A stretch of 64,000 bases of DNA from Candidatus Onstottus frigus. Its GTDB lineage: Bacteria > Acidobacteriota > Blastocatellia > UBA7656. The notes beneath the pieces were generated by a model, which was not told where the DNA came from, did not search any database, and was given only the letters and a program-made list of their open reading frames with translations. The translations under genes and the position numbers were made by a program. Positions 1 to 64,000 of this stretch are shown here, piece by piece. Location of the stretch: positions 257,847 through 321,846 of the forward strand of contig JBBPIG010000002.1 of assembly GCA_038040445.1 (NCBI GenBank), in the 5' to 3' direction. How positions within the stretch are numbered: position 1 is the first letter of the stretch; each line of letters begins with the position of its first letter.

Positions 1-156
1 GGCAACAACAAGGTCCGTTCACGAGACATCATTCTCGCTCCCGGCAAGGACAAAGACGTGAAGGGCTCAGTCGTCGCAATTCCCGACACTGGCGGAGGCG
101 GTAAGCTCAAGTCGGGCGAGATCGCTCCGTTCGAGATTCGGCTCAAGCACAAGTGA
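1..156 (+). CDS. 3' end of an upstream gene (partial; product unknown)
   Basis: Frame open from window edge (…GGGKLKSGEIAPFEIRLKHK*), TGA at 154-156 overlaps GTG start of next gene (GTGA coupling). Confidence 0.3.
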   Translation, partial: GNNKVRSRDIILAPGKDKDVKGSVVAIPDTGGGGKLKSGEIAPFEIRLKHK

Positions 157-1322
157 TCAGAATTTTTCTTCCCAGTAGAATCAGGCTGGCGGCAGCTCTC
201 CTCGCTGTGGCGGCCGTCTCCGCTTGCATGTTCATTGTCCCGGCGGCCAGGGGACAATCTGCAAACAAGGAAGCCGTCCTATCGCCCGAGGCTCGCGCCC
301 TCGTCCGCCAGGCCATCGCTTCGACGGCGCTCGTCTCGGTTCGCAACTCGAGCGATTCTTCCAATTTGGGTCCGCGCGTACGAGGATCAGCGGTAGTCGT
401 GCGCGCCGACGGAGTATTGGTCACCAATTACCATGTCATCTTAAACACCCGGACCAGCCGCTCATACGACGAGATCTTCGTTAGTCTTTCCGGCGACGGC
501 GACGCGCTTTCATCCTCCGCTCGATATCGAGTCAAGCCTCTGCTGATAAACAAGGAATACGATCTGGCTTTGTTGCGCGTGGAATCGGACGCCGCCGGTA
601 ATCCAGTTCCAAAGTCGTTCACCTTTCCCAGCATCGAGATGGCGGACTCGCGCAAAATCAGCCTTTTGGAAGACCTGTTCATCATCGGCTTTCCCGAGAG
701 AGGCGGTTCGACCGTCACAATCAATCGAGGTGTCGTCGAGGGCAAAGATCTATTGGCGAACTGGATCAAGACCAATGCCCGCGTGATCCACGGCAACAGC
801 GGAGGAGCGGCGGTTAACAGCGAAGGCAAGCTGGTCGGCATCCCGACAAAGGTACTCGCCGATGAACAGGCGGTCGACAGAGACGGCGATGGCTTTCCCG
901 ACGACTATCGCCGCTTTGGCGCGGTAGGTTTTCTGCGACCCTCTCACCTTGTTGCCGCGATGGTTGCCCAACTAGACGACAAAAACGCAGTGAGCCAGCC
1001 GGCTCCCGTGGCGCCGAAAATGATCGAGTCATCGAAGCTCATCAGCGTTCGTGGACTCGTCAGGTCGGCTGCGGGCGGCAAGCCAATCGCCGGCGCGCTG
1101 GTTGGGCTTCTCCCGCTTGGAGAGATCAGCGTAACTGAAACGAGTCTGCTGACCTGGGCCAGCACCAACTCCGAAGGCGAGTTTAGACTCAACAGACCAG
1201 TTCCGCCGGGTCGATATACGCTCAAGGCTAAGGCGCTCGCCAGGCAGGCTTACACGCTCGATATCGAAATTGTTCCCAACTCGTCTCTGCTGATCATCGA
1301 GATGCGTGCATCCGATCAGTAA
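153..1322 (+). CDS. Trypsin-like (S1/HtrA-type) serine peptidase with C-terminal carboxypeptidase-regulatory-like beta-sandwich domain
   Basis: Signal-peptide-like N-terminus; catalytic triad context VTNYHV / DLALLRV / GNSGGAAVNSEGKLVGIP; C-terminal ISVRGLV…GRYTLKA CarboxypepD_reg-like segment. Confidence 0.8.
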   Translation: MIRIFLPSRIRLAAALLAVAAVSACMFIVPAARGQSANKEAVLSPEARALVRQAIASTALVSVRNSSDSSNLGPRVRGSAVVVRADGVLVTNYHVILNTRTSRSYDEIFVSLSGDGDALSSSARYRVKPLLINKEYDLALLRVESDAAGNPVPKSFTFPSIEMADSRKISLLEDLFIIGFPERGGSTVTINRGVVEGKDLLANWIKTNARVIHGNSGGAAVNSEGKLVGIPTKVLADEQAVDRDGDGFPDDYRRFGAVGFLRPSHLVAAMVAQLDDKNAVSQPAPVAPKMIESSKLISVRGLVRSAAGGKPIAGALVGLLPLGEISVTETSLLTWASTNSEGEFRLNRPVPPGRYTLKAKALARQAYTLDIEIVPNSSLLIIEMRASDQ

Positions 1323-1729
1323 ATGCCTTCCCTTATTGCAGCCGGCGTGACCGCAAAATCGAAGGCGCTCGAATCCTGACAAGGCGGGCAAGGGCGACGG
1401 CTGCGGAGTTCGAGTTCTCCGGAGCGGTGACCTGAGCGAGGGTGATGCCGGTGTTGGAACGATCGCACAAAGAAATCACGAATCAAGCACTACAAGCTTG
1501 ATTGCAACTTTGTTTATGGTTAGAATGAACTCGCTCGTGGACGGGCAAAGCATCTGGAGCGTCCGCGGAGCGGCAGCAGCACTCAGCCGGTTGTTCTGAT
1601 CGGCGCTCTTTCTGAATCGTCAAGAAACCTGCGGTGGCGACAGCGGATGCCGCCTGACGTTTGGTGTTCGAGCCGGGCTTAATAGGTCAGCCTCCTTCGA
1701 GGCTAGCCGTGAAACCGGGGGCAATCGTC

Positions 1730-2794
1730 ATGAAAAAGAATCTCGCGTGCGCCTTCTTGACCGCGCTCGTCGTTCTAGCGCTGTCCCAAATCCTTGCTCT
1801 ATCGGCCGGACAGGATAATAAAGGCTCGCCCCCGGCCCCAAAAGTCGAACCCGCAAAGGCCAAGCCTTCCGAGACACCCGCCCCGGTCAAGACAAGCGCC
1901 GACGACAACGCGCTCGCCGCAAAACCCGACAATAACAAGGTACAGAAACAAGCTGACGGGAAGATCATCCTGGACACCGAAGTCGTCAACGTGATCATAA
2001 GCGTCACCGATCCTTATGGCAGATTCGTCACCGGACTGGGCAAAGACCACTTTGAAGTCTTCGACGACAAGGTGAAGCAGCAGATAGCGCATTTCACCGA
2101 TGACGACTCCCCGGTTTCCCTTGGGATCGTCTACGATGTATCCGGCTCCATGAAGGAGCGCGTCAGCCGATCCATTCGCGCGCTGCGCCGCTTCATCGAG
2201 ACTTCACACAATGACGACGATTTCTTCCTCATAGGTTTCAATGATCGCGCCAAGCTCGTTCAAGACTTCACCACATCGGGAGACAGCATTCTCGGCAAGC
2301 TGATGTTCGTCAATCCACGCGGCTCGACTGCGCTTTACGATGCGGCCTACCTTGCAGTCGAGAAGGTCCAGCAGGGCCGACACTCAAAGAAGGCGCTCCT
2401 GATAGTCTCCGACGGTCAGGACAACAACAGCCGCTACACATACAAGGAACTTCGCAACAGGGTCAAAGAAGCGGACGTGCAAATCTACGCGATTGGTATA
2501 ACGGATCCGGTCAATGATTCGCTCGCGGGGTTCGGCCGTGGGATTCTTGAAGAAATGACACGGATGACCGGCGGCCGCGCATTCTTCCCCAACGCTTACA
2601 ATGAGCCCGAACTTGTCGAGATATGCACCCGCATCGCATTGGAGCTTCGCCATCAGTATTCCGTCGGCTTCTATCCGACTGACATTGCCAGCGAAGTCAA
2701 ATGGCATAAGGTTCAGGTAAAGGTGAATCCGCCGCGGGGCCTTGGCCGGCTGTCGCTCACCTACCGAGACGGATATCCATCGTTCAAGAAGTAA
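1730..2794 (+). CDS. VWA (von Willebrand factor type A) domain protein, secreted; paralog 1
   Basis: Signal peptide MKKNLACAFLTALVVLAL; MIDAS motif DVSGSM; conserved C-terminal FFP…YSVGFYP…YRDGY shared with paralogs at 2925 and 5743. ORF track starts at 1661 but the hydrophobic N-terminus begins at the internal ATG 1730. Confidence 0.8.
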   Translation: MKKNLACAFLTALVVLALSQILALSAGQDNKGSPPAPKVEPAKAKPSETPAPVKTSADDNALAAKPDNNKVQKQADGKIILDTEVVNVIISVTDPYGRFVTGLGKDHFEVFDDKVKQQIAHFTDDDSPVSLGIVYDVSGSMKERVSRSIRALRRFIETSHNDDDFFLIGFNDRAKLVQDFTTSGDSILGKLMFVNPRGSTALYDAAYLAVEKVQQGRHSKKALLIVSDGQDNNSRYTYKELRNRVKEADVQIYAIGITDPVNDSLAGFGRGILEEMTRMTGGRAFFPNAYNEPELVEICTRIALELRHQYSVGFYPTDIASEVKWHKVQVKVNPPRGLGRLSLTYRDGYPSFKK

Positions 2795-2924
2795 CAACTG
2801 CTTTAGACCGCAATCGCAAACTGCCCTCCCGTTCATGCTTTCGGCAACGGTTGAGGCGCATCCATGCATCCCACGCCTCGGAGTCCTGTTTTCAAATATT
2901 GATACCCCGGAGTAGAATCCTGTT

Positions 2925-3986
2925 ATGAAGTTCGAATCGGGTAGATTGGCTTTCGTCGCCGGCGTGGTTATCACTCTCAGTTTCCTTGTCGCAGGCTTTC
3001 CTTCACCGTCACTAGCCGGCGCCGGTCAGCAGCGACCCGACAAGCCCAAACTCCAGAAACCGCAGCAGCCGAAAGACGACGAGTCGCAACAGAAGCCGCA
3101 ACAGAAGGATGACGCACCCATACGCATTGGCACCGACCTGGTATTGCTCGACGTGACGGTTGTCGATCCGTCGAACAAGCCGGTCATGGACCTGAAGCGC
3201 GAGGACTTCGCGGTGAGTGAAGACAAGCTCGCCCAAAAGATTGAGTTCTTCAGCCGCGACCAGGTGCCGGTATCGCTGGTTTTCACGATCGACACGTCCG
3301 GCTCGATGCGTCCTAAACTGGACACCGTCGTTAAGGCTTCGACCAACCTGGTGAAAGAGAGTCGCTCCGGCGACGAGATCGCTGTCATAGAGTTCAAGGA
3401 CCAGCCGGAGCTTTTAGAAGAGTTCAGCGGCGACATCAATGATGTGATCGATACGCTCAACGGACTAGTCGCTTCGCGTCAGACCGCGATGCTCGATGCT
3501 CTGTACCTTGGTGCCGACTACGCAAACAAGGAAGGCAAGAACCGCCGGAAGGCTGTACTGGTGGTGACCGACGGGCTCGACAATGATAGCTACTACAAGT
3601 TCGGTGAAGTGGTAAGTCATCTTCGGGAGATCGATGTTCAGATTTACCTGATTGGATTCATCAGCGATCTAGATCGGGACTCGGGTCTGTTTAAGAAGAG
3701 CGCGAAAGAAAAGGCTGAGACGCTTCTAAACAAGCTTGCAGAAGAAACGGGCGGCAAGGCCTTCTTTCCCAGAGAACTATCAGAGGTTCACGCAATTGCA
3801 CAGCAGATCTCGACCGATCTGCGTACGCAGTATTCAATCGGCTACTATCCGACCAATTCCAAAAAAGACGGTTCGTTCCGCGCTGTGAAAGTACAAGTGA
3901 ACGGCGGCACACGGCGATTGGTCGCGCGCACTCGCAACGGATACACCGCGCCCCGCGAGGGCGAAGCGCACAACAACAGCAAGTAG
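2925..3986 (+). CDS. VWA domain protein, secreted; paralog 2
   Basis: Signal peptide; MIDAS DTSGSM; same C-terminal AFFP…YSIGYYP…NGYTAP block as neighbours. Confidence 0.8.
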   Translation: MKFESGRLAFVAGVVITLSFLVAGFPSPSLAGAGQQRPDKPKLQKPQQPKDDESQQKPQQKDDAPIRIGTDLVLLDVTVVDPSNKPVMDLKREDFAVSEDKLAQKIEFFSRDQVPVSLVFTIDTSGSMRPKLDTVVKASTNLVKESRSGDEIAVIEFKDQPELLEEFSGDINDVIDTLNGLVASRQTAMLDALYLGADYANKEGKNRRKAVLVVTDGLDNDSYYKFGEVVSHLREIDVQIYLIGFISDLDRDSGLFKKSAKEKAETLLNKLAEETGGKAFFPRELSEVHAIAQQISTDLRTQYSIGYYPTNSKKDGSFRAVKVQVNGGTRRLVARTRNGYTAPREGEAHNNSK

Positions 3987-4380
3987 GCCTGACAGACCCG
4001 TTTCAGGATCCCTGACATCGTCACCGGCAATCTGACCGCGCTCATCAAGCGGGCTCCCATTACCAAGCTAGAATTGTGTCCGTTACCTGATGGAGCGTCC
4101 GCTTACCGCTCATGCTGGTATGACTTTTCGTTGCCGAGATTGCGACGGACGCAGTGTTGCTTTTCTTTGTTCGCTAGAGTCAAGGTGTTGTCTCCCGCCT
4201 GTTAACTACTAAGCTTCAGCAATTCAACCTATCGAGTGTTCGCACAACAATGCCCTAACAGAAAAGAAGACCTTCATTGAGAAGGGGCAGGAACTAATTC
4301 ATATTTGATGGTCTTGCGTTTGATTGATAATATTGCGCGCTGCTTTCTTTGAATTCATTTCCGGAGCGATGAGGTAATCT

Positions 4381-5349
4381 GTGATTAAGACGCTTGTGCT
4401 CAATCGTGAAACCAAAACTTTCACCAAAATTGATGATCCTGATGAAATCAATCAGCTCTGCGCAATACCATCCAATATTATTTGGGTAGATGTGGCTGAT
4501 CCGACAAGCGCCGATTTTGAAGAATTAGCTAAAGAATTTGGCTTTCATCCCCTGTCGATCGAGGACTGCCGCAACGAACATCAGCGCCCTAAAGTTGAAG
4601 AGTTCGAGGGCTACTACTTTATCGTTCTTTATGAAGCTGAATTGGTCCTGGAAAGACATCTGGAACTTCGCGAGTTGAATATTTTTCTAGGCAAGAACTA
4701 TTTAGTCACTGTTCATAGCCAGCCTATACGCACGTTGGAAACTGGTGAACGGCTCTGGCGGGGGTGGACGGATTTAGCTGAAAGAGGCACGGGTTTATTG
4801 GCCTATCTGCTCATAGACGCAATTGTGGATGATTATATGCCTCTGCTTGATGCGATTTCTGATCGAATGGATGAATTGGAGGATAAGATCTTCGTGGATT
4901 TTCAGGCAGAAGCATTGGAAGAGATTTTCCGCATAAAGAAAGATTTGCTCTTCCTGCGCCGGTCGGTCACGCCTTTGCGAGATGTGTTCAATACGCTGCT
5001 GCGTCGCGAACAGCAAATCTTTTCACGCGAGACTTACATCTACTTTCAGGATGTCTTCGATCATTTGATTCGCGTCGCTGACACCATTGATACTCTACGC
5101 GATTTGCTGGGAGCGACAATGGATGCCTACTTGTCGGTTTCAGGAAACCGAATGAATATGGTCATGAAAAGATTGACCTCGATTTCAGCTATTCTTATGT
5201 CGATCACGCTCATTGCCGGAATCTATGGGATGAACTTCGACTTTATGCCCGAACTGAAATGGAGATACGGCTATGTCGGCGCACTAGGCTCAATTCTAGC
5301 GGTTGGTGTTTCCCTTTATCTCTATTTCAGAAGGATCAAATGGCTATGA
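4381..5349 (+). CDS. corA: CorA-family Mg2+/Co2+ transporter
   Basis: C-terminal two TM helices with the diagnostic [11 protein letters not shown] (GMN) motif; GTG start; gene is ~42% GC versus ~60% flanks. Confidence 0.9.
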
Positions 5350-5666
5350 AAGAAAACCAGCTCAACAAACAGAAGCACAAGAGACATAGAGGGTGGAACC
5401 GATTGCGCAGGACTAAAAACGGCGCCGAGACGACCAGGCAATACACGGAGCAAGACATTCACAGCTTGGCGCATAACCAGAGTAGGGTCACCGGGATTAT
5501 GCGCCCCAATACGGGCGACCTTCATATGCCCTCGGATTTAGCAGAGACTGGAGACGGGCAACAGACCAATAGCCCGCCCCGTGTTATGCTGGTAATTATC
5601 ACCCTGGCGTTGATTTTCATAGCTATCATTACCTACCTGGTCAGCCAGATGCCCAAAAAAGATTAA
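5340..5666 (+). CDS. Small hypothetical protein with C-terminal TM helix
   Basis: ATG (MAMKEN…) overlapping corA stop; basic N-terminus, C-terminal hydrophobic helix [20 protein letters not shown]; same low GC as corA. Track ORF begins at 5259 inside corA. Confidence 0.35.
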
Positions 5667-5742
5667 TACTCGCGCCCGCGCTCGTCGACTTTCTTAGCGA
5701 TGGCCGCTTATATTATGAAGATGTGATGCGTCTGGGATTAAA

Positions 5743-6720
5743 GTGAAAGCAGCTTCAACGTTCAAAGGCAGTCCCTGTAAAGCCGGTCTCGCTGGCGCAT
5801 TGGCTACGGTGCTGGTCGTTGCGCCTGCTCTTGCCCAGCAGGATGAGAGGCCCATCAAGCTCGCAACCGATCTGGTTATGGTCAATGCCACGGTTACTGA
5901 CAAAGATGGTACTTTCATTCGCGATCTGAAAACTGACGATTTCGTGATCTACGAAGACGGCGAGGCGCGGAAGATTGACTTCTTTGAAGCGACTGAGGAA
6001 GCGGCGTTGACCTGTCCGCTCGCCGTAGTTGTGGCGATTGACACTTCGGGCAGCATCAGGCAGGAGGAGATTAGCCGCCAGCGCGAAGCTACCGAGAACT
6101 TTGTGAAGCTCGTGCGGCCGGAATCTCTCTTCGCAATCATCGCTTTCAGCAGCGAAACCCGCGTGCTTCAGGACTTCACAAGTGATGCAAGGAAGATCAG
6201 TCAGGCATTTCAGCGACTAGGCGAGGTGGGAGGATCATCAAGAATCTTCGGCTCGATTGACCGCGCGATTTCGATGCTCAAGCGGGCGCCGCGCTTCCGC
6301 AATGGCCGAAGACTTCGCCGTGTCGTTATCGTGCTGACCGATGGCTACGACAACGTCAGTCCACCGGACCAGTCTGAAATGATCCGCCGCGCGAATGATG
6401 CCGAGGTGACCGTTTACTCTATAACACTGCCTTCATACATTGCTGGAGTAGGCGCCAATCAGCGAGCCATGACATTGCTCGACGTGTCGCAGGTCGTGCC
6501 TCGAACTGGGGGCAAGGACTTTTCGGCTGACAAAGACTTAACGCCGATGTTCAAGGCGATTGCTGAAGAGATTCGTTCGACCTACACGATCGCGTACTAC
6601 CCGCCGGAGAAGTTCCGCCGAGACGGGCGGCTTCACCAAGTTCGCATTGAGTGCAAGAGAAGCGGAGCGATAGTTCGCGCCAGCCGCAACACCTATGAGG
6701 CGCCCAGACAAGCATCCTAA
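5743..6720 (+). CDS. VWA domain protein, secreted; paralog 3
   Basis: Signal peptide LAGALATVLVVAPALAQQ; MIDAS DTSGSI; C-terminal TYTIAYYP…NTYEAP block. Confidence 0.8.
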   Translation: MKAASTFKGSPCKAGLAGALATVLVVAPALAQQDERPIKLATDLVMVNATVTDKDGTFIRDLKTDDFVIYEDGEARKIDFFEATEEAALTCPLAVVVAIDTSGSIRQEEISRQREATENFVKLVRPESLFAIIAFSSETRVLQDFTSDARKISQAFQRLGEVGGSSRIFGSIDRAISMLKRAPRFRNGRRLRRVVIVLTDGYDNVSPPDQSEMIRRANDAEVTVYSITLPSYIAGVGANQRAMTLLDVSQVVPRTGGKDFSADKDLTPMFKAIAEEIRSTYTIAYYPPEKFRRDGRLHQVRIECKRSGAIVRASRNTYEAPRQAS

Positions 6721-6786
6721 ACTAGCGCCAAAGGCACGAGGATCAAGAACTAGAAAACAATCCCTGGCTGGAATAGTATTCATAAT

Positions 6787-7005
6787 ATGAAACGACCGCG
6801 TGAACTTCGTATTTGCGCATTCTCGCTTTTGAGCGCAAGTGCACTACTTCTAATAGGCATCGGGGTCGTCTCAGCTCGACCGGCTCAACAACCCACCCTA
6901 TCGCAGGATTCGCGACCACGGAAGGTAACTCAAGAACAAACCGATAAGCCAATCAAGCTGAGCGCGAGTCTGGTCACCGTTATTGCAGCGGTTGGCCGAT
7001 TCTGA
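6787..7005 (+). pseudogene. Truncated N-terminal fragment of a fourth VWA paralog
   Basis: 72-aa ORF: signal peptide plus DKPIKLSASLVTV matching ERPIKLATDLVMV of paralog 3, then terminates before the VWA domain. Confidence 0.45.
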
Positions 7006-7123
7006 AACAGAACCTGTGCTCCCGCAATTGCGGATGGACTGCTGCGGATGGACTACTCGGCTAGCCAGGCGTGCGGCCGACCGTCAAACCATGGGACGGC
7101 CTTTTAACGGAGCCTTAACGCTA

Positions 7124-7140
7124 ATGTCACAACTTTGTAA
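7124..7140 (+). promoter_or_regulatory. Candidate Pho-box-like direct repeat upstream of pstS
   Basis: TGTCACAACTTTGTAAC: two TGTMAC-like half sites at ~10-11 bp spacing, ~65 bp upstream of pstS; GGAGG RBS at 7187-7191. Confidence 0.25.
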
Positions 7141-7203
7141 CGCGGCGTCTTTATACTCGGCTCTTAGGATTTCCACACTTCTTCGTGGAGGACACGAGTC
7201 TAA

Positions 7204-8292
7204 ATGATCAATCAAAACAGAGCGGCGCGAACCATCGCCGCGTTCCTTGTAGCCGTGCTGTCCGCACTAGTTCTCAGCGCTTGCACGAGCTCACCGACGG
7301 GTTCGAACGCCGAGGTACGGTTAACCGGCGCGGGGGCGACTTTCCCAAATCCGATCTACCAGAAATGGTTCAGCGAGTACAACAAGGCCCACCCAAACCT
7401 GAAATTCGACTATCAATCAATCGGGTCGGGCGGCGGCATCAGACAAATCTCGGAGCGAACTGTTGACTTCGGCGGATCGGATGCGCCCATGAAAGATGAG
7501 GATCTCAAGACAGCCAAAGGCGAGATCCTTCATATCCCAACTGTACTGGGCGCGGATGTGATTACGTACAACTTGCAGGGCGTCTCGACAGACCTCAAGC
7601 TCAGCCCCGAAGCGATTGCGGGAATTTTTCTCGGCCACATCACAAAATGGAACGATCCACAAATCGCATCGTCGAATCCGGGGGCAAATTTGCCCGCGTC
7701 TGACATTGCAACCGTGCATCGGTCGGATGGCAGTGGCACCACTTTCGTGTTTACCGACTATCTTTCAAAAGTGAGCCCCGAGTGGAAAGAGAAAGTGGGC
7801 GCGGGAACGTCGGTCAACTGGCCGGGCAAAGGCCTGGGCGCTAAAGGCAATGAAGGCGTAACCGGTCAAGTAAAGCAGACGCCGAACTCAATAGGGTACG
7901 TCGAGCTGATCTACGCAGAGCAGAACAAGCTCCCATATGCTTCGGTAAGAAATGCCGCCGGAGGGTTCGTGCGCCCCGAGCTTGAATCAATCACGGCGGC
8001 CGCCGCGGGAGCAGCGGGCCAGATGCCGGATGATCTCAGAGTGTCGATTACAAACTCGCTCAGTGCCAGCGCATACCCGATCTCGTCCTTTACTTACCTG
8101 CTCGTATACAAAGAGCAGCAAGATCAAGCGAAGGGAAAGGCGCTCGTCGATTTCTTATGGTGGGCGATTCACGATGGCGAGCAAATGGCGAAAGACTTGC
8201 TCTACGCTCCGCTTCCGCAAGAGGTGGTCAAGAAGGCCGAGCAAAAAATCGACTCGATCACCTATCAAGGTAAGCCGCTTCGCACGAGCTAG
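7204..8292 (+). CDS. pstS: Phosphate ABC transporter substrate-binding protein PstS (lipoprotein-type)
   Basis: Lipoprotein signal (LSAC); GAGATFPNPIYQKWFSEY…SIGSGGG…HRSDGSGTT PstS signature. Confidence 0.9.
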   Translation: MINQNRAARTIAAFLVAVLSALVLSACTSSPTGSNAEVRLTGAGATFPNPIYQKWFSEYNKAHPNLKFDYQSIGSGGGIRQISERTVDFGGSDAPMKDEDLKTAKGEILHIPTVLGADVITYNLQGVSTDLKLSPEAIAGIFLGHITKWNDPQIASSNPGANLPASDIATVHRSDGSGTTFVFTDYLSKVSPEWKEKVGAGTSVNWPGKGLGAKGNEGVTGQVKQTPNSIGYVELIYAEQNKLPYASVRNAAGGFVRPELESITAAAAGAAGQMPDDLRVSITNSLSASAYPISSFTYLLVYKEQQDQAKGKALVDFLWWAIHDGEQMAKDLLYAPLPQEVVKKAEQKIDSITYQGKPLRTS

Positions 8293-8319
8293 CTGCAAGT
8301 CCAGTTCCGGAATGTCTTC

Positions 8320-9336
8320 ATGAATCCTGTGACACCAGATAGCGCGGCGTCGACTGCTGCTCCTCTCCGTTCATTTCCCAGGTGGGTCGCATCGTTACTC
8401 GCGTCGTCACTTGGAAAGGGGCGCCTCGCGGATCGGGTGTTCAAGCTGACGACTCTTGTTTTCGCGGTAGCGATAGCCGGGCTGGTGGTATTGATAATTG
8501 TTCAGATGGCCAGAGACTCGATGCTTACGTTCGAGAAGTTTGGCCTGAGTTTCATCTGGCGCGAAGTGTGGGACCCGGTGCGCGACGAGTTCGGCGCACT
8601 GCCATTTATCTACGGCACCGCAGTGTCTTCGATAATCGGCTTGTTGATTGCCGTGCCTGTGAGCATAGGCATTGCAGTTTTCCTCGTGGAACACGCGCCA
8701 CGAGTCCTTTCAACGCCCGTCTCGTTTCTGGTGCAGTTGCTTGCGGCCATTCCGTCGGTAGTGTACGGCTTATGGGGCATCTTCGTGCTGGCGCCCTTGC
8801 TGCGCGACTCGGTGTATCCGCGAATTCAATCCGCATTGGGCTTTCTTCCCCTGTTTCAGGGGAATCCGAACGGGCTTGGGTTGATGACCGCCGGGATAAT
8901 CCTTTCGATCATGATCGTGCCTATCGTCACCGCCGTCACGACTGACGTCATGCGAGCAGTTCCCCGAGCGCAGCCTGAAGCATCACTCGCGCTCGGCGCC
9001 ACGAAGTGGGAGGCAACGCGGGTGGTGCTACAAAACGCGAGATCGGGCATAACCGGCGCTGTGATACTCGGCCTGGGCCGGGCTGTGGGCGAGACGATGG
9101 CGGTAACAATGGTCATCGGGAACCGGCCACACATCTCGGCGTCGCTCTTCGATCCTTCCTTCACTATCGCATCAGCCATTGCAAACGAGTTCACCGAAGC
9201 CACGACCGAGATTTATCGCCACGCGCTGGTCGAGCTTGGGTTGATCCTGTTCATAATCACCTTCGTGATTAACGCGCTAGCCAGGCTGCTTGTGTGGGGA
9301 GTGACGCGCGGACAAGGGAAGGTTGCGCATGCGTAG
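8320..9336 (+). CDS. pstC: Phosphate ABC transporter permease PstC
   Basis: Multi-TM permease, EAA-like region, position in pstSCAB order. Confidence 0.9.
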   Translation: MNPVTPDSAASTAAPLRSFPRWVASLLASSLGKGRLADRVFKLTTLVFAVAIAGLVVLIIVQMARDSMLTFEKFGLSFIWREVWDPVRDEFGALPFIYGTAVSSIIGLLIAVPVSIGIAVFLVEHAPRVLSTPVSFLVQLLAAIPSVVYGLWGIFVLAPLLRDSVYPRIQSALGFLPLFQGNPNGLGLMTAGIILSIMIVPIVTAVTTDVMRAVPRAQPEASLALGATKWEATRVVLQNARSGITGAVILGLGRAVGETMAVTMVIGNRPHISASLFDPSFTIASAIANEFTEATTEIYRHALVELGLILFIITFVINALARLLVWGVTRGQGKVAHA

Positions 9337-10165
9337 TCAACGGCGTCGCAAACTGCTGAGCAGTGTGATGACCTTTATGACCGGCCTATTTGCCGCGCTG
9401 GTCATCATCGCCCTGATAGTCATCCTCGGTTACATCGCGGTTACCGGCGTGAGCGAATTGAACATCAGTTTCCTGATCAACAGCCCGAAGCCTGTCGGCG
9501 AACCGGGCAGCGGAATCGCCAACGCGATCGTCGGCACACTTATCCTGATCGGGATAGCGTCCGCAATTGGGCTACCGGTTGGAATACTGGCCGGGCTTTA
9601 TCTGGCCGAATTCGCTTCGAGTCGGTTCGGCAACGCGCTGCGCTTCTTGATCGACACACTGACGGGCGTTCCGTCAATCGTCGTCGGCGTGTTTGTATGG
9701 ACGGTGATGGTCCGTCCGATGGGTCACTTCTCGGCGATGGCTGGCGGTGTATCGCTTGCTATGATAATGATGCCGATAGTCGCGCGCACCACGGAAGAAA
9801 TGATTCGGCTCGTGCCTCAGAGCATGCGCGAGGCAGCGCTTGCGCTCGGCGCGCCGGTGTGGCGAATGAGCCTGGGAGTAGTGCTGCGGGCAGCAGCAGG
9901 CGGCGTTGCAACAGGCGCGATGCTTGCGATCGCTCGCATTGCGGGCGAGACCGCGCCGCTGCTATTCACTGCGCTCAGCTACAATTACATGAGCACGGAC
10001 ATAAATCAGCCGATCGCGTCGCTTACGTATCAAATTTTTTACTATGCAGGGTCACCTTACGAGCAGTGGCACGCGATGGCCTGGGCCGCAACGCTCGTGC
10101 TGGTTGCGATGATACTGGCTATCAACGTCGCGGTGAAGTTCCTTGCGAGGAACCGTTATCAATGA
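9323..10165 (+). CDS. pstA: Phosphate ABC transporter permease PstA
   Basis: Multi-TM permease overlapping pstC end; EAALALGA motif. Confidence 0.9.
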
Positions 10166-10431
10166 GCGCGCTACCAAACAAAAAGCGCGTGCTTCTTCTT
10201 TGCACAGGCAATTCGTGCCGCAGCCAGATGGCCGAAGGCTGGTTGCGCGAGCTAGCCGGCGATGAGTTCGAGGTGTCAAGCGCTGGAACCAATCCGACGA
10301 GCGTGAATCCGATGGCGGTCCGAGTGATGGCCGAGCTCACAATAGACAGAGCGTCAGATCAACATTTATGCAAAGGCGAAATCTCGCAGGAACAATCGTA
10401 CGCGCCCCTTATATGGAAAAGGAAACCGTAG
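10163..10431 (+). pseudogene. Truncated low-molecular-weight phosphatase / ArsC (LMW-PTP family arsenate reductase)-like gene remnant
   Basis: [62 protein letters not shown]: intact CX5R P-loop and first ~60 aa of the fold, then diverges and stops at ~89 aa (full length ~140); ATGA overlap with pstA stop. Confidence 0.5.
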
Positions 10432-11231
10432 ACCCCCAGTTCAAAGCCCACAACCAGTCGGGTGAGTTGGCGCCGGAGCTCAAGATGAGCATCGAGAAGC
10501 TGAACTTCTACTATGGCCGCGTTCGCGCTTTGAAAGACATATCGCTCGACATTCGCTCGAAACAGGTGACTGCCTTCATCGGGCCGTCAGGCTGCGGTAA
10601 GTCAACGCTGATTCGCACCTTGAACCGAATGAACGACGTGATCCCGGGAATTCGCGTCGAGGGTTGCGTGACGTTGGATGGTCAGGATCTGTACGCGCCT
10701 GCGACGGACGTGGTGGAGTTGCGCCGCCGCGTGGGGATGGTCTTCCAAAAAGCGAACCCTTTCCCGCGCTCGATCTTTGATAACGTCGCCTATGGCCTTA
10801 GAATTAACGGGATGACCCGCTCAAAGGCCGAACTCGCTGAAAAGGTCGAGGCCAGCTTGCGAGCGGCGGTTCTCTGGGACGAGGTGAAAGATCGCTTGAA
10901 GGAATCGGCATTCGGGCTGTCGGGCGGACAGCAGCAGAGGGTTTGCATTGCGCGAGCGCTCGCCGTAGAACCCGAGGTGGTTCTGATGGATGAGCCGACT
11001 TCGGCGCTTGATCCGATAGCAACGCAAAAGATCGAAGAGCTGATTGCCGACCTCAAGCAGAAGTACACGATTGTGATCGTGACTCACAACATGCAGCAGG
11101 CAGCTCGCATCTCGGACCGGACGGCATTCTTTTGGCTGGGAGAGCTGATCGAGTTCAACACAACGGAAAAGATATTCACGAAACCCGAAAAGCGAATGAC
11201 TGAGGATTACATCACCGGGAGATTTGGATGA
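10368..11231 (+). CDS. pstB: Phosphate ABC transporter ATP-binding protein PstB
   Basis: Walker [13 protein letters not shown] signature LSGGQQQR, Walker [13 protein letters not shown]; true start probably MEKETV at 10413. Confidence 0.9.
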
Positions 11232-11237
11232 ATGATG

Positions 11238-11320
11238 GTCCGTAGTCCGTAGCTCTCTCCACTACGAGCCAGGTCTAAGGACTACGGACCACGGACTACG
11301 GACTACTGACTACGGACTAT
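11238..11320. repeat. REP-like palindromic element (GTCCGTAGTCCGTAG … CTACGGACCACGGACTACGGAC)
   Basis: Inverted repeat arms visible directly; second copy of same family at 23297-23350. Confidence 0.6.
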
Positions 11321-11324
11321 TAGC

Positions 11325-11984
11325 ATGCATAAGCGACTCATCGAAGACAATCTGGACCTGCTGCGAGACAAGCTGCTGATCATGGGCGGCGCCGCCGAAA
11401 AAGCAATCATGCTCTCGATGCGGGCGCTCATCGAGCGCGACTCCGACCTTGCTGAGCGCGTTATTCGCGAGGACGACGCGATCGATCAAATGGAGCTGGA
11501 GATCGACCAGATGTGCGTCGACGTGCTTGTCCTCAAACAGCCTGCGGCCAGCGATCTGCGTTTCGTCGTATCGGTCGCCCGAGCGGCGCCCACCGTCGAG
11601 CGCATAGCCGATCACGCCGTCAACATTGCTAAACACGCGCTCTCGCTTAACAACCAACCGGAGATTGGCGCGCGTATCGAGCTGTCTACCATGGCGAAGG
11701 TCGTGCAGGAGATGTTGGTCGATGGGCTGGACGCCTTCACATCAGGCGATCCCGAACGCGCGCAGGCAACCATCTCGCGCGACGATGAAGTGGATGCGCT
11801 CTACGACAGACTCTTCGCGCAGATGATTGAGGCAATGACGCGCGACTCATCAACTGTATCGCGCGGCGCCGAGTGGTTGTTTGTGTTGAAGCATCTCGAA
11901 CGCATAGCCGACTACGTAACCAACATCTGCGAGCAGATCGTCTATATGGCACGCGGACACGTCATCAAACACACTGTATGGTAG
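11325..11984 (+). CDS. phoU: Phosphate signalling complex protein PhoU
   Basis: Two PhoU repeats, position after pstB. Confidence 0.9.
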   Translation: MHKRLIEDNLDLLRDKLLIMGGAAEKAIMLSMRALIERDSDLAERVIREDDAIDQMELEIDQMCVDVLVLKQPAASDLRFVVSVARAAPTVERIADHAVNIAKHALSLNNQPEIGARIELSTMAKVVQEMLVDGLDAFTSGDPERAQATISRDDEVDALYDRLFAQMIEAMTRDSSTVSRGAEWLFVLKHLERIADYVTNICEQIVYMARGHVIKHTVW

Positions 11985-12691
11985 CAAGCGATCAGACCCG
12001 CCTCCGCACAATAATCATCGTCGAAGATGACGAAGACATCGCCGACTCGATCCGTTACAACCTGGAACGGGAAGGCTTTCGCGCTCGCCTGGCGGCGACG
12101 GGCGAAGACGCGCTCAACCTGATACTCGATCGTCCGCCGAATCTTATACTCCTCGATCTCAATCTTCCCCACATGAGCGGCTTCGAGTTGTGCCGCCGCT
12201 TGCGCTCTGAAGCGACGACCGCGCAGGTGCCAATACTGATGCTAACGGCGCGCACGGATGAAACAGATAAGGTGCTCGGCTTGAACATTGGCGCCGACGA
12301 CTACATAACCAAGCCGTTCAGCATGCGCGAGCTTGTCGCGCGAGTTAATGCCGCGCTGCGCCGCGCGGAGGGTTCAGAGGTCAATCGCCCGGTCTTCGAC
12401 GACGGATCGCTCAGGATCGATCCTTCTACTTTCACGGTGAACTATCGCGGGCGCGATGTGCGGATGACGCGCAAAGAGTTCGCCTTGCTGTCGGAACTCG
12501 CGCGCAATCAGGGTCGCGTATTGACGCGCGAGGTGCTGCTCGACCGAGTGTGGGGCGTGAGTTATTACGGTGATTCCCGCACGCTGGACGTTCATATTCG
12601 AAGGCTTCGTCAGAAGCTCGACGATCCTTCGGTGATTGAAACAGTAACAGGGATAGGATATAGGTTGGTCGATAGCCGCAAGCAGAACTAA
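11978..12691 (+). CDS. phoB: OmpR-family response regulator, PhoB-like
   Basis: Receiver (IVEDDEDI…DLNLP…) plus winged-helix trans_reg_C; ATG overlaps phoU stop (ATGGTAG). Confidence 0.85.
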   Translation: MVASDQTRLRTIIIVEDDEDIADSIRYNLEREGFRARLAATGEDALNLILDRPPNLILLDLNLPHMSGFELCRRLRSEATTAQVPILMLTARTDETDKVLGLNIGADDYITKPFSMRELVARVNAALRRAEGSEVNRPVFDDGSLRIDPSTFTVNYRGRDVRMTRKEFALLSELARNQGRVLTREVLLDRVWGVSYYGDSRTLDVHIRRLRQKLDDPSVIETVTGIGYRLVDSRKQN

Positions 12692-12694
12692 TTG

Positions 12695-12776
12695 GATTCT
12701 AGATTTCGGATTTTGGATTGAGGGAACAGCGCCTCCAACGCCACGTTCGACAATCTAAAATCTAAAATCCAAAATC
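12695..12776. promoter_or_regulatory. Long imperfect palindrome between phoB and phoR
   Basis: TCTAGATTTCGGATTTTGGATTG … CAATCTAAAATCTAAAATCCAAAATC; arms are reverse complements around a GC-rich loop. Confidence 0.5.
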
Positions 12777-12779
12777 AGT

Positions 12780-14216
12780 ATGAAGGATCTTGCCCGACGA
12801 GTCTGGTTGGTGACCTTTGGAGCGCTGCTTATCTTTGTGGTCTACGAGACTATCAAGACAGTGCTGTTCCCACACCTCTCGGCGATCAACTCGCACCTCA
12901 TCACCGTTATCGTAGTGGCAGTGATGACCTTCTTTGTGTCGCGCTACGCACTCGGCCGTTATGGCGGCGCTCTGGGTGAGATTCAGCGCCAAACTGCGAT
13001 CACCGAAGAAACGAATCGGCTGTTGGCCGGCGTGCTGGCCACGATGCGCGAGGCCGTCTTGATTGTCGATTCACAGATGCGCGTCGCGCTCTACAACGAT
13101 GCGGCGGCGCGGATATTCAAGCTCCCGGCGGCGAGTGCGGGTAAGCCGGGCACGCGTCGGCCAACGTCTGAGAGCACAATCGGCGAAAGCTTCAACGGAG
13201 AACCGATGCCCGCACGCTCGCAGATTGATCCGGCCTGGGCTTCATCTGGCGTCGTCGACTCGGCTCGCGCGTATCGCTTGACGGACGCGACTCGAGATCC
13301 GGCAATCAACAGGGCCTTCGCCCGCGTGATAGAAGACAAGACGCCGGTCGAGTTGCGCGTCGAAATGGCAGACCGCGAACGTCGCAGTTTTCAGTTGAAC
13401 ATCGTGTCGCTTGGCATCGATCTCGCGGTGGGAATCTTCTTCGACATCACTCAACTCGAGAGGCTCGAACGCGTCCGGCGAGAATTCTTCGCCAACCTGT
13501 CGCATGAGTTGCGCACTCCGTTGACGGCGATGCTGGCTTGCTCAGAGACCCTACTGAGTGGCGCGATAGATGATCCGGCCAGCCGAACGAGGTTCGTTGA
13601 AACTCTCTTCAAACACGCCACGCGGATGAGCGAACTGATCTCGGACATCTCGGATCTCTCAGCTATCGAGTCGGGTCAGGTCGAGCTTACCCTCAAGCCT
13701 TTGAGGCTGCGGCCTGTCGTCGCCGATGTTGTTGCTCTACTCGAGTCGCGCAAAGCAGATATCGACATCTCCTTCAGCGCGTCGATTGGCGAGGATGTCT
13801 TCGTGCAGGCCGACCGCACGAGGCTGGAACAGATTCTGTACAACTTGATTGACAACGCGGTGAAGTTCAACCGGCCGGGCGGCTCCGTCAGGGTCACGGC
13901 GGAAGAACAAGAAGGGGGTGTTGTCGTAAGCGTCGAGGATACAGGCGTCGGAATCGAAGCATCTGATCTGCCCCGCATCTTCGAGCGGCTCTATCGCGGT
14001 GACAAATCACGCTCTCGAAAGACGGAGGGCACGGGGCTGGGGCTTGCCATCGTCAAGCATCTGGTACGCGCGCACGGCGGCGAGGTTTCCGTTGTGAGCA
14101 AGCTGGGCGCCGGCTCTTGCTTTACATTCGCGATGCCAGTCGCGCCCACCACGGAAAAAGCTGATGCAGGTATTTGCGGCCCTCTGGAATCATTGATAGC
14201 CAAGCAGACCAAATGA
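12780..14216 (+). CDS. phoR: Sensor histidine kinase, PhoR-like
   Basis: N-terminal TM, PAS-like region, H-box LSHELRTPLT, HATPase_c (N, G1 DTGVGI, G2 GTGLGLAIV). Confidence 0.85.
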   Translation: MKDLARRVWLVTFGALLIFVVYETIKTVLFPHLSAINSHLITVIVVAVMTFFVSRYALGRYGGALGEIQRQTAITEETNRLLAGVLATMREAVLIVDSQMRVALYNDAAARIFKLPAASAGKPGTRRPTSESTIGESFNGEPMPARSQIDPAWASSGVVDSARAYRLTDATRDPAINRAFARVIEDKTPVELRVEMADRERRSFQLNIVSLGIDLAVGIFFDITQLERLERVRREFFANLSHELRTPLTAMLACSETLLSGAIDDPASRTRFVETLFKHATRMSELISDISDLSAIESGQVELTLKPLRLRPVVADVVALLESRKADIDISFSASIGEDVFVQADRTRLEQILYNLIDNAVKFNRPGGSVRVTAEEQEGGVVVSVEDTGVGIEASDLPRIFERLYRGDKSRSRKTEGTGLGLAIVKHLVRAHGGEVSVVSKLGAGSCFTFAMPVAPTTEKADAGICGPLESLIAKQTK

Positions 14217-14521
14217 CCGACAAGCACAAAGATGTTGATTCGTACCTCGATTCTCTGAGCGCACACAAAAGACCTCACTTGAACAAGCTGCGCGCTATGA
14301 TTCGGAAAGCCGTTCCCAAAGCTACAGAGTCAATCAAATACAACCTGCCCTACTACGAAGCCAATGGTATGCTGTGCGCCTTTGCTGCTCAGAAGAACTA
14401 TTTCAGCTTCTATGGGCCATCCACATCTTCCCGCGAGAGTGAATGGCCCCTTCGCGTTCCCCAGGGAACGCAGGCCAGGTCCATGGTAGTGAAGCGTGTT
14501 GAACTTCACGTCAAATGTTGA
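14213..14521 (+). CDS. DUF1801 (YdhG-like) family small protein
   Basis: MTDKHKDVDSYLDSL…IKYNLPYY pattern typical of DUF1801. Confidence 0.45.
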   Translation: MTDKHKDVDSYLDSLSAHKRPHLNKLRAMIRKAVPKATESIKYNLPYYEANGMLCAFAAQKNYFSFYGPSTSSRESEWPLRVPQGTQARSMVVKRVELHVKC

Positions 14522-14736
14522 TGAATGTTCTGTGAACCTTTCCGACTCCCAAATAATTCAGCCAAAAGCGCGAGGTTTCTTCGCTAGGACAATTCACACA
14601 AAGTTAAGAGTGAGGCCACACCAATCTAACTCTTCGCGCCTATCCTTCATGAAGCTGGACGCCGGCTAAGCGCCCTGAAGCACACCTCGCCGCGGCTGAC
14701 AGCGCGCGGACTGTGCGAGCAGGACAGGGAGGAATC

Positions 14737-15204
14737 ATGAATACCCGCTATCTAGAAGAGCACGCCGTTGAGACAGCTCAATTCAACCTCACCCGGGTCG
14801 ATCGGCGCATTGATGAGCACCGCGCACACACCTTGCTGCTGGAACTTAGTTCATCCGCGGCATTGGATCGAATCGACCGAGCAAGGCTCGATGGAGATAT
14901 TTGCACATTTTGGTCCGTCGAATTCGCGAACGAATCTGAAGAAGAATTTGCGCGGACGCTTGAAGCGCATCGAATCCTCTGGCGGTACAAACCTCGCACG
15001 TTTTCCGTCGAATGGGACCAGGAAGGAAACTTTGTGGATAGCTTCACTCCGGGCTTCTATCTACCAGCGCAAAACAGATACCTTGAGGTGGCAGCGCCGG
15101 ATTGTCGCGTATCCGCCATCGCTCGGAAGGTTCGACTGCTTCGCCAGCAGTACTCCCTCATCAAAATCGATCTGATCTTCTGGCAGGGATCGTCGCAAGC
15201 ATAG
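14737..15204 (+). CDS. Hypothetical protein
   Basis: 155-aa ORF, no recognisable motif. Confidence 0.35.
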   Translation: MNTRYLEEHAVETAQFNLTRVDRRIDEHRAHTLLLELSSSAALDRIDRARLDGDICTFWSVEFANESEEEFARTLEAHRILWRYKPRTFSVEWDQEGNFVDSFTPGFYLPAQNRYLEVAAPDCRVSAIARKVRLLRQQYSLIKIDLIFWQGSSQA

Positions 15205-15415
15205 TTGTTCAATCGGGTCAATCAGCTCTGCTCTCTCCCTCTTCCCGGCGTCGCGGCTTTTACAAATATTTAATCCGCTCGTCACGTGAATTTAACGCGC
15301 GCGTCATAGCATCCCACTCCGCACTGTGGTAAATTCTTGGCCACTTAATTACCGTTGTGACCTAAGGGGTAACTGAGACCCTAACGCGTTTTCATCAAGA
15401 CAAACGGAGGTGGAG

Positions 15416-15829
15416 ATGGTTATAGATTTCGTGCCTATTAAGATCACCCGAGCAGATGAGAGCAAAGTGCGGCGGGCATCGGCCAGCAAAGAACGTTATG
15501 TTGTGCCTTTCGCGCTGTCCGCTAAGCCGCCTCGAGATTGGGAAGACATTTTTGACGACGTCTGGCGATCTCATCGCAAGGGATCGGCCGCTCCAAAGGC
15601 ACAAGCCTACGTGAGAAAAAGCGAACTGGTGATCGAGTGTGCTCTCAGCGAAATCAAGCCGGTCTTTCCAAACCTCCGCTCATCGGTGGACGCCGCCAAC
15701 GAGAAGTACCTGGTGTTCCTGAAACAGAAGGCCGAGAAGGATGAAAAGAAGCGGCGCAAGCGTGAAGAGGAAAAGCTTTTAGAGAGAACAGCGGTGCACG
15801 AGGCACTTGAGGGCCTGGACTTCTCGTAG
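15416..15829 (+). CDS. Hypothetical protein with Lys/Glu-rich C-terminal helix
   Basis: GGAGG RBS 5-6 nt upstream; no family recognised. Confidence 0.4.
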   Translation: MVIDFVPIKITRADESKVRRASASKERYVVPFALSAKPPRDWEDIFDDVWRSHRKGSAAPKAQAYVRKSELVIECALSEIKPVFPNLRSSVDAANEKYLVFLKQKAEKDEKKRRKREEEKLLERTAVHEALEGLDFS

Positions 15830-15945
15830 CTCGCATCCGCGCCTTAAGACCATCGGAGCAGCCAGTAACTGGCCACCTGTGCGAACACAGCATAGCCAGC
15901 CGGAGATACCGCCTACGGAGAATAGAGTATGGGCACTTTAGTGAT

Positions 15946-16248
15946 TCAAAGGTCGCGTAGGAAATCGCGGGGATCCCTATCCTTCAATTGAATCTTCTTG
16001 CGAAGCCGCCCGATCGCCTTGTTCGCCTGATTGTACTTCATCACCGCTTGTTCGATTTGCCTCTGACGCTCGAGCTGGCGCGCATTGCCGCCAATCGTGG
16101 AGATGCGCTCGGCATCGTTATAGTCTCGGACCACGCGGCGAATAACCATGGCTCGATTCTCAGCTTTGCGCACCAGCCGTCTAGCTTTCTTCTCTACCTT
16201 CTTTGACATCTTTTGCAACCCTGTATGTTCCATTGTGATTCCTGCCAT
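15946..16248 (-). CDS. Small basic hypothetical protein
   Basis: ~90-100 aa, Arg/Lys-rich, predicted helical; start ambiguous (three in-frame ATGs). Confidence 0.35.
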   Translation of the reverse strand: MAGITMEHTGLQKMSKKVEKKARRLVRKAENRAMVIRRVVRDYNDAERISTIGGNARQLERQRQIEQAVMKYNQANKAIGRLRKKIQLKDRDPRDFLRDL

Positions 16249-16526
16249 GAAGCAAATCTAAACGAGCAGGGTTATCAGAGTATGAATTCTTGTTGAAATA
16301 GTTGTGAACTCTGCGGGTTCGTAAGATGACCTTCCATCGGCAAAGCTTTCACATCTATTTAACGTCACCTTCATAACTCATTAACCGTGCCCTGCTAGAC
16401 TCCGCCATCTGAATGGCCAGATTGCAAAGCTGAAGCGGCGACACACATACCAATTTTCGCCGTTTCCACCTGGGTTGTCTGCGCAGGCGACTTGAATCGA
16501 CTAACCAGGCAAACAATTCTCTCAAC

Positions 16527-19500
16527 ATGAGCAGGAGGCATAGACTGATGAAGCCAAGAACTACGCATATCCGCCCATTTCTCTACAAGAAACTAGCGAA
16601 GACACTAATCGTCTTCTTGCTGCTATCAGGTTTCACCACACCGTGGTCCAAGACCTGGGCGCAGTCGGGTCCGACCGGCACATTGACCGGCGCGGTCACC
16701 GACCAAACCGGCGCACTGGTGGCTGGCGCCGCCGTCACTATCACCAACGCCGCGACGAAATCCAGCAGGAGTGTCACCACAGATCATGAAGGGCGATGGA
16801 AGGTTACCGCCCTTGATGTTGGCACTTATACTCTCGTTGTTGAGACCACAGGCTTTAAGAAGGCGATTGCTGAGAGAGTCGAGGTCGAAGCGGCAGTCCC
16901 GCGAACCGTCGATATCAAGCTTGAGCCCGGCGCGATCCAGGAGGCGGTAAACATTGTTGCCGGGAGCGAGGTGTTGCAGCGCGAGACAGCTACAACCTTC
17001 CGTCAGCTCAACTCGCTCGAGCTACAGGAAGTGCCTTCGTCGACGCGCAGCTTTACTCACCTGCTGTCAGCCGAAGCAGGCGTGAGCGCAGACCTTCCGC
17101 CAGTGCTCACAAACAGCAATGGCAATCTCTCGCCGTCGGTAAACGGTTTGCGCCCCACGTCAAACAGCCTGCAGTTTAACGGCGTTGACACCACCAACAT
17201 CACCTCGAACGAAGGCTCGCTTACGGACAACATTTCGCCCGCACCTGAAACGCTTCAGGAGGTCAAGCTGCAGACGAGCCTCTATGACGCCTCAACCGGG
17301 CGGAGCGGCGGCGGGAACTTCCAGTTGATAACCAAGTCGGGCGGCAACGACTTCCACGGCTCACTCTACTGGTTCCTTCAAAACGAGAAGTTCAACGCGA
17401 ACGACTTCTTCTACAACAAAGACGGGATCAACCGGCCGGTGGCGCGCCGCAATGAAGGCGGCTTTGCTATTGGCGGCCCTATCATCAAAGAGCGGTCGTT
17501 TTTCTTCGGAAGCTACCAGCGAACGCAGGCCAAGACTGGGTTTGTGCCGACCGCGCAGAGCATCACTCTGCTTCCGCGCGCATTGGATTTAGTCGGAACT
17601 GATCGCTCGGCTGCGGCTTTGATCAGTGCTTTCAAGCAACTCAATCCCGGCTTTAACCTCAACGCTTCGCAGGTGTCGAGGTTTGCGCTGAACCTGCTTA
17701 ACCTCAAGAATCCGGCAACAGGCGGCTTCATCATCCCTGCGCCGAGCAGCCTTCCCGGAGTAAAGGATTTGGTTGACGCCAATGGGGTCCCGCTGGTGGA
17801 TCTTGAAGGAAATCCGCTCGCGCGCTTGCGTCAGGTCTTTCCCGCTGAGTTCGAGCAAGACCAGTTCACCCTTCGCAACGATACGCAGTTGACGACGGCT
17901 AACAAGCTGGCCGTCACATTCTTCTTCTCGAATTTCCCCGGCCTCGATCCCTTTCCGGATCCATCGAGCCTTGCATCCCCGTTTACCCTCGAGCGTAATG
18001 ACCGCGCGCGGGCGCTTTCCGTTTCTGACATTCACTTGATAAGCAGCCGGGCCGTCAACGAAGCGCGCTTTGGCTATTTCAAGCTGAATAACACGCGGCA
18101 GGGCGCCGCGCAGTTTGACGGCATCACAAGTGAGAGCGTGCTTGAGGGGACAGGGGTGCCGATTCAGCAATTCAACCCTTCCGTGCTGTTCGACGACAGC
18201 TTGGCCACACGCCGTCTCGGACACTACACGGCCGCTCCGAATTTCAATTTCTCGTTCGGATACCCGAATGACTCCTACAACACGCGCAAGCAGCAGACCT
18301 ATACGTTAGCGGACATTCTCTCTTACACGCGGGGCGCGCACACGCTGCGACTGGGCGGCGAGTACAAGCGGCACTTCTATGACACGAGTTTGCCGGAAGA
18401 GCAGCAGACCGAGTTTGAAAAACAGCGCGGCTTCACGTCGCTGCTTCGAGGGTTGACGACCGAAGGCGATACCCAGTTCGGCATCACCGAAAAGAATTTC
18501 CGCATGCACGATTTGAGCTGGTTCGTGGCTGACGACTGGAAAGTCTCGCGCCGTCTGACGCTCAACGCCGGCCTGCGTTGGGACTGGTTCGCTTGGCCCA
18601 CCGAAAAGAACGGCCGCATCGGCAACGTGGATTTCGAGCAGGTCGGACCGAACCTTTTGCCGAGCGCTTTCATCGTGCCTAAGAATGTAAAGTCCACGGG
18701 TTTCGGCGCAATTGACGCAACGGTCGCAACCGCGGTGAAAATCGATAACAACCACACGCTGAAAGGGGAGGACCTGAACAACTTCCAACCGCGATTAGGA
18801 TTTGCCTGGACCCCATTTGACTCAAGCCGTCTGGTCGTTCGCGGCGGCTACGGAATCTTCTTTGACCGTCCATCTGCGGCGTTCGTCAACACGATCTTTT
18901 CAAACTATCCATTCCTGCGCGAGATCGAAGTGACAGCCCCGAGCAACGCCGTTCCTTTCCTGACCGCGTTCTCGCAGCAGAATCCGAACTTGCCGTTTAG
19001 CCAGTTCCTGCCGTTCAGGATTATCCTCAGAAGCGGCGTATATGAGATACGCGACAACACCGGCGTGACAAGAGGCGCGGACGGCACGCTCAACGCGAAT
19101 GATCCTGCCACCGGACAGCCCACCCTCGGTAACATCGCCGAGACGTTCGAGTTTCGGGCGATAGACCGCGGCCTGCGCACGCCTTACATCCAGCAATGGA
19201 ATCTGGGGTTCCAGCACGAGCTAGCCAAGAATCTGCTCATCGAAGCGCGATACGTTGGGACTAAGGGGACAAAGCTGCTGCAAGCTCTCGCGTTCAATCA
19301 GCCATTCGATTTGAATGATCCTTCGACCCCTGACTACATCTATCAGCGTTTCGTTGATGCTTACGTCGCGGCAGGCTCGCCGCGCGGCGCGCTCAATGCC
19401 GGAAGCACGGCGCGCGCGCGCGGCCTTGGCAAGGCGTTCGGATTCACGAATCCGCTCAGTGGCCAGATCGACCTGAACTTCTCCCAGCCGGTTGCGCTTG

Positions 19501-20396
19501 TGAACGGCCAGCCCAACCTCACGCAGCGAGTCATAATACCGTTCGAGGCTCGCGGGGTGAGCCTCGGGTTCAACATACCTGAAGCGCTGCTTCTCACATC
19601 AAGTGGCAATTCAACCTATCACGGATTGCAGCTTGGCTTGATGAAAAGGATGTCGAACGGATTGCAGTTCAATGCCGCATACACCTTCTCGAAATCAATG
19701 GACACAAGCTCGTCTGATCCCGGCTCGACGGCAGGCGGCGGCAAGCCCGACGTTCCAAACGTCGGATTCGTGCTTCAGGGCAATCAGCGAGACGTTCGCT
19801 CGAGCCGTGCGCTTTCGGACTACGATCGGCCGCATCGCGTCTCATTGTCGTTCGTCTACAACATTCCAAGCTTCGGCAGCGATTCGCGCCTGTTCACAGG
19901 CTGGCAGATAGCCAGTTTCATTCAGGCGCAGTCCGGCACTCCGTTCAGTATCTTTACATCGGAGCCTGAAGCGCGAACGCTGGGAGATCTGCTCTCTTTG
20001 AATCTCGGAGCGGGCGGACTGTACCGGCTAGGCTTTGGGCGTCCTAGCCTCAAACCGGGCACGACACTTGACGATCTCAGGCGGACGGGAGCCGACCCGA
20101 CTGAGGCTTTCTTCAACAAGGATGTGCTTGCCAGCCCGCTTGGGGGCTTTGGCAACATCGGGCGCAATGTTCTTCGCGGGCCGAATCAGAAGCGATTTGA
20201 CGTGAGCCTGTCGAAGACGACGAGGATAGTTGAAGACGTTAACATCGAGTTCCGTTGGGAGGTTTTCAACCTCTTCAACAACGTCAACTTCGCGACGCCC
20301 AACAACGACCTGCAAGACCGGCTTGATCTCGGAACGATCACAAACACGGTAGGCGGGCCGCGCGTGATGCAGTTTGGGCTGAAGCTCAGGTTTTAG
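16527..20396 (+). CDS. TonB-dependent outer-membrane receptor with N-terminal carboxypeptidase-regulatory-like domain
   Basis: Signal peptide; CarboxypepD_reg-like (TGTLTGAVTD…GTYTLVVE); plug; long beta-barrel ending in aromatic …GLKLRF. Confidence 0.85.
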   Translation: MSRRHRLMKPRTTHIRPFLYKKLAKTLIVFLLLSGFTTPWSKTWAQSGPTGTLTGAVTDQTGALVAGAAVTITNAATKSSRSVTTDHEGRWKVTALDVGTYTLVVETTGFKKAIAERVEVEAAVPRTVDIKLEPGAIQEAVNIVAGSEVLQRETATTFRQLNSLELQEVPSSTRSFTHLLSAEAGVSADLPPVLTNSNGNLSPSVNGLRPTSNSLQFNGVDTTNITSNEGSLTDNISPAPETLQEVKLQTSLYDASTGRSGGGNFQLITKSGGNDFHGSLYWFLQNEKFNANDFFYNKDGINRPVARRNEGGFAIGGPIIKERSFFFGSYQRTQAKTGFVPTAQSITLLPRALDLVGTDRSAAALISAFKQLNPGFNLNASQVSRFALNLLNLKNPATGGFIIPAPSSLPGVKDLVDANGVPLVDLEGNPLARLRQVFPAEFEQDQFTLRNDTQLTTANKLAVTFFFSNFPGLDPFPDPSSLASPFTLERNDRARALSVSDIHLISSRAVNEARFGYFKLNNTRQGAAQFDGITSESVLEGTGVPIQQFNPSVLFDDSLATRRLGHYTAAPNFNFSFGYPNDSYNTRKQQTYTLADILSYTRGAHTLRLGGEYKRHFYDTSLPEEQQTEFEKQRGFTSLLRGLTTEGDTQFGITEKNFRMHDLSWFVADDWKVSRRLTLNAGLRWDWFAWPTEKNGRIGNVDFEQVGPNLLPSAFIVPKNVKSTGFGAIDATVATAVKIDNNHTLKGEDLNNFQPRLGFAWTPFDSSRLVVRGGYGIFFDRPSAAFVNTIFSNYPFLREIEVTAPSNAVPFLTAFSQQNPNLPFSQFLPFRIILRSGVYEIRDNTGVTRGADGTLNANDPATGQPTLGNIAETFEFRAIDRGLRTPYIQQWNLGFQHELAKNLLIEARYVGTKGTKLLQALAFNQPFDLNDPSTPDYIYQRFVDAYVAAGSPRGALNAGSTARARGLGKAFGFTNPLSGQIDLNFSQPVALVNGQPNLTQRVIIPFEARGVSLGFNIPEALLLTSSGNSTYHGLQLGLMKRMSNGLQFNAAYTFSKSMDTSSSDPGSTAGGGKPDVPNVGFVLQGNQRDVRSSRALSDYDRPHRVSLSFVYNIPSFGSDSRLFTGWQIASFIQAQSGTPFSIFTSEPEARTLGDLLSLNLGAGGLYRLGFGRPSLKPGTTLDDLRRTGADPTEAFFNKDVLASPLGGFGNIGRNVLRGPNQKRFDVSLSKTTRIVEDVNIEFRWEVFNLFNNVNFATPNNDLQDRLDLGTITNTVGGPRVMQFGLKLRF

Positions 20397-20506
20397 CGAG
20401 CCTTAGAACTAAACGGACAGGCCGGTCGGGTTCTCTGACTTTGCTTTGTCTGTATGGGATGGCTCACGCCGAGGCTACTTGAGCGTGAGCCATCCCGATT
20501 TGCAAT

Positions 20507-20920
20507 TTGAAACAAGCAGGCCGGCCCCGGTTTGGCGAACAAATGGCATCAGAACCAAGATTCTCATTCAGGCAACTCTCACGCGCAAACAACGATCAAG
20601 ACGCAAACGTCTACGATGATGGCTACCTGCGCGTAGAGTACGACAACTATTACGTCGCCTGCGGCGGAAAGCGGATTTCGCTTCCGCTCAAAGAGTTTCT
20701 GATCTTTTCTCGGCTCGCGTGCAACGCCGATCGCATCGTGCCCTCCGAAGAGATATGGCGTTATGCGTGGGGCGACTCGCCATTCAACTCACTGAGCCTT
20801 CGTGTACACATTCATCGCCTGCGACGGACGTTTCAGCCGTTCGGTCTTCGGATAGAGAGCATGGTCGGAGTCGGCTATTGCCTCTCAGTCGAATCACGAG
20901 GGTTAGACATTCAAGAATAG
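20507..20920 (+). CDS. Stand-alone OmpR/PhoB-type winged-helix DNA-binding domain protein (no receiver)
   Basis: ISLPLKEFLIFSRLACNADRIVPSEEIWRYAWGD…LRVHIHRLRRTF…GVGYCL = trans_reg_C. Confidence 0.55.
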   Translation: MKQAGRPRFGEQMASEPRFSFRQLSRANNDQDANVYDDGYLRVEYDNYYVACGGKRISLPLKEFLIFSRLACNADRIVPSEEIWRYAWGDSPFNSLSLRVHIHRLRRTFQPFGLRIESMVGVGYCLSVESRGLDIQE

Positions 20921-21561
20921 ATTGCCCGCATACTGGAATATCCGCACGAACCGGTCTTGCTATCGTGTACTAAGCGTCGAGAAAAGCGTCGGCATTCTCT
21001 GGTCTTAACCGGGAGCCTTCGATCGAACTGAATCGCAGGAAAAAACCGCGCTCGCGCAAGTGCGAGGGTAGCGGGAAGCTGCGGCTGACGATATTCAAGC
21101 AACCTCGTACGCGCACAGTGGTCAGGTTTCAGTAGCGAGCGATCTGGGCCGCGGCTCGCCTTTCATCTTCACAATTGAGAGCCCGCTCGAGCACACATTC
21201 CCACAACCTCCCCTCTAACCTGCTGGAGTTCTTCGCTTCCATCAGAAGATTCCCGAGATTGACACGCGTAACGTTTGGAGTTTCATACTACACGCAACGG
21301 CCACACTTCGGATTGCCGCGGGATTTCCATACTTCAGGAGACGCCTGGCCTTAGGGCCAACATTAAGGCCCGAACAGGCTGGTGGAGGAAGCGAGGCGTC
21401 GCTGCTCAGGCAGTCTCCGCCGCGAATCCTCCGGCCGGTTTGAGTTTAGTTATGCGCGCGCCCATCGTGTGAACTGTTCGCCAGCCGCCCGTCAACGTTC
21501 CGATCCCCAATAGCCGCGTGGCAGGCCAGCACAACCCCACAACGGAATTGCGGGAGCGCAC

Positions 21562-23277
21562 CTAGGTTCGCGCGAATATGTCTCGCTCTTCGCCAAGCTC
21601 GCGCGCGGCCGGTGTGATTATGGTCTTGCCGTTGATGTAGATCTTCTCGTGCGCCGCCATTGCGAGCTTCACATCCTCCTCACAGACGAAATCGTAGACT
21701 CGTCCGTTGCTCGCTCGATTCGTTGACGCCGGCGGCGCAGCTTGCGATGGCGCCTGTTGGTGCGGTCTCTCAAACGAAGTGCCGGCAGGGCTAGGAAGCT
21801 GCGACAGCGGTTGCGCGGGTGGCTGAACACGGCGTTCGGCCAGGAACCGATCTACAAGCGCGGCAATTTCGGCGCGATCGACCGTCGCCGCCGGCCGCGC
21901 TACTGGCCGCGCCGGCGCGGCTGCGTGATTGATCGGCTTCGTCTCGAACGCGATGCGTTTTATGTCTAGGAGATGGCGCGGCGAGATGTTGTCCGAGGTA
22001 ACGTTCCCTCCCCACGATCCGCACCCAAGCGTCATCGACGGCTCGAGGTCGGTTGTGAAGCCAATCGCTCCGTGCGTCGAAGGGCTGTTGACCACAACTC
22101 GCGACGCGGGCATGCGAATACCGTATTCGCGAGCGGCATCGCGGCTCTCGGTGTGGATCGAAGCGGTGTGACCCATGCCTCCGTATCTGAGTATCTGAGC
22201 GCATCGTTCGCAGCCCTGTTCGAAACTATCAACCACGTAGTAAGCAAGTATCGGCGAGAGCTTCTCCATCGACAGCGGATGATCGCGCCCCACGCCGGAA
22301 AGCTCGCAGATCAGCACGCGAGTTCCGTCGGGTATCGTGAGCCCGGCCATCTCAGCAATAACCTTCGGGCTCTTGCCGACAATCTTCGGATTGAGTGTGT
22401 TAGTGGCCGTCGCGACGACCCGCGTCAATGCGTCCTGTTGTTCCTTGCCCAGGAAGTAAGCGCCCTCGGCAAGCAGCCGCTCTCGCACGTGCGAGTCGAC
22501 TGCCCGCTCGACGACGATCGCTTGCTCTGACGAGCAGATGGTCCCGTTGTCGAAACACTTGCCGGTAAGAATATCGCGCACAGCTTTCGAGACATTGGCT
22601 GAGCGCTCGATCATCGCCGGGACGTTGCCCGGCCCGACGCCGAAGGCAGGCTTGCCGGAAGAGTACGCCGCGCGCACCAGGCCTATTCCGCCCGTTGCAA
22701 GTATCACCGCGGTTCGCTTGTGCTTCATCAGCTCCTGTGTGCCTTCGATCGTCGCTACGGTCATGCATCCGATCGCGCCTGCGGGCAAGCCGGCTGCTTC
22801 CCCCGCTTCGCGCATCACCCGCGCTGTCTCGTTGATGCAGTTGGTAGCCGACGGATGCGGGCTCAACACCACTGCGTCGCGAGCCTTGATGGCGATCAGG
22901 ATTTTGAAGATGGCAGTGGAGGTCGGATTGGTCGAAGGAATTATCGCGGCTACCACGCCCCGCGGTGAAGCGACTTCGATTATGCTGTCGGTCTGGCGAA
23001 CGACGCCGACGGTACGCATCGGCTTGATAAAGTTATAAACCTGTTCGGCTGAGAATCGATTCTTGCTGGCCTTATCTGCCGCTGAACCGTAGCCAGTTTC
23101 CAGGTGGGCCATCTCGCCGAGGCGGTAGGCGTCTTCCAGTGCTACGCGGGCCATCGCGCCCACGATCTCGTCAACTTTCTCTTGTGCGAACGCGCCTAGT
23201 GTCTTTTGTGCTTCGTGCGCTCGTTCGACAAGCTCTCGCGCCTGCTCGATGGATTTCAGGTCCTTGTCGCTGCTCAT
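21562..23277 (-). CDS. CoA-acylating aldehyde dehydrogenase (PduP/EutE family) with ~120-aa C-terminal extension
   Basis: Core matches PduP/EutE throughout ([10 protein letters not shown]…; catalytic Cys in [11 protein letters not shown]); C-terminus has amphipathic helix [18 protein letters not shown], Pro/Gln-rich linker, and conserved ~40-aa tail [38 protein letters not shown]. Confidence 0.85.
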
Positions 23278-23296
23278 GACAACTGCTCAATCAAAG

Positions 23297-23350
23297 AGTC
23301 CGTAGTCCGTCCGTAAGTGTGCAGCCGGCAAATTGCTACGGACTACGGAT
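23297..23350. repeat. REP-like palindromic element, second copy (AGTCCGTAGTCCGTCCGTAAG … CTACGGACTACGGAT)
   Basis: Same arms as element at 11238-11320; lies between BMC-H and aldDH genes. Confidence 0.55.
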
Positions 23351-23353
23351 TTC

Positions 23354-23749
23354 CTATTTAGCTCGCTCTTTCGAAGGGGTAGGAGAAGACAGCGAGCGCT
23401 TGCCGTCCTCTTGCGCGCCAGCCGTCAACTGGCCGCGGGCTTCTCCGCCGAGTTGCGCACCAGGGTTGACGATCCCACTCGATTCCAACACTTGCTCGAG
23501 CTCCTTATGGGGACGCGGTATTACATGAACGCTGACCAACTCGCCGACGCGACGGGCCGCAGCCGCTCCCGCGTCGGTCGCCGCCTTTACAGCGCCGACG
23601 TCGCCGCGAACCAACACGGTCACGTAGCCGGCCCCGATGTACTCGCGGCCAACAAGTACGACGTTGGCGGCTTTGACCATTGCGTCAGCGGCCTCCACTG
23701 CTCCCACGAATCCTTTGGTCTCGATCATTCCTAGTGCTTCGGTATTCAT
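23354..23749 (-). CDS. Bacterial microcompartment shell protein BMC-H (PduA/CcmK type) with ~45-aa C-terminal tail
   Basis: [30 protein letters not shown]…[39 protein letters not shown]: near-canonical Pfam00936 sequence. Confidence 0.9.
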
Positions 23750-23848
23750 AGATAAGAATCCTCCGAGAATTGCGGCTTTAAATGAGCTTGGGCGCGAGCT
23801 TTGGCGAGAGTGCTCACGGAGAGACTGAAACTAACAAAACGTGCACAG

Positions 23849-23960
23849 TGCGTCAAGCACACCCGAAGTAGCTCGGACTCTAGTCTGTGTTGTCCTTGCT
23901 GCGCAGAGCGTCAAGCACACCCGAAGTAGCACGGACTTTAGTCTGTGTTGTCTTTGCTAG
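23849..23960. repeat. Two tandem direct repeats of ~58 bp upstream of the BMC operon
   Basis: GCGTCAAGCACACCCGAAGTAGC(T/A)CGGACT(C/T)TAGTCTGTGTTGTC(C/T)TTGCT repeated at 23849 and 23907. Confidence 0.6.
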
Positions 23961-24117
23961 TCCCGTCAATAGCATCGCCAACAGACTGAATTCTAGGCTA
24001 CTTCTAGATAACCATCACAGCGCGATTGCTTGACAGCCTTAACTCCTTGTCTTAAGATGACGATCTACAAATCCCCTTCAAGTTGATGGCAGGAGCTAGA
24101 GAGGTCGCTCGGCTAAT

Positions 24118-25056
24118 ATGCCGACACTGGGCGAAGAACTGAGACACAAGCGGGAACAGCGCGGTATCACGCTTGCTGAAATAGCGGAAGCGACCCGGAT
24201 CGGCACGCGCTTTCTGAAAGCCATCGAGACGGACAATTTCTCCATCCTTCCAGGCGGAATCTTCACCCGCTCCTTCATCCGAGCATATGCCAAACACGTC
24301 GGCATGAACGAAGACGAAGCGATAGGATTGTATCTCGAACAGGTCGCGGGCCCGACCATTGAGCAACAACAACCAGCAGATCAACCCAACATTCAGACCC
24401 CGCCGGCGGAGAAGATAACCAAGCTGGCGCCCACTTCATCCGGTATCGCCAGACCGGCAGCGCCCGTTGCCGCGAGTTCACGCCGCTTCGAGCCGGTCAC
24501 CTTTCGTCAGTCGCCTGCCCGCACAAGCTGGCCGACGATCGTGATCGGCGCGGGAATTGTGATTTTCATCGTGATCATTGTGATCGCTCTGGTTAAGCAG
24601 CTCAATCAAGGGGGAGGTGAAACCGAATCGCAAGCCACTTCTTCTGAGCAAAAGAATGCGCCTTCGAAGCAAGCTCCTCAAACGGGGAAACAGCCGGCGG
24701 CTCAACCCGGCTCGCGCTCGTCCGGTGAGCCTGCTTCCCCGCCGCCCGCGGAAACGTCTTCGCCTCCGGCATCGGCGCCGGCTGGCGAGCCGCTCCTCGT
24801 CAAGATCGAAGCAGCTACCGGCGATAGTTGGGTCAAATACCAGGTCGATGACGCCAAGCCGACTACTCTGGTATTGAAACGGGGCCAGTCCCAAGACCTT
24901 CCTCCGGCCCAAAGCCAGGTCACGCTGAACTACGGCGACCGGACTACGCTCAAGCTAAAGATCAACAACCGCGATGCCAACTTCCCTGCCGACACCCCAA
25001 AATTCGCTTCGCAGGTGGTCATCTCCAGGAACAATTTCCGAACGTTCTTTCAATAG
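24118..25056 (+). CDS. RodZ-like membrane protein (HTH_XRE N-domain, single TM, DUF4115-like C-domain)
   Basis: LRHKREQRGITLAEIAEATRIGTRFLKAIE HTH; TM WPTIVIGAGIVIFIVIIVIALV; Pro/Ala-rich linker; C-terminal beta domain. Confidence 0.65.
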   Translation: MPTLGEELRHKREQRGITLAEIAEATRIGTRFLKAIETDNFSILPGGIFTRSFIRAYAKHVGMNEDEAIGLYLEQVAGPTIEQQQPADQPNIQTPPAEKITKLAPTSSGIARPAAPVAASSRRFEPVTFRQSPARTSWPTIVIGAGIVIFIVIIVIALVKQLNQGGGETESQATSSEQKNAPSKQAPQTGKQPAAQPGSRSSGEPASPPPAETSSPPASAPAGEPLLVKIEAATGDSWVKYQVDDAKPTTLVLKRGQSQDLPPAQSQVTLNYGDRTTLKLKINNRDANFPADTPKFASQVVISRNNFRTFFQ

Positions 25057-25142
25057 AACGCGCCGCGAGATCCTACCGTCCCGAAGAATCTTCAGTGTCT
25101 CAAAACACCCGCCTCTATTATGGACGAAAGTGGAGATTCTTT

Positions 25143-26600
25143 TCAGTGTCGGAGTTTTTCTACCCAGCTCTTAACTAACTGAGGGATCGAATCAGCGGCG
25201 GCAGAATCAAAAGCGCGACCGCCCTCAGCGAAATGTGGCGCGTAAATACCATATATGTTTGACCAATCTCTCAGGCTATCAGCCGATCCACCCTCCACCA
25301 AGAGAAGGACAGGTTTGCTTTGCCCGTGGAAGAATCCAGCTTCATATGGAAGATTCTTACCCAGCACGTCGGACCCACTTAGACCTACGACAAGAACGAT
25401 AGCAGCGTCGGCGATCCACATTTTCGCTGAGACTTCATTAAAAATCAGGACCGGGGCCTCTGGCTCTCGTTCGGGGGACGCCTCCAGCGCCATGCATCCG
25501 TTAGCAACCAGGTTGTCGCGAACGCTGCGCGCAATTTGCTCGGCACGAGAGTCGCTAGTAAACCGACGGGAGACAAAGATTGGGATCTGGCCGTCCGGTA
25601 CGCGTTTCTGTTCATGCCGCACCTGGTAGAGAATGTTCTTCGGAACATGGGCAACGACTGCATCGGGAGTACGAGGGTAAACCGAATCAACGCCAGCTAT
25701 TCCATCGTTCATGTTCACTTTTATCAAATACTCTGGCGGAAGGTCGAGAAGGTCAGTTTCTACTCCTTCAAAAATACCATCACTGTTGCTCCCACCCTTC
25801 GGCTCACAGACGGCAACTAGGACAGCGTTACCCGCTGATGCTCCGCCGCGCCTTAAGAGCGTGGATAGTATGTTGAGATTACGGTCAACCAGAATTTGAG
25901 TTAGCACCTTCAAAGCTCCAGGCCGGTCGGAATGCTCGATAGATACGGTTTTCGCTCCCTTATAAGGAAATACGAAGCGGAGAAGGCGCTCATCCGTATC
26001 GGCTGAAACGACAGCTTTGGTCAAATCAATATTGTTGCTTAGACTCCCATAACGTCGGGCAATCTCTCTCTTCCAGCGGGTGCGCATCAGCCACCCGTGT
26101 TCAACCTCGCCTTTATCGGTCCACCTGACATGTCGCTGTGGAAAGTGCTCGATACGAACCCTTTCAAAACCCCGATCTGTGAGTGTCCGCCTTAAGGATT
26201 GCGATCGGACCGGGAAAGCTCTTCTGCCCTGCATAGGCTCACATATCAAGGTAATATCATGGAGCGCTCCTCCTTCCATTGTTATTGACTCGGCAAGCGC
26301 GATATTGAGATTGCTAACTACATCGACGGCACCAGCGACGACGCCGGGCTGATCCCGGCGACGACACTCAACGCGTATCATCCGATGACGCTGGAAAGGG
26401 TCGAGCACTGACACGATGAGATCACCAACCGGGCGTTCCCTTCCTTCAATTAACGATATGTAACATCGCGTATAGGATTGGAAGCCCAGAGGCGCGCGAT
26501 GCCACCAAGGCAGAGGTAAGTCAGTTCGATCCCGTGGCAGGCTTATTAGATCACCCAGAACTTGCATCTTGAACCTGTAAGTTAAGGGGCCAGCCAACAA
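25143..26600 (-). CDS. Tandem ACT domains fused to a C-terminal TIR-like (DUF1863/flavodoxin-fold) domain
   Basis: ACT1 RMIRVECRRRDQPGVVAGAVDVVSNLNIAL…; ACT2 TVSIEHSDRPGALKVLTQILVDRNLNILS…; C-terminus IPIFVSRRFTSDS… AKMWIADAAIVLVVGLSGSDV…YEAGFFHGQSKPVLLLV resembles a TIR-like betaA / alphaC-W…E…KPV pattern; ~50% GC; TTG start at 26600 or ATG at 26567. Confidence 0.5.
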   Translation of the reverse strand: MLAGPLTYRFKMQVLGDLISLPRDRTDLPLPWWHRAPLGFQSYTRCYISLIEGRERPVGDLIVSVLDPFQRHRMIRVECRRRDQPGVVAGAVDVVSNLNIALAESITMEGGALHDITLICEPMQGRRAFPVRSQSLRRTLTDRGFERVRIEHFPQRHVRWTDKGEVEHGWLMRTRWKREIARRYGSLSNNIDLTKAVVSADTDERLLRFVFPYKGAKTVSIEHSDRPGALKVLTQILVDRNLNILSTLLRRGGASAGNAVLVAVCEPKGGSNSDGIFEGVETDLLDLPPEYLIKVNMNDGIAGVDSVYPRTPDAVVAHVPKNILYQVRHEQKRVPDGQIPIFVSRRFTSDSRAEQIARSVRDNLVANGCMALEASPEREPEAPVLIFNEVSAKMWIADAAIVLVVGLSGSDVLGKNLPYEAGFFHGQSKPVLLLVEGGSADSLRDWSNIYGIYAPHFAEGGRAFDSAAADSIPQLVKSWVEKLRH

Positions 26601-27009
26601 ATTGTTGCTATTAGATCTGACTTCTGAACTATGGTGGCTCCTTCGAAGGCACTCGATACTACTATTTTGTCAAAAGGATGTCCACTACATAAGCACATTG
26701 AACTGAGGCTCCCGTTATACCAAGAGCAAGCATAGACTTCAGCCTATCCGAGATACTCCAGCCATCGACGTATTAAACTGACGTATTCAACCAATGTTAT
26801 TACTTAATCGGATTGCGAAGCCGCGTTAGCAGCGCCTACCAATCATGATCGGGGTTTGCGACATGACAACTACGTCACAAGTGGCAAGGAATGCGGTAGC
26901 GAGAGAGCCTGGAGGCTTAACACCGAAGGACGAAAACTTCATCAGTTAGCCCTCTCCGCAAGTTGTGGTCGTTGCGAGTCGCAGGAGAATGATTGCACCG
27001 TTTTTGATT

Positions 27010-28401
27010 TTACCGAACCTTTTCAAGTCGCCTTAGCGGCTTGCTCGCTACCGCACCTCGATCGCATACACCAGGAACTGCAAATCGCTGGCATAACTCA
27101 GCTACATCGGCAGCAACCATTTTGTGAATGGAAGGTCGATCGAGACTATTGCACACTCGGTCAATCAATCCCGCAATAACGGCCATTTCCGGCTCTTTCA
27201 TGCCCATCGACGTTACTGCCGGTGTGCCTATTCGAACACCACTAGTAACTGATGGCTTACGGGGATCGCCTGGCACCATATTGAAATTGGTGATGATCCC
27301 TGCCTGAGCGAGGGCTACCGCGAGATCTTTGCCTGAAAAGGGCCGATCCCGGAAATCCATGATCAGCATATGATTGTCTGTTCCACCACTCACTAACTGA
27401 TAGCCGAGGTTGATTAACTCAACACCTAGTGCGTTCGCATTGCGAACGACCTGCTCGCCATAGTCCCGAAACTCCCTAGTCGTAGCTTCCTCAAGGGCCA
27501 CGGCAAGAGCCGCAATAGTATTCATATGTGGGCCACCCTGAAGATGCGGAAAGACGGCCCTATCGATTCGCTTTGCGAGATTGAATTTTGAATCCGCGTG
27601 GTATTGCTCCTGATAACGATCCTCAAGGCGGCTTAGTATGAATCCGCCACGAGGACCTCGCATAGTCTTGTGAGCCGTGCTTGTAACCACATCACAAACA
27701 GGCACTGGATTTGGATGGGCACCAGCGACTATTAGCCCGCTTACGTGTGCGATATCAGCAACCAAATATGCGCTTACCTCACGCGCGATCTCGGCGGCGC
27801 GCTCATAGTCGAAGACGCGAGGATAAGCAGTGCCGCCAACCCAGATTAGCTTCGGCCGCTCACGGAGCGCCGTATCGCGCAGCACGTCGTAGTCAATCAT
27901 CCCGGTACGGTGATCAACTCCGTATGGGATACGCTGGTAGTCCGTTCCGGAGAAATTGACACCCCACCCGTGCGTTAGATGGCCGCCTTCCGGGACCGAC
28001 ATCCCCATCACCTTGTCTTCCCGCTTGAGAAGCGCGCGATATACTGCTTGATTCGCAGGCGAGCCGGAATAAGGCTGCACATTTGCGTGCTCCGCACCGA
28101 AAAGGTCCTTAAGCCGAGTCTTAGCGAGTTCTTCCAACTCGTCTACAATGTCGTTCCCTTCGTAGTAGCGCGCTCCCGGATAACCCTCAGAGTATTTATT
28201 GGTAAAGATTGATCCGGTCGCCTCAAGAACTGCTAGGGAAGCAAAGTTTTCGGAGGCAATTAGCTTGAGAGTTGTTAGCTCCTGTCTTTCCTGTCTCATC
28301 AACAATTCATAGACTGCAGGATCGACCTGTTTCAGGTGAGCCAGTGGACGACCGTTCGCCATGCCTACTATTCTCTTCGTTTTTGTCGCGGTGTCAATCA
28401 T
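27010..28401 (-). CDS. glyA: Serine hydroxymethyltransferase (island-borne copy) with short N- and C-terminal extensions
   Basis: Full SHMT homology including PLP-lysine region VVTSTAHKTMRGPRGG; AGGAGG 7 nt upstream of ATG 28401; ~52% GC. Confidence 0.9.
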   Translation of the reverse strand: MIDTATKTKRIVGMANGRPLAHLKQVDPAVYELLMRQERQELTTLKLIASENFASLAVLEATGSIFTNKYSEGYPGARYYEGNDIVDELEELAKTRLKDLFGAEHANVQPYSGSPANQAVYRALLKREDKVMGMSVPEGGHLTHGWGVNFSGTDYQRIPYGVDHRTGMIDYDVLRDTALRERPKLIWVGGTAYPRVFDYERAAEIAREVSAYLVADIAHVSGLIVAGAHPNPVPVCDVVTSTAHKTMRGPRGGFILSRLEDRYQEQYHADSKFNLAKRIDRAVFPHLQGGPHMNTIAALAVALEEATTREFRDYGEQVVRNANALGVELINLGYQLVSGGTDNHMLIMDFRDRPFSGKDLAVALAQAGIITNFNMVPGDPRKPSVTSGVRIGTPAVTSMGMKEPEMAVIAGLIDRVCNSLDRPSIHKMVAADVAELCQRFAVPGVCDRGAVASKPLRRLEKVR

Positions 28402-28818
28402 AAAACAGCCTCCTAGCTAGGATACCCTGCTGCCGCCAAATAATCCTCTAGAGACATTTAGCCGTCAACTCCGCAGCGGAAAAACCACAACGGGAACTCT
28501 GTCACACGCTGCATTGCGGTTTCCGTCATCTCTTTGGATGTCGCAGACTAGCACTTGCAAAGACTGCTGACAAGGGCCAACTTTTGGGGGCTTCAAGGCA
28601 ATGCACTGTTCTGAGACCCGCTGCTTACGCGAAGTGTTCCACGACCACCGCGGTTCAGACACGAGTCCACAGCGCGGCTGTTACATCTCTAATATCAAGC
28701 GATCCCAACCAATCCTCGTGCGCACCACTCCCTTGCCGTCTCGAAAACACTCAGCACGCTGAATTCCAGCCTACACCGTTTCGAGGCGCGCTCGCCGTGA
28801 TCGCTGTCACCCATAAAT

Positions 28819-29103
28819 GTGATCGCTGACACGTTTTCTCGCGAGCAAATGCCCTTCGCACTTTTCTTGAGTTCCAAGGGGTTGGATTCAAAGCAAACTT
28901 CTGGCATGGTTAAAAAGAGAGCGCGCGCTGGACTAGACACCGTCACCATTGCTTTTGCAAACCCTCAAGCAGTGTTGGAGCAAACATTGATCGTCCGCAA
29001 TCACCCGGAAACTCTTCGCGCCGGTCTTTTGTTTACGGGATACGGTCAGTGTGACGCCGAGCGTGTCCGCGAATTGTTGGAGGATCCTGTGACACTTAAC
29101 TGA
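28819..29103 (+). CDS. Possible small ORF immediately upstream of the NDT-like gene
   Basis: 94-codon ORF ending 23 nt before the next start; no homology recognised. Confidence 0.2.
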   Translation: MIADTFSREQMPFALFLSSKGLDSKQTSGMVKKRARAGLDTVTIAFANPQAVLEQTLIVRNHPETLRAGLLFTGYGQCDAERVRELLEDPVTLN

Positions 29104-29126
29104 CTTTGATGACAAGGAGCACTAGA

Positions 29127-30068
29127 ATGGACTCAAGCAAAACTACGCCAGGACACACTACCAACGGCGAGGAGTGCTTTGTGGTTATGCCGGTACGTGA
29201 TCCTGACGGCTACGCACCGGGACATTTTAAGCATGTGTTCGATGATATATTCGCACCCGCTTGTGACAAGGCTGGGTTTCGACCGATTCGCGCAGACCAG
29301 GTTCGAGCGACAAATCTCATACACCTGGACATTTTGCAAAAGCTAATCGAATCACCAATGGCGTTATGTGACTTAAGCAGTCGGAATCCAAACGTACTCT
29401 TCGAGTTGGGGCTCCGACAGGCTTTTGACCAACCAGTAGTCCTGGTTCGGGAAATTGGCACAGATGACATTTTTGATATCGGTCCGCTTCGATATACCGA
29501 GTATCACAAAGAGCGTATTTACCATGAGGTACTTGAAGATCGGGAGAAGATCGCAATTGCGATAGGCGCCACGCGCGAAGCATTCGAGAGTGGGCAAGGA
29601 GTCAACTCAATCATCAGATTACTGTCGCTCAGTCAACCCGCGAGCTTGGCCGATTTGCAAGAAGCTGACAGGGATCCCCTTCTCCAAATAATACGCGCTG
29701 AAATGAGTGAATTGAGATCTGAGTTTAAGGCTGCCTTGAGAATATCTGATGCTTCGCAGCTTGCGTGGGTCGCACGCTCGCTTCGAATCAACGAGGCAGT
29801 TGAGGAGATTGCTCGTCGCCAATTGGATAAACTTCAACAGGACTTATCAATTTCAGCGTCACTCGATTCTGAACCCGGGCCTTGGGCAGAGAGGAGAAGG
29901 AAGAAATGGGAATTGATTAAAGACGGGATAGGACTTTTAACGACCATGAGGCGAGCCGTAGGAGAAGAGTCAGACCTACTTTCGTCAATCAGCGCTTTAG
30001 CGAAGCGTTACAACGATGCCGAAACAGAGTACCTTGATGAAGAGATTGAAAACATAAACCCGAGTTGA
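29127..30068 (+). CDS. Nucleoside-2-deoxyribosyltransferase-like / TIR-like (flavodoxin-fold, SLOG-type) N-domain fused to a ~190-aa coiled-coil region
   Basis: AAGGAG 8 nt upstream of ATG 29127; ECFVVMPV…ALCDLSSRNPNVLFELGLRQAFDQPVVLV ('MP' + 'NPNVxFELG…PV' motif); rest is heptad-rich helical; ~49% GC. Confidence 0.5.
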   Translation: MDSSKTTPGHTTNGEECFVVMPVRDPDGYAPGHFKHVFDDIFAPACDKAGFRPIRADQVRATNLIHLDILQKLIESPMALCDLSSRNPNVLFELGLRQAFDQPVVLVREIGTDDIFDIGPLRYTEYHKERIYHEVLEDREKIAIAIGATREAFESGQGVNSIIRLLSLSQPASLADLQEADRDPLLQIIRAEMSELRSEFKAALRISDASQLAWVARSLRINEAVEEIARRQLDKLQQDLSISASLDSEPGPWAERRRKKWELIKDGIGLLTTMRRAVGEESDLLSSISALAKRYNDAETEYLDEEIENINPS

Positions 30069-30133
30069 GCCACTGAGCAATCTTACCTCACCAGGTTGCA
30101 TTCGGTTATACTGCAGGGCCTACGATTTGGCTA

Positions 30134-32170
30134 ATGGAAGAAGTATTCGGCCCGGGCGGATTAATCGCCCAACATCATCCCAACTACGAATACCGGCCCG
30201 GCCAGGTCGAGATGGCCGAGGCTGTCAACAATATCCTTAAGGACGGCGGCCTCGCCTTGATCGAAGCCGGAACCGGAACCGGCAAAACGCTCGCGTATCT
30301 GATACCCGCCATCGCAGCCGGACGCCGTGTGCTTGTGTCAACCGCGACAAAGAACCTCCAAGAGCAACTGCATAAAAAAGACGTTCCCTTTCTTCAACAG
30401 ATCATCCCGCGTGAGTTCAAAGTCACTTGCATGAAGGGCCGCTCGAATTACGTTTGCCTTCATCGGATGAAGAAGGCCGCCGGCACGCCGATGTTACAAG
30501 GACTCGAAGAGATCGATTACTTCGATCAGATTCGGAAATGGGCGGCCGAGAGCAAAACCGGCGACCGTGCCGAGCTAACCGACCTCCCCGAAGACCTTTC
30601 ATTCTGGCCCCAGATCGACGCGCGAGCCGATACGTGTCTCGGCCAGAAGTGTCCGGACTTTGACGCGTGCTTCATAACGCGAATGCGGCGCGAGGCGATG
30701 GAGGCCGACGTGGTGATCGTCAATCATCATCTCTTCTTCGCCGATCTCGCGCTGCGCGGCGGAGACTACGGCTCGGTGCTGCCCGACTACAATACGGTTA
30801 TCTTCGACGAGGCGCACGAGCTTGAAGACGTTGCCGCTTCTTACTTCGGCACAAGCGTTTCGAACTACCGCGTGAATGACCTCGTCCAAGATGCAAACAA
30901 ACTCGCGATCAAAGAGCCCGAACAGCAAGGAGAGTTGCTAAAGGCGCTGGCGAGATTGACTCAGCGATCGGATATGTTCTGGCTATCGTTTCGCGGAGGC
31001 AGCCTCGACGACGATTCGCCGGAAGGCGGCGGCAATGCTTCGCCATCCAGTGGCCGGTGGCAATCGAACAGAAACACATACCGGCCCCGCGGCTCTTCAC
31101 TGGATGGACGCTATCCGCTGAGCAGCTCGCGGTTCGCTCGAGTCGATCGCGAAGACAACCTTACACCGACCGCGACCGGTGAAGCTTACATCGCGCTCAG
31201 TAATGCCATCGATCGTCTGACAACCATGCTCGGCGTCGTGAAGGACCCGCCGGCGGAACTCGACAACATCGTTCGGCGAGCACAGAGCCTGAAGTTCGAT
31301 CTTGAGTTCGTCGTGAGCTGCGATCAGCCGGATTTCGTCTACTGGTGCGAAAAACGCGGCCGAGGCGTGTTCATCAATGCGACGCCGATCGACGTGTCCG
31401 GCATACTGGAAGAAAACCTCTTCGCCAAGTTGCAAACGGCCGTGCTGACTTCGGCAACGATGACCGCCGGTGCAGCCTTTGATTTCATCCGCGGCCGGCT
31501 CGGCATTCGACAAGCTCGTGAGTTGATCGTCGAATCTCATTTCGATTTTAAGAAGCAGGCAGTGCTTTATCTTCCCCGCGGCATGCCCGACCCGCGAAGC
31601 CGTGACTTCCTGGACGCGTCGGTGGACGAAATCGTTCGGATTCTGGAAGCGACTCGAGGGCGCGCGTTTGTGCTGTTCACGAGCCTGGCTTCGATGCGCG
31701 AGACGCACGAGCGAGTGCGCGACTTGATCGACTATCCAACTTTCATTCAAGGCCAGGGTTCAAAGACAGGTCTGCTCGATCGCTTTCGAAAGACTGAAGG
31801 GGCGGTGTTGTTTGCGACCTCTTCGTTCTGGCAAGGCGTTGACGTTCAGGGCGAAGCGCTCTCCTGCGTGATCATCTCGAAGCTGCCGTTCGCGGTCCCC
31901 AGTGATCCGGTCGTCGCCGCTCGCCAGAAATACATCGACGATCAAGGCGGCAATTCGTTTTATCAATACTCGGTGCCTCAAGCAGCGATCACCTTGAAGC
32001 AAGGTTTGGGCAGACTGATTCGTTCAACTAGCGACAAAGGTGTCCTTTCGATATTGGACCCGCGAGTGAAGACGAAGTCCTACGGAAGGGTTTTTCTCCA
32101 AAGCATTCCTCAATGCCGCGTGACTTCAAGCATCGAGGAAGCAGCGGCGATCTTCACGGATCATACCTAG
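30134..32170 (+). CDS. DinG/XPD (Rad3)-family ATP-dependent DNA helicase with FeS-cluster cysteines
   Basis: Walker A AGTGTGKT; four Cys (CMKGRSNYVC…C…CPDFDAC); DEAH box FDEAHE; helicase C-terminal motifs; ~70-aa low-complexity Ser/Gly/Arg insert. Confidence 0.85.
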   Translation: MEEVFGPGGLIAQHHPNYEYRPGQVEMAEAVNNILKDGGLALIEAGTGTGKTLAYLIPAIAAGRRVLVSTATKNLQEQLHKKDVPFLQQIIPREFKVTCMKGRSNYVCLHRMKKAAGTPMLQGLEEIDYFDQIRKWAAESKTGDRAELTDLPEDLSFWPQIDARADTCLGQKCPDFDACFITRMRREAMEADVVIVNHHLFFADLALRGGDYGSVLPDYNTVIFDEAHELEDVAASYFGTSVSNYRVNDLVQDANKLAIKEPEQQGELLKALARLTQRSDMFWLSFRGGSLDDDSPEGGGNASPSSGRWQSNRNTYRPRGSSLDGRYPLSSSRFARVDREDNLTPTATGEAYIALSNAIDRLTTMLGVVKDPPAELDNIVRRAQSLKFDLEFVVSCDQPDFVYWCEKRGRGVFINATPIDVSGILEENLFAKLQTAVLTSATMTAGAAFDFIRGRLGIRQARELIVESHFDFKKQAVLYLPRGMPDPRSRDFLDASVDEIVRILEATRGRAFVLFTSLASMRETHERVRDLIDYPTFIQGQGSKTGLLDRFRKTEGAVLFATSSFWQGVDVQGEALSCVIISKLPFAVPSDPVVAARQKYIDDQGGNSFYQYSVPQAAITLKQGLGRLIRSTSDKGVLSILDPRVKTKSYGRVFLQSIPQCRVTSSIEEAAAIFTDHT

Positions 32171-32207
32171 AGGAGCGTGTAACAGACATTTCGCAGTGAA
32201 GACGTGT

Positions 32208-32320
32208 ATCCGCGCAAATCCGCCGGATCAGTGTCATCCGTGGTCTATGCGGCACTAGCAAACCGATTCTTCCGAACGGATAGACCACCGATGAAACGGA
32301 TTCGACGGATTTGCGCGGAT
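32208..32320. mobile_element. MITE-like ~110-bp palindromic element, copy A
   Basis: Terminal inverted repeats ATCCGCGCAAATCCG…CGGATTTGCGCGGAT and inner arms CATCCGTGGTCTAT…ATAGACCACCGATG; homologous copy at 63088-63186. Confidence 0.55.
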
Positions 32321-32820
32321 CTCTTATCGGTCACCAGTTGAAGACGGACTACGCCGCCGCCATCACCGCCTACCGGGAGGCGTTCGAGCTGTGGCGCACC
32401 TTGTCGGTCGAGAGCGTGGACGTGGCCACCGCCCTGAACGACCTCGCGGGTGCCGAGCAACTCTGCCGCGATCTTGAGGCGGCGGAGCGAGATTATCGCG
32501 AGGCGCTACGAGTCGCCCGCGCGGTCGGTTACGTCGAGGGAGTGGCCGACTTCACTGGCAGTCTGGCTGCGCTGGCGCTGGATCGGGAAGACTGGACGGG
32601 GGCCGAGACCTTGGCCCGCGAGGCACTGCCCTTGTCCGAAAAGTTGGGCCGCCAGGAACTGATTGCCCTCGACAGTAGACGCCTCGCCCAAGCGCTGGTG
32701 CGGCAGGGCAAGCCCGCCGAAGCCCTTCCCCACGCCCAGCGGGCGGTGGCAATCTTCACGCGGCTCGGCTCGCCCGAGCTCGAAGACGCCCGCGAGATCC
32801 TGCAAGAGTGCCAGTCTTGA
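32311..32820 (+). CDS. TPR-repeat protein (short, possibly 5'-truncated by the adjacent element)
   Basis: TPR-like helical repeats; TTG start lies inside the palindromic element; 68% GC. Confidence 0.45.
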
Positions 32821-33404
32821 CCGTCCGAAGAAAATCAGGAGTTGGAACCCTGTCGCAGGGGCCGGAATCGGGTCAGCAACGCTACGCGAGCGCTACGATT
32901 GCAGTTTAGAACCGGCTTCGGGAAGCGAGGCATTGAAGGCGTTTTGGACTCTGCGGCCCTGCCTACCTCTTGACGAGCACCACTGGCGATTGTTCCGCCG
33001 CAGACACAGACTAAAAAAGTCTGTGCTACAAAGGACCGGCACGAGAACCCGGCCTCCCAACAACGATCGATGAAATGATCGAGCAACTGGGCTACATCAT
33101 ATCGAGAGAGAGAGTAACAACGTTGCACGGGTAATTCACTTTCTTGGGAGCACGAACAGTTTCAACGACGCCCCAAGTTGCCCCTCGAATGCTGTTCGCG
33201 CGCTCAACGTGCTTTGAAGAGTTTCGCAAGGAAATTCCATTGCAACCCGGCGCAAGGGATGATAGGTTATGCACCGCTACGCCAAATTTCAGCCTGTTAA
33301 GTATCCTCGGCAGGCTCTAACGTGAGTTTAATCGTCTGTTAGCACCTCCTTCTGCTGAAGCAGATTTCGGCTCGAACGATGGTTTAATTGCTAAAGGAGA
33401 CACG

Positions 33405-35480
33405 ATGGCAATAAAGAAGCAGCCACTTGTTTTGGGTGACCAAAGTCGCAAGTGTCAACCGCGTCTTCGGATGATCGCCAACGGGAGCGATAAGGTTAAC
33501 ACGGTAAGAGCCGAGCAATGTTCGTCGCTCTCGGTAACGAACTCCAAGCTTCTCAAAGAGATTCCCCTCCTGCGCGGCGAGGATGCGGTCCCATTGAAAA
33601 GGATCGAGCTTCCAAAAAGCGTCATGCCCAAGACACAAAAGCAGGTGCCCGCGGATATTCTCGCCAATGTCTTCATCGAAACACTCGATGCCACGGCGCC
33701 GCAGAAACGAAAGTTTCCCGGAGAGCGGGCGCGGAAATCGAATCTGGTGACCGCTCAGGTTCCTCTCAACAAGATCAAGGAGATTGCCGCCAGGGACAAC
33801 GTTACTTACATAGAGCTGGGCGAACGGCTCGCCGCACCCACGCCAACAGTCTCCGCCAAATCAGTCGCGGCGCCCTCCCAATCCCTGCGCCGATTCGGCA
33901 CCGCACAGCAAAGGAAGAACGCTGAGAATGTGCTGATAGGAATCATAGACGTGCAGGGCTTCGACTTCTCACATCCCGATTTTCTTGATGCCGGCGGGCA
34001 GACCAGGTTCGTACGGATCTGGGATCAAGGAGGCTCGACCCGCCCGCACCCAAAAGGCGTCAAGCAATTCGCTTACGGATCGGAATTTCGTCGAGAGCAT
34101 CTGAATGCCGCGATTGCGGCCGCGCCCAAACTCAAGCTTCCTCCTTTTGAGTTAGAACCGCAGTCACAGATGGCGGTTGGCTCGCACGGCACACACGTGG
34201 CTAGCATTGCTGCCGGCAATCGCGGCGTCTGCCCTGAGGCTATGATCGCCGGTGTGGTCATATCGCTTCCGGCGGCAGATCAGGACCGGCGTAAATCCTT
34301 TTACGATTCGACGCGCATTGCCGACGCCGTTGATTATCTCGTCAACCTCACGGCCGAGTTCTCCGCCAAACGGAAGGAGCCTGTGCGCCTGTCGGTCAAC
34401 ATCAGTCTGGGCACCAATGGACACGCGCACGATGGTTCGAGTGCGATCTCGCGCTGGATTGACGCCGCGATGTCCCTTCCGGGTCGCTGTGTTTGTGTTG
34501 CCGCGGGCAACGCCGGACAAGAAGTCGCCGCCTTTGAAGGCGACAGCGGATTCGTCATGGGCCGTATCCACACCAGTGGCGGCGTCCCCGCACGCGATCT
34601 GGTGAAAGACATCGAGTGGCTAGTGGTGGGCAACGGGATCGCGGATGTTTCCGAGAACGAGCTGGAGATTTGGTACAGCCCGCAGGACCGCTTCGCTGTG
34701 ATGGTTCGTCCGCCCAATTCGACGCAATGGATCGGCCCGGTTGAGCCCCGCCAGTTTATCGAGAATCGGCAACTCAAGGACGGGAGTTTTCTGAGCATCT
34801 ACAATGAGCTTTACTATCCGGCGAACGGGGCCAACTACATTTCGATCTACCTTTCGCCGCTGCTTTCCGAGAAGGGAATCGTCGGAGTGCAGGCCGGACG
34901 CTGGACGGTACGCTTGCTCGGGCGCGAGGTGCGCGACGGCCGCTATCACGCATGGATCGAACGTGACGACCCGCGCCCTCAGGGCCGGTTGGGCGAGCGG
35001 GAGATGTGGCGATTCCCCTCCTTCTTTTCCGAAGCGTCGAATGTTGACAACTCATCGGTCAGCTCGCTGGCCTGCGGCAACCGCGTTATCGGTGTGGCCA
35101 ACCTGGATGACGCGGCCGAGCGCATCCACATCACAAGCAGTCAGGGGCCAACTCGGGACGAGCGAAACAAGCCGGACACGGCGGCTCCAGGCACGAATAT
35201 CCCCGCAGCCAAGGGTTTCGCCGGGCCTGATGACCTGTGGATCTCGATGACCGGCACCAGCATGGCCAGTCCTTTCGTAGCCGGCGTCGCCGGACTGATG
35301 CTGGGCGTTGAGCCGAAACTCACCGCGGCGCAACTCGAAGGCATCATCATCCGCACCGCCCGCCCTCTGCCCGGGGCAAGCTTCAAATGGCTTAATGATT
35401 CGGGCTTCGGAAGGATTGATCCCGATGCTTGCCTGGCAGAAGCGGCGATGATCAATCAACGGGAGGACAAAACAAAATGA
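33405..35480 (+). CDS. Subtilisin-like S8 serine peptidase, apparently intracellular (no signal peptide)
   Basis: Asp GIIDVQGFD, His GSHGTHVASIAAG, Ser GTSMASPFVAGVAGLM; ~180-aa N-terminal region of unknown function. Confidence 0.85.
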   Translation: MAIKKQPLVLGDQSRKCQPRLRMIANGSDKVNTVRAEQCSSLSVTNSKLLKEIPLLRGEDAVPLKRIELPKSVMPKTQKQVPADILANVFIETLDATAPQKRKFPGERARKSNLVTAQVPLNKIKEIAARDNVTYIELGERLAAPTPTVSAKSVAAPSQSLRRFGTAQQRKNAENVLIGIIDVQGFDFSHPDFLDAGGQTRFVRIWDQGGSTRPHPKGVKQFAYGSEFRREHLNAAIAAAPKLKLPPFELEPQSQMAVGSHGTHVASIAAGNRGVCPEAMIAGVVISLPAADQDRRKSFYDSTRIADAVDYLVNLTAEFSAKRKEPVRLSVNISLGTNGHAHDGSSAISRWIDAAMSLPGRCVCVAAGNAGQEVAAFEGDSGFVMGRIHTSGGVPARDLVKDIEWLVVGNGIADVSENELEIWYSPQDRFAVMVRPPNSTQWIGPVEPRQFIENRQLKDGSFLSIYNELYYPANGANYISIYLSPLLSEKGIVGVQAGRWTVRLLGREVRDGRYHAWIERDDPRPQGRLGEREMWRFPSFFSEASNVDNSSVSSLACGNRVIGVANLDDAAERIHITSSQGPTRDERNKPDTAAPGTNIPAAKGFAGPDDLWISMTGTSMASPFVAGVAGLMLGVEPKLTAAQLEGIIIRTARPLPGASFKWLNDSGFGRIDPDACLAEAAMINQREDKTK

Positions 35481-36826
35481 AGCTGACCGTCTTTCAATCC
35501 GACAAGGGGGACTGCCTTCTGCTGACAGGCGCGGACGGGCGACGGATGCTGGTCGACGGCGGAATGCGTGCCTCTTATTCAGAGCACGTCGCGCCCGCGA
35601 CGGGCAAGCTGCGCGACAACGGCGAGAACATCGACGTCGTTTACGTCTCGCACATCGATCAGGATCACATATCGGGCGTGCTGCAAATGATGGACGACGA
35701 AGTTGCCTGGCGCATTCATGATTTCCAGGTGACTAACGACAACCCCAATCATAAGGAGCCCGATTCCCCACGCCCGCCGAAGGTCGCCCAGATTTGGCAT
35801 AACGCCTTTCACGACCAGATCAAAGACAATGCCGGTGAGATCGAGGAAATGCTGGCGGCTTCGGCGGCTATCCTCTCAGGCGCTGGGAGAGAGTCCGTCA
35901 GAGAGCTTGCGTCGGCGCAGGACGAGCTGGTGACAAGCATCGCCGAGGCGATCAAGCTGACCAAGCGCGTCAGCCCGGCTCAACTCGGCATCAAACTGAA
36001 TGTCCCGGCCAAGGGAAAGCTGATGCTGGTACGCCCCTCAACCACCGCCGCCATCAAACTCGGCGGCATGCGGTTCTCCATCATCGGGCCATTCTCCGCG
36101 GACCTGACGAAGCTGAGAGCGGAATGGAACAAGTGGCTGACCGATAATAAACCGCAGCTAAAATCCATACAGGCAGCGGCCAAAAAAGACGAGGCCAGTT
36201 TTGGCGCCGCCGAGATCGACGACCTCCTTCTGCCGAAGCTCGCGCAGGCGGAGCAGATGAGCGCGCTCTTGACGCCGGACGACTTGGCAACGGCGTTCAA
36301 ACTCGGCGAGCGCGAGAATGTTACAACTCCGAATCTCGCCTCGCTGATGTTCTTCGTCGAAGAGAATGGAAAGACGCTGCTTCTGACAGGCGACGGTCAC
36401 CATTTAGATATCTTGAAGGGTCTCAAACACATCAAGAAGCTGAACGGTTCGGGGGGTATCCACGTTAATGTTCTGAAGGTCCAGCATCACGGCAGCGAGC
36501 ACAACCTTAATGAAGCCTTCTGTCGAGCCGTCACCGCCGACCACTATGTTTTTTGCGGAAACGGTAAACATGAGAATCCTGACTTGCAAGTGATTGAAGC
36601 GATCGCGGATTCGCGCATCAGCACTGGCGCGAAGCTCAGCTCAAACCCTCAAGTGGGCAACCCGTTCAAGTTTTCGGTGAACAGCAGTTCAACCGTAACG
36701 AAAAACGCCGAGGCTAAGGCGCACATGAAGAAGGTTGAAAAACTCTTCAGCAACCTCGCCAACAAGAGCAATGGAAAGATGAGCTTTTTCTTTCTCAAAG
36801 GTTCGAGCTTCGAGGTTCAGATATGA
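35477..36826 (+). CDS. MBL-fold metallo-hydrolase-like protein (variant HxDxDH motif)
   Basis: VYVSHIDQDHISG, later LLLTGDG and KVQHHGSEHN; GGGAGG RBS; ATG overlaps S8 stop (ATGA). Confidence 0.6.
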   Translation: MKLTVFQSDKGDCLLLTGADGRRMLVDGGMRASYSEHVAPATGKLRDNGENIDVVYVSHIDQDHISGVLQMMDDEVAWRIHDFQVTNDNPNHKEPDSPRPPKVAQIWHNAFHDQIKDNAGEIEEMLAASAAILSGAGRESVRELASAQDELVTSIAEAIKLTKRVSPAQLGIKLNVPAKGKLMLVRPSTTAAIKLGGMRFSIIGPFSADLTKLRAEWNKWLTDNKPQLKSIQAAAKKDEASFGAAEIDDLLLPKLAQAEQMSALLTPDDLATAFKLGERENVTTPNLASLMFFVEENGKTLLLTGDGHHLDILKGLKHIKKLNGSGGIHVNVLKVQHHGSEHNLNEAFCRAVTADHYVFCGNGKHENPDLQVIEAIADSRISTGAKLSSNPQVGNPFKFSVNSSSTVTKNAEAKAHMKKVEKLFSNLANKSNGKMSFFFLKGSSFEVQI

Positions 36827-37943
36827 GACCTGCGCCGGCTCACCAAGCCGCATAGAGGTGTTGGTTTCATCGCACAAAGGGAATCCGTCTATGAGCGCGC
36901 CAAAGAGAAGGTCAATATCCTCACCTGTGCCCATTCCGCGCTTCAGCGTGTCAGCGGCATTTTTATTTTCCTTCAACCTCGCGAGGTCATCGCCGGTCAG
37001 ACCAGACGCATCGTCATTGATGTTCTTGATTTTGGTCCCGCAAAAGTCGAAGAGCCGTTCCAGCTTTTGGTCCGGCGTTGAGGCGTTGGCAATCGTCGCC
37101 TGAGCCGCTCGTCTTATGTCGTCATTCACCTTCATCTTTGACGTGTATTCATCGTAAACACTCTTATTGAAATCAACTGACATCGAGTATCGCGACGGCT
37201 GGTAAAAGGCGGGCATCCAGGAGCGCACCTGGTCCTCGGGAGGCATGTGAGGCTCATAGTGAAACCCGTGCACGTTGGTCATCGAATCGCTGAAACGTTT
37301 GTCCTTCTCCATCACCATCGGCGTGGATGCCATATTAAACGGCTTGGCGCGAAAGCCCAGAAATATCTCGGAGGAGGTCTTCAGGGTATACTTAACGAGT
37401 TGAATCGGAATGTCTCTCTGAAAGCTCAGACGCGCGAAGTAGCCCGAGGAATCGTGTCTCACTTCGCGCCAGCGATACTCAATTATCACACCCGGTTCCA
37501 CAGCCGGCATCGCAAATGTCTTTGCATTTATCTTGACGCGGCGAAGCTTAACAAGCGTGCTGTCGAAGATGGCTTCGTTCTTCAGCTCTACTATCGTGCC
37601 GTCGGCTTTGATGGTGCGTCCGGCGATGTCCTCGATTGTTCTTCGAAGAGTAAAGGAGTTCTATTTTGCTGCGCAGTTCTTTGCCGCGCTCTGTGAATAT
37701 CTTTATGCGGACGTAGTTCGCAAACACGGTCTTGCCGGGGCTGAAGTCCACTTGCACGTCCCAGAATATCGCTTCTGCGTCCGCGTCTGGTTCCACGACC
37801 GGCGCTTTCAAGGCGAGATGGGCCGGGTCAACGGGTTTCCAGTCAATGGGTCTCCGGTCATCGCCGGCGAGCGCCGGGACGGCTGCGAGCAGGAAACAAA
37901 CGAGAGTAAAGAACACGCGTGCACGTACACGATGTGACGTCAT
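36689..37943 (-). pseudogene. Secreted DUF3857-like protein interrupted by a single frameshift (two ORFs 37548-37943 and 36689-37510)
   Basis: Upstream ORF has signal peptide and ends in out-of-frame junk; +1 frame near 37640-37660 continues as …TIEDIAGRTIKADGTIVELK… directly into downstream ORF MPAVEPGVIIEYRWREV…. Confidence 0.5.
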
Positions 37944-38508
37944 CGAGGCTCCTCCTCTTCAATATTCAAGTATGCTAGAACCGATCTCTGACCTGAGCGC
38001 GATGTGAAAGGAACAACTGTACCAAAAGGACTCGGGGAGTTGTGATTATATTCATAGCGAGGCTGAGTTGTAAACAAGTAATTGTCGAGAGGAGAGAAAC
38101 GTCATACTATCGTGCGAAACACAAGCAACCCTGAGAAAAGGACTTAGGAATATGGCAAAGAGGATCAACCCGGGAATGTTCACGAAAGCCAACGTCGAGT
38201 TGTTGGGATCAGGTCCATCGGCGCGGACCGAATGACTGTTGGCCATGGAATGGACCCACGGCGCGGGCGACCGTCTCTTGGATATTTGGCGTTCGAGGCT
38301 GTGGTTATGTTATGACTCAGCGTTTCGTGTACATCACCGTAAACTCTCTGCCCGAGAGCGAGCACGGCATCAAGGTGCGACCCGCGCCTGACTACACACT
38401 GGGCGAGATGTGCTGCAACCCTAAGCACATCGTCGAGCTTAGACGTGGGAGATCAAGGCCGACACACTGAAACGTCGGTCGCGGCTTGGATCGACATCGG
38501 GCTGGCCC

Positions 38509-40035
38509 TTACTTCTGAAACACCTTATCAACGGGGATCACCTCAACCTTCGTCGGATTGAAATTCAGCTTGTAGCTCTCGATGATCTTGTCTTCATCCA
38601 GGATTTCTTTCGGAGGCAGTGACGTGTAGCTGATCGGCGAAGGCTTGCCCTCGACCGCCGCTTGCTTGAACGCTTCGGCGTCTTTCGTCACCACCGCGAT
38701 CTTAACGTTGTCCGCTTGCAGGTGTTTCTTGATCGCTCGATTCGCATCTTCGAGCTTTAGCTTCGCAAGCTGATCGCGCACATAATCGGTGAAGCCGGGT
38801 ATGCCGTAGTACTTGCTGTCAATCGCGTAGCCCAACTGCGCGTTCTGTGTCTTCGTCAGAGCGTTCACGTTCTTGGTCAGAAACCGCCGCGTCGCCTCGA
38901 AGTCCTCTTGTGACATTCCACTTTGCACAAGTTTGTTCAGCTCATACAACGCGGCGCGCAATGAGAACACTCCGTTCTTAGGCTCGACCGGTCGAATCCA
39001 CACCTGGAAGATCTGCTGGCGCCGGCCGAGGTTCGGGTCAGGCTCGAACTGAAACATCCCGCGAGGAAAGTATTCGATATAAGCATAGTCGCCATAGTTC
39101 AGCCCGCGAATCTGTCTGAGCCGCTTATAGAGGTAGCTGTTGCTCGATCGGTGCTGGCCGAAATACGACTGTACCAGTAACAGCGCGGGCCAGTCCGGAT
39201 CGGACCGCGTGACCGAGATCGGAAAGCCGAATGATATCGCGGTGCCCGGCGTGTCCTTCTGAATGATTTGCATCTCGAGGCCGCTGATTTTCTCAGGTTG
39301 AGCCAGCGTGGGCTTCGACGCCGCGCCCGCCGGGAGCTTTGCGGCGACGTCCGATTGAATTTTCTCTTCGAAGCCCTTCGGATAACCGCCCGCCAGCCCG
39401 AGAACGAAGTTGTCCCGCCTGTAGTTGTCCCGGTAGAACCTCTTCAAATCGTCGATCGTCAGTTTCTCGAGCGACTCGACCGTCCCGACGTTTTGATGCC
39501 CATACGCGTGACCATTGTAAATCGAAACGTACAGCGCTTCCTTGCCGAGCTCCTCATCATTGTTGCCGCGAAGGCTCTCTTTCAAAAAGTTGATCGCGTC
39601 GGTGCGAAGGCGAGTGAAGTCATCCGAGCGAAAGCCCGGATCGAGCAACATGCCCGAGATGATTTGATAGTACTTTTGAAGATTGTCGGCATGCGTCGTG
39701 CCAACGAAGACCGTCATCTCTTTGTCTACTTGCGAGCCGAAGCCGGTTGCCATCGGGTACATAGCCTCAGAGATTTGTTCGTAGCTCATCGCGCGGCTGC
39801 CGCCATCCGAGATCATCGCGGCGGTCAAAGCGGCCACTCCCTCTTTGCCTTTGGGGTCCGACGCCGAACCGGCATTGAACAGCAAACGAAAGCTCACCAG
39901 AGGTGAAGAGTTGGGCAGGAGCACTGATGCCATGCTTGAGGAAGCCTTTCCGGCCCGCGCGAGGCCCATACCCGGCGCGGCGACCGCCAGGATCAACGTG
40001 ACTGCAATCAGCGCCAGCCGGCTACTTGCTCGCAT
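38509..40035 (-). CDS. M16-family peptidase, non-catalytic (M16B-like) subunit
   Basis: Signal peptide; insulinase fold without HxxEH; overlaps and follows catalytic partner. Confidence 0.8.
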   Translation of the reverse strand: MRASSRLALIAVTLILAVAAPGMGLARAGKASSSMASVLLPNSSPLVSFRLLFNAGSASDPKGKEGVAALTAAMISDGGSRAMSYEQISEAMYPMATGFGSQVDKEMTVFVGTTHADNLQKYYQIISGMLLDPGFRSDDFTRLRTDAINFLKESLRGNNDEELGKEALYVSIYNGHAYGHQNVGTVESLEKLTIDDLKRFYRDNYRRDNFVLGLAGGYPKGFEEKIQSDVAAKLPAGAASKPTLAQPEKISGLEMQIIQKDTPGTAISFGFPISVTRSDPDWPALLLVQSYFGQHRSSNSYLYKRLRQIRGLNYGDYAYIEYFPRGMFQFEPDPNLGRRQQIFQVWIRPVEPKNGVFSLRAALYELNKLVQSGMSQEDFEATRRFLTKNVNALTKTQNAQLGYAIDSKYYGIPGFTDYVRDQLAKLKLEDANRAIKKHLQADNVKIAVVTKDAEAFKQAAVEGKPSPISYTSLPPKEILDEDKIIESYKLNFNPTKVEVIPVDKVFQK

Positions 40036-41371
40036 TTTGTTTCTCCTTGTGCGCGAGAACCACCGTCGTGCGCTTCGTCTCGACGAAGTACTTGCGGGCC
40101 ATCTGCTGAATGTCTTGTGGCGTGATCGAAGCGTACAAATCGTAAAGCTTGTTCAAGGTTTCCGGCGTGCGCTTCAGTGAAATGTACGGAGCAAGGTTGG
40201 CGGCTAGCGCTTCGGAGTTATCCAGACTCAGCGCGAAGCCGTACTTCAGATTCGACTTCACCGCGTTCAATTTGTCGGCCGCGACCGGCGTCGTCCTGTA
40301 CGAGTCAAACGCCTTGATCAGCTCCGCCTTCGTGTACTCGATGTCCTTCGGGTCTTTGACACGAGCCACAACCGTCAATAGGTAAGGATCGCGATGGTCT
40401 TCAAAATCGGCGAAGATCGTGTCAACCCTCTGCTCCTTGATGACCAGCTTCTGATAGAGATCCGAGGTCTGCGAGAAACCGAGGCTGCTGATCAGGTCAA
40501 GCGCGGGCTTGTCCTTCTGATCATCAGAGTAGGCCGGACCTTTGAACGAGACTGCGACCCACGGCAGCGTTGGCGTGGGCCAGGCAACTTCGGTGGATAG
40601 CGGGGCGGTCTGTTCAGCCTCAGTTGGGATCTCCGGTGTGTAGTTGCCGCGCTTCCAGCCGGCCCAATACTTGTTGACCATTTGCAAAACGGCGTCGTGC
40701 TTAACGTCACCGGCGACGATGATGGTCACGTATTCGGGCCGATAGTAGCGCTTGAAGAACTCGAGGCTGTAGTCGTACATATTCGGCATGTTCTCGACGT
40801 CGCGCAGGAAGCCCATCGTAGTATGCTGATAGGTGTGAGATTTGAAAGCGATCTCGCGAAGCGCCTCGTAGATCTTGCGCACCGGACTGGAAGCGTTCTT
40901 GTTATACTCGCCCAGCACCGCTCGGGTTTCGGTCTTGAAGAGATCCACGGGCACCTTCAGATTCTGAAAGCGGTCGGCTTCGAGCATCATTATTTGATCG
41001 AGGTCTTCCTTCGAGAATACAGTGTGATAGACAGTGCGGTCGTCGCTGGTGTAGGCATTCGAATCCGCGCCGGCGTTCTTCAGCGCTTCGTTGTATGCGT
41101 CAGCCGAGAACTTCTCCGTGCCGCGAAACATCAGATGCTCGAACAAGTGAGCGAAGCCCGACTTGCCAGGTTCGACCTCATTGCGCGAGCCGGTGTTCAC
41201 GGCTATGTAGAGCGCGACGATGTTCGGGTAATCGGTCGGAATGGTGATGACCCGCAACCCGTTAGGCAGATCGTCGGTGAAGTATTTGTACGGGAAAATC
41301 TTGTTCTGAGCTGGCGTGGTCAATGGCATAACGATACTCAAGAGAAGAAGCGATGCTTTGAACAATCTCAT
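40022..41371 (-). CDS. M16-family (pitrilysin/insulinase-like) zinc peptidase, catalytic subunit
   Basis: Signal peptide; inverted zinc motif GFAHLFEHLMFRG (HxxEH) and downstream Glu. Confidence 0.85.
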   Translation of the reverse strand: MRLFKASLLLLSIVMPLTTPAQNKIFPYKYFTDDLPNGLRVITIPTDYPNIVALYIAVNTGSRNEVEPGKSGFAHLFEHLMFRGTEKFSADAYNEALKNAGADSNAYTSDDRTVYHTVFSKEDLDQIMMLEADRFQNLKVPVDLFKTETRAVLGEYNKNASSPVRKIYEALREIAFKSHTYQHTTMGFLRDVENMPNMYDYSLEFFKRYYRPEYVTIIVAGDVKHDAVLQMVNKYWAGWKRGNYTPEIPTEAEQTAPLSTEVAWPTPTLPWVAVSFKGPAYSDDQKDKPALDLISSLGFSQTSDLYQKLVIKEQRVDTIFADFEDHRDPYLLTVVARVKDPKDIEYTKAELIKAFDSYRTTPVAADKLNAVKSNLKYGFALSLDNSEALAANLAPYISLKRTPETLNKLYDLYASITPQDIQQMARKYFVETKRTTVVLAHKEKQNASK

Positions 41372-41494
41372 TTCAGCTTACCTCGATTGTGGATGATTTG
41401 ATTATCGTTTGGCGGTGAGGGAGTCCGCAAGGCGGCGACGTAGATCGGAAAACGCCCAGAGATGTGAAGTGGGAAGTCGGCGATCCGACGGGGT

Positions 41495-41710
41495 CGCAAG
41501 CCCGCGTATGCGGGCGATAGCGTGTAGCCCAGGGCAAGTCTGCGCAGCCCTGGGAGCTGGCGAGTGGTGCCCCCGTCCGTCCACCCAAATCGCACAAGCC
41601 CGCGTAGCGGGCGACAGCGTGTAGCCCAGGGCAAGTCTGCGCAGCCCTGGGAATCGGCCACGCGGCTATGCGGCAAGCCCGCGTAGCGGGCGACAGCGGT
41701 AGAGTCCCTC
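41495..41710. repeat. Tandem array (~2.5 units, ~85-95 bp) of a GC-rich hairpin-containing repeat
   Basis: Unit CAAGCCCGCGTA(T/G)CGGGCGA(T/C)AGCGTGTAGCCCAGGGCAAGTCTGCGCAGCCCTGGGA with two stem-loops, repeated with variable linkers. Confidence 0.6.
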
Positions 41711-41889
41711 AAGGAGGACGGGTGGCTTCTACGGCGAGCTACAAACAACGCTCTCCGACCACCGGCTCGCGCGTTGGCGAGTAACATCCGAATCAGCCGC
41801 TGAGCTTAGGCTGAACCTTTCTTCGCCGAAGACATCTCAAGGACACGCTCTCGCCCGCGTACGCGGCCTGTGCCCCGTCCGCTGTGCCG

Positions 41890-43011
41890 CTAGATGCGCG
41901 GCTCTGACGGCACGAGCGCGAAATCGGGATTGTTCTTGCGGCGCCAGATGAAACCGTCGAGGACGTAGTGAACCAGTTGAGGAAGCGCGAGCAGAGGCAC
42001 GAGCACCAGCTTGAATGTTCCTATCTCCCACGGCGAGCCGAAGAGCCAGCTTCGGCCTTGCCACACGCCGCGATCCCAGAACATCTCCTCGATGTAAGCG
42101 ATCGCCCATAGCGAGACAAGAAACACCGCCGGACCCTTCGCAAAGATCCGATAGACGCCCCGTCCGGCCGTTTGCTTCATGCGCACGCGGCTGTACCAAT
42201 AGATCAACGCAAAGTAGGGCACTCCGTGAATCACAACGTTCGTGACGGTAAAAGCATAGTCCGAGTTGTAACCGACTATTCCAACATACCAACAGACCGC
42301 TGTCGTCACCACGACGATGTCCTTGCCGGGATTCCCTTCCCGTTTCACGAGCCAACCATACAAAGACTTGAACGTGTAGAGACCAAGCGCGAGCCAGTAG
42401 ATCGGCGCGGCGATTCGCTCGATCATCGAAGGCATCGTCGCGAAGTCGTTAGTCAGAAACCACCAGAACCTCCGCGGCAGATGGGTGTGCCAGTAGATCA
42501 GCGGATACAGCGTCGCCGCGTAGATCGCAACCGTGTCGATCCATTTTCCAATAGCATCGCGCTCGCCGGCACGCGCTCGATAAAGCGCAACCCAACCGTA
42601 CTGCTGCCGGATGAAATGAAAGACCGCCAGGTAAGCGAGAGCTCGCCAGAAGACAAGTTCACCTTCAGAGTACAGCGCCACTCCGATTGCAAGACCGAGC
42701 ACGGGTACGAGCGAATACAACCACGGCCTCCGCCTGAGTTCATCTGTGTCGAGATAGACTCGAAAGCTGGTCGACCAAACGTGCGCGACATCGATCAACA
42801 ATACCGCAGGCACCCATGCCCAGTCAGGCGCGTCGCCGTTGAGCACTCCCGCGCGCGCGCCGATCCACAGAGCGAGGAGAGACACCACCGCGCTGCCGAG
42901 AAAGACGGTTAGGTCTGTGCGCGCGGAGAACAACCACGGGAAGTGACGCGCCGCCGCGGAAACGCGGACACTCGGTGAATCAACGGCGTTGTTGGTTGCG
43001 ATTGAGCTCAT
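41890..43011 (-). CDS. Polytopic integral membrane protein, Trp/Tyr-rich, family not identified
   Basis: ~9 predicted TM helices; FHFIRQQYGW, VIHGVPYFALIYWY segments. Confidence 0.55.
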   Translation of the reverse strand: MSSIATNNAVDSPSVRVSAAARHFPWLFSARTDLTVFLGSAVVSLLALWIGARAGVLNGDAPDWAWVPAVLLIDVAHVWSTSFRVYLDTDELRRRPWLYSLVPVLGLAIGVALYSEGELVFWRALAYLAVFHFIRQQYGWVALYRARAGERDAIGKWIDTVAIYAATLYPLIYWHTHLPRRFWWFLTNDFATMPSMIERIAAPIYWLALGLYTFKSLYGWLVKREGNPGKDIVVVTTAVCWYVGIVGYNSDYAFTVTNVVIHGVPYFALIYWYSRVRMKQTAGRGVYRIFAKGPAVFLVSLWAIAYIEEMFWDRGVWQGRSWLFGSPWEIGTFKLVLVPLLALPQLVHYVLDGFIWRRKNNPDFALVPSEPRI

Positions 43012-43132
43012 TGATGTACCTTAGACTGTCCAGTCTGAGGACTCCCAGAACCGCCGGGATAAGAGAACGAATAGTTGCGCGTCAGCGGACCCATCAACTC
43101 GGACGCTTGCCGAATGCCGCAGACTAGACAGT

Positions 43133-44797
43133 CTACGGTACAACTTCAGCCAGCACTTCTTCAGCAGTGCGAATGCCATGATAAAGCGCTTCCTCAAACA
43201 ACGCCACTCCGCTCAGGTCCGTATGCGCGAAGTGAATTCCACGATACGGCTTCGAAGCGGCTCGCCGAGCTTCGCTCCACACGAAGCCAGGTCTCGGTCT
43301 TATCATCGCGTGCCCCCACCGCATCACATCCAGTCGCTCGGTCAATGAGCGAATCTCAGGGTGAGCGCGAGACAAATCAGTCAGCGCGATGTCCGCCCAT
43401 TCATCCCGACCTGCGGCGAGCAGCTTTGATCGTGCCGCTCGTGGATCAGAATCGCAAAGCGGATAGTAGTAAGTAAACACCGTAGGGCCGCGATCCAGCC
43501 CGCGCTGATGCGTCGCTACAACGTAGCCGAGCGATGGACTCTCGTAAAGCACGTTGTCCCACGCCAGCGGGAAGCCGCGATCCTTCGGCCTGTCTTTCAA
43601 AAACAGATTCGCCACCATCCACGCGCCGTATTGAAACTCCGCGACATGAGCCGGTGGATTCTCTCGATAGGGCCGAATAACGTAGCTGCTCAAAAAGTGC
43701 GGCGCAGCGAAGATCACTTGATCGGCGTGAAACCCGGTGGCGTTCCGCCCTTCATGATCAACAGCAATCAAATCCACGCCGCTTCGCCCGTTCGGATCAG
43801 TCGGAATGATCTCTGCCCCCGCGAGCCCCAGTCTGACTTTCGATTTCACCTTGCCGTAAAGGTGAGACACCAGCCGGCCGTTTCCCTCCGGCCAGGTCAT
43901 CAAGGGTCGCGCTTCGGCGCCGGGCTTGGTCACGCGCGAACAAAAGTAAAAGAGTCCCGCCCACGCGCTCGTTTGATCGATCGTCAATCCATAATCATCA
44001 CGGCAGCCATAGTCAATCACCCAACGAAGTCGCGCTGAATGCCATCCACGGCGGTCGAGCCATTCGGACATCGTGAACTTGTCGAGCGCAGTGATTTCGG
44101 CGTCGTCAGTTCCGGTCGCAACAGGAATCGCAAACGCGCGCCGGCCTCGCGCGTCACGCCACCCGACCAATCGACTGACCTCGGCGTTGAAGGCCTCGAA
44201 CTGCGCGAGGTCTTCCGCGCTCGCTCCCGCATGGAGGTAGAGACCTTCATACCAGCGGCCTCGATAGTGGACTCGCTCTTCGGGATCACGACATAGGAAC
44301 TGCTCGGCAACGATAGGCTCGCCATCATTGTCACGGCCTTCCAGAATGCGCATCTCATCGAGCAGCGCGACCAGCGCGGTGTTCTCTTTCATTGGAGCCG
44401 GGAGATAATGCGCGCCCCAGGGATAAGCGATGAGCGGCGACGCTCCGCTGCGAGAGGTTCCTCCCGGCGCCTTCTCAAGCTCAATCAAAACAAAATCTTC
44501 GAAGCCGGCTTTAAGCAACTTCCACGCGGCCGAAAGCCCCGCGATGCCGCCTCCGACGATGACCAGGCGCGTGCGCTCCCATTGATCGCGCGAAGGCGTG
44601 ATGCTGAGGCCGTCGCGAATGCGATGACCGATCACGTCGGACGCGCCGACGATTTCTCCCGGCGGCAATGGCGGCGCTTCATGCGAGCGACAAGCTGCGA
44701 GCGCGGCCGGCACACCCAAAAACGCCGCAAGCACCTCGCGTCTTGTGAAGCTATGGCCGCTTGATGAACCAGCACGCATCGAGTTGAAACAGTCCAA
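43133..44797 (-). CDS. FAD-dependent oxidoreductase (amine-oxidase/desaturase-like fold) with twin-arginine signal
   Basis: Tat-like SFTRREVLAAFLGVPAALAA; dinucleotide fold VIVGGGIAGLSAAWKL…GGT. Confidence 0.7.
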   Translation of the reverse strand: MDCFNSMRAGSSSGHSFTRREVLAAFLGVPAALAACRSHEAPPLPPGEIVGASDVIGHRIRDGLSITPSRDQWERTRLVIVGGGIAGLSAAWKLLKAGFEDFVLIELEKAPGGTSRSGASPLIAYPWGAHYLPAPMKENTALVALLDEMRILEGRDNDGEPIVAEQFLCRDPEERVHYRGRWYEGLYLHAGASAEDLAQFEAFNAEVSRLVGWRDARGRRAFAIPVATGTDDAEITALDKFTMSEWLDRRGWHSARLRWVIDYGCRDDYGLTIDQTSAWAGLFYFCSRVTKPGAEARPLMTWPEGNGRLVSHLYGKVKSKVRLGLAGAEIIPTDPNGRSGVDLIAVDHEGRNATGFHADQVIFAAPHFLSSYVIRPYRENPPAHVAEFQYGAWMVANLFLKDRPKDRGFPLAWDNVLYESPSLGYVVATHQRGLDRGPTVFTYYYPLCDSDPRAARSKLLAAGRDEWADIALTDLSRAHPEIRSLTERLDVMRWGHAMIRPRPGFVWSEARRAASKPYRGIHFAHTDLSGVALFEEALYHGIRTAEEVLAEVVP

Positions 44798-44982
44798 GGA
44801 TTGTGAGAGTCAACCTAACTTTGCAAAAGGAGCGGGGCAAGCCACTCATGCAAAGCGGTGCGCTTCAGATTCTCGAAAATACCCCCAACTTCAGTTGGGG
44901 GAATTTCAAAACCCTGACGCGCACCTATCCCACCTGTGATCTTTGCACCACGCCGATAGCCTTGATTTGGTTCGTAGCGCTC

Positions 44983-45672
44983 TCACTTTAACGAGGGCCT
45001 GCGAAGAATCGAAACAACCTCTTTTCCCCCAACCAGCGTGTCGCCCACGGTGACACCGACGAACACGAATCCCTCGGCGCCGGCCTCGTTCAGTTCTTTT
45101 TGCATAGTCGAAGTTTTCTTCGTCGCAAGAAGCTTGTATTCCCACTGCCCCGGTTTAGCTTCTAAGTCACGTTCGAGGATTACGACGACTTCCTTGCCGC
45201 CAAACGTGGACGAGTAAACAGACTGGCCTTTGAACTCGAAACCGGCGTTGCCAGCCTGTTGTAATTCTTTCTGCATTGTAGAAGTCTTGCTGGTCGCAAG
45301 CAGCTTGTAGTCGTAGCGCTTCTTTGGCGCGGACGGGTCTCGCGACATGATGACTACGACTTCCGAACCGCCGAAGGACGTCTCGCCGCCCATTGTGCCT
45401 TCGAAGTGGAATCCCGTGTCGGCCGCCTCGTTCATCTCCTTCTGCATCGTCGATGTCTTGTTGGTCGCGAGAAGGCGAAACTCGCGCTGGTCCAACGGGC
45501 GGGCAGATGGCTGAGCATCTGCCGCTGCGGTTGGACTAGTCGAGACGAGTCCTGTTGTCGCTATGACATCAGGGCGCTCTCGCTCACCGCGTTTGCTGCT
45601 CGATGCGCCCGCCTGCCCAGAGGCAACTCCGGTCAAACACAAAACAACCATACAGATTCGTATTAACATCAT
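44983..45672 (-). CDS. Secreted protein built from three tandem ~55-aa repeats
   Basis: Repeats (F/Y)(R/K)[12 protein letters not shown](M/L)(N/Q)EA…GF-F-G…GG-EVVVI-RD occur three times. Confidence 0.6.
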
Positions 45673-45702
45673 CTCCTCCTTGATTTCCTTAGACGCCAGG
45701 TC

Positions 45703-46407
45703 TCAACCCGGGGGCTTCGTTGTAACGCTCGTAGTTCTGTTCCGAATCGAATCCGGAACCAGCCAGGACACTCTTGCTTCCCTGTTGTAGATACGAACGA
45801 CAAGTTCGGCCTCCTTGACCGACGCTGAGAGTATCGGTTGGCCCTGGTCAGTCGCGAGCCGGAACACCATCCAGAAAACATCGTAGTTGTAATCTCGCTC
45901 GGCCACGCCAGCGAGCGCCTTTACCGCGCGCAGTTTTGGAGTATTGACTCCGCCCACCGGTTGGATATCGCCTTCTTTAAGATTTTTTGGCTGAAGAAAC
46001 GCCTGCCATTCGAGCGGTATGACACCGGAACCTTCGTCAGGATCAATCTCCACCATGATTACGGTGTCGCCGGCCGCTTCAGCTTCGGCAACCAGCGCCT
46101 TCGTAGTGTCCTCGGAAAGCCGGCTTCGCATCTGTTCAAGCCGGGCAGAGGCTCTTATGACTTCAGGGGCCAGCCACGTCGCCCTCAACTTGTAGTTCGA
46201 AGCTCGCTCCGTATGGAGACCACGAAAGCTCCAGATGCTTCCGACCCGACCGCTCTTACGCATGCTTCTGCCGATTGTCTGAGTTTGCTGCGCGCTCCAT
46301 CTCAGGTAGTCGTCGCCCTGGGCGGAAGCCTGACCCAATGCAAGTGCAGCGAGAGCTCCAACCCCAGACAGCACAACATTGAGTGTGAGTGTTCTTGATA
46401 TTCGCAT
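45703..46407 (-). CDS. Secreted hypothetical protein
   Basis: Signal peptide, no recognisable motif. Confidence 0.45.
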   Translation of the reverse strand: MRISRTLTLNVVLSGVGALAALALGQASAQGDDYLRWSAQQTQTIGRSMRKSGRVGSIWSFRGLHTERASNYKLRATWLAPEVIRASARLEQMRSRLSEDTTKALVAEAEAAGDTVIMVEIDPDEGSGVIPLEWQAFLQPKNLKEGDIQPVGGVNTPKLRAVKALAGVAERDYNYDVFWMVFRLATDQGQPILSASVKEAELVVRIYNREARVSWLVPDSIRNRTTSVTTKPPG

Positions 46408-46465
46408 GACTAGTCCCCGTGAGTGAGAGACCTCTAATTACCTCTTAATATGTGATCAGATCTTA

Positions 46466-47971
46466 TCACTCAAATCGCTTCCATTCCGATTCGTAGTAAC
46501 GGACGAGCGTTTGATTGTCCAATCGGTTGATCTCGACCGGCACGGCGCTCAAATCCGAAGGCAAGACGAACAGCGCGGCAATCGCTTGATCGTCAAGGAA
46601 GCGCAAACCGGCCGGCGCGCGAGCCGGCGGATCGAACGGCGCCACGCGAGCGAGCGCGAACCCCCACACGCCAAATGAAGGCACCGCAGTTTGGTAAGGC
46701 CTTACCGCAAAGCCCGCCGCTTCGATCGTCTTCACTATGCACCAGTACGAACTCCTCGCGAACAGCGGCGAAGTGCATTGCACCGAGACGGCCGCATCAG
46801 GCGCCAGGCTCGCCTTCAGCAAGCGATAGAAGCGCGTCGTGTACAGCTTTCCCAACGCGAACGTGTTTGGGTCGGGGAAATCGATAATCGCCGCATCGTA
46901 GGGACCGCGCGCGGCATCGAGCCAGATCATCGCGTCTTCGTTGACCACCTGAAGCCGCGGGTCCGCAAAGGAATGCTCATTCAGTTCGGCGAGAGGAGAG
47001 AAAGCTTCGGACAGTTTCGTCATCGCCGGATCCAGATCAACCAGGGTGACCGATTCGACCGACGAGTGGCGCAAGATCTCCCTCAATGCGAGCCCGTCGC
47101 CTCCGCCGAGCACCAGCACATTGCGCGGTGAGCCCGCAAGCATCATAGCCGGATGAACCAGGGCTTCGTGATAGCGATACTCGTCGGCCGAGCTGAACTG
47201 CAGATGCCCGTTCAGGAAAAGTTGAAATCCGGCGCGGCCTCTGGTAACGACGATCCGCTGATACTGCGTAGTTCGCGTGTAGATGATCTCGTCGGCGAAC
47301 AACTCGTCTTCTGAAAGCGTCGTCAGCGCGTTCGCTTTGATCAGGCCGATCACCAGCAGCGCGATGACGATGACGGCTCGCCCGCGAAGCCCCGACACTT
47401 CGCCTTTGATCAGCGGCCGCATGAACCACGTCGCCCACAAGCCCACCCCCGCGTTCAATAGTCCGAACACCAACGACGTTCGAACCAGCCCAAGCTTCGG
47501 CACTAAGAAGAGAGGAAACAAAAGCGAAGCGATCAACGCGCCTACATAGTCGAAGGTCAGCACGCGCGAGACCAGCTCTTTGAAATCGAGCACGTCTTTT
47601 AGTATTCGCATCAATAACGGCAGCTCGAGGCCGACCAGCACGCCTATGACGAACACCACGCCGTAGAGGACGACGTGAAAGTAGCTCAGCCGCCCGAAGC
47701 TCAAAAATAACAGCGGCGCTGACGCGCCTCCGAGCAGCGCCACCGCCAACTCGACCTCGATGAACTTGCGCGCGAGTCCGGTCTCAATGAACCGCGAGAG
47801 CCACGCGCCCACGCCGAGAGCGAAGAGGTATATTCCAATGATGAGCGAGAACTGAGTGACCGAGTCCCCGAGCACGTAGCTGGCGAGCGTTCCAGCGAGC
47901 AGTTCATACACCAGCCCGCAGGTCGCGATGATCAGCACGTTCAGAAACAATACAGGCGTGCGGTTCATCAA
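46466..47971 (-). CDS. Membrane-anchored spermidine-synthase-like polyamine aminopropyltransferase (N-terminal multi-TM domain)
   Basis: C-terminal SpeE fold [15 protein letters not shown]…VTLVDLDP…IIDFPDP; N-terminal ~7 TM helices. Confidence 0.8.
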
Positions 47972-48250
47972 CTACCCGTGGATCGCGGCCGAGACGATCA
48001 ACGCGATGCCGATTATCACCGCTGCGATGACGATTCCAAGAGCGACGTTCTGATCTTCCTCCAGCTCCTTGCGAATCGAAAAAGGCGAGACCTTCACGAT
48101 GATCCAGAATGCAATCGCGAACAGGAGCAGCCCGATCAGCGTGAACGCAAGCGTTTCCACGATCAGATCGACTATCTGGTTCATCGGCACTACCAGGGCG
48201 ATAGTGGAAGTGAGTTTGGTGTCGAGCAACTTCAGCATGTGTGCGGGCAT
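47972..48250 (-). CDS. DUF350-family small membrane protein
   Basis: Two-TM ~90-aa protein abutting the SpeE-like gene with no gap. Confidence 0.65.
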   Translation of the reverse strand: MPAHMLKLLDTKLTSTIALVVPMNQIVDLIVETLAFTLIGLLLFAIAFWIIVKVSPFSIRKELEEDQNVALGIVIAAVIIGIALIVSAAIHG

Positions 48251-48433
48251 TTATTTTCCTCCTCGGTAGCCTGCGTGCCAGAAGTGAAACGAGCGGTAGC
48301 CGCCCGGCGATTGCCTAACGTCGGCGGGCACGCGCTGTCTTTCAGGGTCGCCGAATTCCTTTCCGGTGAACGCAACGAATCCATAACCGGCTATGATGAT
48401 GGCTCCAATGATCAGATAGAGTTTGGTTAGCAT
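48251..48433 (-). CDS. Small membrane protein (hypothetical)
   Basis: 60 aa, one TM helix plus basic tail; no gap to DUF350 gene. Confidence 0.3.
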   Translation of the reverse strand: MLTKLYLIIGAIIIAGYGFVAFTGKEFGDPERQRVPADVRQSPGGYRSFHFWHAGYRGGK

Positions 48434-48443
48434 AAGGCCTCCA

Positions 48444-48483
48444 TGGTTCCGGGTTCAGGGTTCCGGGTTCCGGGTTCCGGGTT
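48444..48483. repeat. GGTTCCG heptamer tandem array (left flank of four-helix-bundle cassette)
   Basis: GGTTCCGGGTTCAGGGTTCCGGGTTCCGGGTTCCGGGTTGG. Confidence 0.7.
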
Positions 48484-48491
48484 GGTGAAGT

Positions 48492-48881
48492 CTACTTATA
48501 CTTCGCTCCCTTCATATCCGATTGGCGAAGGTAGCCCATCAGGCCACCAAGAAGCCGCTTTGTGGAACCGGTAAGTCTCTTAAGAGAGACGAAGTCCTCC
48601 TCACTGATGTAAGCCTGATCGAGCGCCACGTAGAGTTGCGCCTCAAGCTCCCCTGCAGATCCCTTAGCAATTGCAAGAAACTGCATGAACTCCTTTGTAC
48701 CGCCGCGCTCAAACCCCTCGGCGATGTTTGACATCACAGAAACAGTCGCGCGCCGAATCTGATCTCGGAGCCCGAAGTCCCTTGAGAACGGACCAACCTT
48801 CGAATGCCGATACACTTCGCGCGTCACCTCACGGGCCTTTTTCCAGGCTTCAATGTCTTCAAACTTCTTAAACGTTGCCAT
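48492..48881 (-). CDS. Four-helix-bundle protein of the 23S-rRNA-intervening-sequence (IVS) protein family
   Basis: FEDIEAWKKAREVTREVY…SNIAEGFERGGTKEFMQFLAIAKGSAGELEAQLYVA = TIGR02436/PF05635-type signature. Confidence 0.75.
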   Translation of the reverse strand: MATFKKFEDIEAWKKAREVTREVYRHSKVGPFSRDFGLRDQIRRATVSVMSNIAEGFERGGTKEFMQFLAIAKGSAGELEAQLYVALDQAYISEEDFVSLKRLTGSTKRLLGGLMGYLRQSDMKGAKYK

Positions 48882-48936
48882 CGTGATTCTCCTTCCTCTT
48901 GAATGTACCCAGGAATTCGAACAACTTAGTACCAGG

Positions 48937-48981
48937 CCCGGAACCCTGAACTCTGAACCCTGAACTCTGAACCCCGAACTG
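48937..48981. repeat. Inverted copy of the heptamer array (right flank of the cassette)
   Basis: CCCGGAACCCTGAACTCTGAACCCTGAACTCTGAACCCCGAAC = reverse complement of GGTTCRG repeats. Confidence 0.7.
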
Positions 48982-48983
48982 TC

Positions 48984-50978
48984 TTAACTCCCAAACGGAC
49001 TGTAATCGCTATCCGCCCAGCGGCGCTTCTCGAAGCTGAAATGATAAACCATCATCATCAACGGGAGGAGCGAAACGAACAGCATCACCAAGAACAAATG
49101 CAGAGCCCGAGGGACGCCCTGATCGATGCGGACGCTGACCGTCGCCGGCTGCTGCCACTTCTCCCACTGCGCCTCGAGCCGCAGCATGTACTGGCCTGCA
49201 GGCATTGCAGAAAGGTGAATGGTTGGAGATTGACTCCCTTCGCTCCACGATTCGCCGCTATCGACACCGTGATAATACTCGACCGGCATCGAGAAAGATT
49301 GAACCTCCCCTGTTGCGTCGTCTATCAAATCTCCTTCGACGTACAGCCATGAGTTGTCGACGTTGGCCCGCGCAGTCACCCTGAGGTTCTGCCGGCCTTT
49401 CAACTGAAACGGCTCGCTGAAGATCACCTGCGTGCCCTCGGCGTTAGCGACCGGCTGCAGCGCAAACGTCTGATCGAAGACCTTCGTGCGAGAGCCAGTC
49501 GCAATTATCACCAAGCCCAGCAGGAAGGTCGCCGCCAACATCAGGATCCAGTACTTGTAGACCTTCTTGTGAAGAAACAGTTGATTGGGCGCGATCTTCG
49601 ATGTGCGTGGAAGGTCGGTCATGCCAAAAGACTTCTCGACATCCTCGCGTTTCACGTAAGTCCCGAGCGACCAGTTGATCTCGCCCGTCTGCGCCGAGCT
49701 CACCTTCTTGCTCTTCTTCTTCGACGTGGGCTCGGTGTCTTCTTCCACTCCGAGCTGAACCAGCGAAGCCTCCATCGACAGCATTCGAGGCGGATGAACG
49801 TAGTCGACAGCACGCGTCTGCTCGCCCACGGCAACCTTCCAATAGAACTCGCCGATGACGTACTCAACACGCGCGATCGCGTCTTGATAGATCTTGTAGC
49901 GCTCGCCCTGAAACTGAACCGTGTCGCCCTTGCCTCCGAACGAACCGGTTTTGTGAAAAACGTCGCCGGGCGGGACCGCTTGCACGTAGCTCCAGTTGTC
50001 ATCGCTTCGCACCAGCCAGCGGAATCCGATCTGCGGGTTGTAGAGCAGAAATTCTTCCCAGTAATAGCGCACGCCTTCGAACTCGACGCTGCGGACCATG
50101 AACCCGATGACCATTTGCTTGACGCCTTCGAACTCGCCGACAGAGCCGATGGGAATGATCGGCGGAGTCTTCGGCGGCTGAAGCGCCTGCATGAACTCGA
50201 GCCGCCCGTGACTCACATCGAGCAGCGCGCCGCAGTTCGGACACGTCACTCGAAGAGTCTGATCCGGCGCGCGCAGCTCGAGCGGCCCTCCGCATTGCGT
50301 GCAGTTAAGCTGAGTCGCTGCGACTCGACGCGCTTCTCGCTCAGGCGAAGCCGTGCCGGCTAAGCCTAGTTCCGCGAGCGTCGCTACGCGTCCGACAAAC
50401 ACGAGCGGCGGGGCCTCACTGTAATCGAGCGTCGCAAAGATACCGTTCGGTCCAGACAGATCGGCGAACTCGTACTCTTCGCCCGGCACAAGCCGGTAAG
50501 GTATTTCGCCTTTCGCGCCAAGCTGAGTCGCAACGCTCTTCTCGGCCACGGTCAACGGCACCGAGGTTCCCAAAGCAGCCACCGGCCCGCCGAGTTGGAT
50601 CATTTCGAAAGGCGGGATCAAGCTTTGCTCTGGGATGGACTGCTGAAAAGTCAGGTAGAATCGGCCCTGCGCTTCTGCTATCCAGCCCCAGCGGCCGTCT
50701 TGAAACGCGGCATACCACTCGTCCCACATTCCGCCCGCTTCGTGGCCGAGTTGAGCGCGTCCTGTTAACTCGAAGGGAACGCCTTGATACACGCCGCGTA
50801 AACCAACATCGAGCGGCGAGCCGGTTTCAACGAGGTCCGCGACTTTGCCCAGATCTTCAAGCTTGCGATCGCCGCGCGCGACTACTGAATGACAGAACTC
50901 GCACACGACGACGATGGACGAGCCCATCTTGAAAGCGATTGGCGCGCCGCATGCTGGACAGGAGACTTCAACACTCAC
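48984..50978 (-). CDS. Double zinc-ribbon / DUF4178-like membrane protein
   Basis: Two CxxC…CxxC ribbons (CPACGAPIAF…CEFCHSV; CTQCGG…CPNCGA), central TM; start overlaps speH stop. Confidence 0.6.
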   Translation of the reverse strand: MSVEVSCPACGAPIAFKMGSSIVVVCEFCHSVVARGDRKLEDLGKVADLVETGSPLDVGLRGVYQGVPFELTGRAQLGHEAGGMWDEWYAAFQDGRWGWIAEAQGRFYLTFQQSIPEQSLIPPFEMIQLGGPVAALGTSVPLTVAEKSVATQLGAKGEIPYRLVPGEEYEFADLSGPNGIFATLDYSEAPPLVFVGRVATLAELGLAGTASPEREARRVAATQLNCTQCGGPLELRAPDQTLRVTCPNCGALLDVSHGRLEFMQALQPPKTPPIIPIGSVGEFEGVKQMVIGFMVRSVEFEGVRYYWEEFLLYNPQIGFRWLVRSDDNWSYVQAVPPGDVFHKTGSFGGKGDTVQFQGERYKIYQDAIARVEYVIGEFYWKVAVGEQTRAVDYVHPPRMLSMEASLVQLGVEEDTEPTSKKKSKKVSSAQTGEINWSLGTYVKREDVEKSFGMTDLPRTSKIAPNQLFLHKKVYKYWILMLAATFLLGLVIIATGSRTKVFDQTFALQPVANAEGTQVIFSEPFQLKGRQNLRVTARANVDNSWLYVEGDLIDDATGEVQSFSMPVEYYHGVDSGESWSEGSQSPTIHLSAMPAGQYMLRLEAQWEKWQQPATVSVRIDQGVPRALHLFLVMLFVSLLPLMMMVYHFSFEKRRWADSDYSPFGS

Positions 50979-51418
50979 CGGCGACTCACCTCACGCGCTG
51001 AAGTCAATTCCGAAACCTGCGCCTCGAATGAAGGGCGGCCGCTTGCTTCGAGTGAATCGTGGTCGGCAGCCGCTTGCGAGCCGCGAGCAGCCGTTCGCAC
51101 GGTCACTCGACTCGCGTTAAGCATCGCGCGCAAGCGCTCTTCCCAGGCGAAGGGCGGACGCGGACGGCAACAATAGAGATTGAACGTCGCTAGTCCCGTC
51201 TCAGGAAACGTATGGCAAGCGAGGTGAGATTCAGTGAGCAAGTACAACCCGGTTACACCGCCTGGCTGCGGGAACTGGTGCCACATCGGATCGCCGACAA
51301 CGCGCAGACCGAGATCCGCGATGACCTCTTCGCAAACACTGCGAACCGTGTCGATGTCGCGAAGAGCTTCTGCCGAACAACCCTCCGCGTCAACCAGCCA
51401 CTCAGTGCCAACATTCAT
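50975..51418 (-). CDS. speH: S-adenosylmethionine decarboxylase proenzyme (class 1B, pyruvoyl-dependent)
   Basis: LTESHLACHTFPE processing/active-site motif; ORF track extends to 51643 but the conserved protein starts at MNVGTEW (51418). Confidence 0.8.
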   Translation of the reverse strand: MNVGTEWLVDAEGCSAEALRDIDTVRSVCEEVIADLGLRVVGDPMWHQFPQPGGVTGLYLLTESHLACHTFPETGLATFNLYCCRPRPPFAWEERLRAMLNASRVTVRTAARGSQAAADHDSLEASGRPSFEAQVSELTSAREVSRR

Positions 51419-51709
51419 GATGATTGCTCTAGAAGATTCCCTTGAGTTCGCCGCTGAACCGAGAAAGAAACGTGGCGATTCTGACGACGAACGGTGACAG
51501 GTTACAGGGAGAGATTGCGGCGTGCAAGGCTGGTGCGTGTTGCCACGTGAGAGCTGCTGCATAGAGCGAAGGGGCTTGCTTAGTAATCGGGGTGTATGTA
51601 GGATTTGACTCGCAAGCACCTCGAAGGCACGGATCCTCACCACGCGATATCGGAATTATCCTTGGCCTCAAGACTCTCGAGTTGAGACCTTAGCGAGTGA
51701 TGCTGCCTC

Positions 51710-52528
51710 ATGGCACCTGGTTCAGTAGGCCGGGTAATGCCGCCAGCATCGACCAGAAAAGGACTCTATATGACTAACAGGATTCCACCGGTTTTAGGCA
51801 ATGCCCGTAAGTATGGCTCAGTAGTCCGCAATTACTTGGCAGCCGGTCTAATAGGTTTGCTTTTGGTATCGACAATGATGCGGACGGTTGAGGCGGCGGA
51901 CGGCGACCTCGATACAACTTTTGGTTCGGGCGGGATAGTAAGGTCGAACTTCTTTTTTAACGCGATAGCAATCCAAAGCGATGGCCGGATGATCGCTGCC
52001 GGAGGTATCTCCACTCTTACGAATGCCGGTTTTGAATTTGATTTTGCATTGGCTCGTTACAACATCAATGGGAGTCTTGATCCGACCTTCGGCTCGGGCG
52101 GCAAAGTTACGACTCATTTCCCCACTGTGGAGTCTGTGAGAGCACTCGCCATCCAGGGTGATGGCAAGATCATTGCCTCAGGGGTTCTCGGCAATCTAGC
52201 AAGATACACTAGCGACGGAAGCCTCGACGCAACCTTTGGCGCAGGCGGTAAGGTTAAGGCCGAAATCGACGTTTTCTCAGTGGCCCTCCAAAGCAACGGC
52301 CAAATCGTTGTTGCAGGCGACGTTCTCATGAATCCCAGTGATACTGACTTCGCGCTAGCCCGATACAATGCTGATGGAAGCCCGGACCTCACGTTTGGGC
52401 CAGGTGGCAAGGTAGTCACTGCGTTTTCCAGCAGCTATGATTTCGCGCTTGATGTCTTGATTCAAAATGACGGCAAAATCGTCGCTGTTGGATACTCCAA
52501 CAATGCAGGTTCCTTTGCGGTTACGTGA
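51710..52528 (+). CDS. Delta-60 repeat (TIGR02608-like) secreted/anchored protein, part 1
   Basis: N-terminal anchor; repeated DFALARYN-DGSLD-TFG-GGKV… units. Confidence 0.6.
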   Translation: MAPGSVGRVMPPASTRKGLYMTNRIPPVLGNARKYGSVVRNYLAAGLIGLLLVSTMMRTVEAADGDLDTTFGSGGIVRSNFFFNAIAIQSDGRMIAAGGISTLTNAGFEFDFALARYNINGSLDPTFGSGGKVTTHFPTVESVRALAIQGDGKIIASGVLGNLARYTSDGSLDATFGAGGKVKAEIDVFSVALQSNGQIVVAGDVLMNPSDTDFALARYNADGSPDLTFGPGGKVVTAFSSSYDFALDVLIQNDGKIVAVGYSNNAGSFAVT

Positions 52529-53136
52529 CAACCGATTTTTTCAATGGCGACGATCTTGGGACTGACGTTGCCCTCCAGGCCGACGGCAAGATCATCGTTG
52601 TAGGACAGATTAAAACCTCTAGCAGATTTGATGAGGTATATCATTTCGGACTGGCCCGATACACCAGCGCGGGTAGCCTTGACGCGACCTTTGGCTCCGG
52701 CGGTAAAGTCATCACCATTGTCTCTAACGATGGCGACCGAGCGACTGGCGTAGCGATCCAGAGTGACGGCAGAATTGTTGTTGCAGGCCAGGCCAGCAAC
52801 TCAGATTTCCCGGGCGTGCTAGCTCGATACAACAACGTAGTTTTCGACACCTGCATCCGGGATGACAGCAATGGGAGTATCCTGACGCTAAACTCAATTA
52901 CAGGGGACTACCTGTTCACAACTTGCAGTGGTCTTACTATTGGAGGGACAGGAACACTAATCAAGAAGGGCGGTATCATTACTCTGCAGCACTACGGCCC
53001 TGACCGCAGGGTAATCGTCAAGATCGATATGAGCGCAAACAAAGGCAATGCGTCAATTCAGATCTTTTCGCAAGGGATGACTTTCACCATTATGGACCGA
53101 AACACTGCCAACAGTTTCTGTGTATGTACGTCGTAA
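52525..53136 (+). CDS. Delta-60 repeat protein, part 2 (probably the same gene, frameshifted or split)
   Basis: Continues the same repeat (LARYTSAGSLDATFGSGGKV…); starts GTG overlapping part-1 stop (GTGA); T6 homopolymer 10 nt downstream. Confidence 0.5.
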   Translation: MTTDFFNGDDLGTDVALQADGKIIVVGQIKTSSRFDEVYHFGLARYTSAGSLDATFGSGGKVITIVSNDGDRATGVAIQSDGRIVVAGQASNSDFPGVLARYNNVVFDTCIRDDSNGSILTLNSITGDYLFTTCSGLTIGGTGTLIKKGGIITLQHYGPDRRVIVKIDMSANKGNASIQIFSQGMTFTIMDRNTANSFCVCTS

Positions 53137-53312
53137 GCCTAGTATTTGACCTAAAGCAGACACGCGAGCCCGCGACGCTAGTTTTGGCCGGTTGGGCGGG
53201 ATGCGAGCCTTTCAGTCCTGGCGATAACCGCCACAAGCCTTCCGACGAGGGCGTTAAGACGAGTAGTTAAGGCTAAACCCAACCGCCAACCCGAAGCGTG
53301 ATCGCGATCAGT

Positions 53313-54164
53313 CTACCTACCAAGCCGCTTCGACGGATACCCGATGTGAATGTGCGCTCCCGTAGCCGAACCCGAAACAGCATGCCTAAATGCGATGAAC
53401 GGAATGCCTGCGCTGCGCAAGTAAGCCATCAACGCCTGGCCTTCCGCGCTGTCGGGGCTCACGGCTACGTCTATCGAGTTGTGGTGATCGAAGCCCAGGT
53501 GGTCGTGAACCGCTGTTTGTCCGAACGCGCTTATGGGTAGCGCATGATTGAATCTCAACGCGAAGAAGCCTTGAACCTTCGCGGCGTCGGTCAGCACCCA
53601 GTGCGCCGGCCCGTTGTACCGAATCAGCGCGGCGGTTGTTTGATAAGCTCCAAGACGCGACGGCCCAAGCTTCGCCAATTGCTCTTCTGCTTTCGCTTCC
53701 GCAATCAAGTTGTCAGCATCAGTCATCTGCTTCTTGGTGTCGGCAACCTTCGTTTGCGCGACTGCCAGCGCTTGTTCGCTCTCATCAACTTCCTTTTTTG
53801 AAATGATGCTCTCGACAAGCAAGGCCTTCCTCTTTTCAAGCGTCTCGGCAAGGGCCTTCACGTCGTTCTCTTGAAACACCAGCAGCTTTCCGAGACTCGC
53901 CTTGTAATCGTTAGCGGCGGCGATGACTTCGGCCTTCGCCTTTGCCACTCGTTGGGCGAGGCTCGGTTCGGACTTGCGGGGCGCTTTCTTCTTGCCCTGC
54001 GCTAGCGAAGTCCCCATGGTTGCGATTAACACCAGTATCAGAACGATGCCGCAAACCCCAACGCTGAGCCGCCGGTGTACTCGCAAAACACGCGCGCGAT
54101 CCATACACCGCAGTACGTTTAGCTTTAAGTTTATTTGGGCTTCTTTCGTTCCGCAGTGCATCAA
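53313..54164 (-). CDS. Membrane-anchored coiled-coil protein with C-terminal M23-like metallopeptidase motifs
   Basis: TM anchor; long Ala/Lys/Glu coiled coil; C-terminal H-x3-D (HLGFD) and GSATGAHIHIG (HxH). Confidence 0.4.
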   Translation of the reverse strand: MMHCGTKEAQINLKLNVLRCMDRARVLRVHRRLSVGVCGIVLILVLIATMGTSLAQGKKKAPRKSEPSLAQRVAKAKAEVIAAANDYKASLGKLLVFQENDVKALAETLEKRKALLVESIISKKEVDESEQALAVAQTKVADTKKQMTDADNLIAEAKAEEQLAKLGPSRLGAYQTTAALIRYNGPAHWVLTDAAKVQGFFALRFNHALPISAFGQTAVHDHLGFDHHNSIDVAVSPDSAEGQALMAYLRSAGIPFIAFRHAVSGSATGAHIHIGYPSKRLGR

Positions 54165-54424
54165 ATCTTCCTTCGATCGTAGCGCTCTGCAAGCCGCCAG
54201 CGTTGAACCATCACCACCTGACCGTCAGGCTTGAGCCGCACGCTGATTTCATCTCTGCGATTCGGCCTTCCGCCTTCGCCGCGCGCGAGCACATCTACAA
54301 CTTCTCCGTAGCGAATCACGCTGGTGAAGGTCCGAAACCCCACGATGTCGCCAACTCGCACCGTCTTAATCATAACACTCCGAGGCCGGTCGCGCGCAAA
54401 GACGCCAAGCCGCAAAGAGCGCAA
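54161..54424 (-). CDS. Small DUF1918-like protein
   Basis: MIKTVRVGDIV…RYGEVV…RLKPDGQVVMV SH3-like pattern; likely start 54373. Confidence 0.35.
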   Translation of the reverse strand: MRSLRLGVFARDRPRSVMIKTVRVGDIVGFRTFTSVIRYGEVVDVLARGEGGRPNRRDEISVRLKPDGQVVMVQRWRLAERYDRRKI

Positions 54425-54478
54425 AGCTTCTTCGCGCCTTAGCGTCTTGGCGTCTTTGCGTTAACGTGCCCTTCACGC
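54393..54478. repeat. Hairpin repeat (GCAAAGACGC…GCGTCTTTGC family), copy 1, at the 3' end of the RidA gene
   Basis: CAAAGACGCCAAGCCGCAAAGAGCGCAAAGCTTCTTCGCGCCTTAGCGTCTTGGCGTCTTTG palindrome followed by GCGTTAACGTGCCCTTCACGCC. Confidence 0.55.
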
Positions 54479-54952
54479 CTTCACTGCGATGCACTCGACT
54501 TCAATCCCCATCCCTAGGAGCAACTGACTGCCGACAGTCGCCCGCGCGGGATAGGCTTCGGTGAAATAGCGTTTGTACGCCTCGTTCATCTTGCCGAAGT
54601 TCGCAAGGTCTGCGAGATAGACGTTCACCTTGACCACGTCGGCGAGCGTGGCGCCAGCCCCTTCGACTATGGCTTTGATGTTCTCAAGGACCTGGATCGC
54701 CTGCTCATCAAAAGTCGCGGCCATCTTTCCGGTCTTCGGATCGAACGGTCCCTGCCCGGCGACGTAGATCGTGTTGCCGGCGACGATCGCCTGACTATAC
54801 GGGCCTACCGGCTTCGGAGCGCGATCAGTGGATACTTTCTTCTTCCCGGCTTTGGCCTGAGTCGAGTTCGTTGTGGCAAGCGCGCTGCCTGCGGTCCCAG
54901 CCGCGGCAAGCGCCGTCGCGCCACTGGTCTTGATGAATTTTCTTCGCGTCAT
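54473..54952 (-). CDS. RidA/YjgF-family protein with twin-arginine signal
   Basis: MTRRKFIKTSGATALAAAG Tat motif; RidA fold signature. Confidence 0.8.
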   Translation of the reverse strand: MTRRKFIKTSGATALAAAGTAGSALATTNSTQAKAGKKKVSTDRAPKPVGPYSQAIVAGNTIYVAGQGPFDPKTGKMAATFDEQAIQVLENIKAIVEGAGATLADVVKVNVYLADLANFGKMNEAYKRYFTEAYPARATVGSQLLLGMGIEVECIAVKA

Positions 54953-55016
54953 TTCTATCGCTCCTGTTATGCGCCTGCGAGGCGCGGTGGTATTCGATTC
55001 AGCGTGAAACCAAGCT

Positions 55017-55110
55017 TAACGCAAAGACGCAAGGCCGCGAAGAGCGCAAAGTCTCTTCGTTCTTTGCGTCTTTGCGCCCTTGCGTCCTTGCGTTAAGTTC
55101 CCGTTCACCT
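55017..55110. repeat. Hairpin repeat, copy 2, at the 3' end of the GNAT gene
   Basis: AACGCAAAGACGCAAGGCCGCGAAGAGCGCAAAG…CTTTGCGTCTTTGCGCCCTTGCGTCCTTGCGTTAAGTTCCCGTTCACC. Confidence 0.55.
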
Positions 55111-55111
55111 G

Positions 55112-55702
55112 TCAGACGGATTCTTCGGGCTTCCCGACACGCTTTGCCATCCAGATGTCCGGTTTGCCAAAGCCACTCGCGTCTGGAATGAGGCCGACAA
55201 TTTCAAAACCAACTTTTTGATAGAACTCAAAGGGATGCTGACGCAGATTCTGTATCACTCGAAGCTTGCCCAAGACGTCCGGGTAGAGTTCAATCCCACC
55301 CACGGAGGTCCGAGAGTTCTCATCGTCGGTGCCTAGCATAATTGTCGTACCCCCCCGCTGAGCAACTTGTTGTTCAAGATCCAACACCAGCGCGCGACCC
55401 ACTCCTTGCCTCTGCCAATCCCGGCGGACGACCAACGGATGAAGCTCCCAAACGTGTCCGGTCTACTCTTCAATCCCGCCGATCCAGCCTTGTACGTTGC
55501 CCCCTTCGTCAACGGCAATCCTGGTGATGCGCCCCGGTTGAAAAGACTCTCTCACTTCCGCTAGAGCGTCGTCGAGATTCGTCCAGGCCTCCGAACCAGT
55601 ATCACGAAAGCCATCCACGAGAAGCCTCGCAGCTTGCTCGACCGCTCGGGTGTTATCAGCAGTGAGATCGATGATTCTCATACAACCTTCCGGCGCTCTC
55701 AC
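55112..55702 (-). pseudogene. AAC(6')-I-like GNAT aminoglycoside N-acetyltransferase homolog interrupted by one in-frame TAG
   Basis: The two ORFs are in the same frame; read-through gives …GWIGGIEE*TGHVWELHPLVVRRDWQRQGVGRALV…YPDVLGKLRVIQNLRQHPFEFYQKVGFEIVGLIPDASGFGKPDIWMAKR; the stop replaces the conserved Tyr (AAC(6')-Ii: …YGITGWELHPLVV). Confidence 0.7.
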
Positions 55703-56760
55703 AACGTCTTCAGCGACGCGATCAGCGCCTTACGATCTTCCGCCGAAAGATCCAGCCCGAACTCTTGCCCCTTCACCGCACGCGTCTTCACTTCAGAGCC
55801 CTTGAATCCTGTCGGCACATAGTCGTCTCGCAAGCGTCGGCGGTCAAACCAATCCTCAAGAGTAGCAACGGAGCCGCTGTGCTCGAAGGGCCCTCTATAC
55901 CACACACCCTTCAGCGAAGGTACTTTGCACCGGATACGACGGGCTCGAACGATGACGCGCTAACACTCCCGGCGGAATCGCCTCATGCGGCGAGGCAAGG
56001 TCTTCAACTGACATCTTGTCGAACTTGTTCTCCGGTTTGGAGTCACCGCCGGGCACGGTAAAGAGTAAACGTTCGAGGGTCCGTGGGGCGTCAACTTTGT
56101 CGGCTGCTGATCGGAAGTCATAGGCCAATGCGCGGTCGAACGGGGAATTGCCCTGCGCGCCTTTGGGGATTCTTCCGTACGGCATGACCCGTGTGTGGCA
56201 CATCGCGCAAGAGAGAATTCCAATCTCGACCTCTCCTTTTTCCGAGATAACGTAGCGGTAAAACGGTAACGTGCCGTCCTTAGCAACGTGCGCTATTGTT
56301 GTTGAGTACCATTTCGCCTCTTCAGGTAAAGCTCACTACTCGGCCCTAGGGCGCCCAACTTGCCGGTGCCTATGGGCGCGTCGAATACAAGTTCGCCCGC
56401 CTTTATCCAATCTTGCTCTGTCCTGAGTTTTGAAGCATCGAAGATGATTTCTGGTTCCAGCTTGCCAAGCCCTTCGATGTATTCCGGCGGCTCTTTATCC
56501 GGGGCGTACACCGGATAGCTCTTGTAGATTGGCCGAACAGGGATGCGGTAGTAGTAATCAGCGGGAATATGCTTCGGTGAGCTAGCAGGATCGGAAAGGG
56601 GTATTTCTAACGCGGCGATCTCGGTGTCCACCCAGGTCTTTGGTATCTCAGGCTTCCAGTTGTTAGGAGTCCTCTGCGCATCACCTCTACGGGCGAAGAC
56701 AACGCACCCCAACACGAGCAAGAGAGCAAGGAAGTACCGCTTAAGGTTTCTGTGATTCAT
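55699..56760 (-). pseudogene. Secreted mono-haem c-type cytochrome gene broken into three ORFs by at least two frameshifts
   Basis: Signal peptide ORF (56293-56760) runs into stop; +1 frame continues …AHVAKDGTLPFYRYVISEKGEVEIGILSCAMCH (CxxCH) into ORF 55895-56203, which overlaps out of frame with 55699-55905 (…AEGCVV / WYRGPFEHSG…). Confidence 0.5.
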
Positions 56761-56919
56761 CAGAGCCCCCGTCGCAACTGTCGGTAGTTATCCACCATTC
56801 CTATCGTTCGAAGCAGCAGCTTCTGCTGCAGTCTAAGGGTGCGTACCTCGCGACGAGTAGTTTGCGGTTGTGGAGCATAGGGCCAGTTGGAAGGTCGCTC
56901 GCCACCTAGATGAACCCTG

Positions 56920-57384
56920 TCACCGTTCCACTTCATCACCCTCTTTCGTTCTCGCCAAGGCGGCTTGCTTCAACGCGGCCAAAAGTTGCTTGATCATGTC
57001 CTGATCGAGGAGCGCTGCTTTGTCGAAGTGATAGTGGGCAGTCCACCGTTCACCCGTTTTCTCGGCGATTTCATCTCGGGGCACAACCGAGAGGAAGAGG
57101 GTCGGGACATCAGCATTTTTCGGCCCGAGTTCTTTGTTTTGAAGTTTCTCAGCGAGTTCGAGGCCACCAAGACCGCCAGATCTCCAAGAAGCTGGATCGT
57201 CAAAGACCAGATCAAGCAGTACAACATCGAAAGGCTCCGACCTCAGCAGGTGCTCAGCGGTGGAGATGTCTGCAGCCGCGGACACCAGCCACCCTTCTCT
57301 CTCAAAGAAGAGTCCCAACGGACGAAGCAGAGACGTCGCATCGTCGTCAACCCAAAGGAGGCGGAGGTTCTTGGTCATGATCAA
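56920..57384 (-). CDS. Stand-alone response-regulator receiver domain protein
   Basis: LRLLWVDDD…DVVLLDL…; no output domain; start overlaps upstream gene end. Confidence 0.75.
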   Translation of the reverse strand: MIMTKNLRLLWVDDDATSLLRPLGLFFEREGWLVSAAADISTAEHLLRSEPFDVVLLDLVFDDPASWRSGGLGGLELAEKLQNKELGPKNADVPTLFLSVVPRDEIAEKTGERWTAHYHFDKAALLDQDMIKQLLAALKQAALARTKEGDEVER

Positions 57385-57965
57385 CCCAGTCGTGGTAGAG
57401 CCAGTGAAGAAAACTCGTTTAGAGCAGAAAGCAACAGTTCGTGCTGGCTCTGGCTAATTACCGACAATGCCCTATCTATCTCGGTGGCCTCGCGGTCACC
57501 GATCTCCAGCCACTGGCCGTCCCATACGCCAGTCATGTCCAAAAAGAGGGAGATCTCGATCGCTTTTTCCTTCGCAACCTGAAAGCGACGACGCTCGTCG
57601 TTATCAAACACGCTGTGATGCTCACGGTATGCCGTGATAACCGCGTCTTGGGCGTGTTGCACGCGCTCGCGTCGTTCAGCGGCAAGCAATGACTTCGGCG
57701 CAGATCTGATCAAGAGCAGCATCTCGTCTTGGAAGCTCTGAATCGCTTTGGAACTTTCGCGAATAGCCTTCTGCTTCTCGCGCCACTGCTCGATCGCAAT
57801 ATCCCAGGCCCGACCGTCTCGCGTAAGACTCTTCTGCTGACGACTATACGAACGCGACTGGAGAAACTGAAGGATGCCAGTAGTAATCGCGACGAGCAGG
57901 GCCGACCCGGACGTTACTAGCGCAATGAGAATCTGAGTATCCATGCCTTCGATTTCTCGGCTCAC
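57381..57965 (-). CDS. Membrane-anchored helical hypothetical protein
   Basis: One N-terminal TM helix, remainder helical; 4-nt overlap with receiver gene. Confidence 0.4.
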   Translation of the reverse strand: MSREIEGMDTQILIALVTSGSALLVAITTGILQFLQSRSYSRQQKSLTRDGRAWDIAIEQWREKQKAIRESSKAIQSFQDEMLLLIRSAPKSLLAAERRERVQHAQDAVITAYREHHSVFDNDERRRFQVAKEKAIEISLFLDMTGVWDGQWLEIGDREATEIDRALSVISQSQHELLLSALNEFSSLALPRLG

Positions 57966-58033
57966 GATCGCCGAAGGTGTTCTAGCTGACGATCGTGCGG
58001 CGCGTCTTTCCTCGCTAAATGTGTATTGAAGAG

Positions 58034-58654
58034 TTATAACGCTGTTTGCGGGCTGGCGCTGGGCAACGGCACGATCGCCGGGAACTCATAGACGAATTTG
58101 AGCAACATCTCTGTAAATACTAATATCTCCTTTGCATCCGTCTCCTCCATTAGGACTATCTCGTGAGTTGCCTCGTTTCCCTTTCTGCGGATGTGATCGA
58201 CCCAGTGTCGGCCATTCGGCGGGATATACCCATTCGCGGCGAGAAAGTCCACATACTCGATGAACCTCAAACCTTCTTGCGCCCCTTGTGCAACTGCAAT
58301 GTTCATCAGCAGTTTTCTACAGAGCAATACGGCTCCAGTGTAGCAGGTTACTCCAACACAACGTCTCGCTTCTTCGTAGACGGCTTCAACAGTTTCAGGT
58401 AGATGTTGTACTGGTGTGCCAAAGGCCGGTGAAGGAAGAACCGAGCCTGTCGGAGCAAAGAACGCCGGTCCGCGGCAGTTCGGACAGATGTAGACTCCTC
58501 CGGTCTGTGCGCCACTCGCGTCCTGGTGCTGACCAATCATGTAACCCCGATCCGATGAGACTGTGCGCGAGCAATAGCCGCAGATCCAGCTTTTGTTCTC
58601 AATATACTGAAGACTTTTATAGTTTGCAGAGCGCCCATCAATGAACGGTTCCAT
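58034..58654 (-). CDS. Zinc-ribbon + DUF4145 domain protein (paralog 1)
   Basis: CGYC…CPNC ribbon; C-terminal FLAANGYIPPNGRHWVDHIRRKGNEATHE = DUF4145 signature. Confidence 0.6.
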   Translation of the reverse strand: MEPFIDGRSANYKSLQYIENKSWICGYCSRTVSSDRGYMIGQHQDASGAQTGGVYICPNCRGPAFFAPTGSVLPSPAFGTPVQHLPETVEAVYEEARRCVGVTCYTGAVLLCRKLLMNIAVAQGAQEGLRFIEYVDFLAANGYIPPNGRHWVDHIRRKGNEATHEIVLMEETDAKEILVFTEMLLKFVYEFPAIVPLPSASPQTAL

Positions 58655-58777
58655 AAATGCTCCCCTGTTACACGGCTCGATAGCCGCCTTGATCTCGACG
58701 ACAGGCTGTCAGCTCACGGCCTGAGCAACCCGAGGTATCACGCGAACTGCGCTTCGCGACCTCCGTTGCATGCGCTT

Positions 58778-59620
58778 TCAGACCTCTTCGGCTGAGTCTA
58801 GCTTCTTCATTTCTACAATAAATTCTGCATATTCATCATAGCCCTCAAGATATTCATCGAGTTCCTCTTGATCAAAAATGTAAGTGTTCTTAACAGGACT
58901 GTCCACCAAGGGTACAATCGCGATCACTTTATAGCGCGAATTCCAGAATTGATCTAAAGTAGCTTTATCAATCGTGGTTGACTCGAAGGGCTTCAATAAG
59001 TACTCAGTCATGTAAAAGGAGAGTTGATAGAGTAAGGAGGAACCACTCGCGACAACAGATTCTGCATCTTCCCTCTGTATATCTTCTCCGTGAATAGCTC
59101 TGTTGCAGATTGAAATAACTTCGCGCGTTGAACGCGCAATCTCTGGTGGCAATATCTCTGTGTTAGAGAGTATATGCACGAGCTGGCCTGCGGTCTTAGA
59201 GCGGCGATCCCGATTATCTTTATGCGTTATCCGGTAGAGCTTGTTGAGGGCTTTCTCCAACTCGATCCTAAGCTTCGCCAGGGCAAGAATTGGATCAGTA
59301 TCAGCCAATGCCTTAATGCTTTTGGTGGTATTTTCGGCTTCTAGGACCTGCCTAGGAGCGTCGCTCTCAGACTCAGTGATCTGTGCAGAAACTTCCTCCC
59401 TTATTCTCTTTACTTCCTTCGGATCAATCTCCGCCTCGAAATCACCTATCTTGATCTTTGTGATAGCCGAAATGAAAGGGCTAAGAAGGATGACGAGTAG
59501 GAGAATTATGGAAGTGTTATCTATCTTGATCGGCTGAAATGACAGGGTGTGTGCTATTAACATAGAAAGCGCGAGCAACAATGTAATCCACCATAGATGA
59601 GATACCAGGAATCTTTTCAT
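58778..59620 (-). CDS. Membrane-anchored DUF4145 domain protein (paralog 2)
   Basis: Two N-terminal TM helices; QLVHILSNTEILPPEIARSTREVISICNRAIHGE DUF4145-like; ~42% GC. Confidence 0.5.
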   Translation of the reverse strand: MKRFLVSHLWWITLLLALSMLIAHTLSFQPIKIDNTSIILLLVILLSPFISAITKIKIGDFEAEIDPKEVKRIREEVSAQITESESDAPRQVLEAENTTKSIKALADTDPILALAKLRIELEKALNKLYRITHKDNRDRRSKTAGQLVHILSNTEILPPEIARSTREVISICNRAIHGEDIQREDAESVVASGSSLLYQLSFYMTEYLLKPFESTTIDKATLDQFWNSRYKVIAIVPLVDSPVKNTYIFDQEELDEYLEGYDEYAEFIVEMKKLDSAEEV

Positions 59621-59779
59621 AGCGCTAATTCACCTCTGGAGGTCCAACTTTGAATGGTCCCCGTAGTCATACCACGGCGATTGGGCCGTGTAATCAAGAT
59701 CGGATCAGACTCCGTTAAGGTCGCAGAACCATACGGCGACTAGGGAGCATGAGCAAGAATGACGAAGCAGCCCGACGTG

Positions 59780-59848
59780 TGATATATACACCACTTACTC
59801 CGAGCCGACCCGGATTATACGGCAACGTGCCGGATGTGCAACGCGAGC
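59780..59848. repeat. Conserved ~60-bp upstream leader, copy 1 (before paralog 2)
   Basis: ATATATACACCACTTACTCCGAGCCGACCCGGATTATACGGCAACGTGCCGGATGTGCAACG. Confidence 0.55.
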
Positions 59849-59875
59849 GATGTTTAGGCTGCCACATATCAGACT

Positions 59876-60520
59876 CTATTTTAAAGGGGGCTTGCTCGCA
59901 TCCGTAAGTTTCTGATTAAGCGCATCGCGCTTCTTCTGAAGTATTGCTGGCTGCACAAAATAAAAATCAAATAGCGCTTCGAGGGTATCGAGCAGCCACT
60001 CTGCTTCTTGTGGTTCAACCTCAATCACCGCGCCGGTATTAGTGCTCTTAATCGGATGAGCCGCAAAGTTTCCTACTACCCTTACTGCATCAACCGCGTC
60101 CGACAACTGCGAGGGTAGTTGTCTCGAGTCTATGACCTGCTGAATCTCATCGCTTAGATTTCCGTGCTTTATACCAGCCTTGTCTCGAAGAATCATCTGA
60201 AGACAACGGCGGCTCAATGCTGCACTTGCCTTCTCACTATCAGGCATAACCAGACAGGCTTCTGTGTAGTCCGACGAGAGAGGCTCGGGCACCTCTGGCG
60301 CGACGGGTGAACGAGTTGAGGCCTTGGGATAAATCCTAATTTGTAAAGTCCGTACATTATGACCAGCTTGTAGAGTGTATACAACAAGTTCTATAGTCAA
60401 TTCGCGGCAGGAAGGGCAGAGCGTATGGCGTACATTCCAGTTACGTTTACCGTCCTGTTGAAGGTGGGGTTCAGCCCAGATGTCGTGAAATGCGACCGTA
60501 CAGTGGGGGCATCTTAGCAT
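59876..60520 (-). CDS. Zinc-ribbon + DUF4145 domain protein (paralog 3)
   Basis: CPHC…CPSC ribbon; C-terminal VIDSRQLPSQLSDAVDAVRVVGNFAAHP DUF4145-like. Confidence 0.6.
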   Translation of the reverse strand: MLRCPHCTVAFHDIWAEPHLQQDGKRNWNVRHTLCPSCRELTIELVVYTLQAGHNVRTLQIRIYPKASTRSPVAPEVPEPLSSDYTEACLVMPDSEKASAALSRRCLQMILRDKAGIKHGNLSDEIQQVIDSRQLPSQLSDAVDAVRVVGNFAAHPIKSTNTGAVIEVEPQEAEWLLDTLEALFDFYFVQPAILQKKRDALNQKLTDASKPPLK

Positions 60521-60593
60521 AATAGTTCTCGTGATCCCTCGTAGTTTGTGAACTGACTAAAGCGAAGTAACCAAATCTCACGTGAGCGGGTCT

Positions 60594-60655
60594 GTAATAT
60601 ATCGCTTACTACGAGCCGACACGGATTATACTGCAACTCACCGGTTTTGCAACGG
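60594..60655. repeat. Conserved upstream leader, copy 2 (before paralog 3)
   Basis: AATATATCGCTTACTACGAGCCGACACGGATTATACTGCAACTCACCGGTTTTGCAACG. Confidence 0.55.
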
Positions 60656-60657
60656 GA

Positions 60658-61461
60658 CTATCCCAATTGTATTTCAGTAGGGACCTCCGGATTCATCAAC
60701 GACGCGCCGCCGTCCGCATATATCACCTGTCCCGTTATCCAGCTAGCTTGAGCCGAACAAAACAGCGACACAACGTTGCCGATATCTTCCGGCGTTCCGA
60801 GGCGCCCCATCGGAGTCCACCCGCGTTGGTGCCAATTGCGAAGAAGTTCTTGCGCTTCCTCGGGCAGCGTGTTCAATACGCTGTCCTCGGTCCATCCGGG
60901 GCTGATCGCATTCACCGTGATGCCGCGTTTGGCGAGGGCTACCGCGAAATAACGAACGAGTGACTCGAGCGCTGCCTTCGCTGAGCCCATGCCAACCCAG
61001 GGTTGCAACCCGCCAGTGCGGCTCCCTTCGGCGTAGGTGATTGCGAAGATTCTTCCGCCGTCGCCCATCAGTGGAATCGCCTCTCGAACCGCAACGAGGA
61101 ACGCCTTCGCCTGTGAATCAAACGCTGCGTCCCACTGTTCCAGCGTGATGTCCAACGGGCCTTGGAAGAACGCCGGTATCTCGGGGCGTGCGTTGCTCAC
61201 GAAGATGTCAATCTTCCCAAAGGCCTCTTTCACCTTCCGGACCATACTGGTGATCTCTTCCGGATGCATAACATCAGCCTGCACCACCACACCATCCGAT
61301 CCGCGCGTGCGGACTTCGGCGAGCGTGTCTCTTGCGGCAGCCTCGTTTTGGTAATAGTGGACGGCTACTTTGACGCCGCTCTCCGCCAGTTTCAGGGCGA
61401 TTCCCCTGCCAATGCCACGGGAGCCGCCGGTGATCAGCGCGTGCTTTCCGTTTAGCGACAT
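60658..61461 (-). CDS. SDR-family NAD(P)-dependent oxidoreductase
   Basis: TGGSRGIGRGIA cofactor motif, catalytic region, ~267 aa. Confidence 0.85.
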   Translation of the reverse strand: MSLNGKHALITGGSRGIGRGIALKLAESGVKVAVHYYQNEAAARDTLAEVRTRGSDGVVVQADVMHPEEITSMVRKVKEAFGKIDIFVSNARPEIPAFFQGPLDITLEQWDAAFDSQAKAFLVAVREAIPLMGDGGRIFAITYAEGSRTGGLQPWVGMGSAKAALESLVRYFAVALAKRGITVNAISPGWTEDSVLNTLPEEAQELLRNWHQRGWTPMGRLGTPEDIGNVVSLFCSAQASWITGQVIYADGGASLMNPEVPTEIQLG

Positions 61462-61615
61462 GTCGACCTCCTTGAATGCGCCGTCGAAGTTTGAAAGGCA
61501 TCTCCAATCGCAAAGCTGCGATCAGGCAATCTGATTCCGCAAGAGCCGGACTAGACCGCGAAAGGCCGCAGACCGGGCCTGCGATTAGGTATCACACACG
61601 TTGCCAGCCACCAAG

Positions 61616-62455
61616 TTACGTCCGGCTCGTCTGCATCGCCACAGCCTTCCAACCACTGCCTTTGTTGATAAGCGTCAGCGTGTAAAAAGCGGTGAACGGG
61701 CTGGCATCTCCAGTGCCCTCGGAGCCGGGGATCGACGAGCGTTGACGCGGCGATGTTCCGCGCACAACCGCCGTGTCACCATACACCGAGACGGTCACGT
61801 TGTTGGTCTCCAGCTTCGAATACTTCAAGCGACCTGATCCGAGTTGATCGAGCAATTGCTGCCGGGTCATTTGCTCTCCGGCGGCATGCGTCCAGATGAA
61901 GCTTTCATCCATCAACGATTCCAGTGTTTTGATATCCGCAGCGCGTATGGCCTTATGAAAAGCGGCCTCGCTTGCAGCGACTTCTTTCTTGGCGTCTTCT
62001 TCTGAGCGCGGCATCCGGGTCGCCTGCCAGCTCACGACCTGCCACTTGCCGTTGCGCTTGAGAAAGGTGCCGGTGTTCAAGTAGTTCGAGGTCTCGCTCT
62101 TCCCTTCCTTCATGGTCGTGCCAACCAGCCGGAACGCGACTATCGCGGTATTGCCGTACTGCTGAATTCGAATGTCTTCGGCAGCGTAAGTAGTCGCCGG
62201 ATCTCTGGGCTTGGGGGCCGACGCCGAGCGCTGATCCCGCATGATGTCCGCCTTGCCGATCCGCCGCCCGGACGAGCCGGTATAGATCAGGTCCTGGGCC
62301 CAGAACCGGTCGTGAATCGCGGCGTCGTTGCGCGAGGCGCCGTCAAGAAACTCCTTCAGCAGCCTGGTCAGTGGGGCCTCATCCTGCGCCGTCTGCGCCT
62401 GCAGGCCAAGCGCCAGCATCAGCACTACGATCACGGGTGACAGAACTCGCTTCAT
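61616..62455 (-). CDS. Secreted protein with two tandem NTF2-like/SnoaL-like (DUF4440-type) domains
   Basis: Signal peptide MKRVLSPVIVVLMLALGLQAQ; two ~120-aa halves with similar pattern; track ORF begins 62485. Confidence 0.5.
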   Translation of the reverse strand: MKRVLSPVIVVLMLALGLQAQTAQDEAPLTRLLKEFLDGASRNDAAIHDRFWAQDLIYTGSSGRRIGKADIMRDQRSASAPKPRDPATTYAAEDIRIQQYGNTAIVAFRLVGTTMKEGKSETSNYLNTGTFLKRNGKWQVVSWQATRMPRSEEDAKKEVAASEAAFHKAIRAADIKTLESLMDESFIWTHAAGEQMTRQQLLDQLGSGRLKYSKLETNNVTVSVYGDTAVVRGTSPRQRSSIPGSEGTGDASPFTAFYTLTLINKGSGWKAVAMQTSRT

Positions 62456-62633
62456 GTGTTTGCTCCGTAGCAGAATTATCGGCAAGCCCGCCTTGCCGCT
62501 CTTGGTAGTCAGTCAAGGTAATTGTCAAACGAAGGTGTATGAACTTCGGCAGAGCGTCCAATGCCGAACGAGGCCGCGTGGCTTCAACTTGAGAGATGAT
62601 CCTCAAGCCGAGGTGCGCGTGAGCTCGAGCGAC

Positions 62634-63020
62634 TTAGCGGGCTCCACCGCGACGGGTTACTCTACCAACCCTCTGATCCCCTTTTAGGATCAGCTCACAG
62701 GCCCGGAGAGCATACTCCTCGAAGTCCTCGAGCGTGGCAGCCAGAATCACCCAGGCATTCTTCCCCGATCTCCAGAAGGAGCGCCTCGGTAGCTGGGGGA
62801 ACTCCTTGCGCAGGCTCTCAATGTGTTCGGCCAGAGTATAAAGCCAAACGCCATTGAACCGCGGCTGCTTAGCGCTATCGCGGACTGAGAGAAGGAGTTT
62901 CTGGTCGAGGTAGACATAGGTGAACCCGAACATCTGTTTGACGGCCGGACGAATCGGAAGTAATTCATCAAGAACGAACTGAAAAGGAGATTGTCTCTTG
63001 TGGAAAACATCAGCCTTCAT
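62634..63020 (-). CDS. TfoX N-terminal-domain family protein
   Basis: KQMFGFTYVYLDQKLLLSVRD…FNGVWLY pattern of TfoX_N. Confidence 0.5.
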   Translation of the reverse strand: MKADVFHKRQSPFQFVLDELLPIRPAVKQMFGFTYVYLDQKLLLSVRDSAKQPRFNGVWLYTLAEHIESLRKEFPQLPRRSFWRSGKNAWVILAATLEDFEEYALRACELILKGDQRVGRVTRRGGAR

Positions 63021-63087
63021 TGTTTGCTTCCTGGCCAGTGCCCTGTAACAGCCGTTTCGCTAGCGATCAAACGGGTACGAAATCAGT

Positions 63088-63186
63088 GCGAATCCGTCAA
63101 ACCCGAGTCATCGGTGGTCTATCGGTTCCTAAGGATCGCATTGCCATAGACCACGGATGACACTGATTCGGCCGATTTGCGCGGAT
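63088..63186. mobile_element. MITE-like palindromic element, copy B
   Basis: CATCGGTGGTCTAT…ATAGACCACGGATG…CGGCCGATTTGCGCGGAT, homologous to 32208-32320. Confidence 0.5.
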
Positions 63187-63336
63187 ACCGCCCTTCACGT
63201 GAAGCGATGTTACGGGCCACTAGTTTGAACGATCCACCAACCCCGTTTGCTGGATTGGCGGCAGACAATGTCGGGGACGTGCTCGTTAGGTCGAGCGTAA
63301 TTCCACCAAGTGGCGTTTGCGAATTGCCCCAGTACA

Positions 63337-64000
63337 CTATTCGCAATAAGTCTCAGTCAGCTTGCGGAAGTGGTAGCCCATAGCTGCCAGCCTCATCGAA
63401 TCAGCAAACGCTCCGCGATGATGCGCGAGTGTCTGGGTCATGAACCGCCAGAACTCCATCCGGTCGCGATCTCGCACGCCCAGCTTGAGCGTGATTCGCG
63501 TCAGCGCGGACACATCTCGCATAAATGAGTTCCCTCGCTGTGATTTCGGTCCGGGCTGCGAGACTCGCTTCAAACATTCAAGCGCGCGATCGTAGTATTC
63601 GCGAGTGTCGTAGATCGTTCGCAAGATCGACTTGTAGCCCTCCACCAGCCGGGTTGAATCCATTCGCGTGATGAAGTTCAGGTCCGAATGCGTATTGTTT
63701 CCACCGCTCTCGCCGAGCAGCCGTCCTTCCCCGTTCAGCCTTCGCCAGAGCTGCGTGTTAGGCAACGCAGTCAACAGCCCGACCATCGCCAGCGGAATCG
63801 CACTCTCCTTTATGAAGGTGATCATGCGATCGAAGATGTCGTCGGGATCGTTGTCGAAACCGACAATAAAACCGGCCATCACCTCAATGCCGTAGCTCTG
63901 AATCTTCTTGACCGATTCGAGAAGGTCGTGCCGCATGTTCTGACCCTTCTGGGCTTCTTTCAAGCTTTCCTGGACCGGCGTCTCGATTCCCAGGAACGCG
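63337..64000 (-). CDS. B12-binding radical-SAM protein, C-terminal (DUF4070-type) part; continues past window end
   Basis: FIVGFDNDPDDIFDRMITFIKESAIPLAMVGLLTALP… typical of the radical-SAM/DUF4070 C-terminal region. Confidence 0.55.
   Translation of the reverse strand, partial: AFLGIETPVQESLKEAQKGQNMRHDLLESVKKIQSYGIEVMAGFIVGFDNDPDDIFDRMITFIKESAIPLAMVGLLTALPNTQLWRRLNGEGRLLGESGGNNTHSDLNFITRMDSTRLVEGYKSILRTIYDTREYYDRALECLKRVSQPGPKSQRGNSFMRDVSALTRITLKLGVRDRDRMEFWRFMTQTLAHHRGAFADSMRLAAMGYHFRKLTETYCE

Follow-up and report, generated by a model that had tools for sequence, protein, structure and literature searches.

The gene at 29127-30068 of the window (the whole 64,000-nucleotide stretch analysed here) encodes a member of a large protein family that is uncharacterised, new within a known kind, and missed by Pfam, NCBIfam and most PADLOC models. 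The protein couples a strongly conserved N-terminal head, which on the evidence of its structural model is probably a TIR/NDT-like N-glycosidase fold lying outside any curated family, to a short and rapidly diverging helical tail. By analogy with Swarozyc and SpbK we propose that it is a stand-alone mobile conflict effector, most likely anti-phage and probably an NADase, a reading to which we give about an even chance. Its features, with their positions in the window, are as follows.

28819-29103, + strand: 94-codon open reading frame, outside the feature itself (ORF list)
29113-29118, + strand: Shine-Dalgarno-like AAGGAG, 8 nt 5' of the ATG (read from the sequence)
29127-30068, + strand: coding sequence for 313 aa, ATG at 29127 and stop codon 30066-30068 included (ORF list)
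29169-29591, + strand: TIR/NDT-like (flavodoxin-like) head, predicted catalytic, residues ~15-155 (AlphaFold, Foldseek, PADLOC)
29403-29405, + strand: codon GAG for Glu93 (motif NPNVLFELG), predicted to be catalytic (conservation and hhalign)
29592-29741, + strand: linker, residues ~156-205 (conservation profile and full-length model)
29742-30065, + strand: fast-evolving helical tail, residues 206-313 (predicted secondary structure and identity profile)

The open reading frame at 29127-30068 is a real gene, and an annotated protein from an Acidobacteriota MAG (P0001) is identical to its 313-aa product. A reading of the sequence alone had given it a strong AAGGAG ribosome-binding site, an orientation divergent from the SHMT gene and the same low GC, and these points hold: AAGGAG lies 8 nt from the start codon, the SHMT gene lies at 27010-28401 on the - strand, and the GC content is 0.489 in the gene (GC3 0.48), 0.528 in the SHMT gene and 0.525 in the neighbouring ACT gene compared with 0.558 in the window as a whole; the GC3 of DinG and RodZ is 0.65-0.67. 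A promoter and terminator scan and a repeat search around the gene gave nothing informative and no mobile-element boundaries.

The sequence-only reading had also placed an NDT/TIR/SLOG-like domain in the N-terminal ~115 aa, and this assignment stands at the level of fold and superfamily, although not at the level of curated Pfam models. AlphaFold models the head (pLDDT 88, pTM 0.84) with the element order β-α-β-α-β-α-β-β-α (β1 15-20, α1 33-48, β2 51-55, α2 65-75, β3 78-82, α3 88-99, β4 104-109, β5 123-126, α4 132-155), which gives the three-layer α/β fold with a five-stranded parallel sheet by which the TIR-DrHyd-SLOG class is recognised. The domain is longer than was suggested, with five strands extending to residue 126, a helix to ~155, and family conservation to ~205. 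Among solved structures Foldseek places the head closest to NDT (E=1e-4), the CMP/hmCMP hydrolase MilB (TM 0.60-0.66) and DNPH1, followed by TIR-STING and the TIR domain of SpbK, all with a probability of 1.0 and with TM values of up to 0.66. The nearest viral model, which carries the automatic name 'CMP/hydroxymethyl CMP hydrolase', is that of a Siphoviridae protein of 303 aa (E=2.3e-10). We note that the top structural matches are NMP and nucleoside N-glycosidases and not NADases, a point against the effector reading. The PADLOC model PDLC00733 ('Effector TIR') matches residues 34-128 of the window protein (E=9e-6) and all 37 of the aligned homologs (lowest E 8.7e-10), and searches of PDB sequences, whether by single sequence or by profile, return nothing beyond helical chance hits in the tail.

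The Pfam scan of the window protein gave no PF05014, PF15891, SLOG or TIR-family match at E≤1, so that the profile hits anticipated from the sequence did not materialise, and an NCBIfam scan of the same protein gave no match; no curated Pfam model for TIR, NDT or DUF4062 reaches its threshold in the window protein or in the 37 homologs. PF05014 is the commonest weak match (12 of the 37, sub-threshold, lowest E 0.028); its scores in a paralog and in phage and plasmid relatives are 14-18 bits, where the cut-off is 28.8. PF15891 is absent from the Pfam families listed for the window protein and the 37 homologs, and PF13271 (DUF4062) was not found in them at E≤1. The TIR-clan families (STIR: PF01582, PF13676, PF10137, PF08937 and others) are represented in one homolog only, by PF10137 at E 0.06, with PF10137 reaching E 0.011-0.026 in the phage and plasmid relatives and the paralog.

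The motifs CFVVMP and NPNVLFELG...PVVLV, which first drew attention to the head, are present and lie among the invariant columns of the 37-homolog alignment. Glu93 in the second of these is invariant in that alignment and shows ≥90% conservation among 133 sequences, it is located on the helix after strand 3 as in the TIR-DrHyd-SLOG class, and in an hhalign profile alignment it pairs with the DNPH1 nucleophile Glu104 (E=0.0046; the DNPH1 sequence used was checked against PDB 8qhr). An ungapped 47-column segment of alignment with DNPH1 spans IH..D as well as the Glu nucleophile. A second acidic residue is expected on helix 2 (DNPH1 Asp80, NDT Asp72), for which Asp68, also invariant in the 37 homologs, was compared by sequence alignment alone; hhalign pairs it with DNPH1 Gln79, one position ahead of Asp80.

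In the linker, conservation is high to residue ~175 (NSIxxLLSLxxPAxL) and then lower (LQ...E...LR), and the NSI...PA.L motif (residues 160-174) belongs with the conserved head block; residues 159-177 have pLDDT <50 in the full-length model. The remainder of the protein had been described as a long, heptad-rich coiled coil, of which the helices are borne out by prediction (four of ~26 residues, at 184-211, 218-245, 253-278 and 285-310) and the heptads are not, with no significant a/d periodicity in any of the four in a crude test (p 0.27-0.66, 2000 shuffles per helix) and a best-register a/d hydrophobic fraction of 0.50-0.62. Some homologs have a winged-helix domain of MarR or Sigma70_r4 type in place of the tail.

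The family is large and widely scattered. There are 1731 homologs of the window protein at E≤1e-3 and 863 clusters (50% identity) at E≤1e-30, with members ~270-340 aa long, and a scan of one genome per species (185,579 species) yields 269 matches with 42-68% identity, spread over upwards of a dozen bacterial lineages and including two archaeal MAGs. The two ends of the protein evolve at very different rates: mean pairwise identity is 61.5% in residues 15-175, 28% in residues 176-205 and 13.5% in the tail, and homolog pairs with 98% identical heads have tails that are 57-90% identical. The pN values are 0.011-0.021 for heads and 0.09-0.25 for tails. The dN/dS of the head is ~0.01-0.06, and tail omega is roughly 0.1-0.45, such that relaxed constraint accounts for the tail equally well. 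Positive selection on the tail finds no support: in the Bacteroidota set synonymous sites have reached saturation, and the single unsaturated pair gives a tail omega of ~0.44. Purifying selection on the head, judged by its pN with synonymous sites saturated, is unusually strong for an immune effector.

The family has no regular partner gene. All-against-all ORF clustering at 81 non-redundant loci (80 genome loci and the window) identified no neighbour conserved across the family; the most recurrent neighbour family is found at no more than 9 of the 81, at a distance of 3-8 kb, and direct comparison of the flanking genes on the same strand likewise gave no conserved partner, the downstream genes being mutually unrelated. 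The only pairings are lineage-restricted: in Bacteroidales the gene accompanies a DUF4143/AAA_14 ATPase, and in Clostridia a methyltransferase. The nearest chromosomal neighbours include integrases, insertion sequences, group II intron genes, AAA_15/21 ATPases, PDC-S01, PIN and TIR_2 (counted as occurrences). At locus L001 the gene lies in a defence island alongside a PF10137 TIR protein, AAA_15/21, CdiI and SduA_C, and the surroundings of L004 abound in PIN and PhdYeFM toxin-antitoxin genes.

Most genome loci have no phage genes adjoining, and 168 viral contigs in IMG/VR encode relatives. There the surrounding genes encode terminase, HNH, integrase, repressor and antirepressor proteins, HNH and terminase being the commonest, and the phage copies recurrently lie 5' of HNH or terminase genes or directly 3' of a CI repressor. 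In a Pantoea P2-like element the order is cI-gene-int, with the gene co-oriented and directly 3' of the CI-type repressor, and at locus L123 the gene again follows such a repressor in the same orientation, with a gap of 13 nt. In S. aureus phage P630 the gene (gp47) is inside the replication module on the opposite strand, whereas in a Dorea phage it is 5' of terminase, in a Klebsiella lambdoid phage it is in the nin region, and in an E. coli phage it is between a nuclease and a helicase, all three being co-stranded with early or late genes. The gene is most likely mobile, residing in prophages and in variable genome slots. Its low GC relative to the window, its sporadic occurrence among species and the different occupant of its slot in relative L184 (described below) speak for mobility as well.

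In the window the flanking genes are housekeeping genes; together with the very strong purifying selection on the head, this is a further point against the effector reading. The SHMT gene adjoins 29127-30068 in just two closely related MAGs (the window and L011), and its consistent companion is the ACT gene, which remains beside SHMT even in the distant relative L184. That genome is without the 29127-30068 gene, and the slot between SHMT-ACT and DinG is filled by a gene for a 195-aa signal-peptide protein, considered as a relative of the TIR/NDT-like family and found to be unrelated. Because SHMT-ACT is conserved without the gene, the linkage to ACT-TIR proteins proposed from sequence is rejected; no ACT protein is near the family in other genome loci. 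TIR proteins, co-occurrence with which had been suggested as a check, are only occasional neighbours: they make up 2 of the 138 nearest neighbours and are also seen at L001, L097 and L099. Homology of the head to the C-terminus of the neighbouring ACT protein was considered and not adopted, the alignment being weak, with a sensible topology (E=0.018). A search of Rfam with positions 26000-30500, including the SHMT leader, gave no match.

Several known systems provide a basis for comparison. Swarozyc (KpSwz) is a single-protein, portal-activated DUF4062 TIR-like NADase, in which the TIR-like head (E97) is N-terminal and is joined to helical stalks and an auxiliary domain (bioRxiv 10.64898/2026.05.01.722283). 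The present protein is similarly a single polypeptide in which a five-stranded TIR-like N-terminal head with a predicted catalytic Glu (E93) is followed by helices, and both are patchily distributed, horizontally transferred and found beside varied defence genes. They differ in that the 37 family members scanned have no DUF4062 match, and in that the larger winged-helix auxiliary domain of Swarozyc binds the phage portal whereas there are only ~110 aa of helices here. With the PF10137-type TIR effectors (TIR-STING/Cap12 and Pycsar TIR) and SpbK the family has in common the fold (9lmq, E=5e-4; 9phb, E=1e-3) and the motif R-x-N-V-x-F-E-L-G after strand 3, and the PADLOC CBASS 'TIR effector' model matches all 37 members scanned. 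However, PF10137 itself is matched at best at E 0.06 in one of 37 core members, there is no cyclic-nucleotide sensor domain or cyclase neighbour, and the head is far more conserved than those of TIR families usually are. CapRel-type fused sensor-effectors are prophage-borne single genes with a conserved enzymatic N-terminus and a fast-diverging C-terminus; they are analogous in logic only, their fold and chemistry being unrelated.

In the mechanism that we propose for an effector, Glu93, on the helix after strand 3, would attack the N-glycosidic bond of a nucleotide, the likeliest substrate being NAD+ by analogy with TIR-STING, SpbK, Swarozyc and retron NDT effectors. The helical C-terminal region may keep the enzyme as an inactive oligomer, or recognise an invader-derived trigger, or both, and activation would deplete the nucleotide and abort the infection. 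Temperate phages would carry the gene, which would also occupy variable slots in chromosomes. If this reading is true, there is a large unnamed family of TIR/NDT-like effectors, with hundreds of 50%-identity clusters drawn from many bacterial lineages, temperate phages and two archaeal MAGs. It would then be attractive for defence-system discovery and for structural study of how TIR-like enzymes are switched on, for three reasons: the contrast between an extremely conserved head and a hypervariable tail, the placement 3' of prophage repressors, and the occasional SSB-tip-like ends.

An alternative is that the protein is a DNPH1/MilB/NDT-type N-glycosidase that sanitises or depletes nucleotides, with (d)NMPs rather than NAD+ as substrates. 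These could be 5-hydroxymethyl-pyrimidine nucleotides, CMP or dNMPs, and the role could be metabolic or directed against phage-modified nucleotides. This is unlikely, although members of the NDT/DrHyd superfamily (NDT, DNPH1 (Rcl), MilB/BlsM) provide the closest structures, the auto-named viral model and the most frequent weak Pfam match (PF05014) point the same way, and the Glu nucleophile is aligned within the ungapped DNPH1 segment. Very strong purifying selection would also suit a fixed small-molecule substrate, and the adjoining SHMT is a supplier of methylene-THF. Nonetheless, the SHMT adjacency is confined to two related MAGs and SHMT truly pairs with the ACT protein, PF05014 stays below its cut-off in every case, and in the hhalign alignment the invariant Asp68 is one position off DNPH1 Asp80. 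The loop after strand 1 is CFVxMPxxDPxGYxxGHF, compared with YFCGSIRGG in DNPH1, a helical tail has been added, and the sporadic, mobile, prophage-borne distribution is at odds with housekeeping metabolism and differs from the metabolic or biosynthetic contexts of the superfamily. Retron-type NDT-like defence effectors are, moreover, reportedly NADases.

It is quite unlikely that the enzyme instead benefits the phage in counter-defence or host takeover, being expressed lytically and cleaving a host immune-signalling nucleotide or another host nucleotide; the chromosomal copies would then be remnants or domesticated versions. Such a role accords with HNH and terminase as the commonest viral neighbours and with the co-stranded copies in the Dorea, Klebsiella and E. 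coli phages. We note that many phage copies are co-stranded with early or late lytic genes, which suits phage benefit as well as defence and is a point against the effector reading. There is also a precedent in virus-encoded SLOG members of the TIR-DrHyd-SLOG clade, for which a role in processing immune signals derived from ADP-ribose is predicted (PMC9503650). However, the location directly 3' of CI repressors, and opposite the lytic strand in P630, points to lysogenic expression, most genome loci have no adjoining phage genes, the window copy is among housekeeping genes, and a head that is ~50-60% identical across archaeal and diverse bacterial hosts is ill-suited to lineage-specific immune signals.

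An acidic ...DDIPF end, similar to the C-terminal tip of bacterial SSB, is present in 12 of the 269 proteins and at 4 of the 81 loci. It enters into a further reading, which we regard as decidedly improbable, of the family as a new class of single-protein immune sensor, in which a near-invariant, filament-forming N-glycosidase head would carry a fast-diversifying helical 'bait' tail, with the DDIPF-tipped members acting as SSB-tail decoys. A phage protein hijacking the SSB-tail interaction hub would bind the DDIPF mimic and trigger the enzyme, so that a takeover of the replisome would lead to depletion of the nucleotide.

A two-gene toxin-antitoxin-like module, with this gene as the toxin and a small, fast-evolving neighbouring ORF as its partner, is very improbable. 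The 94-codon ORF at 28819-29103, remarked on earlier, is indeed present directly 5' of the gene, a gene caller run on a Logan assembly contig with the identical gene calls an 84-aa version of it, many homologs have small ORFs beside them, and the L004 region has its toxin-antitoxin genes. However, the 94-codon ORF has no homolog but itself among 5.8 billion proteins, no family match in Pfam, PADLOC and NCBIfam scans, and no ribosome-binding site by eye, and its region is missing from the closest relative, L011, where the intergenic region is shorter and mostly unalignable; it is probably not a gene. The small ORFs elsewhere are mutually dissimilar products of a crude ORF caller, and several loci have large unrelated flanking genes only.

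Outside the family, the closest relatives that can be recognised from the sequence of the head are plasmid-borne 'TRAFs-binding domain-containing' proteins, with 30-40% identity over residues 17-126. These have C-terminal PF13281 (MAP3K_TRAF_bd)/PF20308 matches and adjoin TIR and DUF4231 genes, and they differ in having a C-terminal TPR-S scaffold of ~300 aa (410-450 aa in total) where the present family has a short variable helical tail. Fusions of the head to such scaffolds in distant relatives, and the MarR- or Sigma70_r4-type domains replacing some tails, would be in keeping with a non-catalytic nucleotide sensor or adaptor whose head binds a ligand and whose tail relays a signal to another protein, as inactive members of the TIR-DrHyd-SLOG clade are nucleotide sensors (PMC9503650). 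This too is highly improbable, given that the predicted catalytic Glu and many polar residues around it are invariant and that no conserved partner gene is available at the 81 loci as a receiver of the signal. The link by sequence to the bacterial TPR-S/'TRAFs-binding' proteins is of interest in its own right, as these have been discussed as relatives of the regulatory region of animal ASK kinases.

The gene under study encodes a protein identical to a 313-aa annotated 'hypothetical protein' (P0001) in an Acidobacteriota MAG. The ORF and AAGGAG ribosome binding site described by the sequence-only reading are both present, and the gene is indeed divergent from the SHMT gene.

Features of the window around the gene under study
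25143-26600, minus strand: ACT-domain protein gene, directly 3' of the SHMT gene
27010-28401, minus strand: SHMT gene, divergent from the gene under study
29113-29118, plus strand: AAGGAG, 8 nt 5' of the ATG of the gene under study
29127-30068, plus strand: gene under study, 313-codon ORF
30134-32170, plus strand: DinG-like helicase gene, starting 66 nt 3' of the gene under study
33405-35480, plus strand: S8 subtilase, overlapping the next gene
35429-36826, plus strand: metallo-beta-lactamase (MBL)-fold protein, matching the PADLOC LmuA (5e-47), Avs1a and RT-associated MBL models

The NDT/TIR/SLOG-like domain proposed for the N-terminal head (residues ~15-155) is upheld by its fold, a PADLOC TIR model and a glutamate alignment, but not by the HMM check, as the protein has no usable match in Pfam or NCBIfam; PDB sequence searches also returned nothing for the head. 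Residues 34-128 match the PADLOC CBASS 'Effector TIR' model (E=9e-6), as do all 37 aligned homologs (best 8.7e-10), with sub-threshold PF05014 (NDT) matches in 12 of the 37 and a PF10137 match in one; the motifs first picked out by eye are present, and their columns are invariant across this alignment. An AlphaFold model of residues 1-175, using an alignment of 133 sequences, is confident (pLDDT 88, pTM 0.84), with the element order b1 15-20, a1, b2 51-55, a2, b3 78-82, a3 88-99, b4 104-109, b5 123-126, a4 132-155. Foldseek searches of the PDB place NDT at the top (8pqt, 1e-4), then the MilB CMP/hmCMP hydrolase (TM 0.60-0.66) and DNPH1, with further matches to TIR-STING (9lmq, 5e-4) and the SpbK TIR filament (9phb), the probability being 1.0 for all of these alike. 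A search of viral structure models matched best to a 303-aa Siphoviridae protein with the automatic name 'CMP/hydroxymethyl CMP hydrolase' (2.3e-10). The highest-ranked structures speak for a DNPH1/MilB-like nucleotide hydrolase, a reading that we consider unlikely. Alignment of the family profile with human DNPH1 by hhalign (sequence confirmed against PDB 8qhr) is ungapped over 47 columns (E=0.0046) and aligns Glu93 of the window protein to the DNPH1 nucleophile Glu104. Because of the TIR and NDT matches and this glutamate alignment, we assign the head to the TIR-DrHyd(NDT)-SLOG class of N-glycosidases (PMC9503650), within which it lies outside every curated family. The protein is a new family of a known kind, not a new kind, and a literature search found no paper describing the family. 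C17, C46 and C81 are all invariant in the 37-sequence alignment, and among the 133 sequences C17 stays invariant while C81 is conserved in at least 90%; invariant cysteines are unusual for a cytoplasmic enzyme head, and these may have a structural or redox role.

The best-supported reading, which we hold with moderate confidence, is that the family is a stand-alone, mobile conflict effector, in which the TIR/NDT-like N-glycosidase head would act through Glu93, the predicted catalytic residue, and would be controlled or targeted by the fast-evolving helical tail. The most likely substrate is NAD+, given the analogy to TIR-STING, SpbK, retron NDT effectors and Swarozyc. In Swarozyc a TIR-like head (E97) at the N-terminus is combined with helical stalks and an auxiliary domain, and the phage portal activates the protein, leading to NAD+ depletion (bioRxiv 10.64898/2026.05.01.722283).

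Mean pairwise identity is 61.5% over residues 15-175, 28% over 176-205 and 13.5% in the tail (206-313), and heads that are 98% identical are paired with equal-length tails of only 57-90% identity. Nei-Gojobori counts give pN of 0.011-0.021 with saturated pS (0.70-0.78) for the head and pN of 0.09-0.25 for the tail, and do not demonstrate positive selection on the tail; omega between the window and its closest relative (L011) is ~0.06 in the head and ~0.44 in the tail. Since purifying selection is strong across the whole head, we infer that work in a multi-interface oligomer or filament would fit. Between window 29127-30065 and L011 10001-10942, pS is much lower in the tail (0.25) than in the head (0.60), despite the tail's greater divergence at the protein level, and this lower pS suggests recombination inside the gene.

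Helices are predicted in the full-length model at 184-211, 218-245, 253-278 and 285-310, with high pLDDT across ~230-310 and a pTM of only 0.49. No coiled-coil periodicity emerged from a crude heptad test of the tail, and the long heptad-rich coiled coil claimed for it is thus not borne out. In some homologs winged-helix domains replace the tail. Whereas the window's clade has hypervariable tails, a subfamily at 23 of the 81 genome loci, including one archaeal member (examples are L034, L038, L043, L046, L057, L065, L071 and L073), keeps a conserved helix at the C-terminus, F-(R)-x-L-M-E-R-I-H-R(-A). An acidic C-terminal ...D-D-I-P-F tip is present in 12/269 proteins and at 4/81 loci.

Members with an acidic (D/E)D(I/L)PF or PPF tip
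Proteins: P0009, P0011, P0012, P0014, P0026, P0116, P0129, P0138, P0150, P0167
Loci: L022, L030, L084, L067

This minority tip looks like the C-terminal end of SSB from bacteria and may serve as a handle for the SSB interaction hub or mimic it.

The order RodZ, ACT protein, SHMT, gene under study, DinG is the same in L011 (82% identical), and a distant relative (L184; ACT protein 43% identical) has SHMT, ACT, an unrelated 195-aa signal-peptide protein and DinG. Because L184 has an unrelated gene in the slot before DinG, gene order identifies SHMT-ACT as the conserved pair (in L184 at 8437-11458), the slot as variable and the gene under study as an insertion there. Its low GC (0.489, GC3 0.48; window 0.558) is consistent with this, GC3 of the DinG and RodZ genes being 0.65-0.67. 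The SHMT and ACT genes are likewise low (0.525-0.528), such that the 'same low GC' attributed to gene and SHMT holds in that both are below the window, but the values differ. A proposed link to ACT-TIR proteins is not sustained: ACT pairs with SHMT, not with the gene's family, and we reject it as a partner as L184 keeps the pair without the gene. The C-terminal ~130 aa of the ACT protein look NDT/TIR-like ('NLPYEAGFFHGQSKPVLLLVEGG'), and their alignment to the head is weak (E=0.018). PF05014 is carried by one member of the ACT protein's family (~89 matches). The ACT protein probably shares the head's broad fold, and it could be an N-glycosidase that is linked to glyA and regulated by amino acids. 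The small 94-codon upstream ORF noted previously exists but is an orphan, its region missing from L011. The first ~200 nt 5' of the SHMT start codon (28402-28600) are conserved between window and L011, with no Rfam family matches, and the remaining intergenic region is not. At 32311-36826 (plus strand) a TPR fragment precedes the overlapping subtilase/MBL pair, which may be a small defence island because the syntenic region of L011 lacks it.

The family is large, with 1731 homologs at E<=1e-3 in a 90%-clustered protein set and, in an exhaustive search of a 50%-clustered library, 863 representatives at E<=1e-30, 8612 at 1e-10 and 18728 at 1e-3; the best 150 of these representatives are mostly 270-340 aa (range 162-350). 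Among 185,579 species, one genome each, there are 269 matching loci (head identity 42-68%), with hosts including Acidobacteriota, Bacteroidota, Pseudomonadota, Chloroflexia, Verrucomicrobiota, Planctomycetota, Clostridia, Actinomycetota and Cloacimonadota, and two archaeal MAGs (Archaeoglobaceae, Thermoplasmatota). Comparison of the genome loci found no neighbour conserved family-wide; the nearest genes are heterogeneous and include integrases, IS21 and DDE transposases, group II intron reverse transcriptases, AAA_15/21 ATPases, PDC-S01 (DUF4143), PIN and TIR_2. One locus (L001) is a defence island and another (L004) is rich in toxin-antitoxin genes.

Relatives are found in 51 GenBank phage records, with distant ones in Staphylococcus and Streptococcus phages, and in 82 plasmid records and 168 IMG/VR contigs. 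Two prophage positions recur, one directly 5' of HNH/terminase genes (Dorea phage, Clostridium merdae prophage, PHROG counts) and the other in the lysogeny module, as cI-gene-int in a Pantoea P2-like element and, at L123, 13 nt 3' of a CI/S24 repressor gene. In S. aureus phage P630 it is inside the replication module on the opposite strand, and in an E. coli phage a PF10137 TIR-like gene is four genes upstream. Lytic-strand placements favour an enzyme that benefits the phage, which we think quite improbable, and a toxin-antitoxin-like module or a non-catalytic sensor is in either case very improbable.

Tightly coupled upstream genes are lineage-restricted. In Bacteroidales (L040, L051, L061, L078) a 412-aa AAA_14+DUF4143 ATPase (PADLOC PDC-S01) ends 20-57 nt upstream, in Clostridia (L077, L079, L091) a ~280-aa SAM-methyltransferase-like protein is 11-17 nt upstream, and in two distant viral relatives (L163, L166) DUF4145 proteins overlap the gene or lie 12 nt upstream. 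Divergent head paralogs are close to some family members (L001 322-1200, L033 11009-12220, L069 5755-6993, L099 4983-6326), including a 292-aa copy 7 kb upstream and a 403-aa protein directly downstream. Other head paralogs are fused to TPR-S/MAP3K_TRAF_bd ('TRAFs-binding domain-containing protein'), and on an Agrobacterium plasmid these head-TPR-S fusions adjoin TIR, QueC-like and DUF4231 genes.

Follow-up and report, generated by a model that had tools for sequence, protein, structure and literature searches.

What would a bacterium gain from making a serine protease and a metallo-β-lactamase (MBL)-fold protein from two overlapping reading frames? This question is raised by two plus-strand genes in a 64,000-nucleotide stretch of DNA (henceforth referred to as the ‘window’) from Candidatus Onstottus frigus, a member of the Acidobacteriota. 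A reading made from the sequence alone (the sequence-only reading) had proposed that the two genes form a functional pair, for example a protease-activated nuclease or hydrolase or a peptide maturation system, and had been unable to match them to a named system. A published class does fit, since protease-associated MBL pro-nucleases, including an S8-associated clade, have been described (Tuck et al. 2025, PMC12799240; Evans et al. 2025, bioRxiv, PMC12642450). Homologues associated with trypsin proteases are cut after Ile in two of their loops and thereby become Zn-dependent DNases, which defence requires (PMC12799240; PMC12642450). Here we analyse the pair computationally and propose, with a probability of roughly 0.55, that it is a self-contained protease/pro-nuclease module in which the subtilase would cleave a latent DNase, probably for abortive-infection defence.

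Results

The two genes overlap and occur together

The S8 subtilase gene (33405..35480, plus strand) opens with ATG and encodes 691 amino acids, and the MBL-fold frame opens at ATG 35477, ends at 36826 and encodes 449 amino acids; both were confirmed by ORF calls and translation. In the mechanical ORF list the second frame opens further upstream, at a TTG (35429); because homologues align from ATG 35477, we took the latter as the start. The subtilase stop codon (TGA, 35478-35480) thus lies over the MBL start codon (35477-35479) in an ATGA overlap (35477..35480), an arrangement that indicates translational coupling, and a GGGAGG Shine-Dalgarno sequence for the MBL gene (35461..35466) is embedded in the C-terminal R-E-D codons of the subtilase, 10 nt before the ATG. 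In these respects the sequence-only reading was accurate. Among related loci the overlap measures 4 nt in 60/84 and 1 nt in 10/84 (70/84 together), a Shine-Dalgarno-like core is found at -18..-5 in 66/77 loci compared to 7-10/77 in shifted control windows, and the R-x-D motif at the subtilase C-terminus, which lies over the Shine-Dalgarno sequence, is at least 70% conserved in 71 loci.

The earlier reading had named conservation of the pair in other genomes as one test of its proposal. Within a set of 84 related loci, the same S8 gene is immediately 5′ of the MBL gene, and in the same orientation, in all 82 that have upstream DNA, and pairwise identities in one protein rise with those in the other (r=0.81, Mantel p=0.001). 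The pairing is far beyond chance. Apart from the pair itself the flanks vary, and no conserved third gene was found near it in 80 loci. The sequence evidence favours a functional pair and, within it, a protease-activated pro-nuclease: that suggestion of the sequence-only reading gains from the homology, fold and insertions described below, whereas peptide maturation is without support, as neither a precursor gene nor a conserved neighbour for such a role was found in the neighbourhoods of related loci.

Coupling proves co-expression, not a substrate relationship, and Csp-type subtilases, to which the protease is related (see below), normally act on a separate zymogen, as CspB does on SleC. The protease might therefore not act on the MBL protein at all, the two instead acting in parallel on third-party targets (maturing a peptide or toxin, for instance, or breaking down foreign protein and DNA together), or the MBL protein might process or regulate the protease. 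We consider this improbable, given the lack of a conserved third gene or precursor peptide in the 80 loci, the co-variation of the two proteins, and the two extra loops of the MBL protein at the positions where related pro-nucleases are cut.

The subtilase resembles non-secreted Csp proteases

Pfam identified Peptidase_S8 in the first protein (6e-29), and the best NCBIfam matches, both partial, were CspBA (101.8 bits against a cutoff of 1250) and CspC (79.9 against 675). With the AF2 model, which is of moderate quality (pLDDT 68), Foldseek ranked CspA, CspC and CspB at the top (E 2e-28 to 1e-25), the next subtilase following at 1e-12, and an HMM search of the PDB ranked the relatives in the same way, Csp first. 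The catalytic apparatus is intact: Asp182 (GIIDVQG, 33948..33950) is invariant in the family alignment and at least 95% conserved in 71 loci, and His261 (SHGTHVAS, 34185..34187), the oxyanion-hole Asn369 (AAGNAGQ, 34509..34511) and Ser619 (GTSMASP, 35259..35261) are likewise invariant, with all four codons checked on the plus strand. A β-rich insertion interrupts the subtilase domain at residues 388-541 (34566..35027); it is all-β in the AF2 model and spanned by the CspBA and CspC matches, and we take it, from the CspB structure, to be equivalent to the Csp jelly-roll domain. Judged by structure and sequence, the subtilase falls within the Csp lineage, which is not secreted, and its closest relatives are the clostridial Csp germination subtilases.

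The N-terminal region of about 180 residues, which the sequence-only reading had regarded as unknown, is indeed present, but it is conserved family-wide and appears to consist of three parts. The first is a family-specific extension (residues 1-84, 33405..33656), conserved across 71 loci and in the family alignment, which carries a conserved K-x-x-P-K-L-R-M-x-A-N-G-x3-V-N-x2-R-A-E motif at residues 16-37. It has no Pfam match even at E=10, and phmmer retrieved only 181 proteins with it among 1.84 billion representatives, nearly all of them matching from their own N-terminus; it may have a regulatory or autoinhibitory role. The second is a prodomain-like β-β-β-α-β unit (residues 85-138, 33657..33818), seen in the AF2 model as strands 85-93, 107-111 and 114-120, helix 121-128 and strand 133-138, and a candidate I9-type intramolecular chaperone or inhibitor. 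Foldseek alignments of the subtilase to uncleaved CspC and CspA run over more than 620 columns; the match of residues 85-138 to the subtilisin BPN′ propeptide is weak and local (E 0.11), and Pfam I9 does not match this unit. The third is a Pro-rich linker to the catalytic domain (residues 139-170, 33819..33914), with pLDDT below 50 at residues 140-154 and Pro positions conserved in 71 loci, which is a possible autoprocessing region. Pfam, PADLOC, NCBIfam and phmmer revealed no domain in the subtilase besides S8, the β-rich insertion and the family-specific N-terminus, and neither domain searches nor a conserved-neighbour search found an infection sensor fused to or partnered with it.

Many S8 subtilases are extracellular and soil bacteria secrete both enzyme types, which could make the pair a secreted protease and nuclease for nutrient scavenging. 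The proteins themselves speak against this. Both lack a signal peptide and a hydrophobic N-terminal segment (maximum Kyte-Doolittle 19-residue means of 0.34 for the subtilase and 0.37 for the MBL protein over the first 50 windows), in agreement with what the sequence-only reading had said of the subtilase; the N-termini are conserved as such, and the subtilase groups with a non-secreted lineage. The absence of hydrophobic N-termini fits a cytoplasmic location, and we regard nutrient scavenging as very remote.

The MBL protein is a predicted ComEC-like pro-nuclease with two candidate gating loops

The second gene (35477..36826, plus strand) is predicted by Pfam, PADLOC, NCBIfam, Foldseek and the HMM search of the PDB to encode a ComEC-like pro-nuclease. 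Its product matches Pfam Lactamase_B (9e-7), the PADLOC models LmuA (1.5e-46, full length), Avs1a (2e-29) and RTasMBL (1e-28), and the NCBIfam Avs1a model (135 bits, 2.8e-39; cutoff 420). Foldseek placed the β-lactamase-like domain of ComEC (9ic4) at the top (E 8e-8), and ComEC was also first in the HMM search of the PDB (2e-9). By sequence it is best described as a ComEC-like nuclease homologue related to the Avs1a- and Lamassu-type MBL effectors, and the LmuA match reflects the common MBL effector only.

Loss of metal-binding residues would have spoken against the earlier proposal; instead, D27, H59, D61, D63, H64, H108, D306, H337 and H338 are invariant, or nearly so, in the alignments, including that of 71 loci. 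The motif 2 ligands H59-I-D61-Q-D63-H64 (35651..35668) are invariant also in distant homologues and Avs1a; the candidate motif-3 His in W-H108-N109 (35798..35803) is invariant in the alignment that includes Avs1a and near-invariant in the family alignment; the bridging ligand Asp306 (LLTGDG, 36392..36394) is invariant, its codon checked; and the invariant His337-His338 (KVQHHGS, 36485..36490), a ComEC-type motif, aligns to KVPHHGS of 9ic4. All lie on the plus strand. The HxDxDH motif, which had been called non-canonical, is in fact typical of the nuclease subgroup, and occurs in the ComEC nuclease domain (THPDADH) and in Avs1a (THIDGDH).

MBL folds are catalytically versatile, and the protein might instead hydrolyse some other substrate (RNA, a cyclic nucleotide or a different small molecule), in which case the protease would regulate it or work alongside it. 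Some close homologues have precomputed matches to the Apyc1 (anti-Pycsar) MBL family PF23023, and phosphorylcholine esterase, CPSF73 and RNase J-type enzymes appear at lower rank in the Foldseek results. Against this, the ComEC nuclease domain leads both the sequence and the structure matches and has HxDxDH and HHGS in common with the protein, the protein is homologous over its whole length to MBL effectors of demonstrated DNA specificity, and it has no β-CASP domain. There is thus, in our judgement, little chance that a substrate other than DNA is the right one.

The spacing from motif 2 to HHGS is about 250 residues compared to about 100 in ComEC, and the roughly 150 extra residues are presumed to be regulatory insertions. 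Within a core of pLDDT above 90, the AF2 model has only two low-confidence segments: insertion 1 (residues 111-164, 35807..35968), with pLDDT below 50, and insertion 2 (residues 241-287, 36197..36337), with pLDDT below 50 at 241-273 and 279-287. The latter is length-variable, with more than 50% gaps at about residues 260-274 in 71 loci. Both are candidate gating loops. Proteolytic gating loops have been shown experimentally in Avs1a, HamM and VcMBL, with published cut sites at I134 (EpiAvs1a) and I133/S134 (VcMBL) (PMC12799240; PMC12642450). In our alignment, I134-S135 of C. necator Avs1a, the counterpart of these sites, falls at about residue 144 of the window protein, in insertion 1, and I235-S236 at about residue 268, in insertion 2; the Ile-Ser cut sites of the trypsin-type systems are not conserved in this family. 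A C-terminal extension (residues 385-449, 36629..36823) is modelled at pLDDT 90-97, and Avs1a stops short of this region in the alignment.

The pair is patchily distributed and mobile, and its link to defence islands is weak

A relative turned up in 372 of the 185,579 species representatives, and at least 10 phyla are represented among the 80 loci that were kept. The pair is carried by 12 rhizobial plasmids, most of them predicted to be conjugative; one copy adjoins a Shedu SduA gene, one lies between IS elements, and TIR genes lie within 6-9 kb of another. Its distribution is patchy and mobile. Distant MBL homologues (25-29% identity) are also encoded directly 3′ of S8 peptidases, with plasmid-borne examples and one beside a cyclase-E2-TIR cluster, and the nearest MBL relatives outside the family are likewise S8-adjacent. 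These distant homologues match the published S8-associated MBL clade, although the S8 proteases of the other pairs have only the catalytic motifs in common with the Csp-like subtilase. A canu-like locus was also among the plasmid matches of 26% identity.

Among 140 immediate neighbours of 37 loci, only a handful matched PADLOC models and most were housekeeping genes by Pfam; the association of the pair with defence islands is weak. Its neighbours in the window include SHMT, a YoaA repair helicase and M16 peptidases. Conservation of the pair is unusually high (57-88% identity among more than 100 clusters), and in acidobacteria about 8-9 related loci, of which two are duplicates, have a yebC-ruvC region in common, so that vertical stability seems greater for the pair than for many defence genes.

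The same biochemistry could serve other biology: rather than sensing phage, the pair could be a suicide or addiction module triggered by stress or damage, for instance for plasmid or genomic-island maintenance or for starvation-induced DNA turnover. Its presence on large conjugative plasmids, the stable yebC-ruvC position in several acidobacterial genomes, the mostly housekeeping neighbourhoods with few defence matches and the lack of a detectable sensor domain or gene would all suit such a role, and Evans et al. suggest that protease-effector modules might also serve in stress responses other than phage defence (PMC12642450). However, all characterised MBL-effector relatives act in anti-phage systems, some copies have Shedu, TIR or cyclase-E2-TIR genes as neighbours, and no antitoxin-like small gene accompanies the pair. 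We judge this alternative to be unlikely.

Discussion

In the proposed protease-gated DNase, translational coupling would supply both proteins in fixed proportion from one mRNA. The MBL protein would be a ComEC-like metal-dependent DNase kept inactive by the insertions at about residues 111-164 and 241-287, whose predicted effect is to cover the active site, and the Csp-like cytoplasmic subtilase would probably be latent through its retained prodomain-like unit and N-terminal extension. Upon a trigger the subtilase would cut inside both insertions and so free indiscriminate DNA degradation, which would kill or arrest the cell and stop phage replication (abortive infection). The analysis directly shows the anatomy of the two genes, their strict co-occurrence and coupling, the integrity of the catalytic residues of both proteins, and their homology and fold; loop cleavage, DNase activity and an anti-phage role we infer from homologues. 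Counting against a module of this kind are its extrapolation from proteins that are only about 24% identical and, unlike in the characterised systems, the lack of a recognisable sensor domain or gene, which means that something new must be assumed for triggering. Weak defence-island association, vertical-looking stability and non-conserved Ile-Ser sites weigh against the proposed module as well.

One tentative and rather doubtful answer to the question of triggering is that the subtilase is both sensor and executioner, its prodomain and N-terminal extension forming an infection- or stress-sensitive latch, such as a decoy or guard that the cell loses, by displacement or degradation, once infected. 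If this were true, two genes alone would make a complete immune or suicide switch, a sensor-less minimal form of protease-activated pro-nuclease logic and a bacterial parallel to the CspB-to-SleC zymogen cascade and to caspase-activated DNase.

Csp subtilases are non-secreted and activate the zymogen pro-SleC. CspB, CspA and CspC are the closest solved structures and sequences to the subtilase and have the β-rich insertion and prodomain region in common with it, but identity is about 20%, the window pair lacks SleC and is from a non-Firmicute, and its partner is an MBL nuclease homologue. We rejected a Csp germination protease identity on the scores far below the NCBIfam cutoffs, the acidobacterial host and the MBL partner. 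ComEC/Rec2, whose nuclease domain is the best fold and HMM match to the MBL protein, is itself a membrane channel protein. IetAS, an ATPase and S8 protease defence system, also employs an S8 protease in defence; in contrast, the window pair lacks an IetA ATPase and has an MBL partner, and the PADLOC IetS model did not match the subtilase at E<=0.1.

Closer are the trypsin/MBL pairs of AVAST (Avs1a/Avs1b, Avs2, Avs4), Hachiman HamMAB, Lamassu and DRT, which combine a homologous MBL effector with an adjacent protease gene, and at whose mapped cut sites the window protein has its two insertions. The window protein is about 24% identical to Avs1a and has the extra C-terminal extension; the protease is S8, the gene order is reversed (protease first), the Ile-Ser sites are not conserved, and there is no STAND, HamAB or LmuB sensor. 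In the characterised systems infection is sensed through a STAND, HamA or LmuA module fused to the protease or, in canu, through a partner protein (PMC12799240; PMC12642450). AVAST type 1 (Avs1a/b/c) was rejected because the Avs1a score falls short of its cutoff (135 bits against 420), the S8 protease lacks STAND and no neighbours in the window are of Avs1b or Avs1c type, and Lamassu because there is no SMC/LmuB match among the window neighbours and no conserved third gene. Canu (CanABC) also places a nuclease gene downstream of a non-trypsin protease gene and has an effector with dual gating insertions (PMC12799240), but it has three genes, including the caspase-family cysteine protease CanA and CanB, whereas the window pair has two and a serine subtilase; with a Peptidase_S8 protease, the pair was not assigned to canu.

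The nearest published counterpart is ‘Clade 3’ of Evans et al., an S8 subtilisin-like-associated MBL clade that the paper mentions solely in one sentence and a tree (PMC12642450). Like the window pair, it has an MBL effector homologous to the Avs type encoded next to an S8 protease; the paper cites ‘distinct sensor associations’, whereas the window pair is without a recognisable sensor, and we matched the two by S8 adjacency and MBL homology. Overall, the sequence comparisons indicate that the S8-MBL pair most likely belongs to the subtilase-linked branch of the already described protease-activated nuclease modules.

A conserved, translationally coupled subtilase-MBL gene pair

The sequence-only reading had described an intracellular S8 subtilase gene coupled to a downstream gene for a metallo-beta-lactamase (MBL)-fold protein, and this gene anatomy was borne out in full. 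The subtilase gene starts with ATG and occupies 33405-35480 (+; 691 aa), and the MBL gene runs from the ATG at 35477 to 36826 (+; 449 aa). The subtilase stop codon TGA (35478-35480) shares bases with the MBL start codon at 35477 in an ATGA overlap, and GGGAGG lies at 35461-35466, 10 nt 5' of the MBL ATG. Pfam searches identified Peptidase_S8 (6e-29) in the first protein and Lactamase_B (9e-7) in the second. The subtilase had been said to lack a signal peptide and, because a hydrophobic N-terminal or transmembrane-like segment is absent from both proteins, both are predicted from their sequences to be cytoplasmic. The GC and GC3 of both genes are those of the neighbouring genes, and there is therefore no compositional sign of recent import; a scan for promoters and terminators returned nothing exceeding shuffled expectation. 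A protein pair 100% identical to this one is recorded in an Acidobacteriota MAG.

Database searches returned more than 2,000 relatives of each protein, with more than 100 clusters over 57% identical at full length. When a single genome was scanned for each species, MBL relatives were encoded by 372 of 185,579 species representatives (about 0.2%), and the best 80 of these 372 loci span at least 10 phyla (Acidobacteriota, Armatimonadota, Gemmatimonadota, Planctomycetota, Verrucomicrobiota, Chloroflexota, Actinomycetota, Bacteroidota, Myxococcota, Alpha- and Gammaproteobacteria and others). When 84 loci were searched by tblastn, the same full-length subtilase was present directly upstream and on the same strand in all 82 loci with upstream DNA, the remaining two ending at a contig edge 5' of the MBL gene. 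Stop and start codons overlap by 4 nt in 60 of the 84 loci and by 1 nt in 10, and a Shine-Dalgarno-like core precedes the MBL start by 5-18 nt in 66 of 77 loci, whereas control windows at shifted positions contain one in 7-10 of 77. Further, pairwise identity among the subtilases is correlated with that among the MBL proteins (r = 0.81, Mantel p = 0.001), and the better-conserved partner is the subtilase in 99.6% of comparisons. Overall, these two genes form a genuine module that is coupled in translation and strongly conserved.

All-against-all clustering of ORFs within 10 kb of the pair at the 84 loci detected no third conserved gene beyond local synteny, and the flanking genes were essentially lineage-unique. 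The yebC-ruvC region is common to about 8-9 related acidobacterial loci (two of which are duplicates). Homologues of yebC and of genes near ruvC cluster with the pair in the related loci L001, L003, L005, L007, L008, L010-L012, L014, L015 and L074, and the gene calls of L001 and L003 place the pair between yebC (TACO1 family) and ruvC; in the window genome and in L002 the pair is located elsewhere. Apparent S8-MBL fusions in the ORF list (L041 7967-11287 and others) were rejected as frame run-ons or frameshifts: the MAG loci L041 (7967-11287), L036, L052 and L078 have a subtilase frame that is interrupted or continues into that of the MBL gene, probably owing to frameshifts in assembly or to pseudogene formation and not to genuine fusion. 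At 35461-35469 of the window, the same bases (CGG GAG GAC) provide the MBL Shine-Dalgarno sequence and encode a conserved subtilase C-terminal R-[E/K]-D, a motif that may owe its conservation to ribosome binding no less than to its role in the protein.

The MBL protein resembles gated pro-nucleases

The MBL protein gave full-length PADLOC matches to a Lamassu MBL effector filed as LmuA (1.5e-46), Avs1a (2e-29) and a DRT-associated MBL (1e-28). Since the NCBIfam Avs1a match (135 bits) is far under the equivalog cutoff (420), the protein is related to Avs1a but is not an Avs1a. Its AlphaFold2 model (pLDDT 76, pTM 0.79, core >90) gave the ComEC beta-lactamase-like nuclease domain (9ic4, E 8e-8) as the top solved-structure match, and ComEC also ranked first in a profile search of PDB sequences. 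The HxDxDH motif had been considered non-canonical, a view we do not retain as both ComEC (THPDADH) and Avs1a (THIDGDH) carry it; the HHGS motif is likewise common to all three proteins. The metal residues D27, H59, D61, D63, H64, D306, H337 and H338 are intact and invariant in alignments, and H108 is invariant in a six-sequence alignment including Avs1a and near-invariant elsewhere.

The spacing from motif 2 to HHGS is ~250 residues in the MBL protein compared with ~100 in ComEC, and low model confidence is confined to residues 111-164 and 241-287 (insertions 1 and 2). Tuck et al. (Science) reported that MBL 'gated pro-nucleases' are found repeatedly in Hachiman, AVAST, Lamassu and DRT in pairs with trypsin-like proteases, that gated pro-nucleases are also paired with caspases in 'canu' loci, and that proteolytic cutting of two insertions unmasks the DNase (PMC12799240). 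Evans et al. (bioRxiv) arrived at the same mechanism (PMC12642450). We used as reference the Avs1a of Cupriavidus necator pHG1, which belongs to a genuine Avs1a-Avs1b-Avs1c locus and in which I134-S135 and I235-S236 correspond to the mapped cut sites of EpiAvs1a (I134, I234), VcMBL (I133/S134, I232/S233) and HamM (I118, I218) (PMC12799240, PMC12642450). These positions align with MBL residues ~144 and ~268, both within the insertions, the mapping being approximate because the alignment is at ~24% identity. Conservation of insertion 1 is moderate, and insertion 2 is variable in both sequence and length. In contrast to Avs1a, the MBL protein has a confidently folded C-terminal extension (residues 385-449) with no Avs1a counterpart.

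The subtilase is related to clostridial Csp proteins

The D182/H261/S619 triad and the oxyanion Asn369 of the subtilase are invariant. In both sequence and structure it is closest to the clostridial Csp germination subtilases: NCBIfam returned partial matches to CspBA and CspC, Foldseek gave E values of 2e-28 to 1e-25 for CspA, CspC and CspB compared with 1e-12 for the next family, and a PDB profile search likewise ranked Csp first. The predicted model, of moderate confidence (pLDDT 68), contains a large beta-rich insertion at residues 388-541, which we take to be a trait in common with Csp proteins.

The ~180-aa N-terminal region had been described as unknown; it is conserved family-wide over ~170 residues, with a conserved motif at residues 16-37, and the model shows a beta-beta-beta-alpha-beta unit (85-138) and, after it, a low-confidence linker rich in Pro. 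As modelled, this unit and linker resemble a subtilase prodomain. A Pfam search at a threshold of E = 10 gave no I9 prodomain match in the N-terminus, and BLASTP against the BPN' propeptide gave a weak local match (E 0.11). Residues 1-170 matched 181 proteins among 1.84 billion representatives, nearly always from the protein's own N-terminus, and the region is therefore family-specific and not a shuffled sensor domain. Its interpretation as a modular domain was rejected, as it is found only at the N-termini of apparent same-family fragments.

Predicted mechanism and role of the module

The suggestion of a protease-activated nuclease survives as the best-supported mechanism, with cleavage and DNase activity predicted by homology to the gated pro-nucleases. 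The subtilase would cut both MBL insertions, cutting would turn a latent ComEC-like DNase active, and release of the DNase would result in abortive-infection defence, the likeliest role; we assign this mechanism and role together a probability of roughly 0.55. A defensive and mobile character is favoured by the patchy distribution over species and by carrier plasmids that are mostly predicted to be conjugative. Consistent with this, Shedu SduA and kinase/PP2C genes adjoin the pair in R. indicum, IS elements lie on either side of it in S. meliloti, TIR genes occur 6-9 kb from it in Rhizobium sp. NZLR1, and a cyclase-E2-TIR cluster lies beside one distant S8-MBL pair. However, no clear defence-island enrichment was seen among 140 immediate neighbours at 37 diverse loci, where PADLOC matches were sporadic (a handful) and the Pfam content was heterogeneous and mostly housekeeping. 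Also against defence, the window neighbours are SHMT, the YoaA helicase and M16 peptidases, no sensor is recognisable in or beside the pair, and viral contigs yielded no phage-borne close copy (two distant matches only in IMG/VR). The main rival, in which identical biochemistry serves a non-phage suicide or addiction role, is in our estimation rather unlikely, and abortive-infection defence remains our preferred role.

The YoaA helicase gene (30134-32170, +; 678 aa) was rejected as a defence partner despite a PADLOC typeIV_DinG match (5e-147), because it is a YoaA repair-helicase equivalog (NCBIfam 742 bits, cutoff 680) and is not conserved beside the pair; the typeIV_DinG (CRISPR type IV-A associated) match is likely a false positive for defence-finder-style annotation. 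In the 1.2-kb gap between the YoaA and subtilase genes lies a TTG-started ORF (32311-32820, +; 169 aa) with TPR_10/TPR_12 repeats, a compositional outlier (GC 0.675, GC3 0.80, compared with ~0.56 around it) that resembles what is left of the C-terminal part of a larger TPR gene of foreign origin. It was rejected as a STAND-sensor remnant, being unrelated to the upstream TPR gene of L003 and not conserved. Further upstream, a 320-aa ORF of low GC (0.49; 29106-30068, +) has a weak PADLOC TIR-effector match (9e-6) and no match in Pfam and NCBIfam searches. A 30%-identical homologue occurs ~0.9 kb 3' of the pair in L009, a Pyrinomonadaceae MAG locus (12214-12720, -), placing this family near the pair in two loci with different arrangements. 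Downstream, a 273-aa ORF (36689-37510, -) with a faint DUF3857 match overlaps the MBL 3' end by 138 nt from its first ATG, its true start probably being further in. Two overlapping M16 (insulinase-type) peptidase genes (38509-41371, -; 508 and 449 aa) resemble a standard active/inactive M16 pair and show no conservation alongside the module.

At other loci, a Lamin Tail Domain (LTD) is common to pair-flanking genes in two phyla (L088 5568-6839, L091 6568-7839; L060 11289-12311, L066), as XendoU endoribonuclease+LTD immediately 5' of the subtilase gene on plasmids of S. meliloti and Rhizobium and as DUF2278+LTD immediately 3' of the MBL gene in Chryseolinea. Such genes may have an accessory part in the module or be there by coincidence.

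Relationship to known protease-MBL systems

Evans et al. divided protease-associated MBLs into three clades with trypsin-like, caspase-like and S8 subtilisin-like partners, their experiments being confined to the first, trypsin-like-linked clade (PMC12642450). The pair, which the sequence-only reading could not match to a named system, fits the published class, whose S8-linked MBL branch is already in print (PMC12642450); full-text literature searches found no further paper on S8-MBL pairs. A protein-level search of plasmids produced an identity gradient that agrees with the three published clades (PMC12642450): S8-MBL pairs of the window type on 12 rhizobial plasmids (34-44%), MBL genes 3' of other S8 peptidases (25-29%), a caspase-hypothetical-MBL locus (26%), and an ABC-three-component/SMC-linked MBL together with Avs1a (~24%). 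The S8 partners of the 25-29% group have only catalytic motifs in common with the window subtilase and fit the PADLOC 'subtilase' model much better than it does, and for these reasons the Csp-like partner may, on sequence grounds, represent a separate recruitment or a deep branch. On the Bradyrhizobium barranii plasmid pBb38S5b (L097), a canu-like caspase-hypothetical-MBL locus stands back-to-back with an IetAS-like pair of S8 peptidase and AAA ATPase, with an adjacent DUF2235 gene and IS5 and IS1380 flanks, and is a compact island of protease-based systems.

It was only in late 2025 that protease-gated pro-nucleases were shown to recur as effector cassettes in bacterial immunity (PMC12799240, PMC12642450), and experiments to date concern only trypsin- and caspase-linked versions with known sensors. 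The present sub-family is a minimal case of two genes with no recognisable sensor, and plasmids of Rhizobium and Sinorhizobium strains that can be cultured carry it too. Culturable sources include R. leguminosarum bv. viciae 248 (pRle248d), R. indicum (pPR13E04), S. meliloti (pRRI128_5) and Edaphobacter modestus DSM 18101. Its characterisation would bear on whether the gating-loop mechanism extends to a third protease class, on what a Csp-like subtilase recognises and on how a lethal module is triggered without a dedicated sensor, and the assignment supplies thousands of 'S8 family serine peptidase / MBL fold metallo-hydrolase' gene pairs with a practical annotation. The class has been described and its S8-linked branch already mentioned in the literature; what sets this module apart is the Csp-like subtilase and the absence of a recognisable sensor.

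Follow-up and report, generated by a model that had tools for sequence, protein, structure and literature searches.

Three consecutive minus-strand genes (g3, g2 and g1; Table 1) in a MAG of the soil acidobacterium Candidatus Onstottus frigus probably constitute a horizontally acquired mosaic defence islet, composed of three independent single-gene HEPN modules; for g3 and g1, a mode of action can be proposed by analogy with a characterised relative. They lie in a stretch of 64,000 nucleotides, called the window below. The islet is predicted to be a collection of abortive-infection-type RNases. The mosaic origin is suggested by the facts that the g3 and g1 proteins share 23% identity and that no BLASTP similarity was found between g2 and either g1 or g3, that the genes have unlike GC contents, that a 71% identical g3 homolog is solitary (located between ThiF and SmpB, and without the leader sequence found upstream of g3 and g2 in the window), and that a 92% identical g2 ortholog (locus L052) occurs without g1, homology stopping ~30 nt past the g2 stop codon. 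The low GC reported in the initial annotation of this DNA holds for the genes taken singly (g3 49.6%, g2 44.0%, g1 52.0%, i.e., 44-52%, against 56.0 +/- 3.2% for the 40 other ORFs of the window), g2 being the lowest-GC ORF of all. Together with the unrelated genomic contexts of their closest relatives and a patchy taxonomic distribution, with archaea and one plasmid among the carriers, this makes the three genes look accessory rather than core, and the islet would have been inserted between a short-chain dehydrogenase (SDR) gene and a pair of genes encoding an ORFan membrane protein and a receiver. Most of this biology, including the RAZR part discussed next, is already known; the membrane-anchored HEPN type and the portable promoter common to two of the genes are unexplored, and are of modest novelty.

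Table 1. Features of the islet and its surroundings (positions in the window).
Feature	Position	Strand	Description
g3	59876..60520	minus	214 aa, predicted RAZR/PD-T7-4 homolog: Cys4 zinc ribbon, linker, DUF4145/HEPN RNase
g3 zinc-ribbon sensor domain (predicted), residues 4-38	60407..60511	minus	CPHC...CPSC, aligned with the RAZR zinc finger
g3 HEPN (DUF4145), residues 87-180	59981..60262	minus	Pfam stretch
g2	58778..59620	minus	280 aa, predicted TM hairpin, DUF4145-like HEPN, small C-terminal domain
g2 TM hairpin (predicted), residues 2-55	59456..59617	minus	Kyte-Doolittle windows; AF2 helices 2-25 and 35-55
g2 HEPN-like helical domain, residues ~90-209	58994..59353	minus	Pfam stretch, hhalign
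g2 C-terminal beta-beta-alpha-beta domain, residues ~219-273	58802..58966	minus	AF2, pLDDT >90
g1	58034..58654	minus	206 aa, predicted to belong to a second, RAZR-like subfamily of proteins with zinc ribbon and HEPN domain
g2-g1 spacer	58655..58777	minus	Two small hairpins
Leader copy A	60597..60657	minus	Predicted sigma-70 promoter: -35 TTGCAA, 16 nt, -10 TATAAT
Leader copy B	59786..59846	minus	Predicted sigma-70 promoter: -35 TTGCAC, 16 nt, -10 TATAAT
Membrane protein, ORFan	57381-57944	minus	187 aa, separates g1 from the receiver
Stand-alone receiver	56920-57384	minus	Response_reg, 26.3 bits

Judged by its sequence, g3 is a full-length homolog of RAZR (ring-activated zinc-finger RNase, formerly PD-T7-4), an experimentally characterised anti-phage zinc-finger HEPN RNase encoded by a single gene (PMC13017515). 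Its DUF4145 domain scores 54.3 bits in Pfam, and the protein matches the PADLOC PD-T7-4 model (9.9e-23), phrog_1305 (1e-30) and, in a sequence comparison, chain 9y9c_OA of the RAZR cryo-EM structure (E=2.6e-11), the aligned part (residues 4-193) taking in the zinc finger, the linker and the HEPN domain. The four cysteines of the zinc ribbon (C4, C7, C35, C38) and R147, N151 and H155 are kept in 119-120 of 120 homologs, and the motif R-VVGN-FAA-H aligns with R146/H154 of RAZR. The E. coli UMB1727 protein (PDB 9y9c) also resembles g3 in its size of ~215 aa, its encoding by one gene, its N-terminal Cys4 zinc ribbon, its conserved linker (P..P...SDY.EA) and its C-terminal DUF4145/HEPN domain with R-x3-N-x3-H, the sequence and profile matches being full length. 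The two proteins are, however, ~30% identical, come from different hosts (E. coli and, for g3 as for g1, a soil acidobacterium), and the residues of the inter-dimer salt bridges of RAZR (D179/D180/R184) are not kept in g3.

The g1 protein appears to belong to a separate, RAZR-like subfamily, an assignment based on sequence and on a structural model. It shares with RAZR the domain order, the Cys4 ribbon and R-x7-H, and matches Pfam DUF4145 (36.7 bits), the PD-T7-4 model (7.6e-8) and phrog_1305 (2e-25), but its ribbon (C25/C28/C57/C60) is larger and four-stranded. The g1 family counts 2125 representatives at E<=1e-3, and in a family alignment the ribbon cysteines are near-invariant and R156, N160 and H164 invariant; the family is common in prophages, g1-like genes being found on 47 IMG/VR contigs. 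A sequence search with g1 against the PDB gave no match, and its AF2 model (pLDDT 90) has RAZR 9y9c_OA as its top, weak fold match (E=0.013, TM 0.36-0.40), followed by HepT proteins, which are the best structural neighbours of the g2 and g1 HEPN domains after RAZR. HEPN-MNT (HepT-MntA) toxin-antitoxin systems share the HEPN fold with the islet but differ from it in architecture, and neither an MNT nucleotidyltransferase nor any other antitoxin gene is adjacent here. DS-38 (DefensePredictor), a validated HEPN plus zinc-finger single-gene system distinct from PD-T7-4, shows that several zinc-finger-HEPN subfamilies, unlike one another in their zinc fingers, are defence genes in their own right, and g1, compared by description, could be of this kind.

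A mechanism for g3 and g1 can be proposed that is carried over, in its entirety, from E. coli RAZR, where it is established. Each protein would be an inactive oligomer at rest and would bind, through the zinc ribbon at its N terminus, a phage protein that assembles into rings, e.g., a portal; the curved assembly enforced in this way would switch on the C-terminal HEPN RNase, with putative centres R147/H155 in g3 and R156/H164 in g1, and non-specific RNA cleavage would then stop translation and lead to abortive infection. Since the zinc finger determines the specificity of RAZR (PMC13017515), the presence of two very different ribbons in one islet would allow more kinds of trigger to be sensed. 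The PD-T7-4/RAZR matches of g3 and g1 also fit the defence and abortive-infection reading offered in the initial annotation. A need for the type I R-M or Abi partner envisaged there is not supported, as RAZR is a single-gene system (PMC13017515) and no neighbour or partner gene family was found in common among 33 loci of the g2 family.

The initial annotation was right in recognising three adjacent DUF4145 genes with two CxxC...CxxC ribbons and one protein with two TM helices. This last is g2, the only one of the three with two hydrophobic segments (Kyte-Doolittle windows >=1.6 begin at residues 4-10 and 28-41). The Pfam match of g2 (21.7 bits, residues 103-190) is just below the cut-off of 23.1; the assignment is backed by several family members that pass it, some of which NCBI names DUF4145, by a profile-profile alignment with the g1 family (hhalign, E=5.8e-4) and by the fold, the high-probability matches being HEPN toxins. 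Each gene had been said to end in a DUF4145 domain, which is true of g3 and g1 but not of g2, where a domain of ~60 aa with conserved Y230, P237, Q251, G260, Y261 and E266 follows the HEPN; no fold match was obtained for this domain. AF2 models g2 with a pLDDT of 80 overall and >90 across residues 100-270. Family alignments identify W10, W11, H24, D34, P48, R118, R174 and H177 as invariant; in hhalign, N173 and H177 correspond to N160 and H164 of g1, and I169 stands where g1 has R156, the motif N173-R174-A-x-H177 having its arginine shifted from the canonical position.

Sequence and model place g2 in a family of membrane-anchored HEPN proteins that is widespread, uncharacterised and has no fixed partner gene. 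Full-length homologs number 478 (the family being ~278 aa long), and the family was found in 35 genome loci from many bacterial phyla, CPR and archaea, as well as on a mobilizable Vibrio plasmid, adjoining an Abi-alpha gene. No PADLOC, NCBIfam or PHROG match was obtained for g2. Its family's neighbours include BrxL, type I/II/III/IIG R-M, SspH, AbiJ, DndB and PDC candidates, and many of its loci are surrounded by housekeeping genes, so that a defence role is argued from enrichment. Most likely, g2 is a third stand-alone abortive-infection effector, placed at the inner membrane face, with a putative re-arranged catalytic centre consisting of N173-R174-x2-H177 plus R166.

Membrane HEPN proteins have also been proposed as sensors coupling surface stimuli to RNA degradation, and the TM module of one DUF4145 group is also fused to receiver domains (Anantharaman et al. 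2013, PMC3710099). That membrane group (e.g., Vibrio cholerae gi 153825856) resembles g2, whose family likewise has Vibrio homologs, in combining TM with a cytoplasmic DUF4145-type HEPN; set beside g2 by description, it has a single TM helix and a 'WP' signature, whereas two TM helices are predicted for the g2 family, in which W10-W11 and P48 are invariant and the extra C-terminal domain is present. A non-immune role, in which the islet genes would encode membrane-associated and soluble HEPN RNases that control host RNA in stimulus-dependent RNA turnover or stress dormancy, perhaps coupled to the neighbouring membrane protein and receiver, draws on this sensor proposal and the receiver fusions, on the housekeeping surroundings of many g2-family loci and on the position of the downstream operon, which begins 89 nt after g1 with no terminator predicted between. 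It is nevertheless quite unlikely, given the validated anti-phage member of the g3 family (PMC13017515), the prophage abundance of the g1 family, the low GC, the finding of g2-family genes close to R-M, BREX, Ssp and Abi genes much more often than random genes would be, and the patchy spread of this family across domains of life and onto a plasmid beside Abi-alpha. The receiver, previously described as lying immediately downstream, is in fact separated from g1 by the ORFan, which has no relative but itself among 5.8e9 proteins; a receiver was not found as a conserved or recurrent neighbour of the g1, g2 or g3 family, and the GC of both genes is normal (54-55%). The proposed link to the receiver operon is thus not upheld, and there is no evidence that the ORFan and the receiver are members of the islet.

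A different role for g2 would be that of an accessory membrane effector of the flanking zinc-ribbon-HEPN RNases rather than an autonomous RNase. Csx28, a TM plus divergent-HEPN pore that requires the active HEPN RNase Cas13b (bioRxiv 10.1101/2021.11.02.466367), gives a precedent: this type VI-B CRISPR accessory has N-terminal TM, a divergent HEPN four-helix bundle and an adjacent HEPN RNase, as g2 has. In three phyla (in the window, in L011 of Sedimentisphaerales and in L036 of Gammaproteobacteria), a TM-HEPN gene is directly preceded, 54-255 nt upstream on its own strand, by a zinc-finger-DUF4145 gene; the canonical catalytic arginine position is lacking in g2, and the invariant polar residues H24 and D34 lie within the TM hairpin. 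We consider this role unlikely, however. Such a neighbour is present at 3 of ~39 non-redundant g2-family loci only, none of the 47 prophage loci with g1-like genes pairs them with a TM-HEPN gene, the nearest relatives of g2 are solitary, and g2 has its own promoter copy. Moreover, N173, R174 and H177 do not vary, which is what an enzyme would show, and, unlike Csx28, g2 has no CRISPR context, keeps the Arg-His pair and shows neither a sequence match nor a fold match, Csx28 being absent from the top 50 PDB fold matches.

It is very improbable that g2 acts as an anti-plasmid protein of the Ishtar type rather than against phage. Ishtar1/2, in which a DUF4145 or DUF3644 HEPN is followed by an alpha/beta domain, cause the loss of conjugative plasmids; both are widespread and commonly neighbour defence genes (bioRxiv 10.64898/2026.07.06.735840). 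By description, g2 has the same order of a DUF4145-like HEPN and a conserved alpha/beta domain, but the Ishtar HEPN is N-terminal, with no TM segment, in contrast to the TM hairpin of g2, and the Ishtar C-terminal domain comprises 5-7 strands and 3 helices against 3 strands and 2 helices in g2.

A leader of ~60 bp had been noted before two of the genes, and copies A and B indeed form a 61-nt direct repeat (80% identical), with a 27-nt core that occurs exactly twice in the window where chance would give 0. Copy A, which scores 10/12 in a promoter scan, begins one base past the SDR stop codon, and copy B follows the g3 stop codon at a distance of 29 nt, with ~165 nt left to the start of g2; the g2-g1 spacer has no significant similarity to the leader, and no copy precedes g1. 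Local paralogs that diverged after tandem duplication of a gene-plus-promoter unit, as first suggested, could account for three same-strand DUF4145 genes in a row with the leader before two of them, and DUF4145 pairs stand in tandem elsewhere, too (L011, L036 and L077). This origin is extremely improbable and the model is largely refuted: protein identities of 23% or below detection are set against 80% for the leaders, the three genes differ in architecture and GC, each has its own family of hundreds to thousands of members, and the close relatives of g2 and g3 lack g1 or the leader, as described above. In addition, no two of the four known leader copies differ more than A and B do, and each of these is closer (88%) to the copy on another contig (L046), which precedes unrelated genes. 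From the four-copy alignment, the leader is predicted to be a portable sigma-70 promoter module with a conserved initial transcribed sequence; one copy of this module of ~61-75 nt would drive each of g3 and g2, and g1 is possibly co-transcribed with g2. On other metagenome contigs, leader copies precede small membrane ORFs and, in L046, a DUF433/DUF5615 toxin-antitoxin-like operon.

The three consecutive minus-strand DUF4145/HEPN genes, termed g3, g2 and g1 in transcription order and together the islet, are confirmed together with their leaders (see the table below). The initial annotation had described three minus-strand open reading frames, two with zinc ribbons and one with transmembrane (TM) helices, and all three are present: CxxC...CxxC pairs occur in g3 and g1, and g2 alone carries two hydrophobic segments, modelled by AlphaFold2 (AF2) as helices at residues 2-25 and 35-55. 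Their low GC content likewise holds against the 56.0 +/- 3.2% of the 40 other ORFs in the window, g2 being the lowest of all. The assignment to DUF4145 stands for g3 and g1, whereas g2 falls below the Pfam gathering score of 23.1 bits; nor does every gene end in this domain, since in g2 the HEPN domain is followed by a further domain of about 60 aa. The stand-alone receiver, placed immediately downstream in the same description, is in fact the second gene downstream, with a 187-aa membrane ORFan in between. The stop codon of the ORFan gene overlaps the receiver start by 4 nt, and the receiver retains, by eye, the acidic pocket, D58 and the conserved Lys. A functional tie of the islet to this adjacent operon is not supported: a search of 5.8 billion proteins gave no homolog of the 187-aa product in between. 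The defence reading holds up and can be narrowed to the type of RAZR (PD-T7-4), a zinc-finger HEPN RNase of E. coli. No type I R-M or Abi partner was found within the window, and a HEPN-MNT toxin-antitoxin pair was rejected on finding neither a minimal nucleotidyltransferase ORF nor a corresponding Pfam match within 56293-62485.

Coordinates and features of the islet genes and of the two genes downstream
Feature	Coordinates	Strand	Remarks
g3 ORF	59876-60520	minus	214 aa; Pfam DUF4145 54.3 bits; GC 49.6%
g2 ORF	58778-59620	minus	280 aa; Pfam DUF4145 21.7 bits; GC 44.0%
g1 ORF	58034-58654	minus	206 aa; Pfam DUF4145 36.7 bits; GC 52.0%
187-aa membrane protein	57381-57944	minus	one N-terminal TM segment; NCBI locus tag AABO57_03535
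Stand-alone receiver	56920-57384	minus	154 aa; Pfam 26.3 bits, below cut-off

PD-T7-4 has been renamed RAZR and combines a zinc finger with a DUF4145/HEPN RNase (PMC13017515). Its mechanism was solved only in 2026, in E. coli: RAZR assembles as a 24-mer around ring-shaped phage proteins (portal, Gp77), with specificity set by its zinc finger, and then cleaves RNA (ssRNA) non-specifically, leading to abortive infection (PMC13017515). On alignment evidence, g3 is a homolog of this protein. It matches the PADLOC PD-T7-4 model at 9.9e-23 over residues 3-156 and the RAZR cryo-EM chain (PDB 9y9c_OA) at E=2.6e-11 over residues 4-193, the latter alignment spanning the CPHC zinc knuckle, the linker (P..P...SDY.EA) and the motif R-VVGN-FAA-H-P. 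The CPHC of g3, part of a Cys4 set formed by C4, C7, C35 and C38, pairs with that of RAZR, and R147 and H155 pair with the catalytic R146 and H154; these four cysteines, R147, N151 and H155 are kept in 119-120 of 120 homologs. D179, D180 and R184 of RAZR mediate inter-dimer, higher-order oligomerisation (PMC13017515), and g3 lacks them, the corresponding segment reading F-D-F-Y-F-V-Q with one Asp only and no Arg. The family as a whole may not keep these three residues, so their absence from g3 makes an identical mechanism less certain but leaves the homology untouched.

The last gene of the islet, g1, is only 23% identical to g3 and, as far as its sequence tells, is a member of a second zinc-ribbon-HEPN subfamily with a family of its own (2125 cluster representatives at E<=1e-3). 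Within a single protein of about 200 aa it joins a Cys4 zinc ribbon to a HEPN domain with R-x7-H; among 62 representatives C25, C28, C57 and C60 never vary, and conservation of R156, N160 and H164 reaches 90% or more. The AF2 model (pLDDT 90) has four strands followed by five helices. The match of g1 to the PADLOC PD-T7-4 model is weak (7.6e-8), a phmmer search of PDB returned nothing, and in a Foldseek search of PDB, RAZR ranked top, yet weakly (E=0.013, TM 0.36-0.40). One PHROGs family, phrog_1305, matches both g3 and g1 over their full length. A precedent for such divergence is DS-38, a validated zinc-finger-HEPN gene from DefensePredictor whose zinc finger is unlike that of PD-T7-4, and its validation implies that zinc-finger-HEPN subfamilies can be independent defence genes. 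Genes like g1 occur in 47 IMG/VR contigs, many of them prophage-sized. One IMG/VR contig (L077, 2061-3725) carries DUF4145-type genes in tandem, g3-like and then g1-like, an arrangement indicating that DUF4145 gene pairs recur in mobile elements.

The middle gene, g2, shows no BLASTP similarity to either neighbour, and none of PADLOC, NCBIfam and PHROGs offers a model for it. Its family, of about 278 aa, is tightly conserved and has 478 matches, which makes at least 478 cluster representatives; the best 120 of the 478 are almost all full-length and, two near-identical copies excepted, 44-64% identical to g2. Invariant in the family are W10, W11, H24, D34 and P48 of the TM hairpin, a G-D-F-E-A-E-I motif, R118 and C-N173-R174-A-x-H177-G. 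That the central domain is related to DUF4145 is suggested by precomputed PF13643 assignments for several members, some of which NCBI names DUF4145, and by an hhalign comparison of the g2 and g1 families (E=5.8e-4), which aligns N173 with N160 and H177 with H164. The canonical HEPN motif (R-x4-6-H, or R-x7-H in RAZR-type DUF4145) is absent from g2, and the position of the RAZR-type catalytic Arg is occupied by I169 (I, V or L in the family). N173 and H177 are conserved, R174 (H-3) is invariant and R166 (H-11) is at least 90% conserved, and both arginines would lie on the same helix face as H177. The AF2 model is confident over residues 100-270; its sole high-probability neighbours in PDB are HEPN toxins (0.9-0.97), at a non-significant E>0.1. 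The C-terminal domain is modelled as beta-beta-alpha-beta, with three strands and two helices counted, and has no informative fold match in PDB or BFVD. Proteins with TM segments and DUF4145 were noted by Anantharaman et al. 2013 (PMC3710099); in relation to that group, g2 has two predicted TM helices, and its invariant W10-W11 and P48 are non-adjacent. Ishtar, an anti-plasmid protein, has a HEPN domain followed by an alpha/beta domain (bioRxiv 10.64898/2026.07.06.735840). By that published description the HEPN domain is N-terminal and the C-terminal domain has 5-7 strands and 3 helices, whereas g2 begins with a TM hairpin and ends in its smaller set of strands and helices.

A genome scan for the g2 family gave 35 loci in Acidobacteriota, Planctomycetota, Gemmatimonadota, Bacteroidota, Bacillota, Proteobacteria, Omnitrophota, CPR and several archaea; none was found in phages or viral contigs. 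On the mobilizable plasmid pVOWZ1 of Vibrio owensii (L047, record 57388-59110), the family member, annotated as a DUF4145 protein, is flanked by a serine-recombinase-type gene and an Abi-alpha family gene, and single loci elsewhere adjoin DndB, a type I R-M system and BREX genes. Close relatives of g2 (60-64% identity) are solitary amid hypothetical genes. Within 3.5 kb at 33 non-redundant loci, no Pfam family recurred in more than 2 of the 184 neighbouring ORFs, which indicates that the g2-family gene has no fixed partner. PADLOC matches among these neighbours comprise BrxL, type I, II, III and IIG R-M, SspH, AbiJ, mad2/8, PD-Lambda-2 and several PDC candidates; they make up about 10% by a rough count over neighbours, not per locus, and the remainder is housekeeping. 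A context of this kind is typical of an accessory gene that is mobile, stands alone and tends towards defence islands. The spread of the family, its proximity to plasmid-borne Abi-alpha and to R-M, BREX and Ssp genes, the lack of a model and the odd catalytic signature make this well-conserved, membrane-anchored family of bacteria and archaea a reasonable candidate for single-gene defence.

The initial annotation had taken the leaders ahead of two of the genes as consistent with tandem duplication of a whole gene-plus-promoter unit. The islet is, however, a mosaic and not a duplication: the leader copies are far more alike than the genes, and GC content differs among the three. A g3 homolog of 71% identity is a solitary gene, with ThiF on one side and SmpB on the other, and lacks the leader. 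A 92% ortholog of g2 (L052) matches the window over the proximal part of the 5' UTR and for ~30 nt past the stop codon, beyond which it diverges completely and has no g1. The homology between L052 896-930 and window 58745-58778 breaks off inside a hairpin of the window, CGCGAAGCGCAGTTCGCG, and this break suggests that the g2 module was joined by recombination at its 3' edge. Related pairings were nevertheless encountered elsewhere, a g3-like ZF-DUF4145 gene being the next gene upstream of a TM-HEPN gene in one MAG of Sedimentisphaerales (L011, 2171-4776) and a g1-like one in the same position in a gammaproteobacterial MAG (L036, 3196-4637). The former pair is followed by a 293-aa gene. Such adjacency was seen at 3 of ~39 g2 loci and at 0 of the 47 g1-like prophage loci, which is suggestive of clustering or occasional cooperation and not of an obligate system.

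The leader was correctly described as duplicated ahead of g2 and g3. It is a direct repeat of 61 nt (59786-59846 and 60597-60657; 80% identity) whose 27-nt core occurs exactly twice in 64 kb, where none is expected by chance. Copy A begins one base past the stop codon of the SDR gene upstream of g3, and copy B lies 29 nt past the g3 stop and ~165 nt ahead of the g2 start. Each carries a predicted near-consensus sigma-70 promoter (TTGCAA or TTGCAC, 16 nt, TATAAT), past which ~30-45 nt are conserved, the most invariant part being GTATAATCCGGGTCGGCTCGGAGTAAG. A metagenome scan added two copies, one in a JGI contig (L046, 14-940, minus strand) ahead of a toxin-antitoxin-type operon, DUF433-DUF433-DUF5615 (PIN-like), and one (L045, 346-868, minus strand) ahead of two small predicted membrane ORFs of 58 and 90 aa without a Pfam match. 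Among the 51 retrieved loci the leader was confined to these two and the source contigs (L001/L002); none was found in phage contigs, and the copies have nothing common in their flanks or downstream genes. Over a 56-nt core no two copies differ more than those of the window (80% identity), either of which is 88% identical to the L046 copy, and a by-product of gene duplication was rejected since the window copies are closer to that of L046 than to each other and the genes behind them lack similarity. As to a structured RNA, riboswitch or sRNA, no Rfam match was obtained at E<=1 in 56500-61500, and the RNAalifold consensus is weak (-2.6 kcal/mol) with essentially no covariation. As to an integron attC-like hairpin, ssDNA folds of both strands gave z-scores of only -1.3 to +0.3 against shuffles, and the near-consensus -35/-10 pair stands there instead. 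Ahead of g1 no remnant of a third copy was detected, local alignments there scoring within the range of shuffled sequences. We take the leader to be a promoter module that is portable within this lineage and may include an operator or a small hairpin stabilising the 5' end. Its occurrence ahead of a toxin-antitoxin-like operon hints that regulation of conflict genes may be modular or shared in this phylum, which has been little studied.

We infer the activity and triggers of g3 and g1, as well as the function of g2, along the following lines. By analogy with RAZR, g3 and g1 would form inactive oligomers whose zinc ribbons bind ring-shaped phage proteins; the geometry thereby enforced would turn on the HEPN RNase, and RNA cleavage would halt translation and abort the infection. 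Two unrelated zinc ribbons side by side may broaden the range of triggers. If trigger specificity resides in the zinc ribbon and hosts accumulate sensors to widen their coverage, deeply divergent zinc-ribbon-HEPN genes should lie next to each other, as two of them do in this soil acidobacterium; the prediction can be tested. The product of g2 would be a HEPN enzyme tethered to the membrane or, possibly, an effector of the pore type, the latter having a precedent in Csx28, a TM protein whose divergent HEPN pore requires an active HEPN RNase (bioRxiv 10.1101/2021.11.02.466367). A more far-reaching joint reading, which we consider rather improbable, would make the TM-hairpin-HEPN family (~278 aa) a new pan-prokaryotic immune effector of bacteria, CPR and archaea, with a re-wired N-R-x2-H centre, working at the membrane on its own or, in the manner of Csx28, as a partner that RAZR-type RNases encoded nearby would trigger; the adjacency of ZF-HEPN and TM-HEPN genes in three phyla would then mark a two-tier system, and the 61-75-nt module common to g3, g2 and the toxin-antitoxin-like operon would be a lineage-specific regulatory 'plug' through which conflict genes come under common control. 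For the most part the locus is a fresh, expected case of known biology and does not overturn current understanding; what merits further study is the TM-HEPN family together with the promoter module.

The g3 protein is 100% identical to an NCBI entry from a 386-kb contig of an Acidobacteriota MAG, and the islet arrangement also occurs in two Logan assemblies. Elsewhere the window consists largely of housekeeping genes (CorA, SHMT, DinG, subtilase, SDR), contains no tRNA genes and matches PADLOC through generic DinG, subtilase and MBL domains. Other low-GC genes are a CorA Mg2+ transporter (4381-5349, plus strand; 45.1%) and a 320-aa ORF (29106-30068, plus strand; 48.8%) without a Pfam or PADLOC match. 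The first ORF of the window (153-1322, plus strand) matches the protease part of the PADLOC RT-Protease_XI models at 4e-14, likely through a generic protease domain, and a DinG-type helicase (30134-32170, plus strand), matching the type IV CRISPR-associated DinG of PADLOC at 5e-147, is probably the housekeeping DinG. Finally, a subtilase (Peptidase_S8) gene (33405-35480, plus strand) overlaps the following MBL-fold gene (35429-36826, plus strand), whose product matches LmuA (5e-47), Avs1a (2.5e-29) and RTasMBL in PADLOC; this could reflect generic MBL similarity or an effector-like pair.
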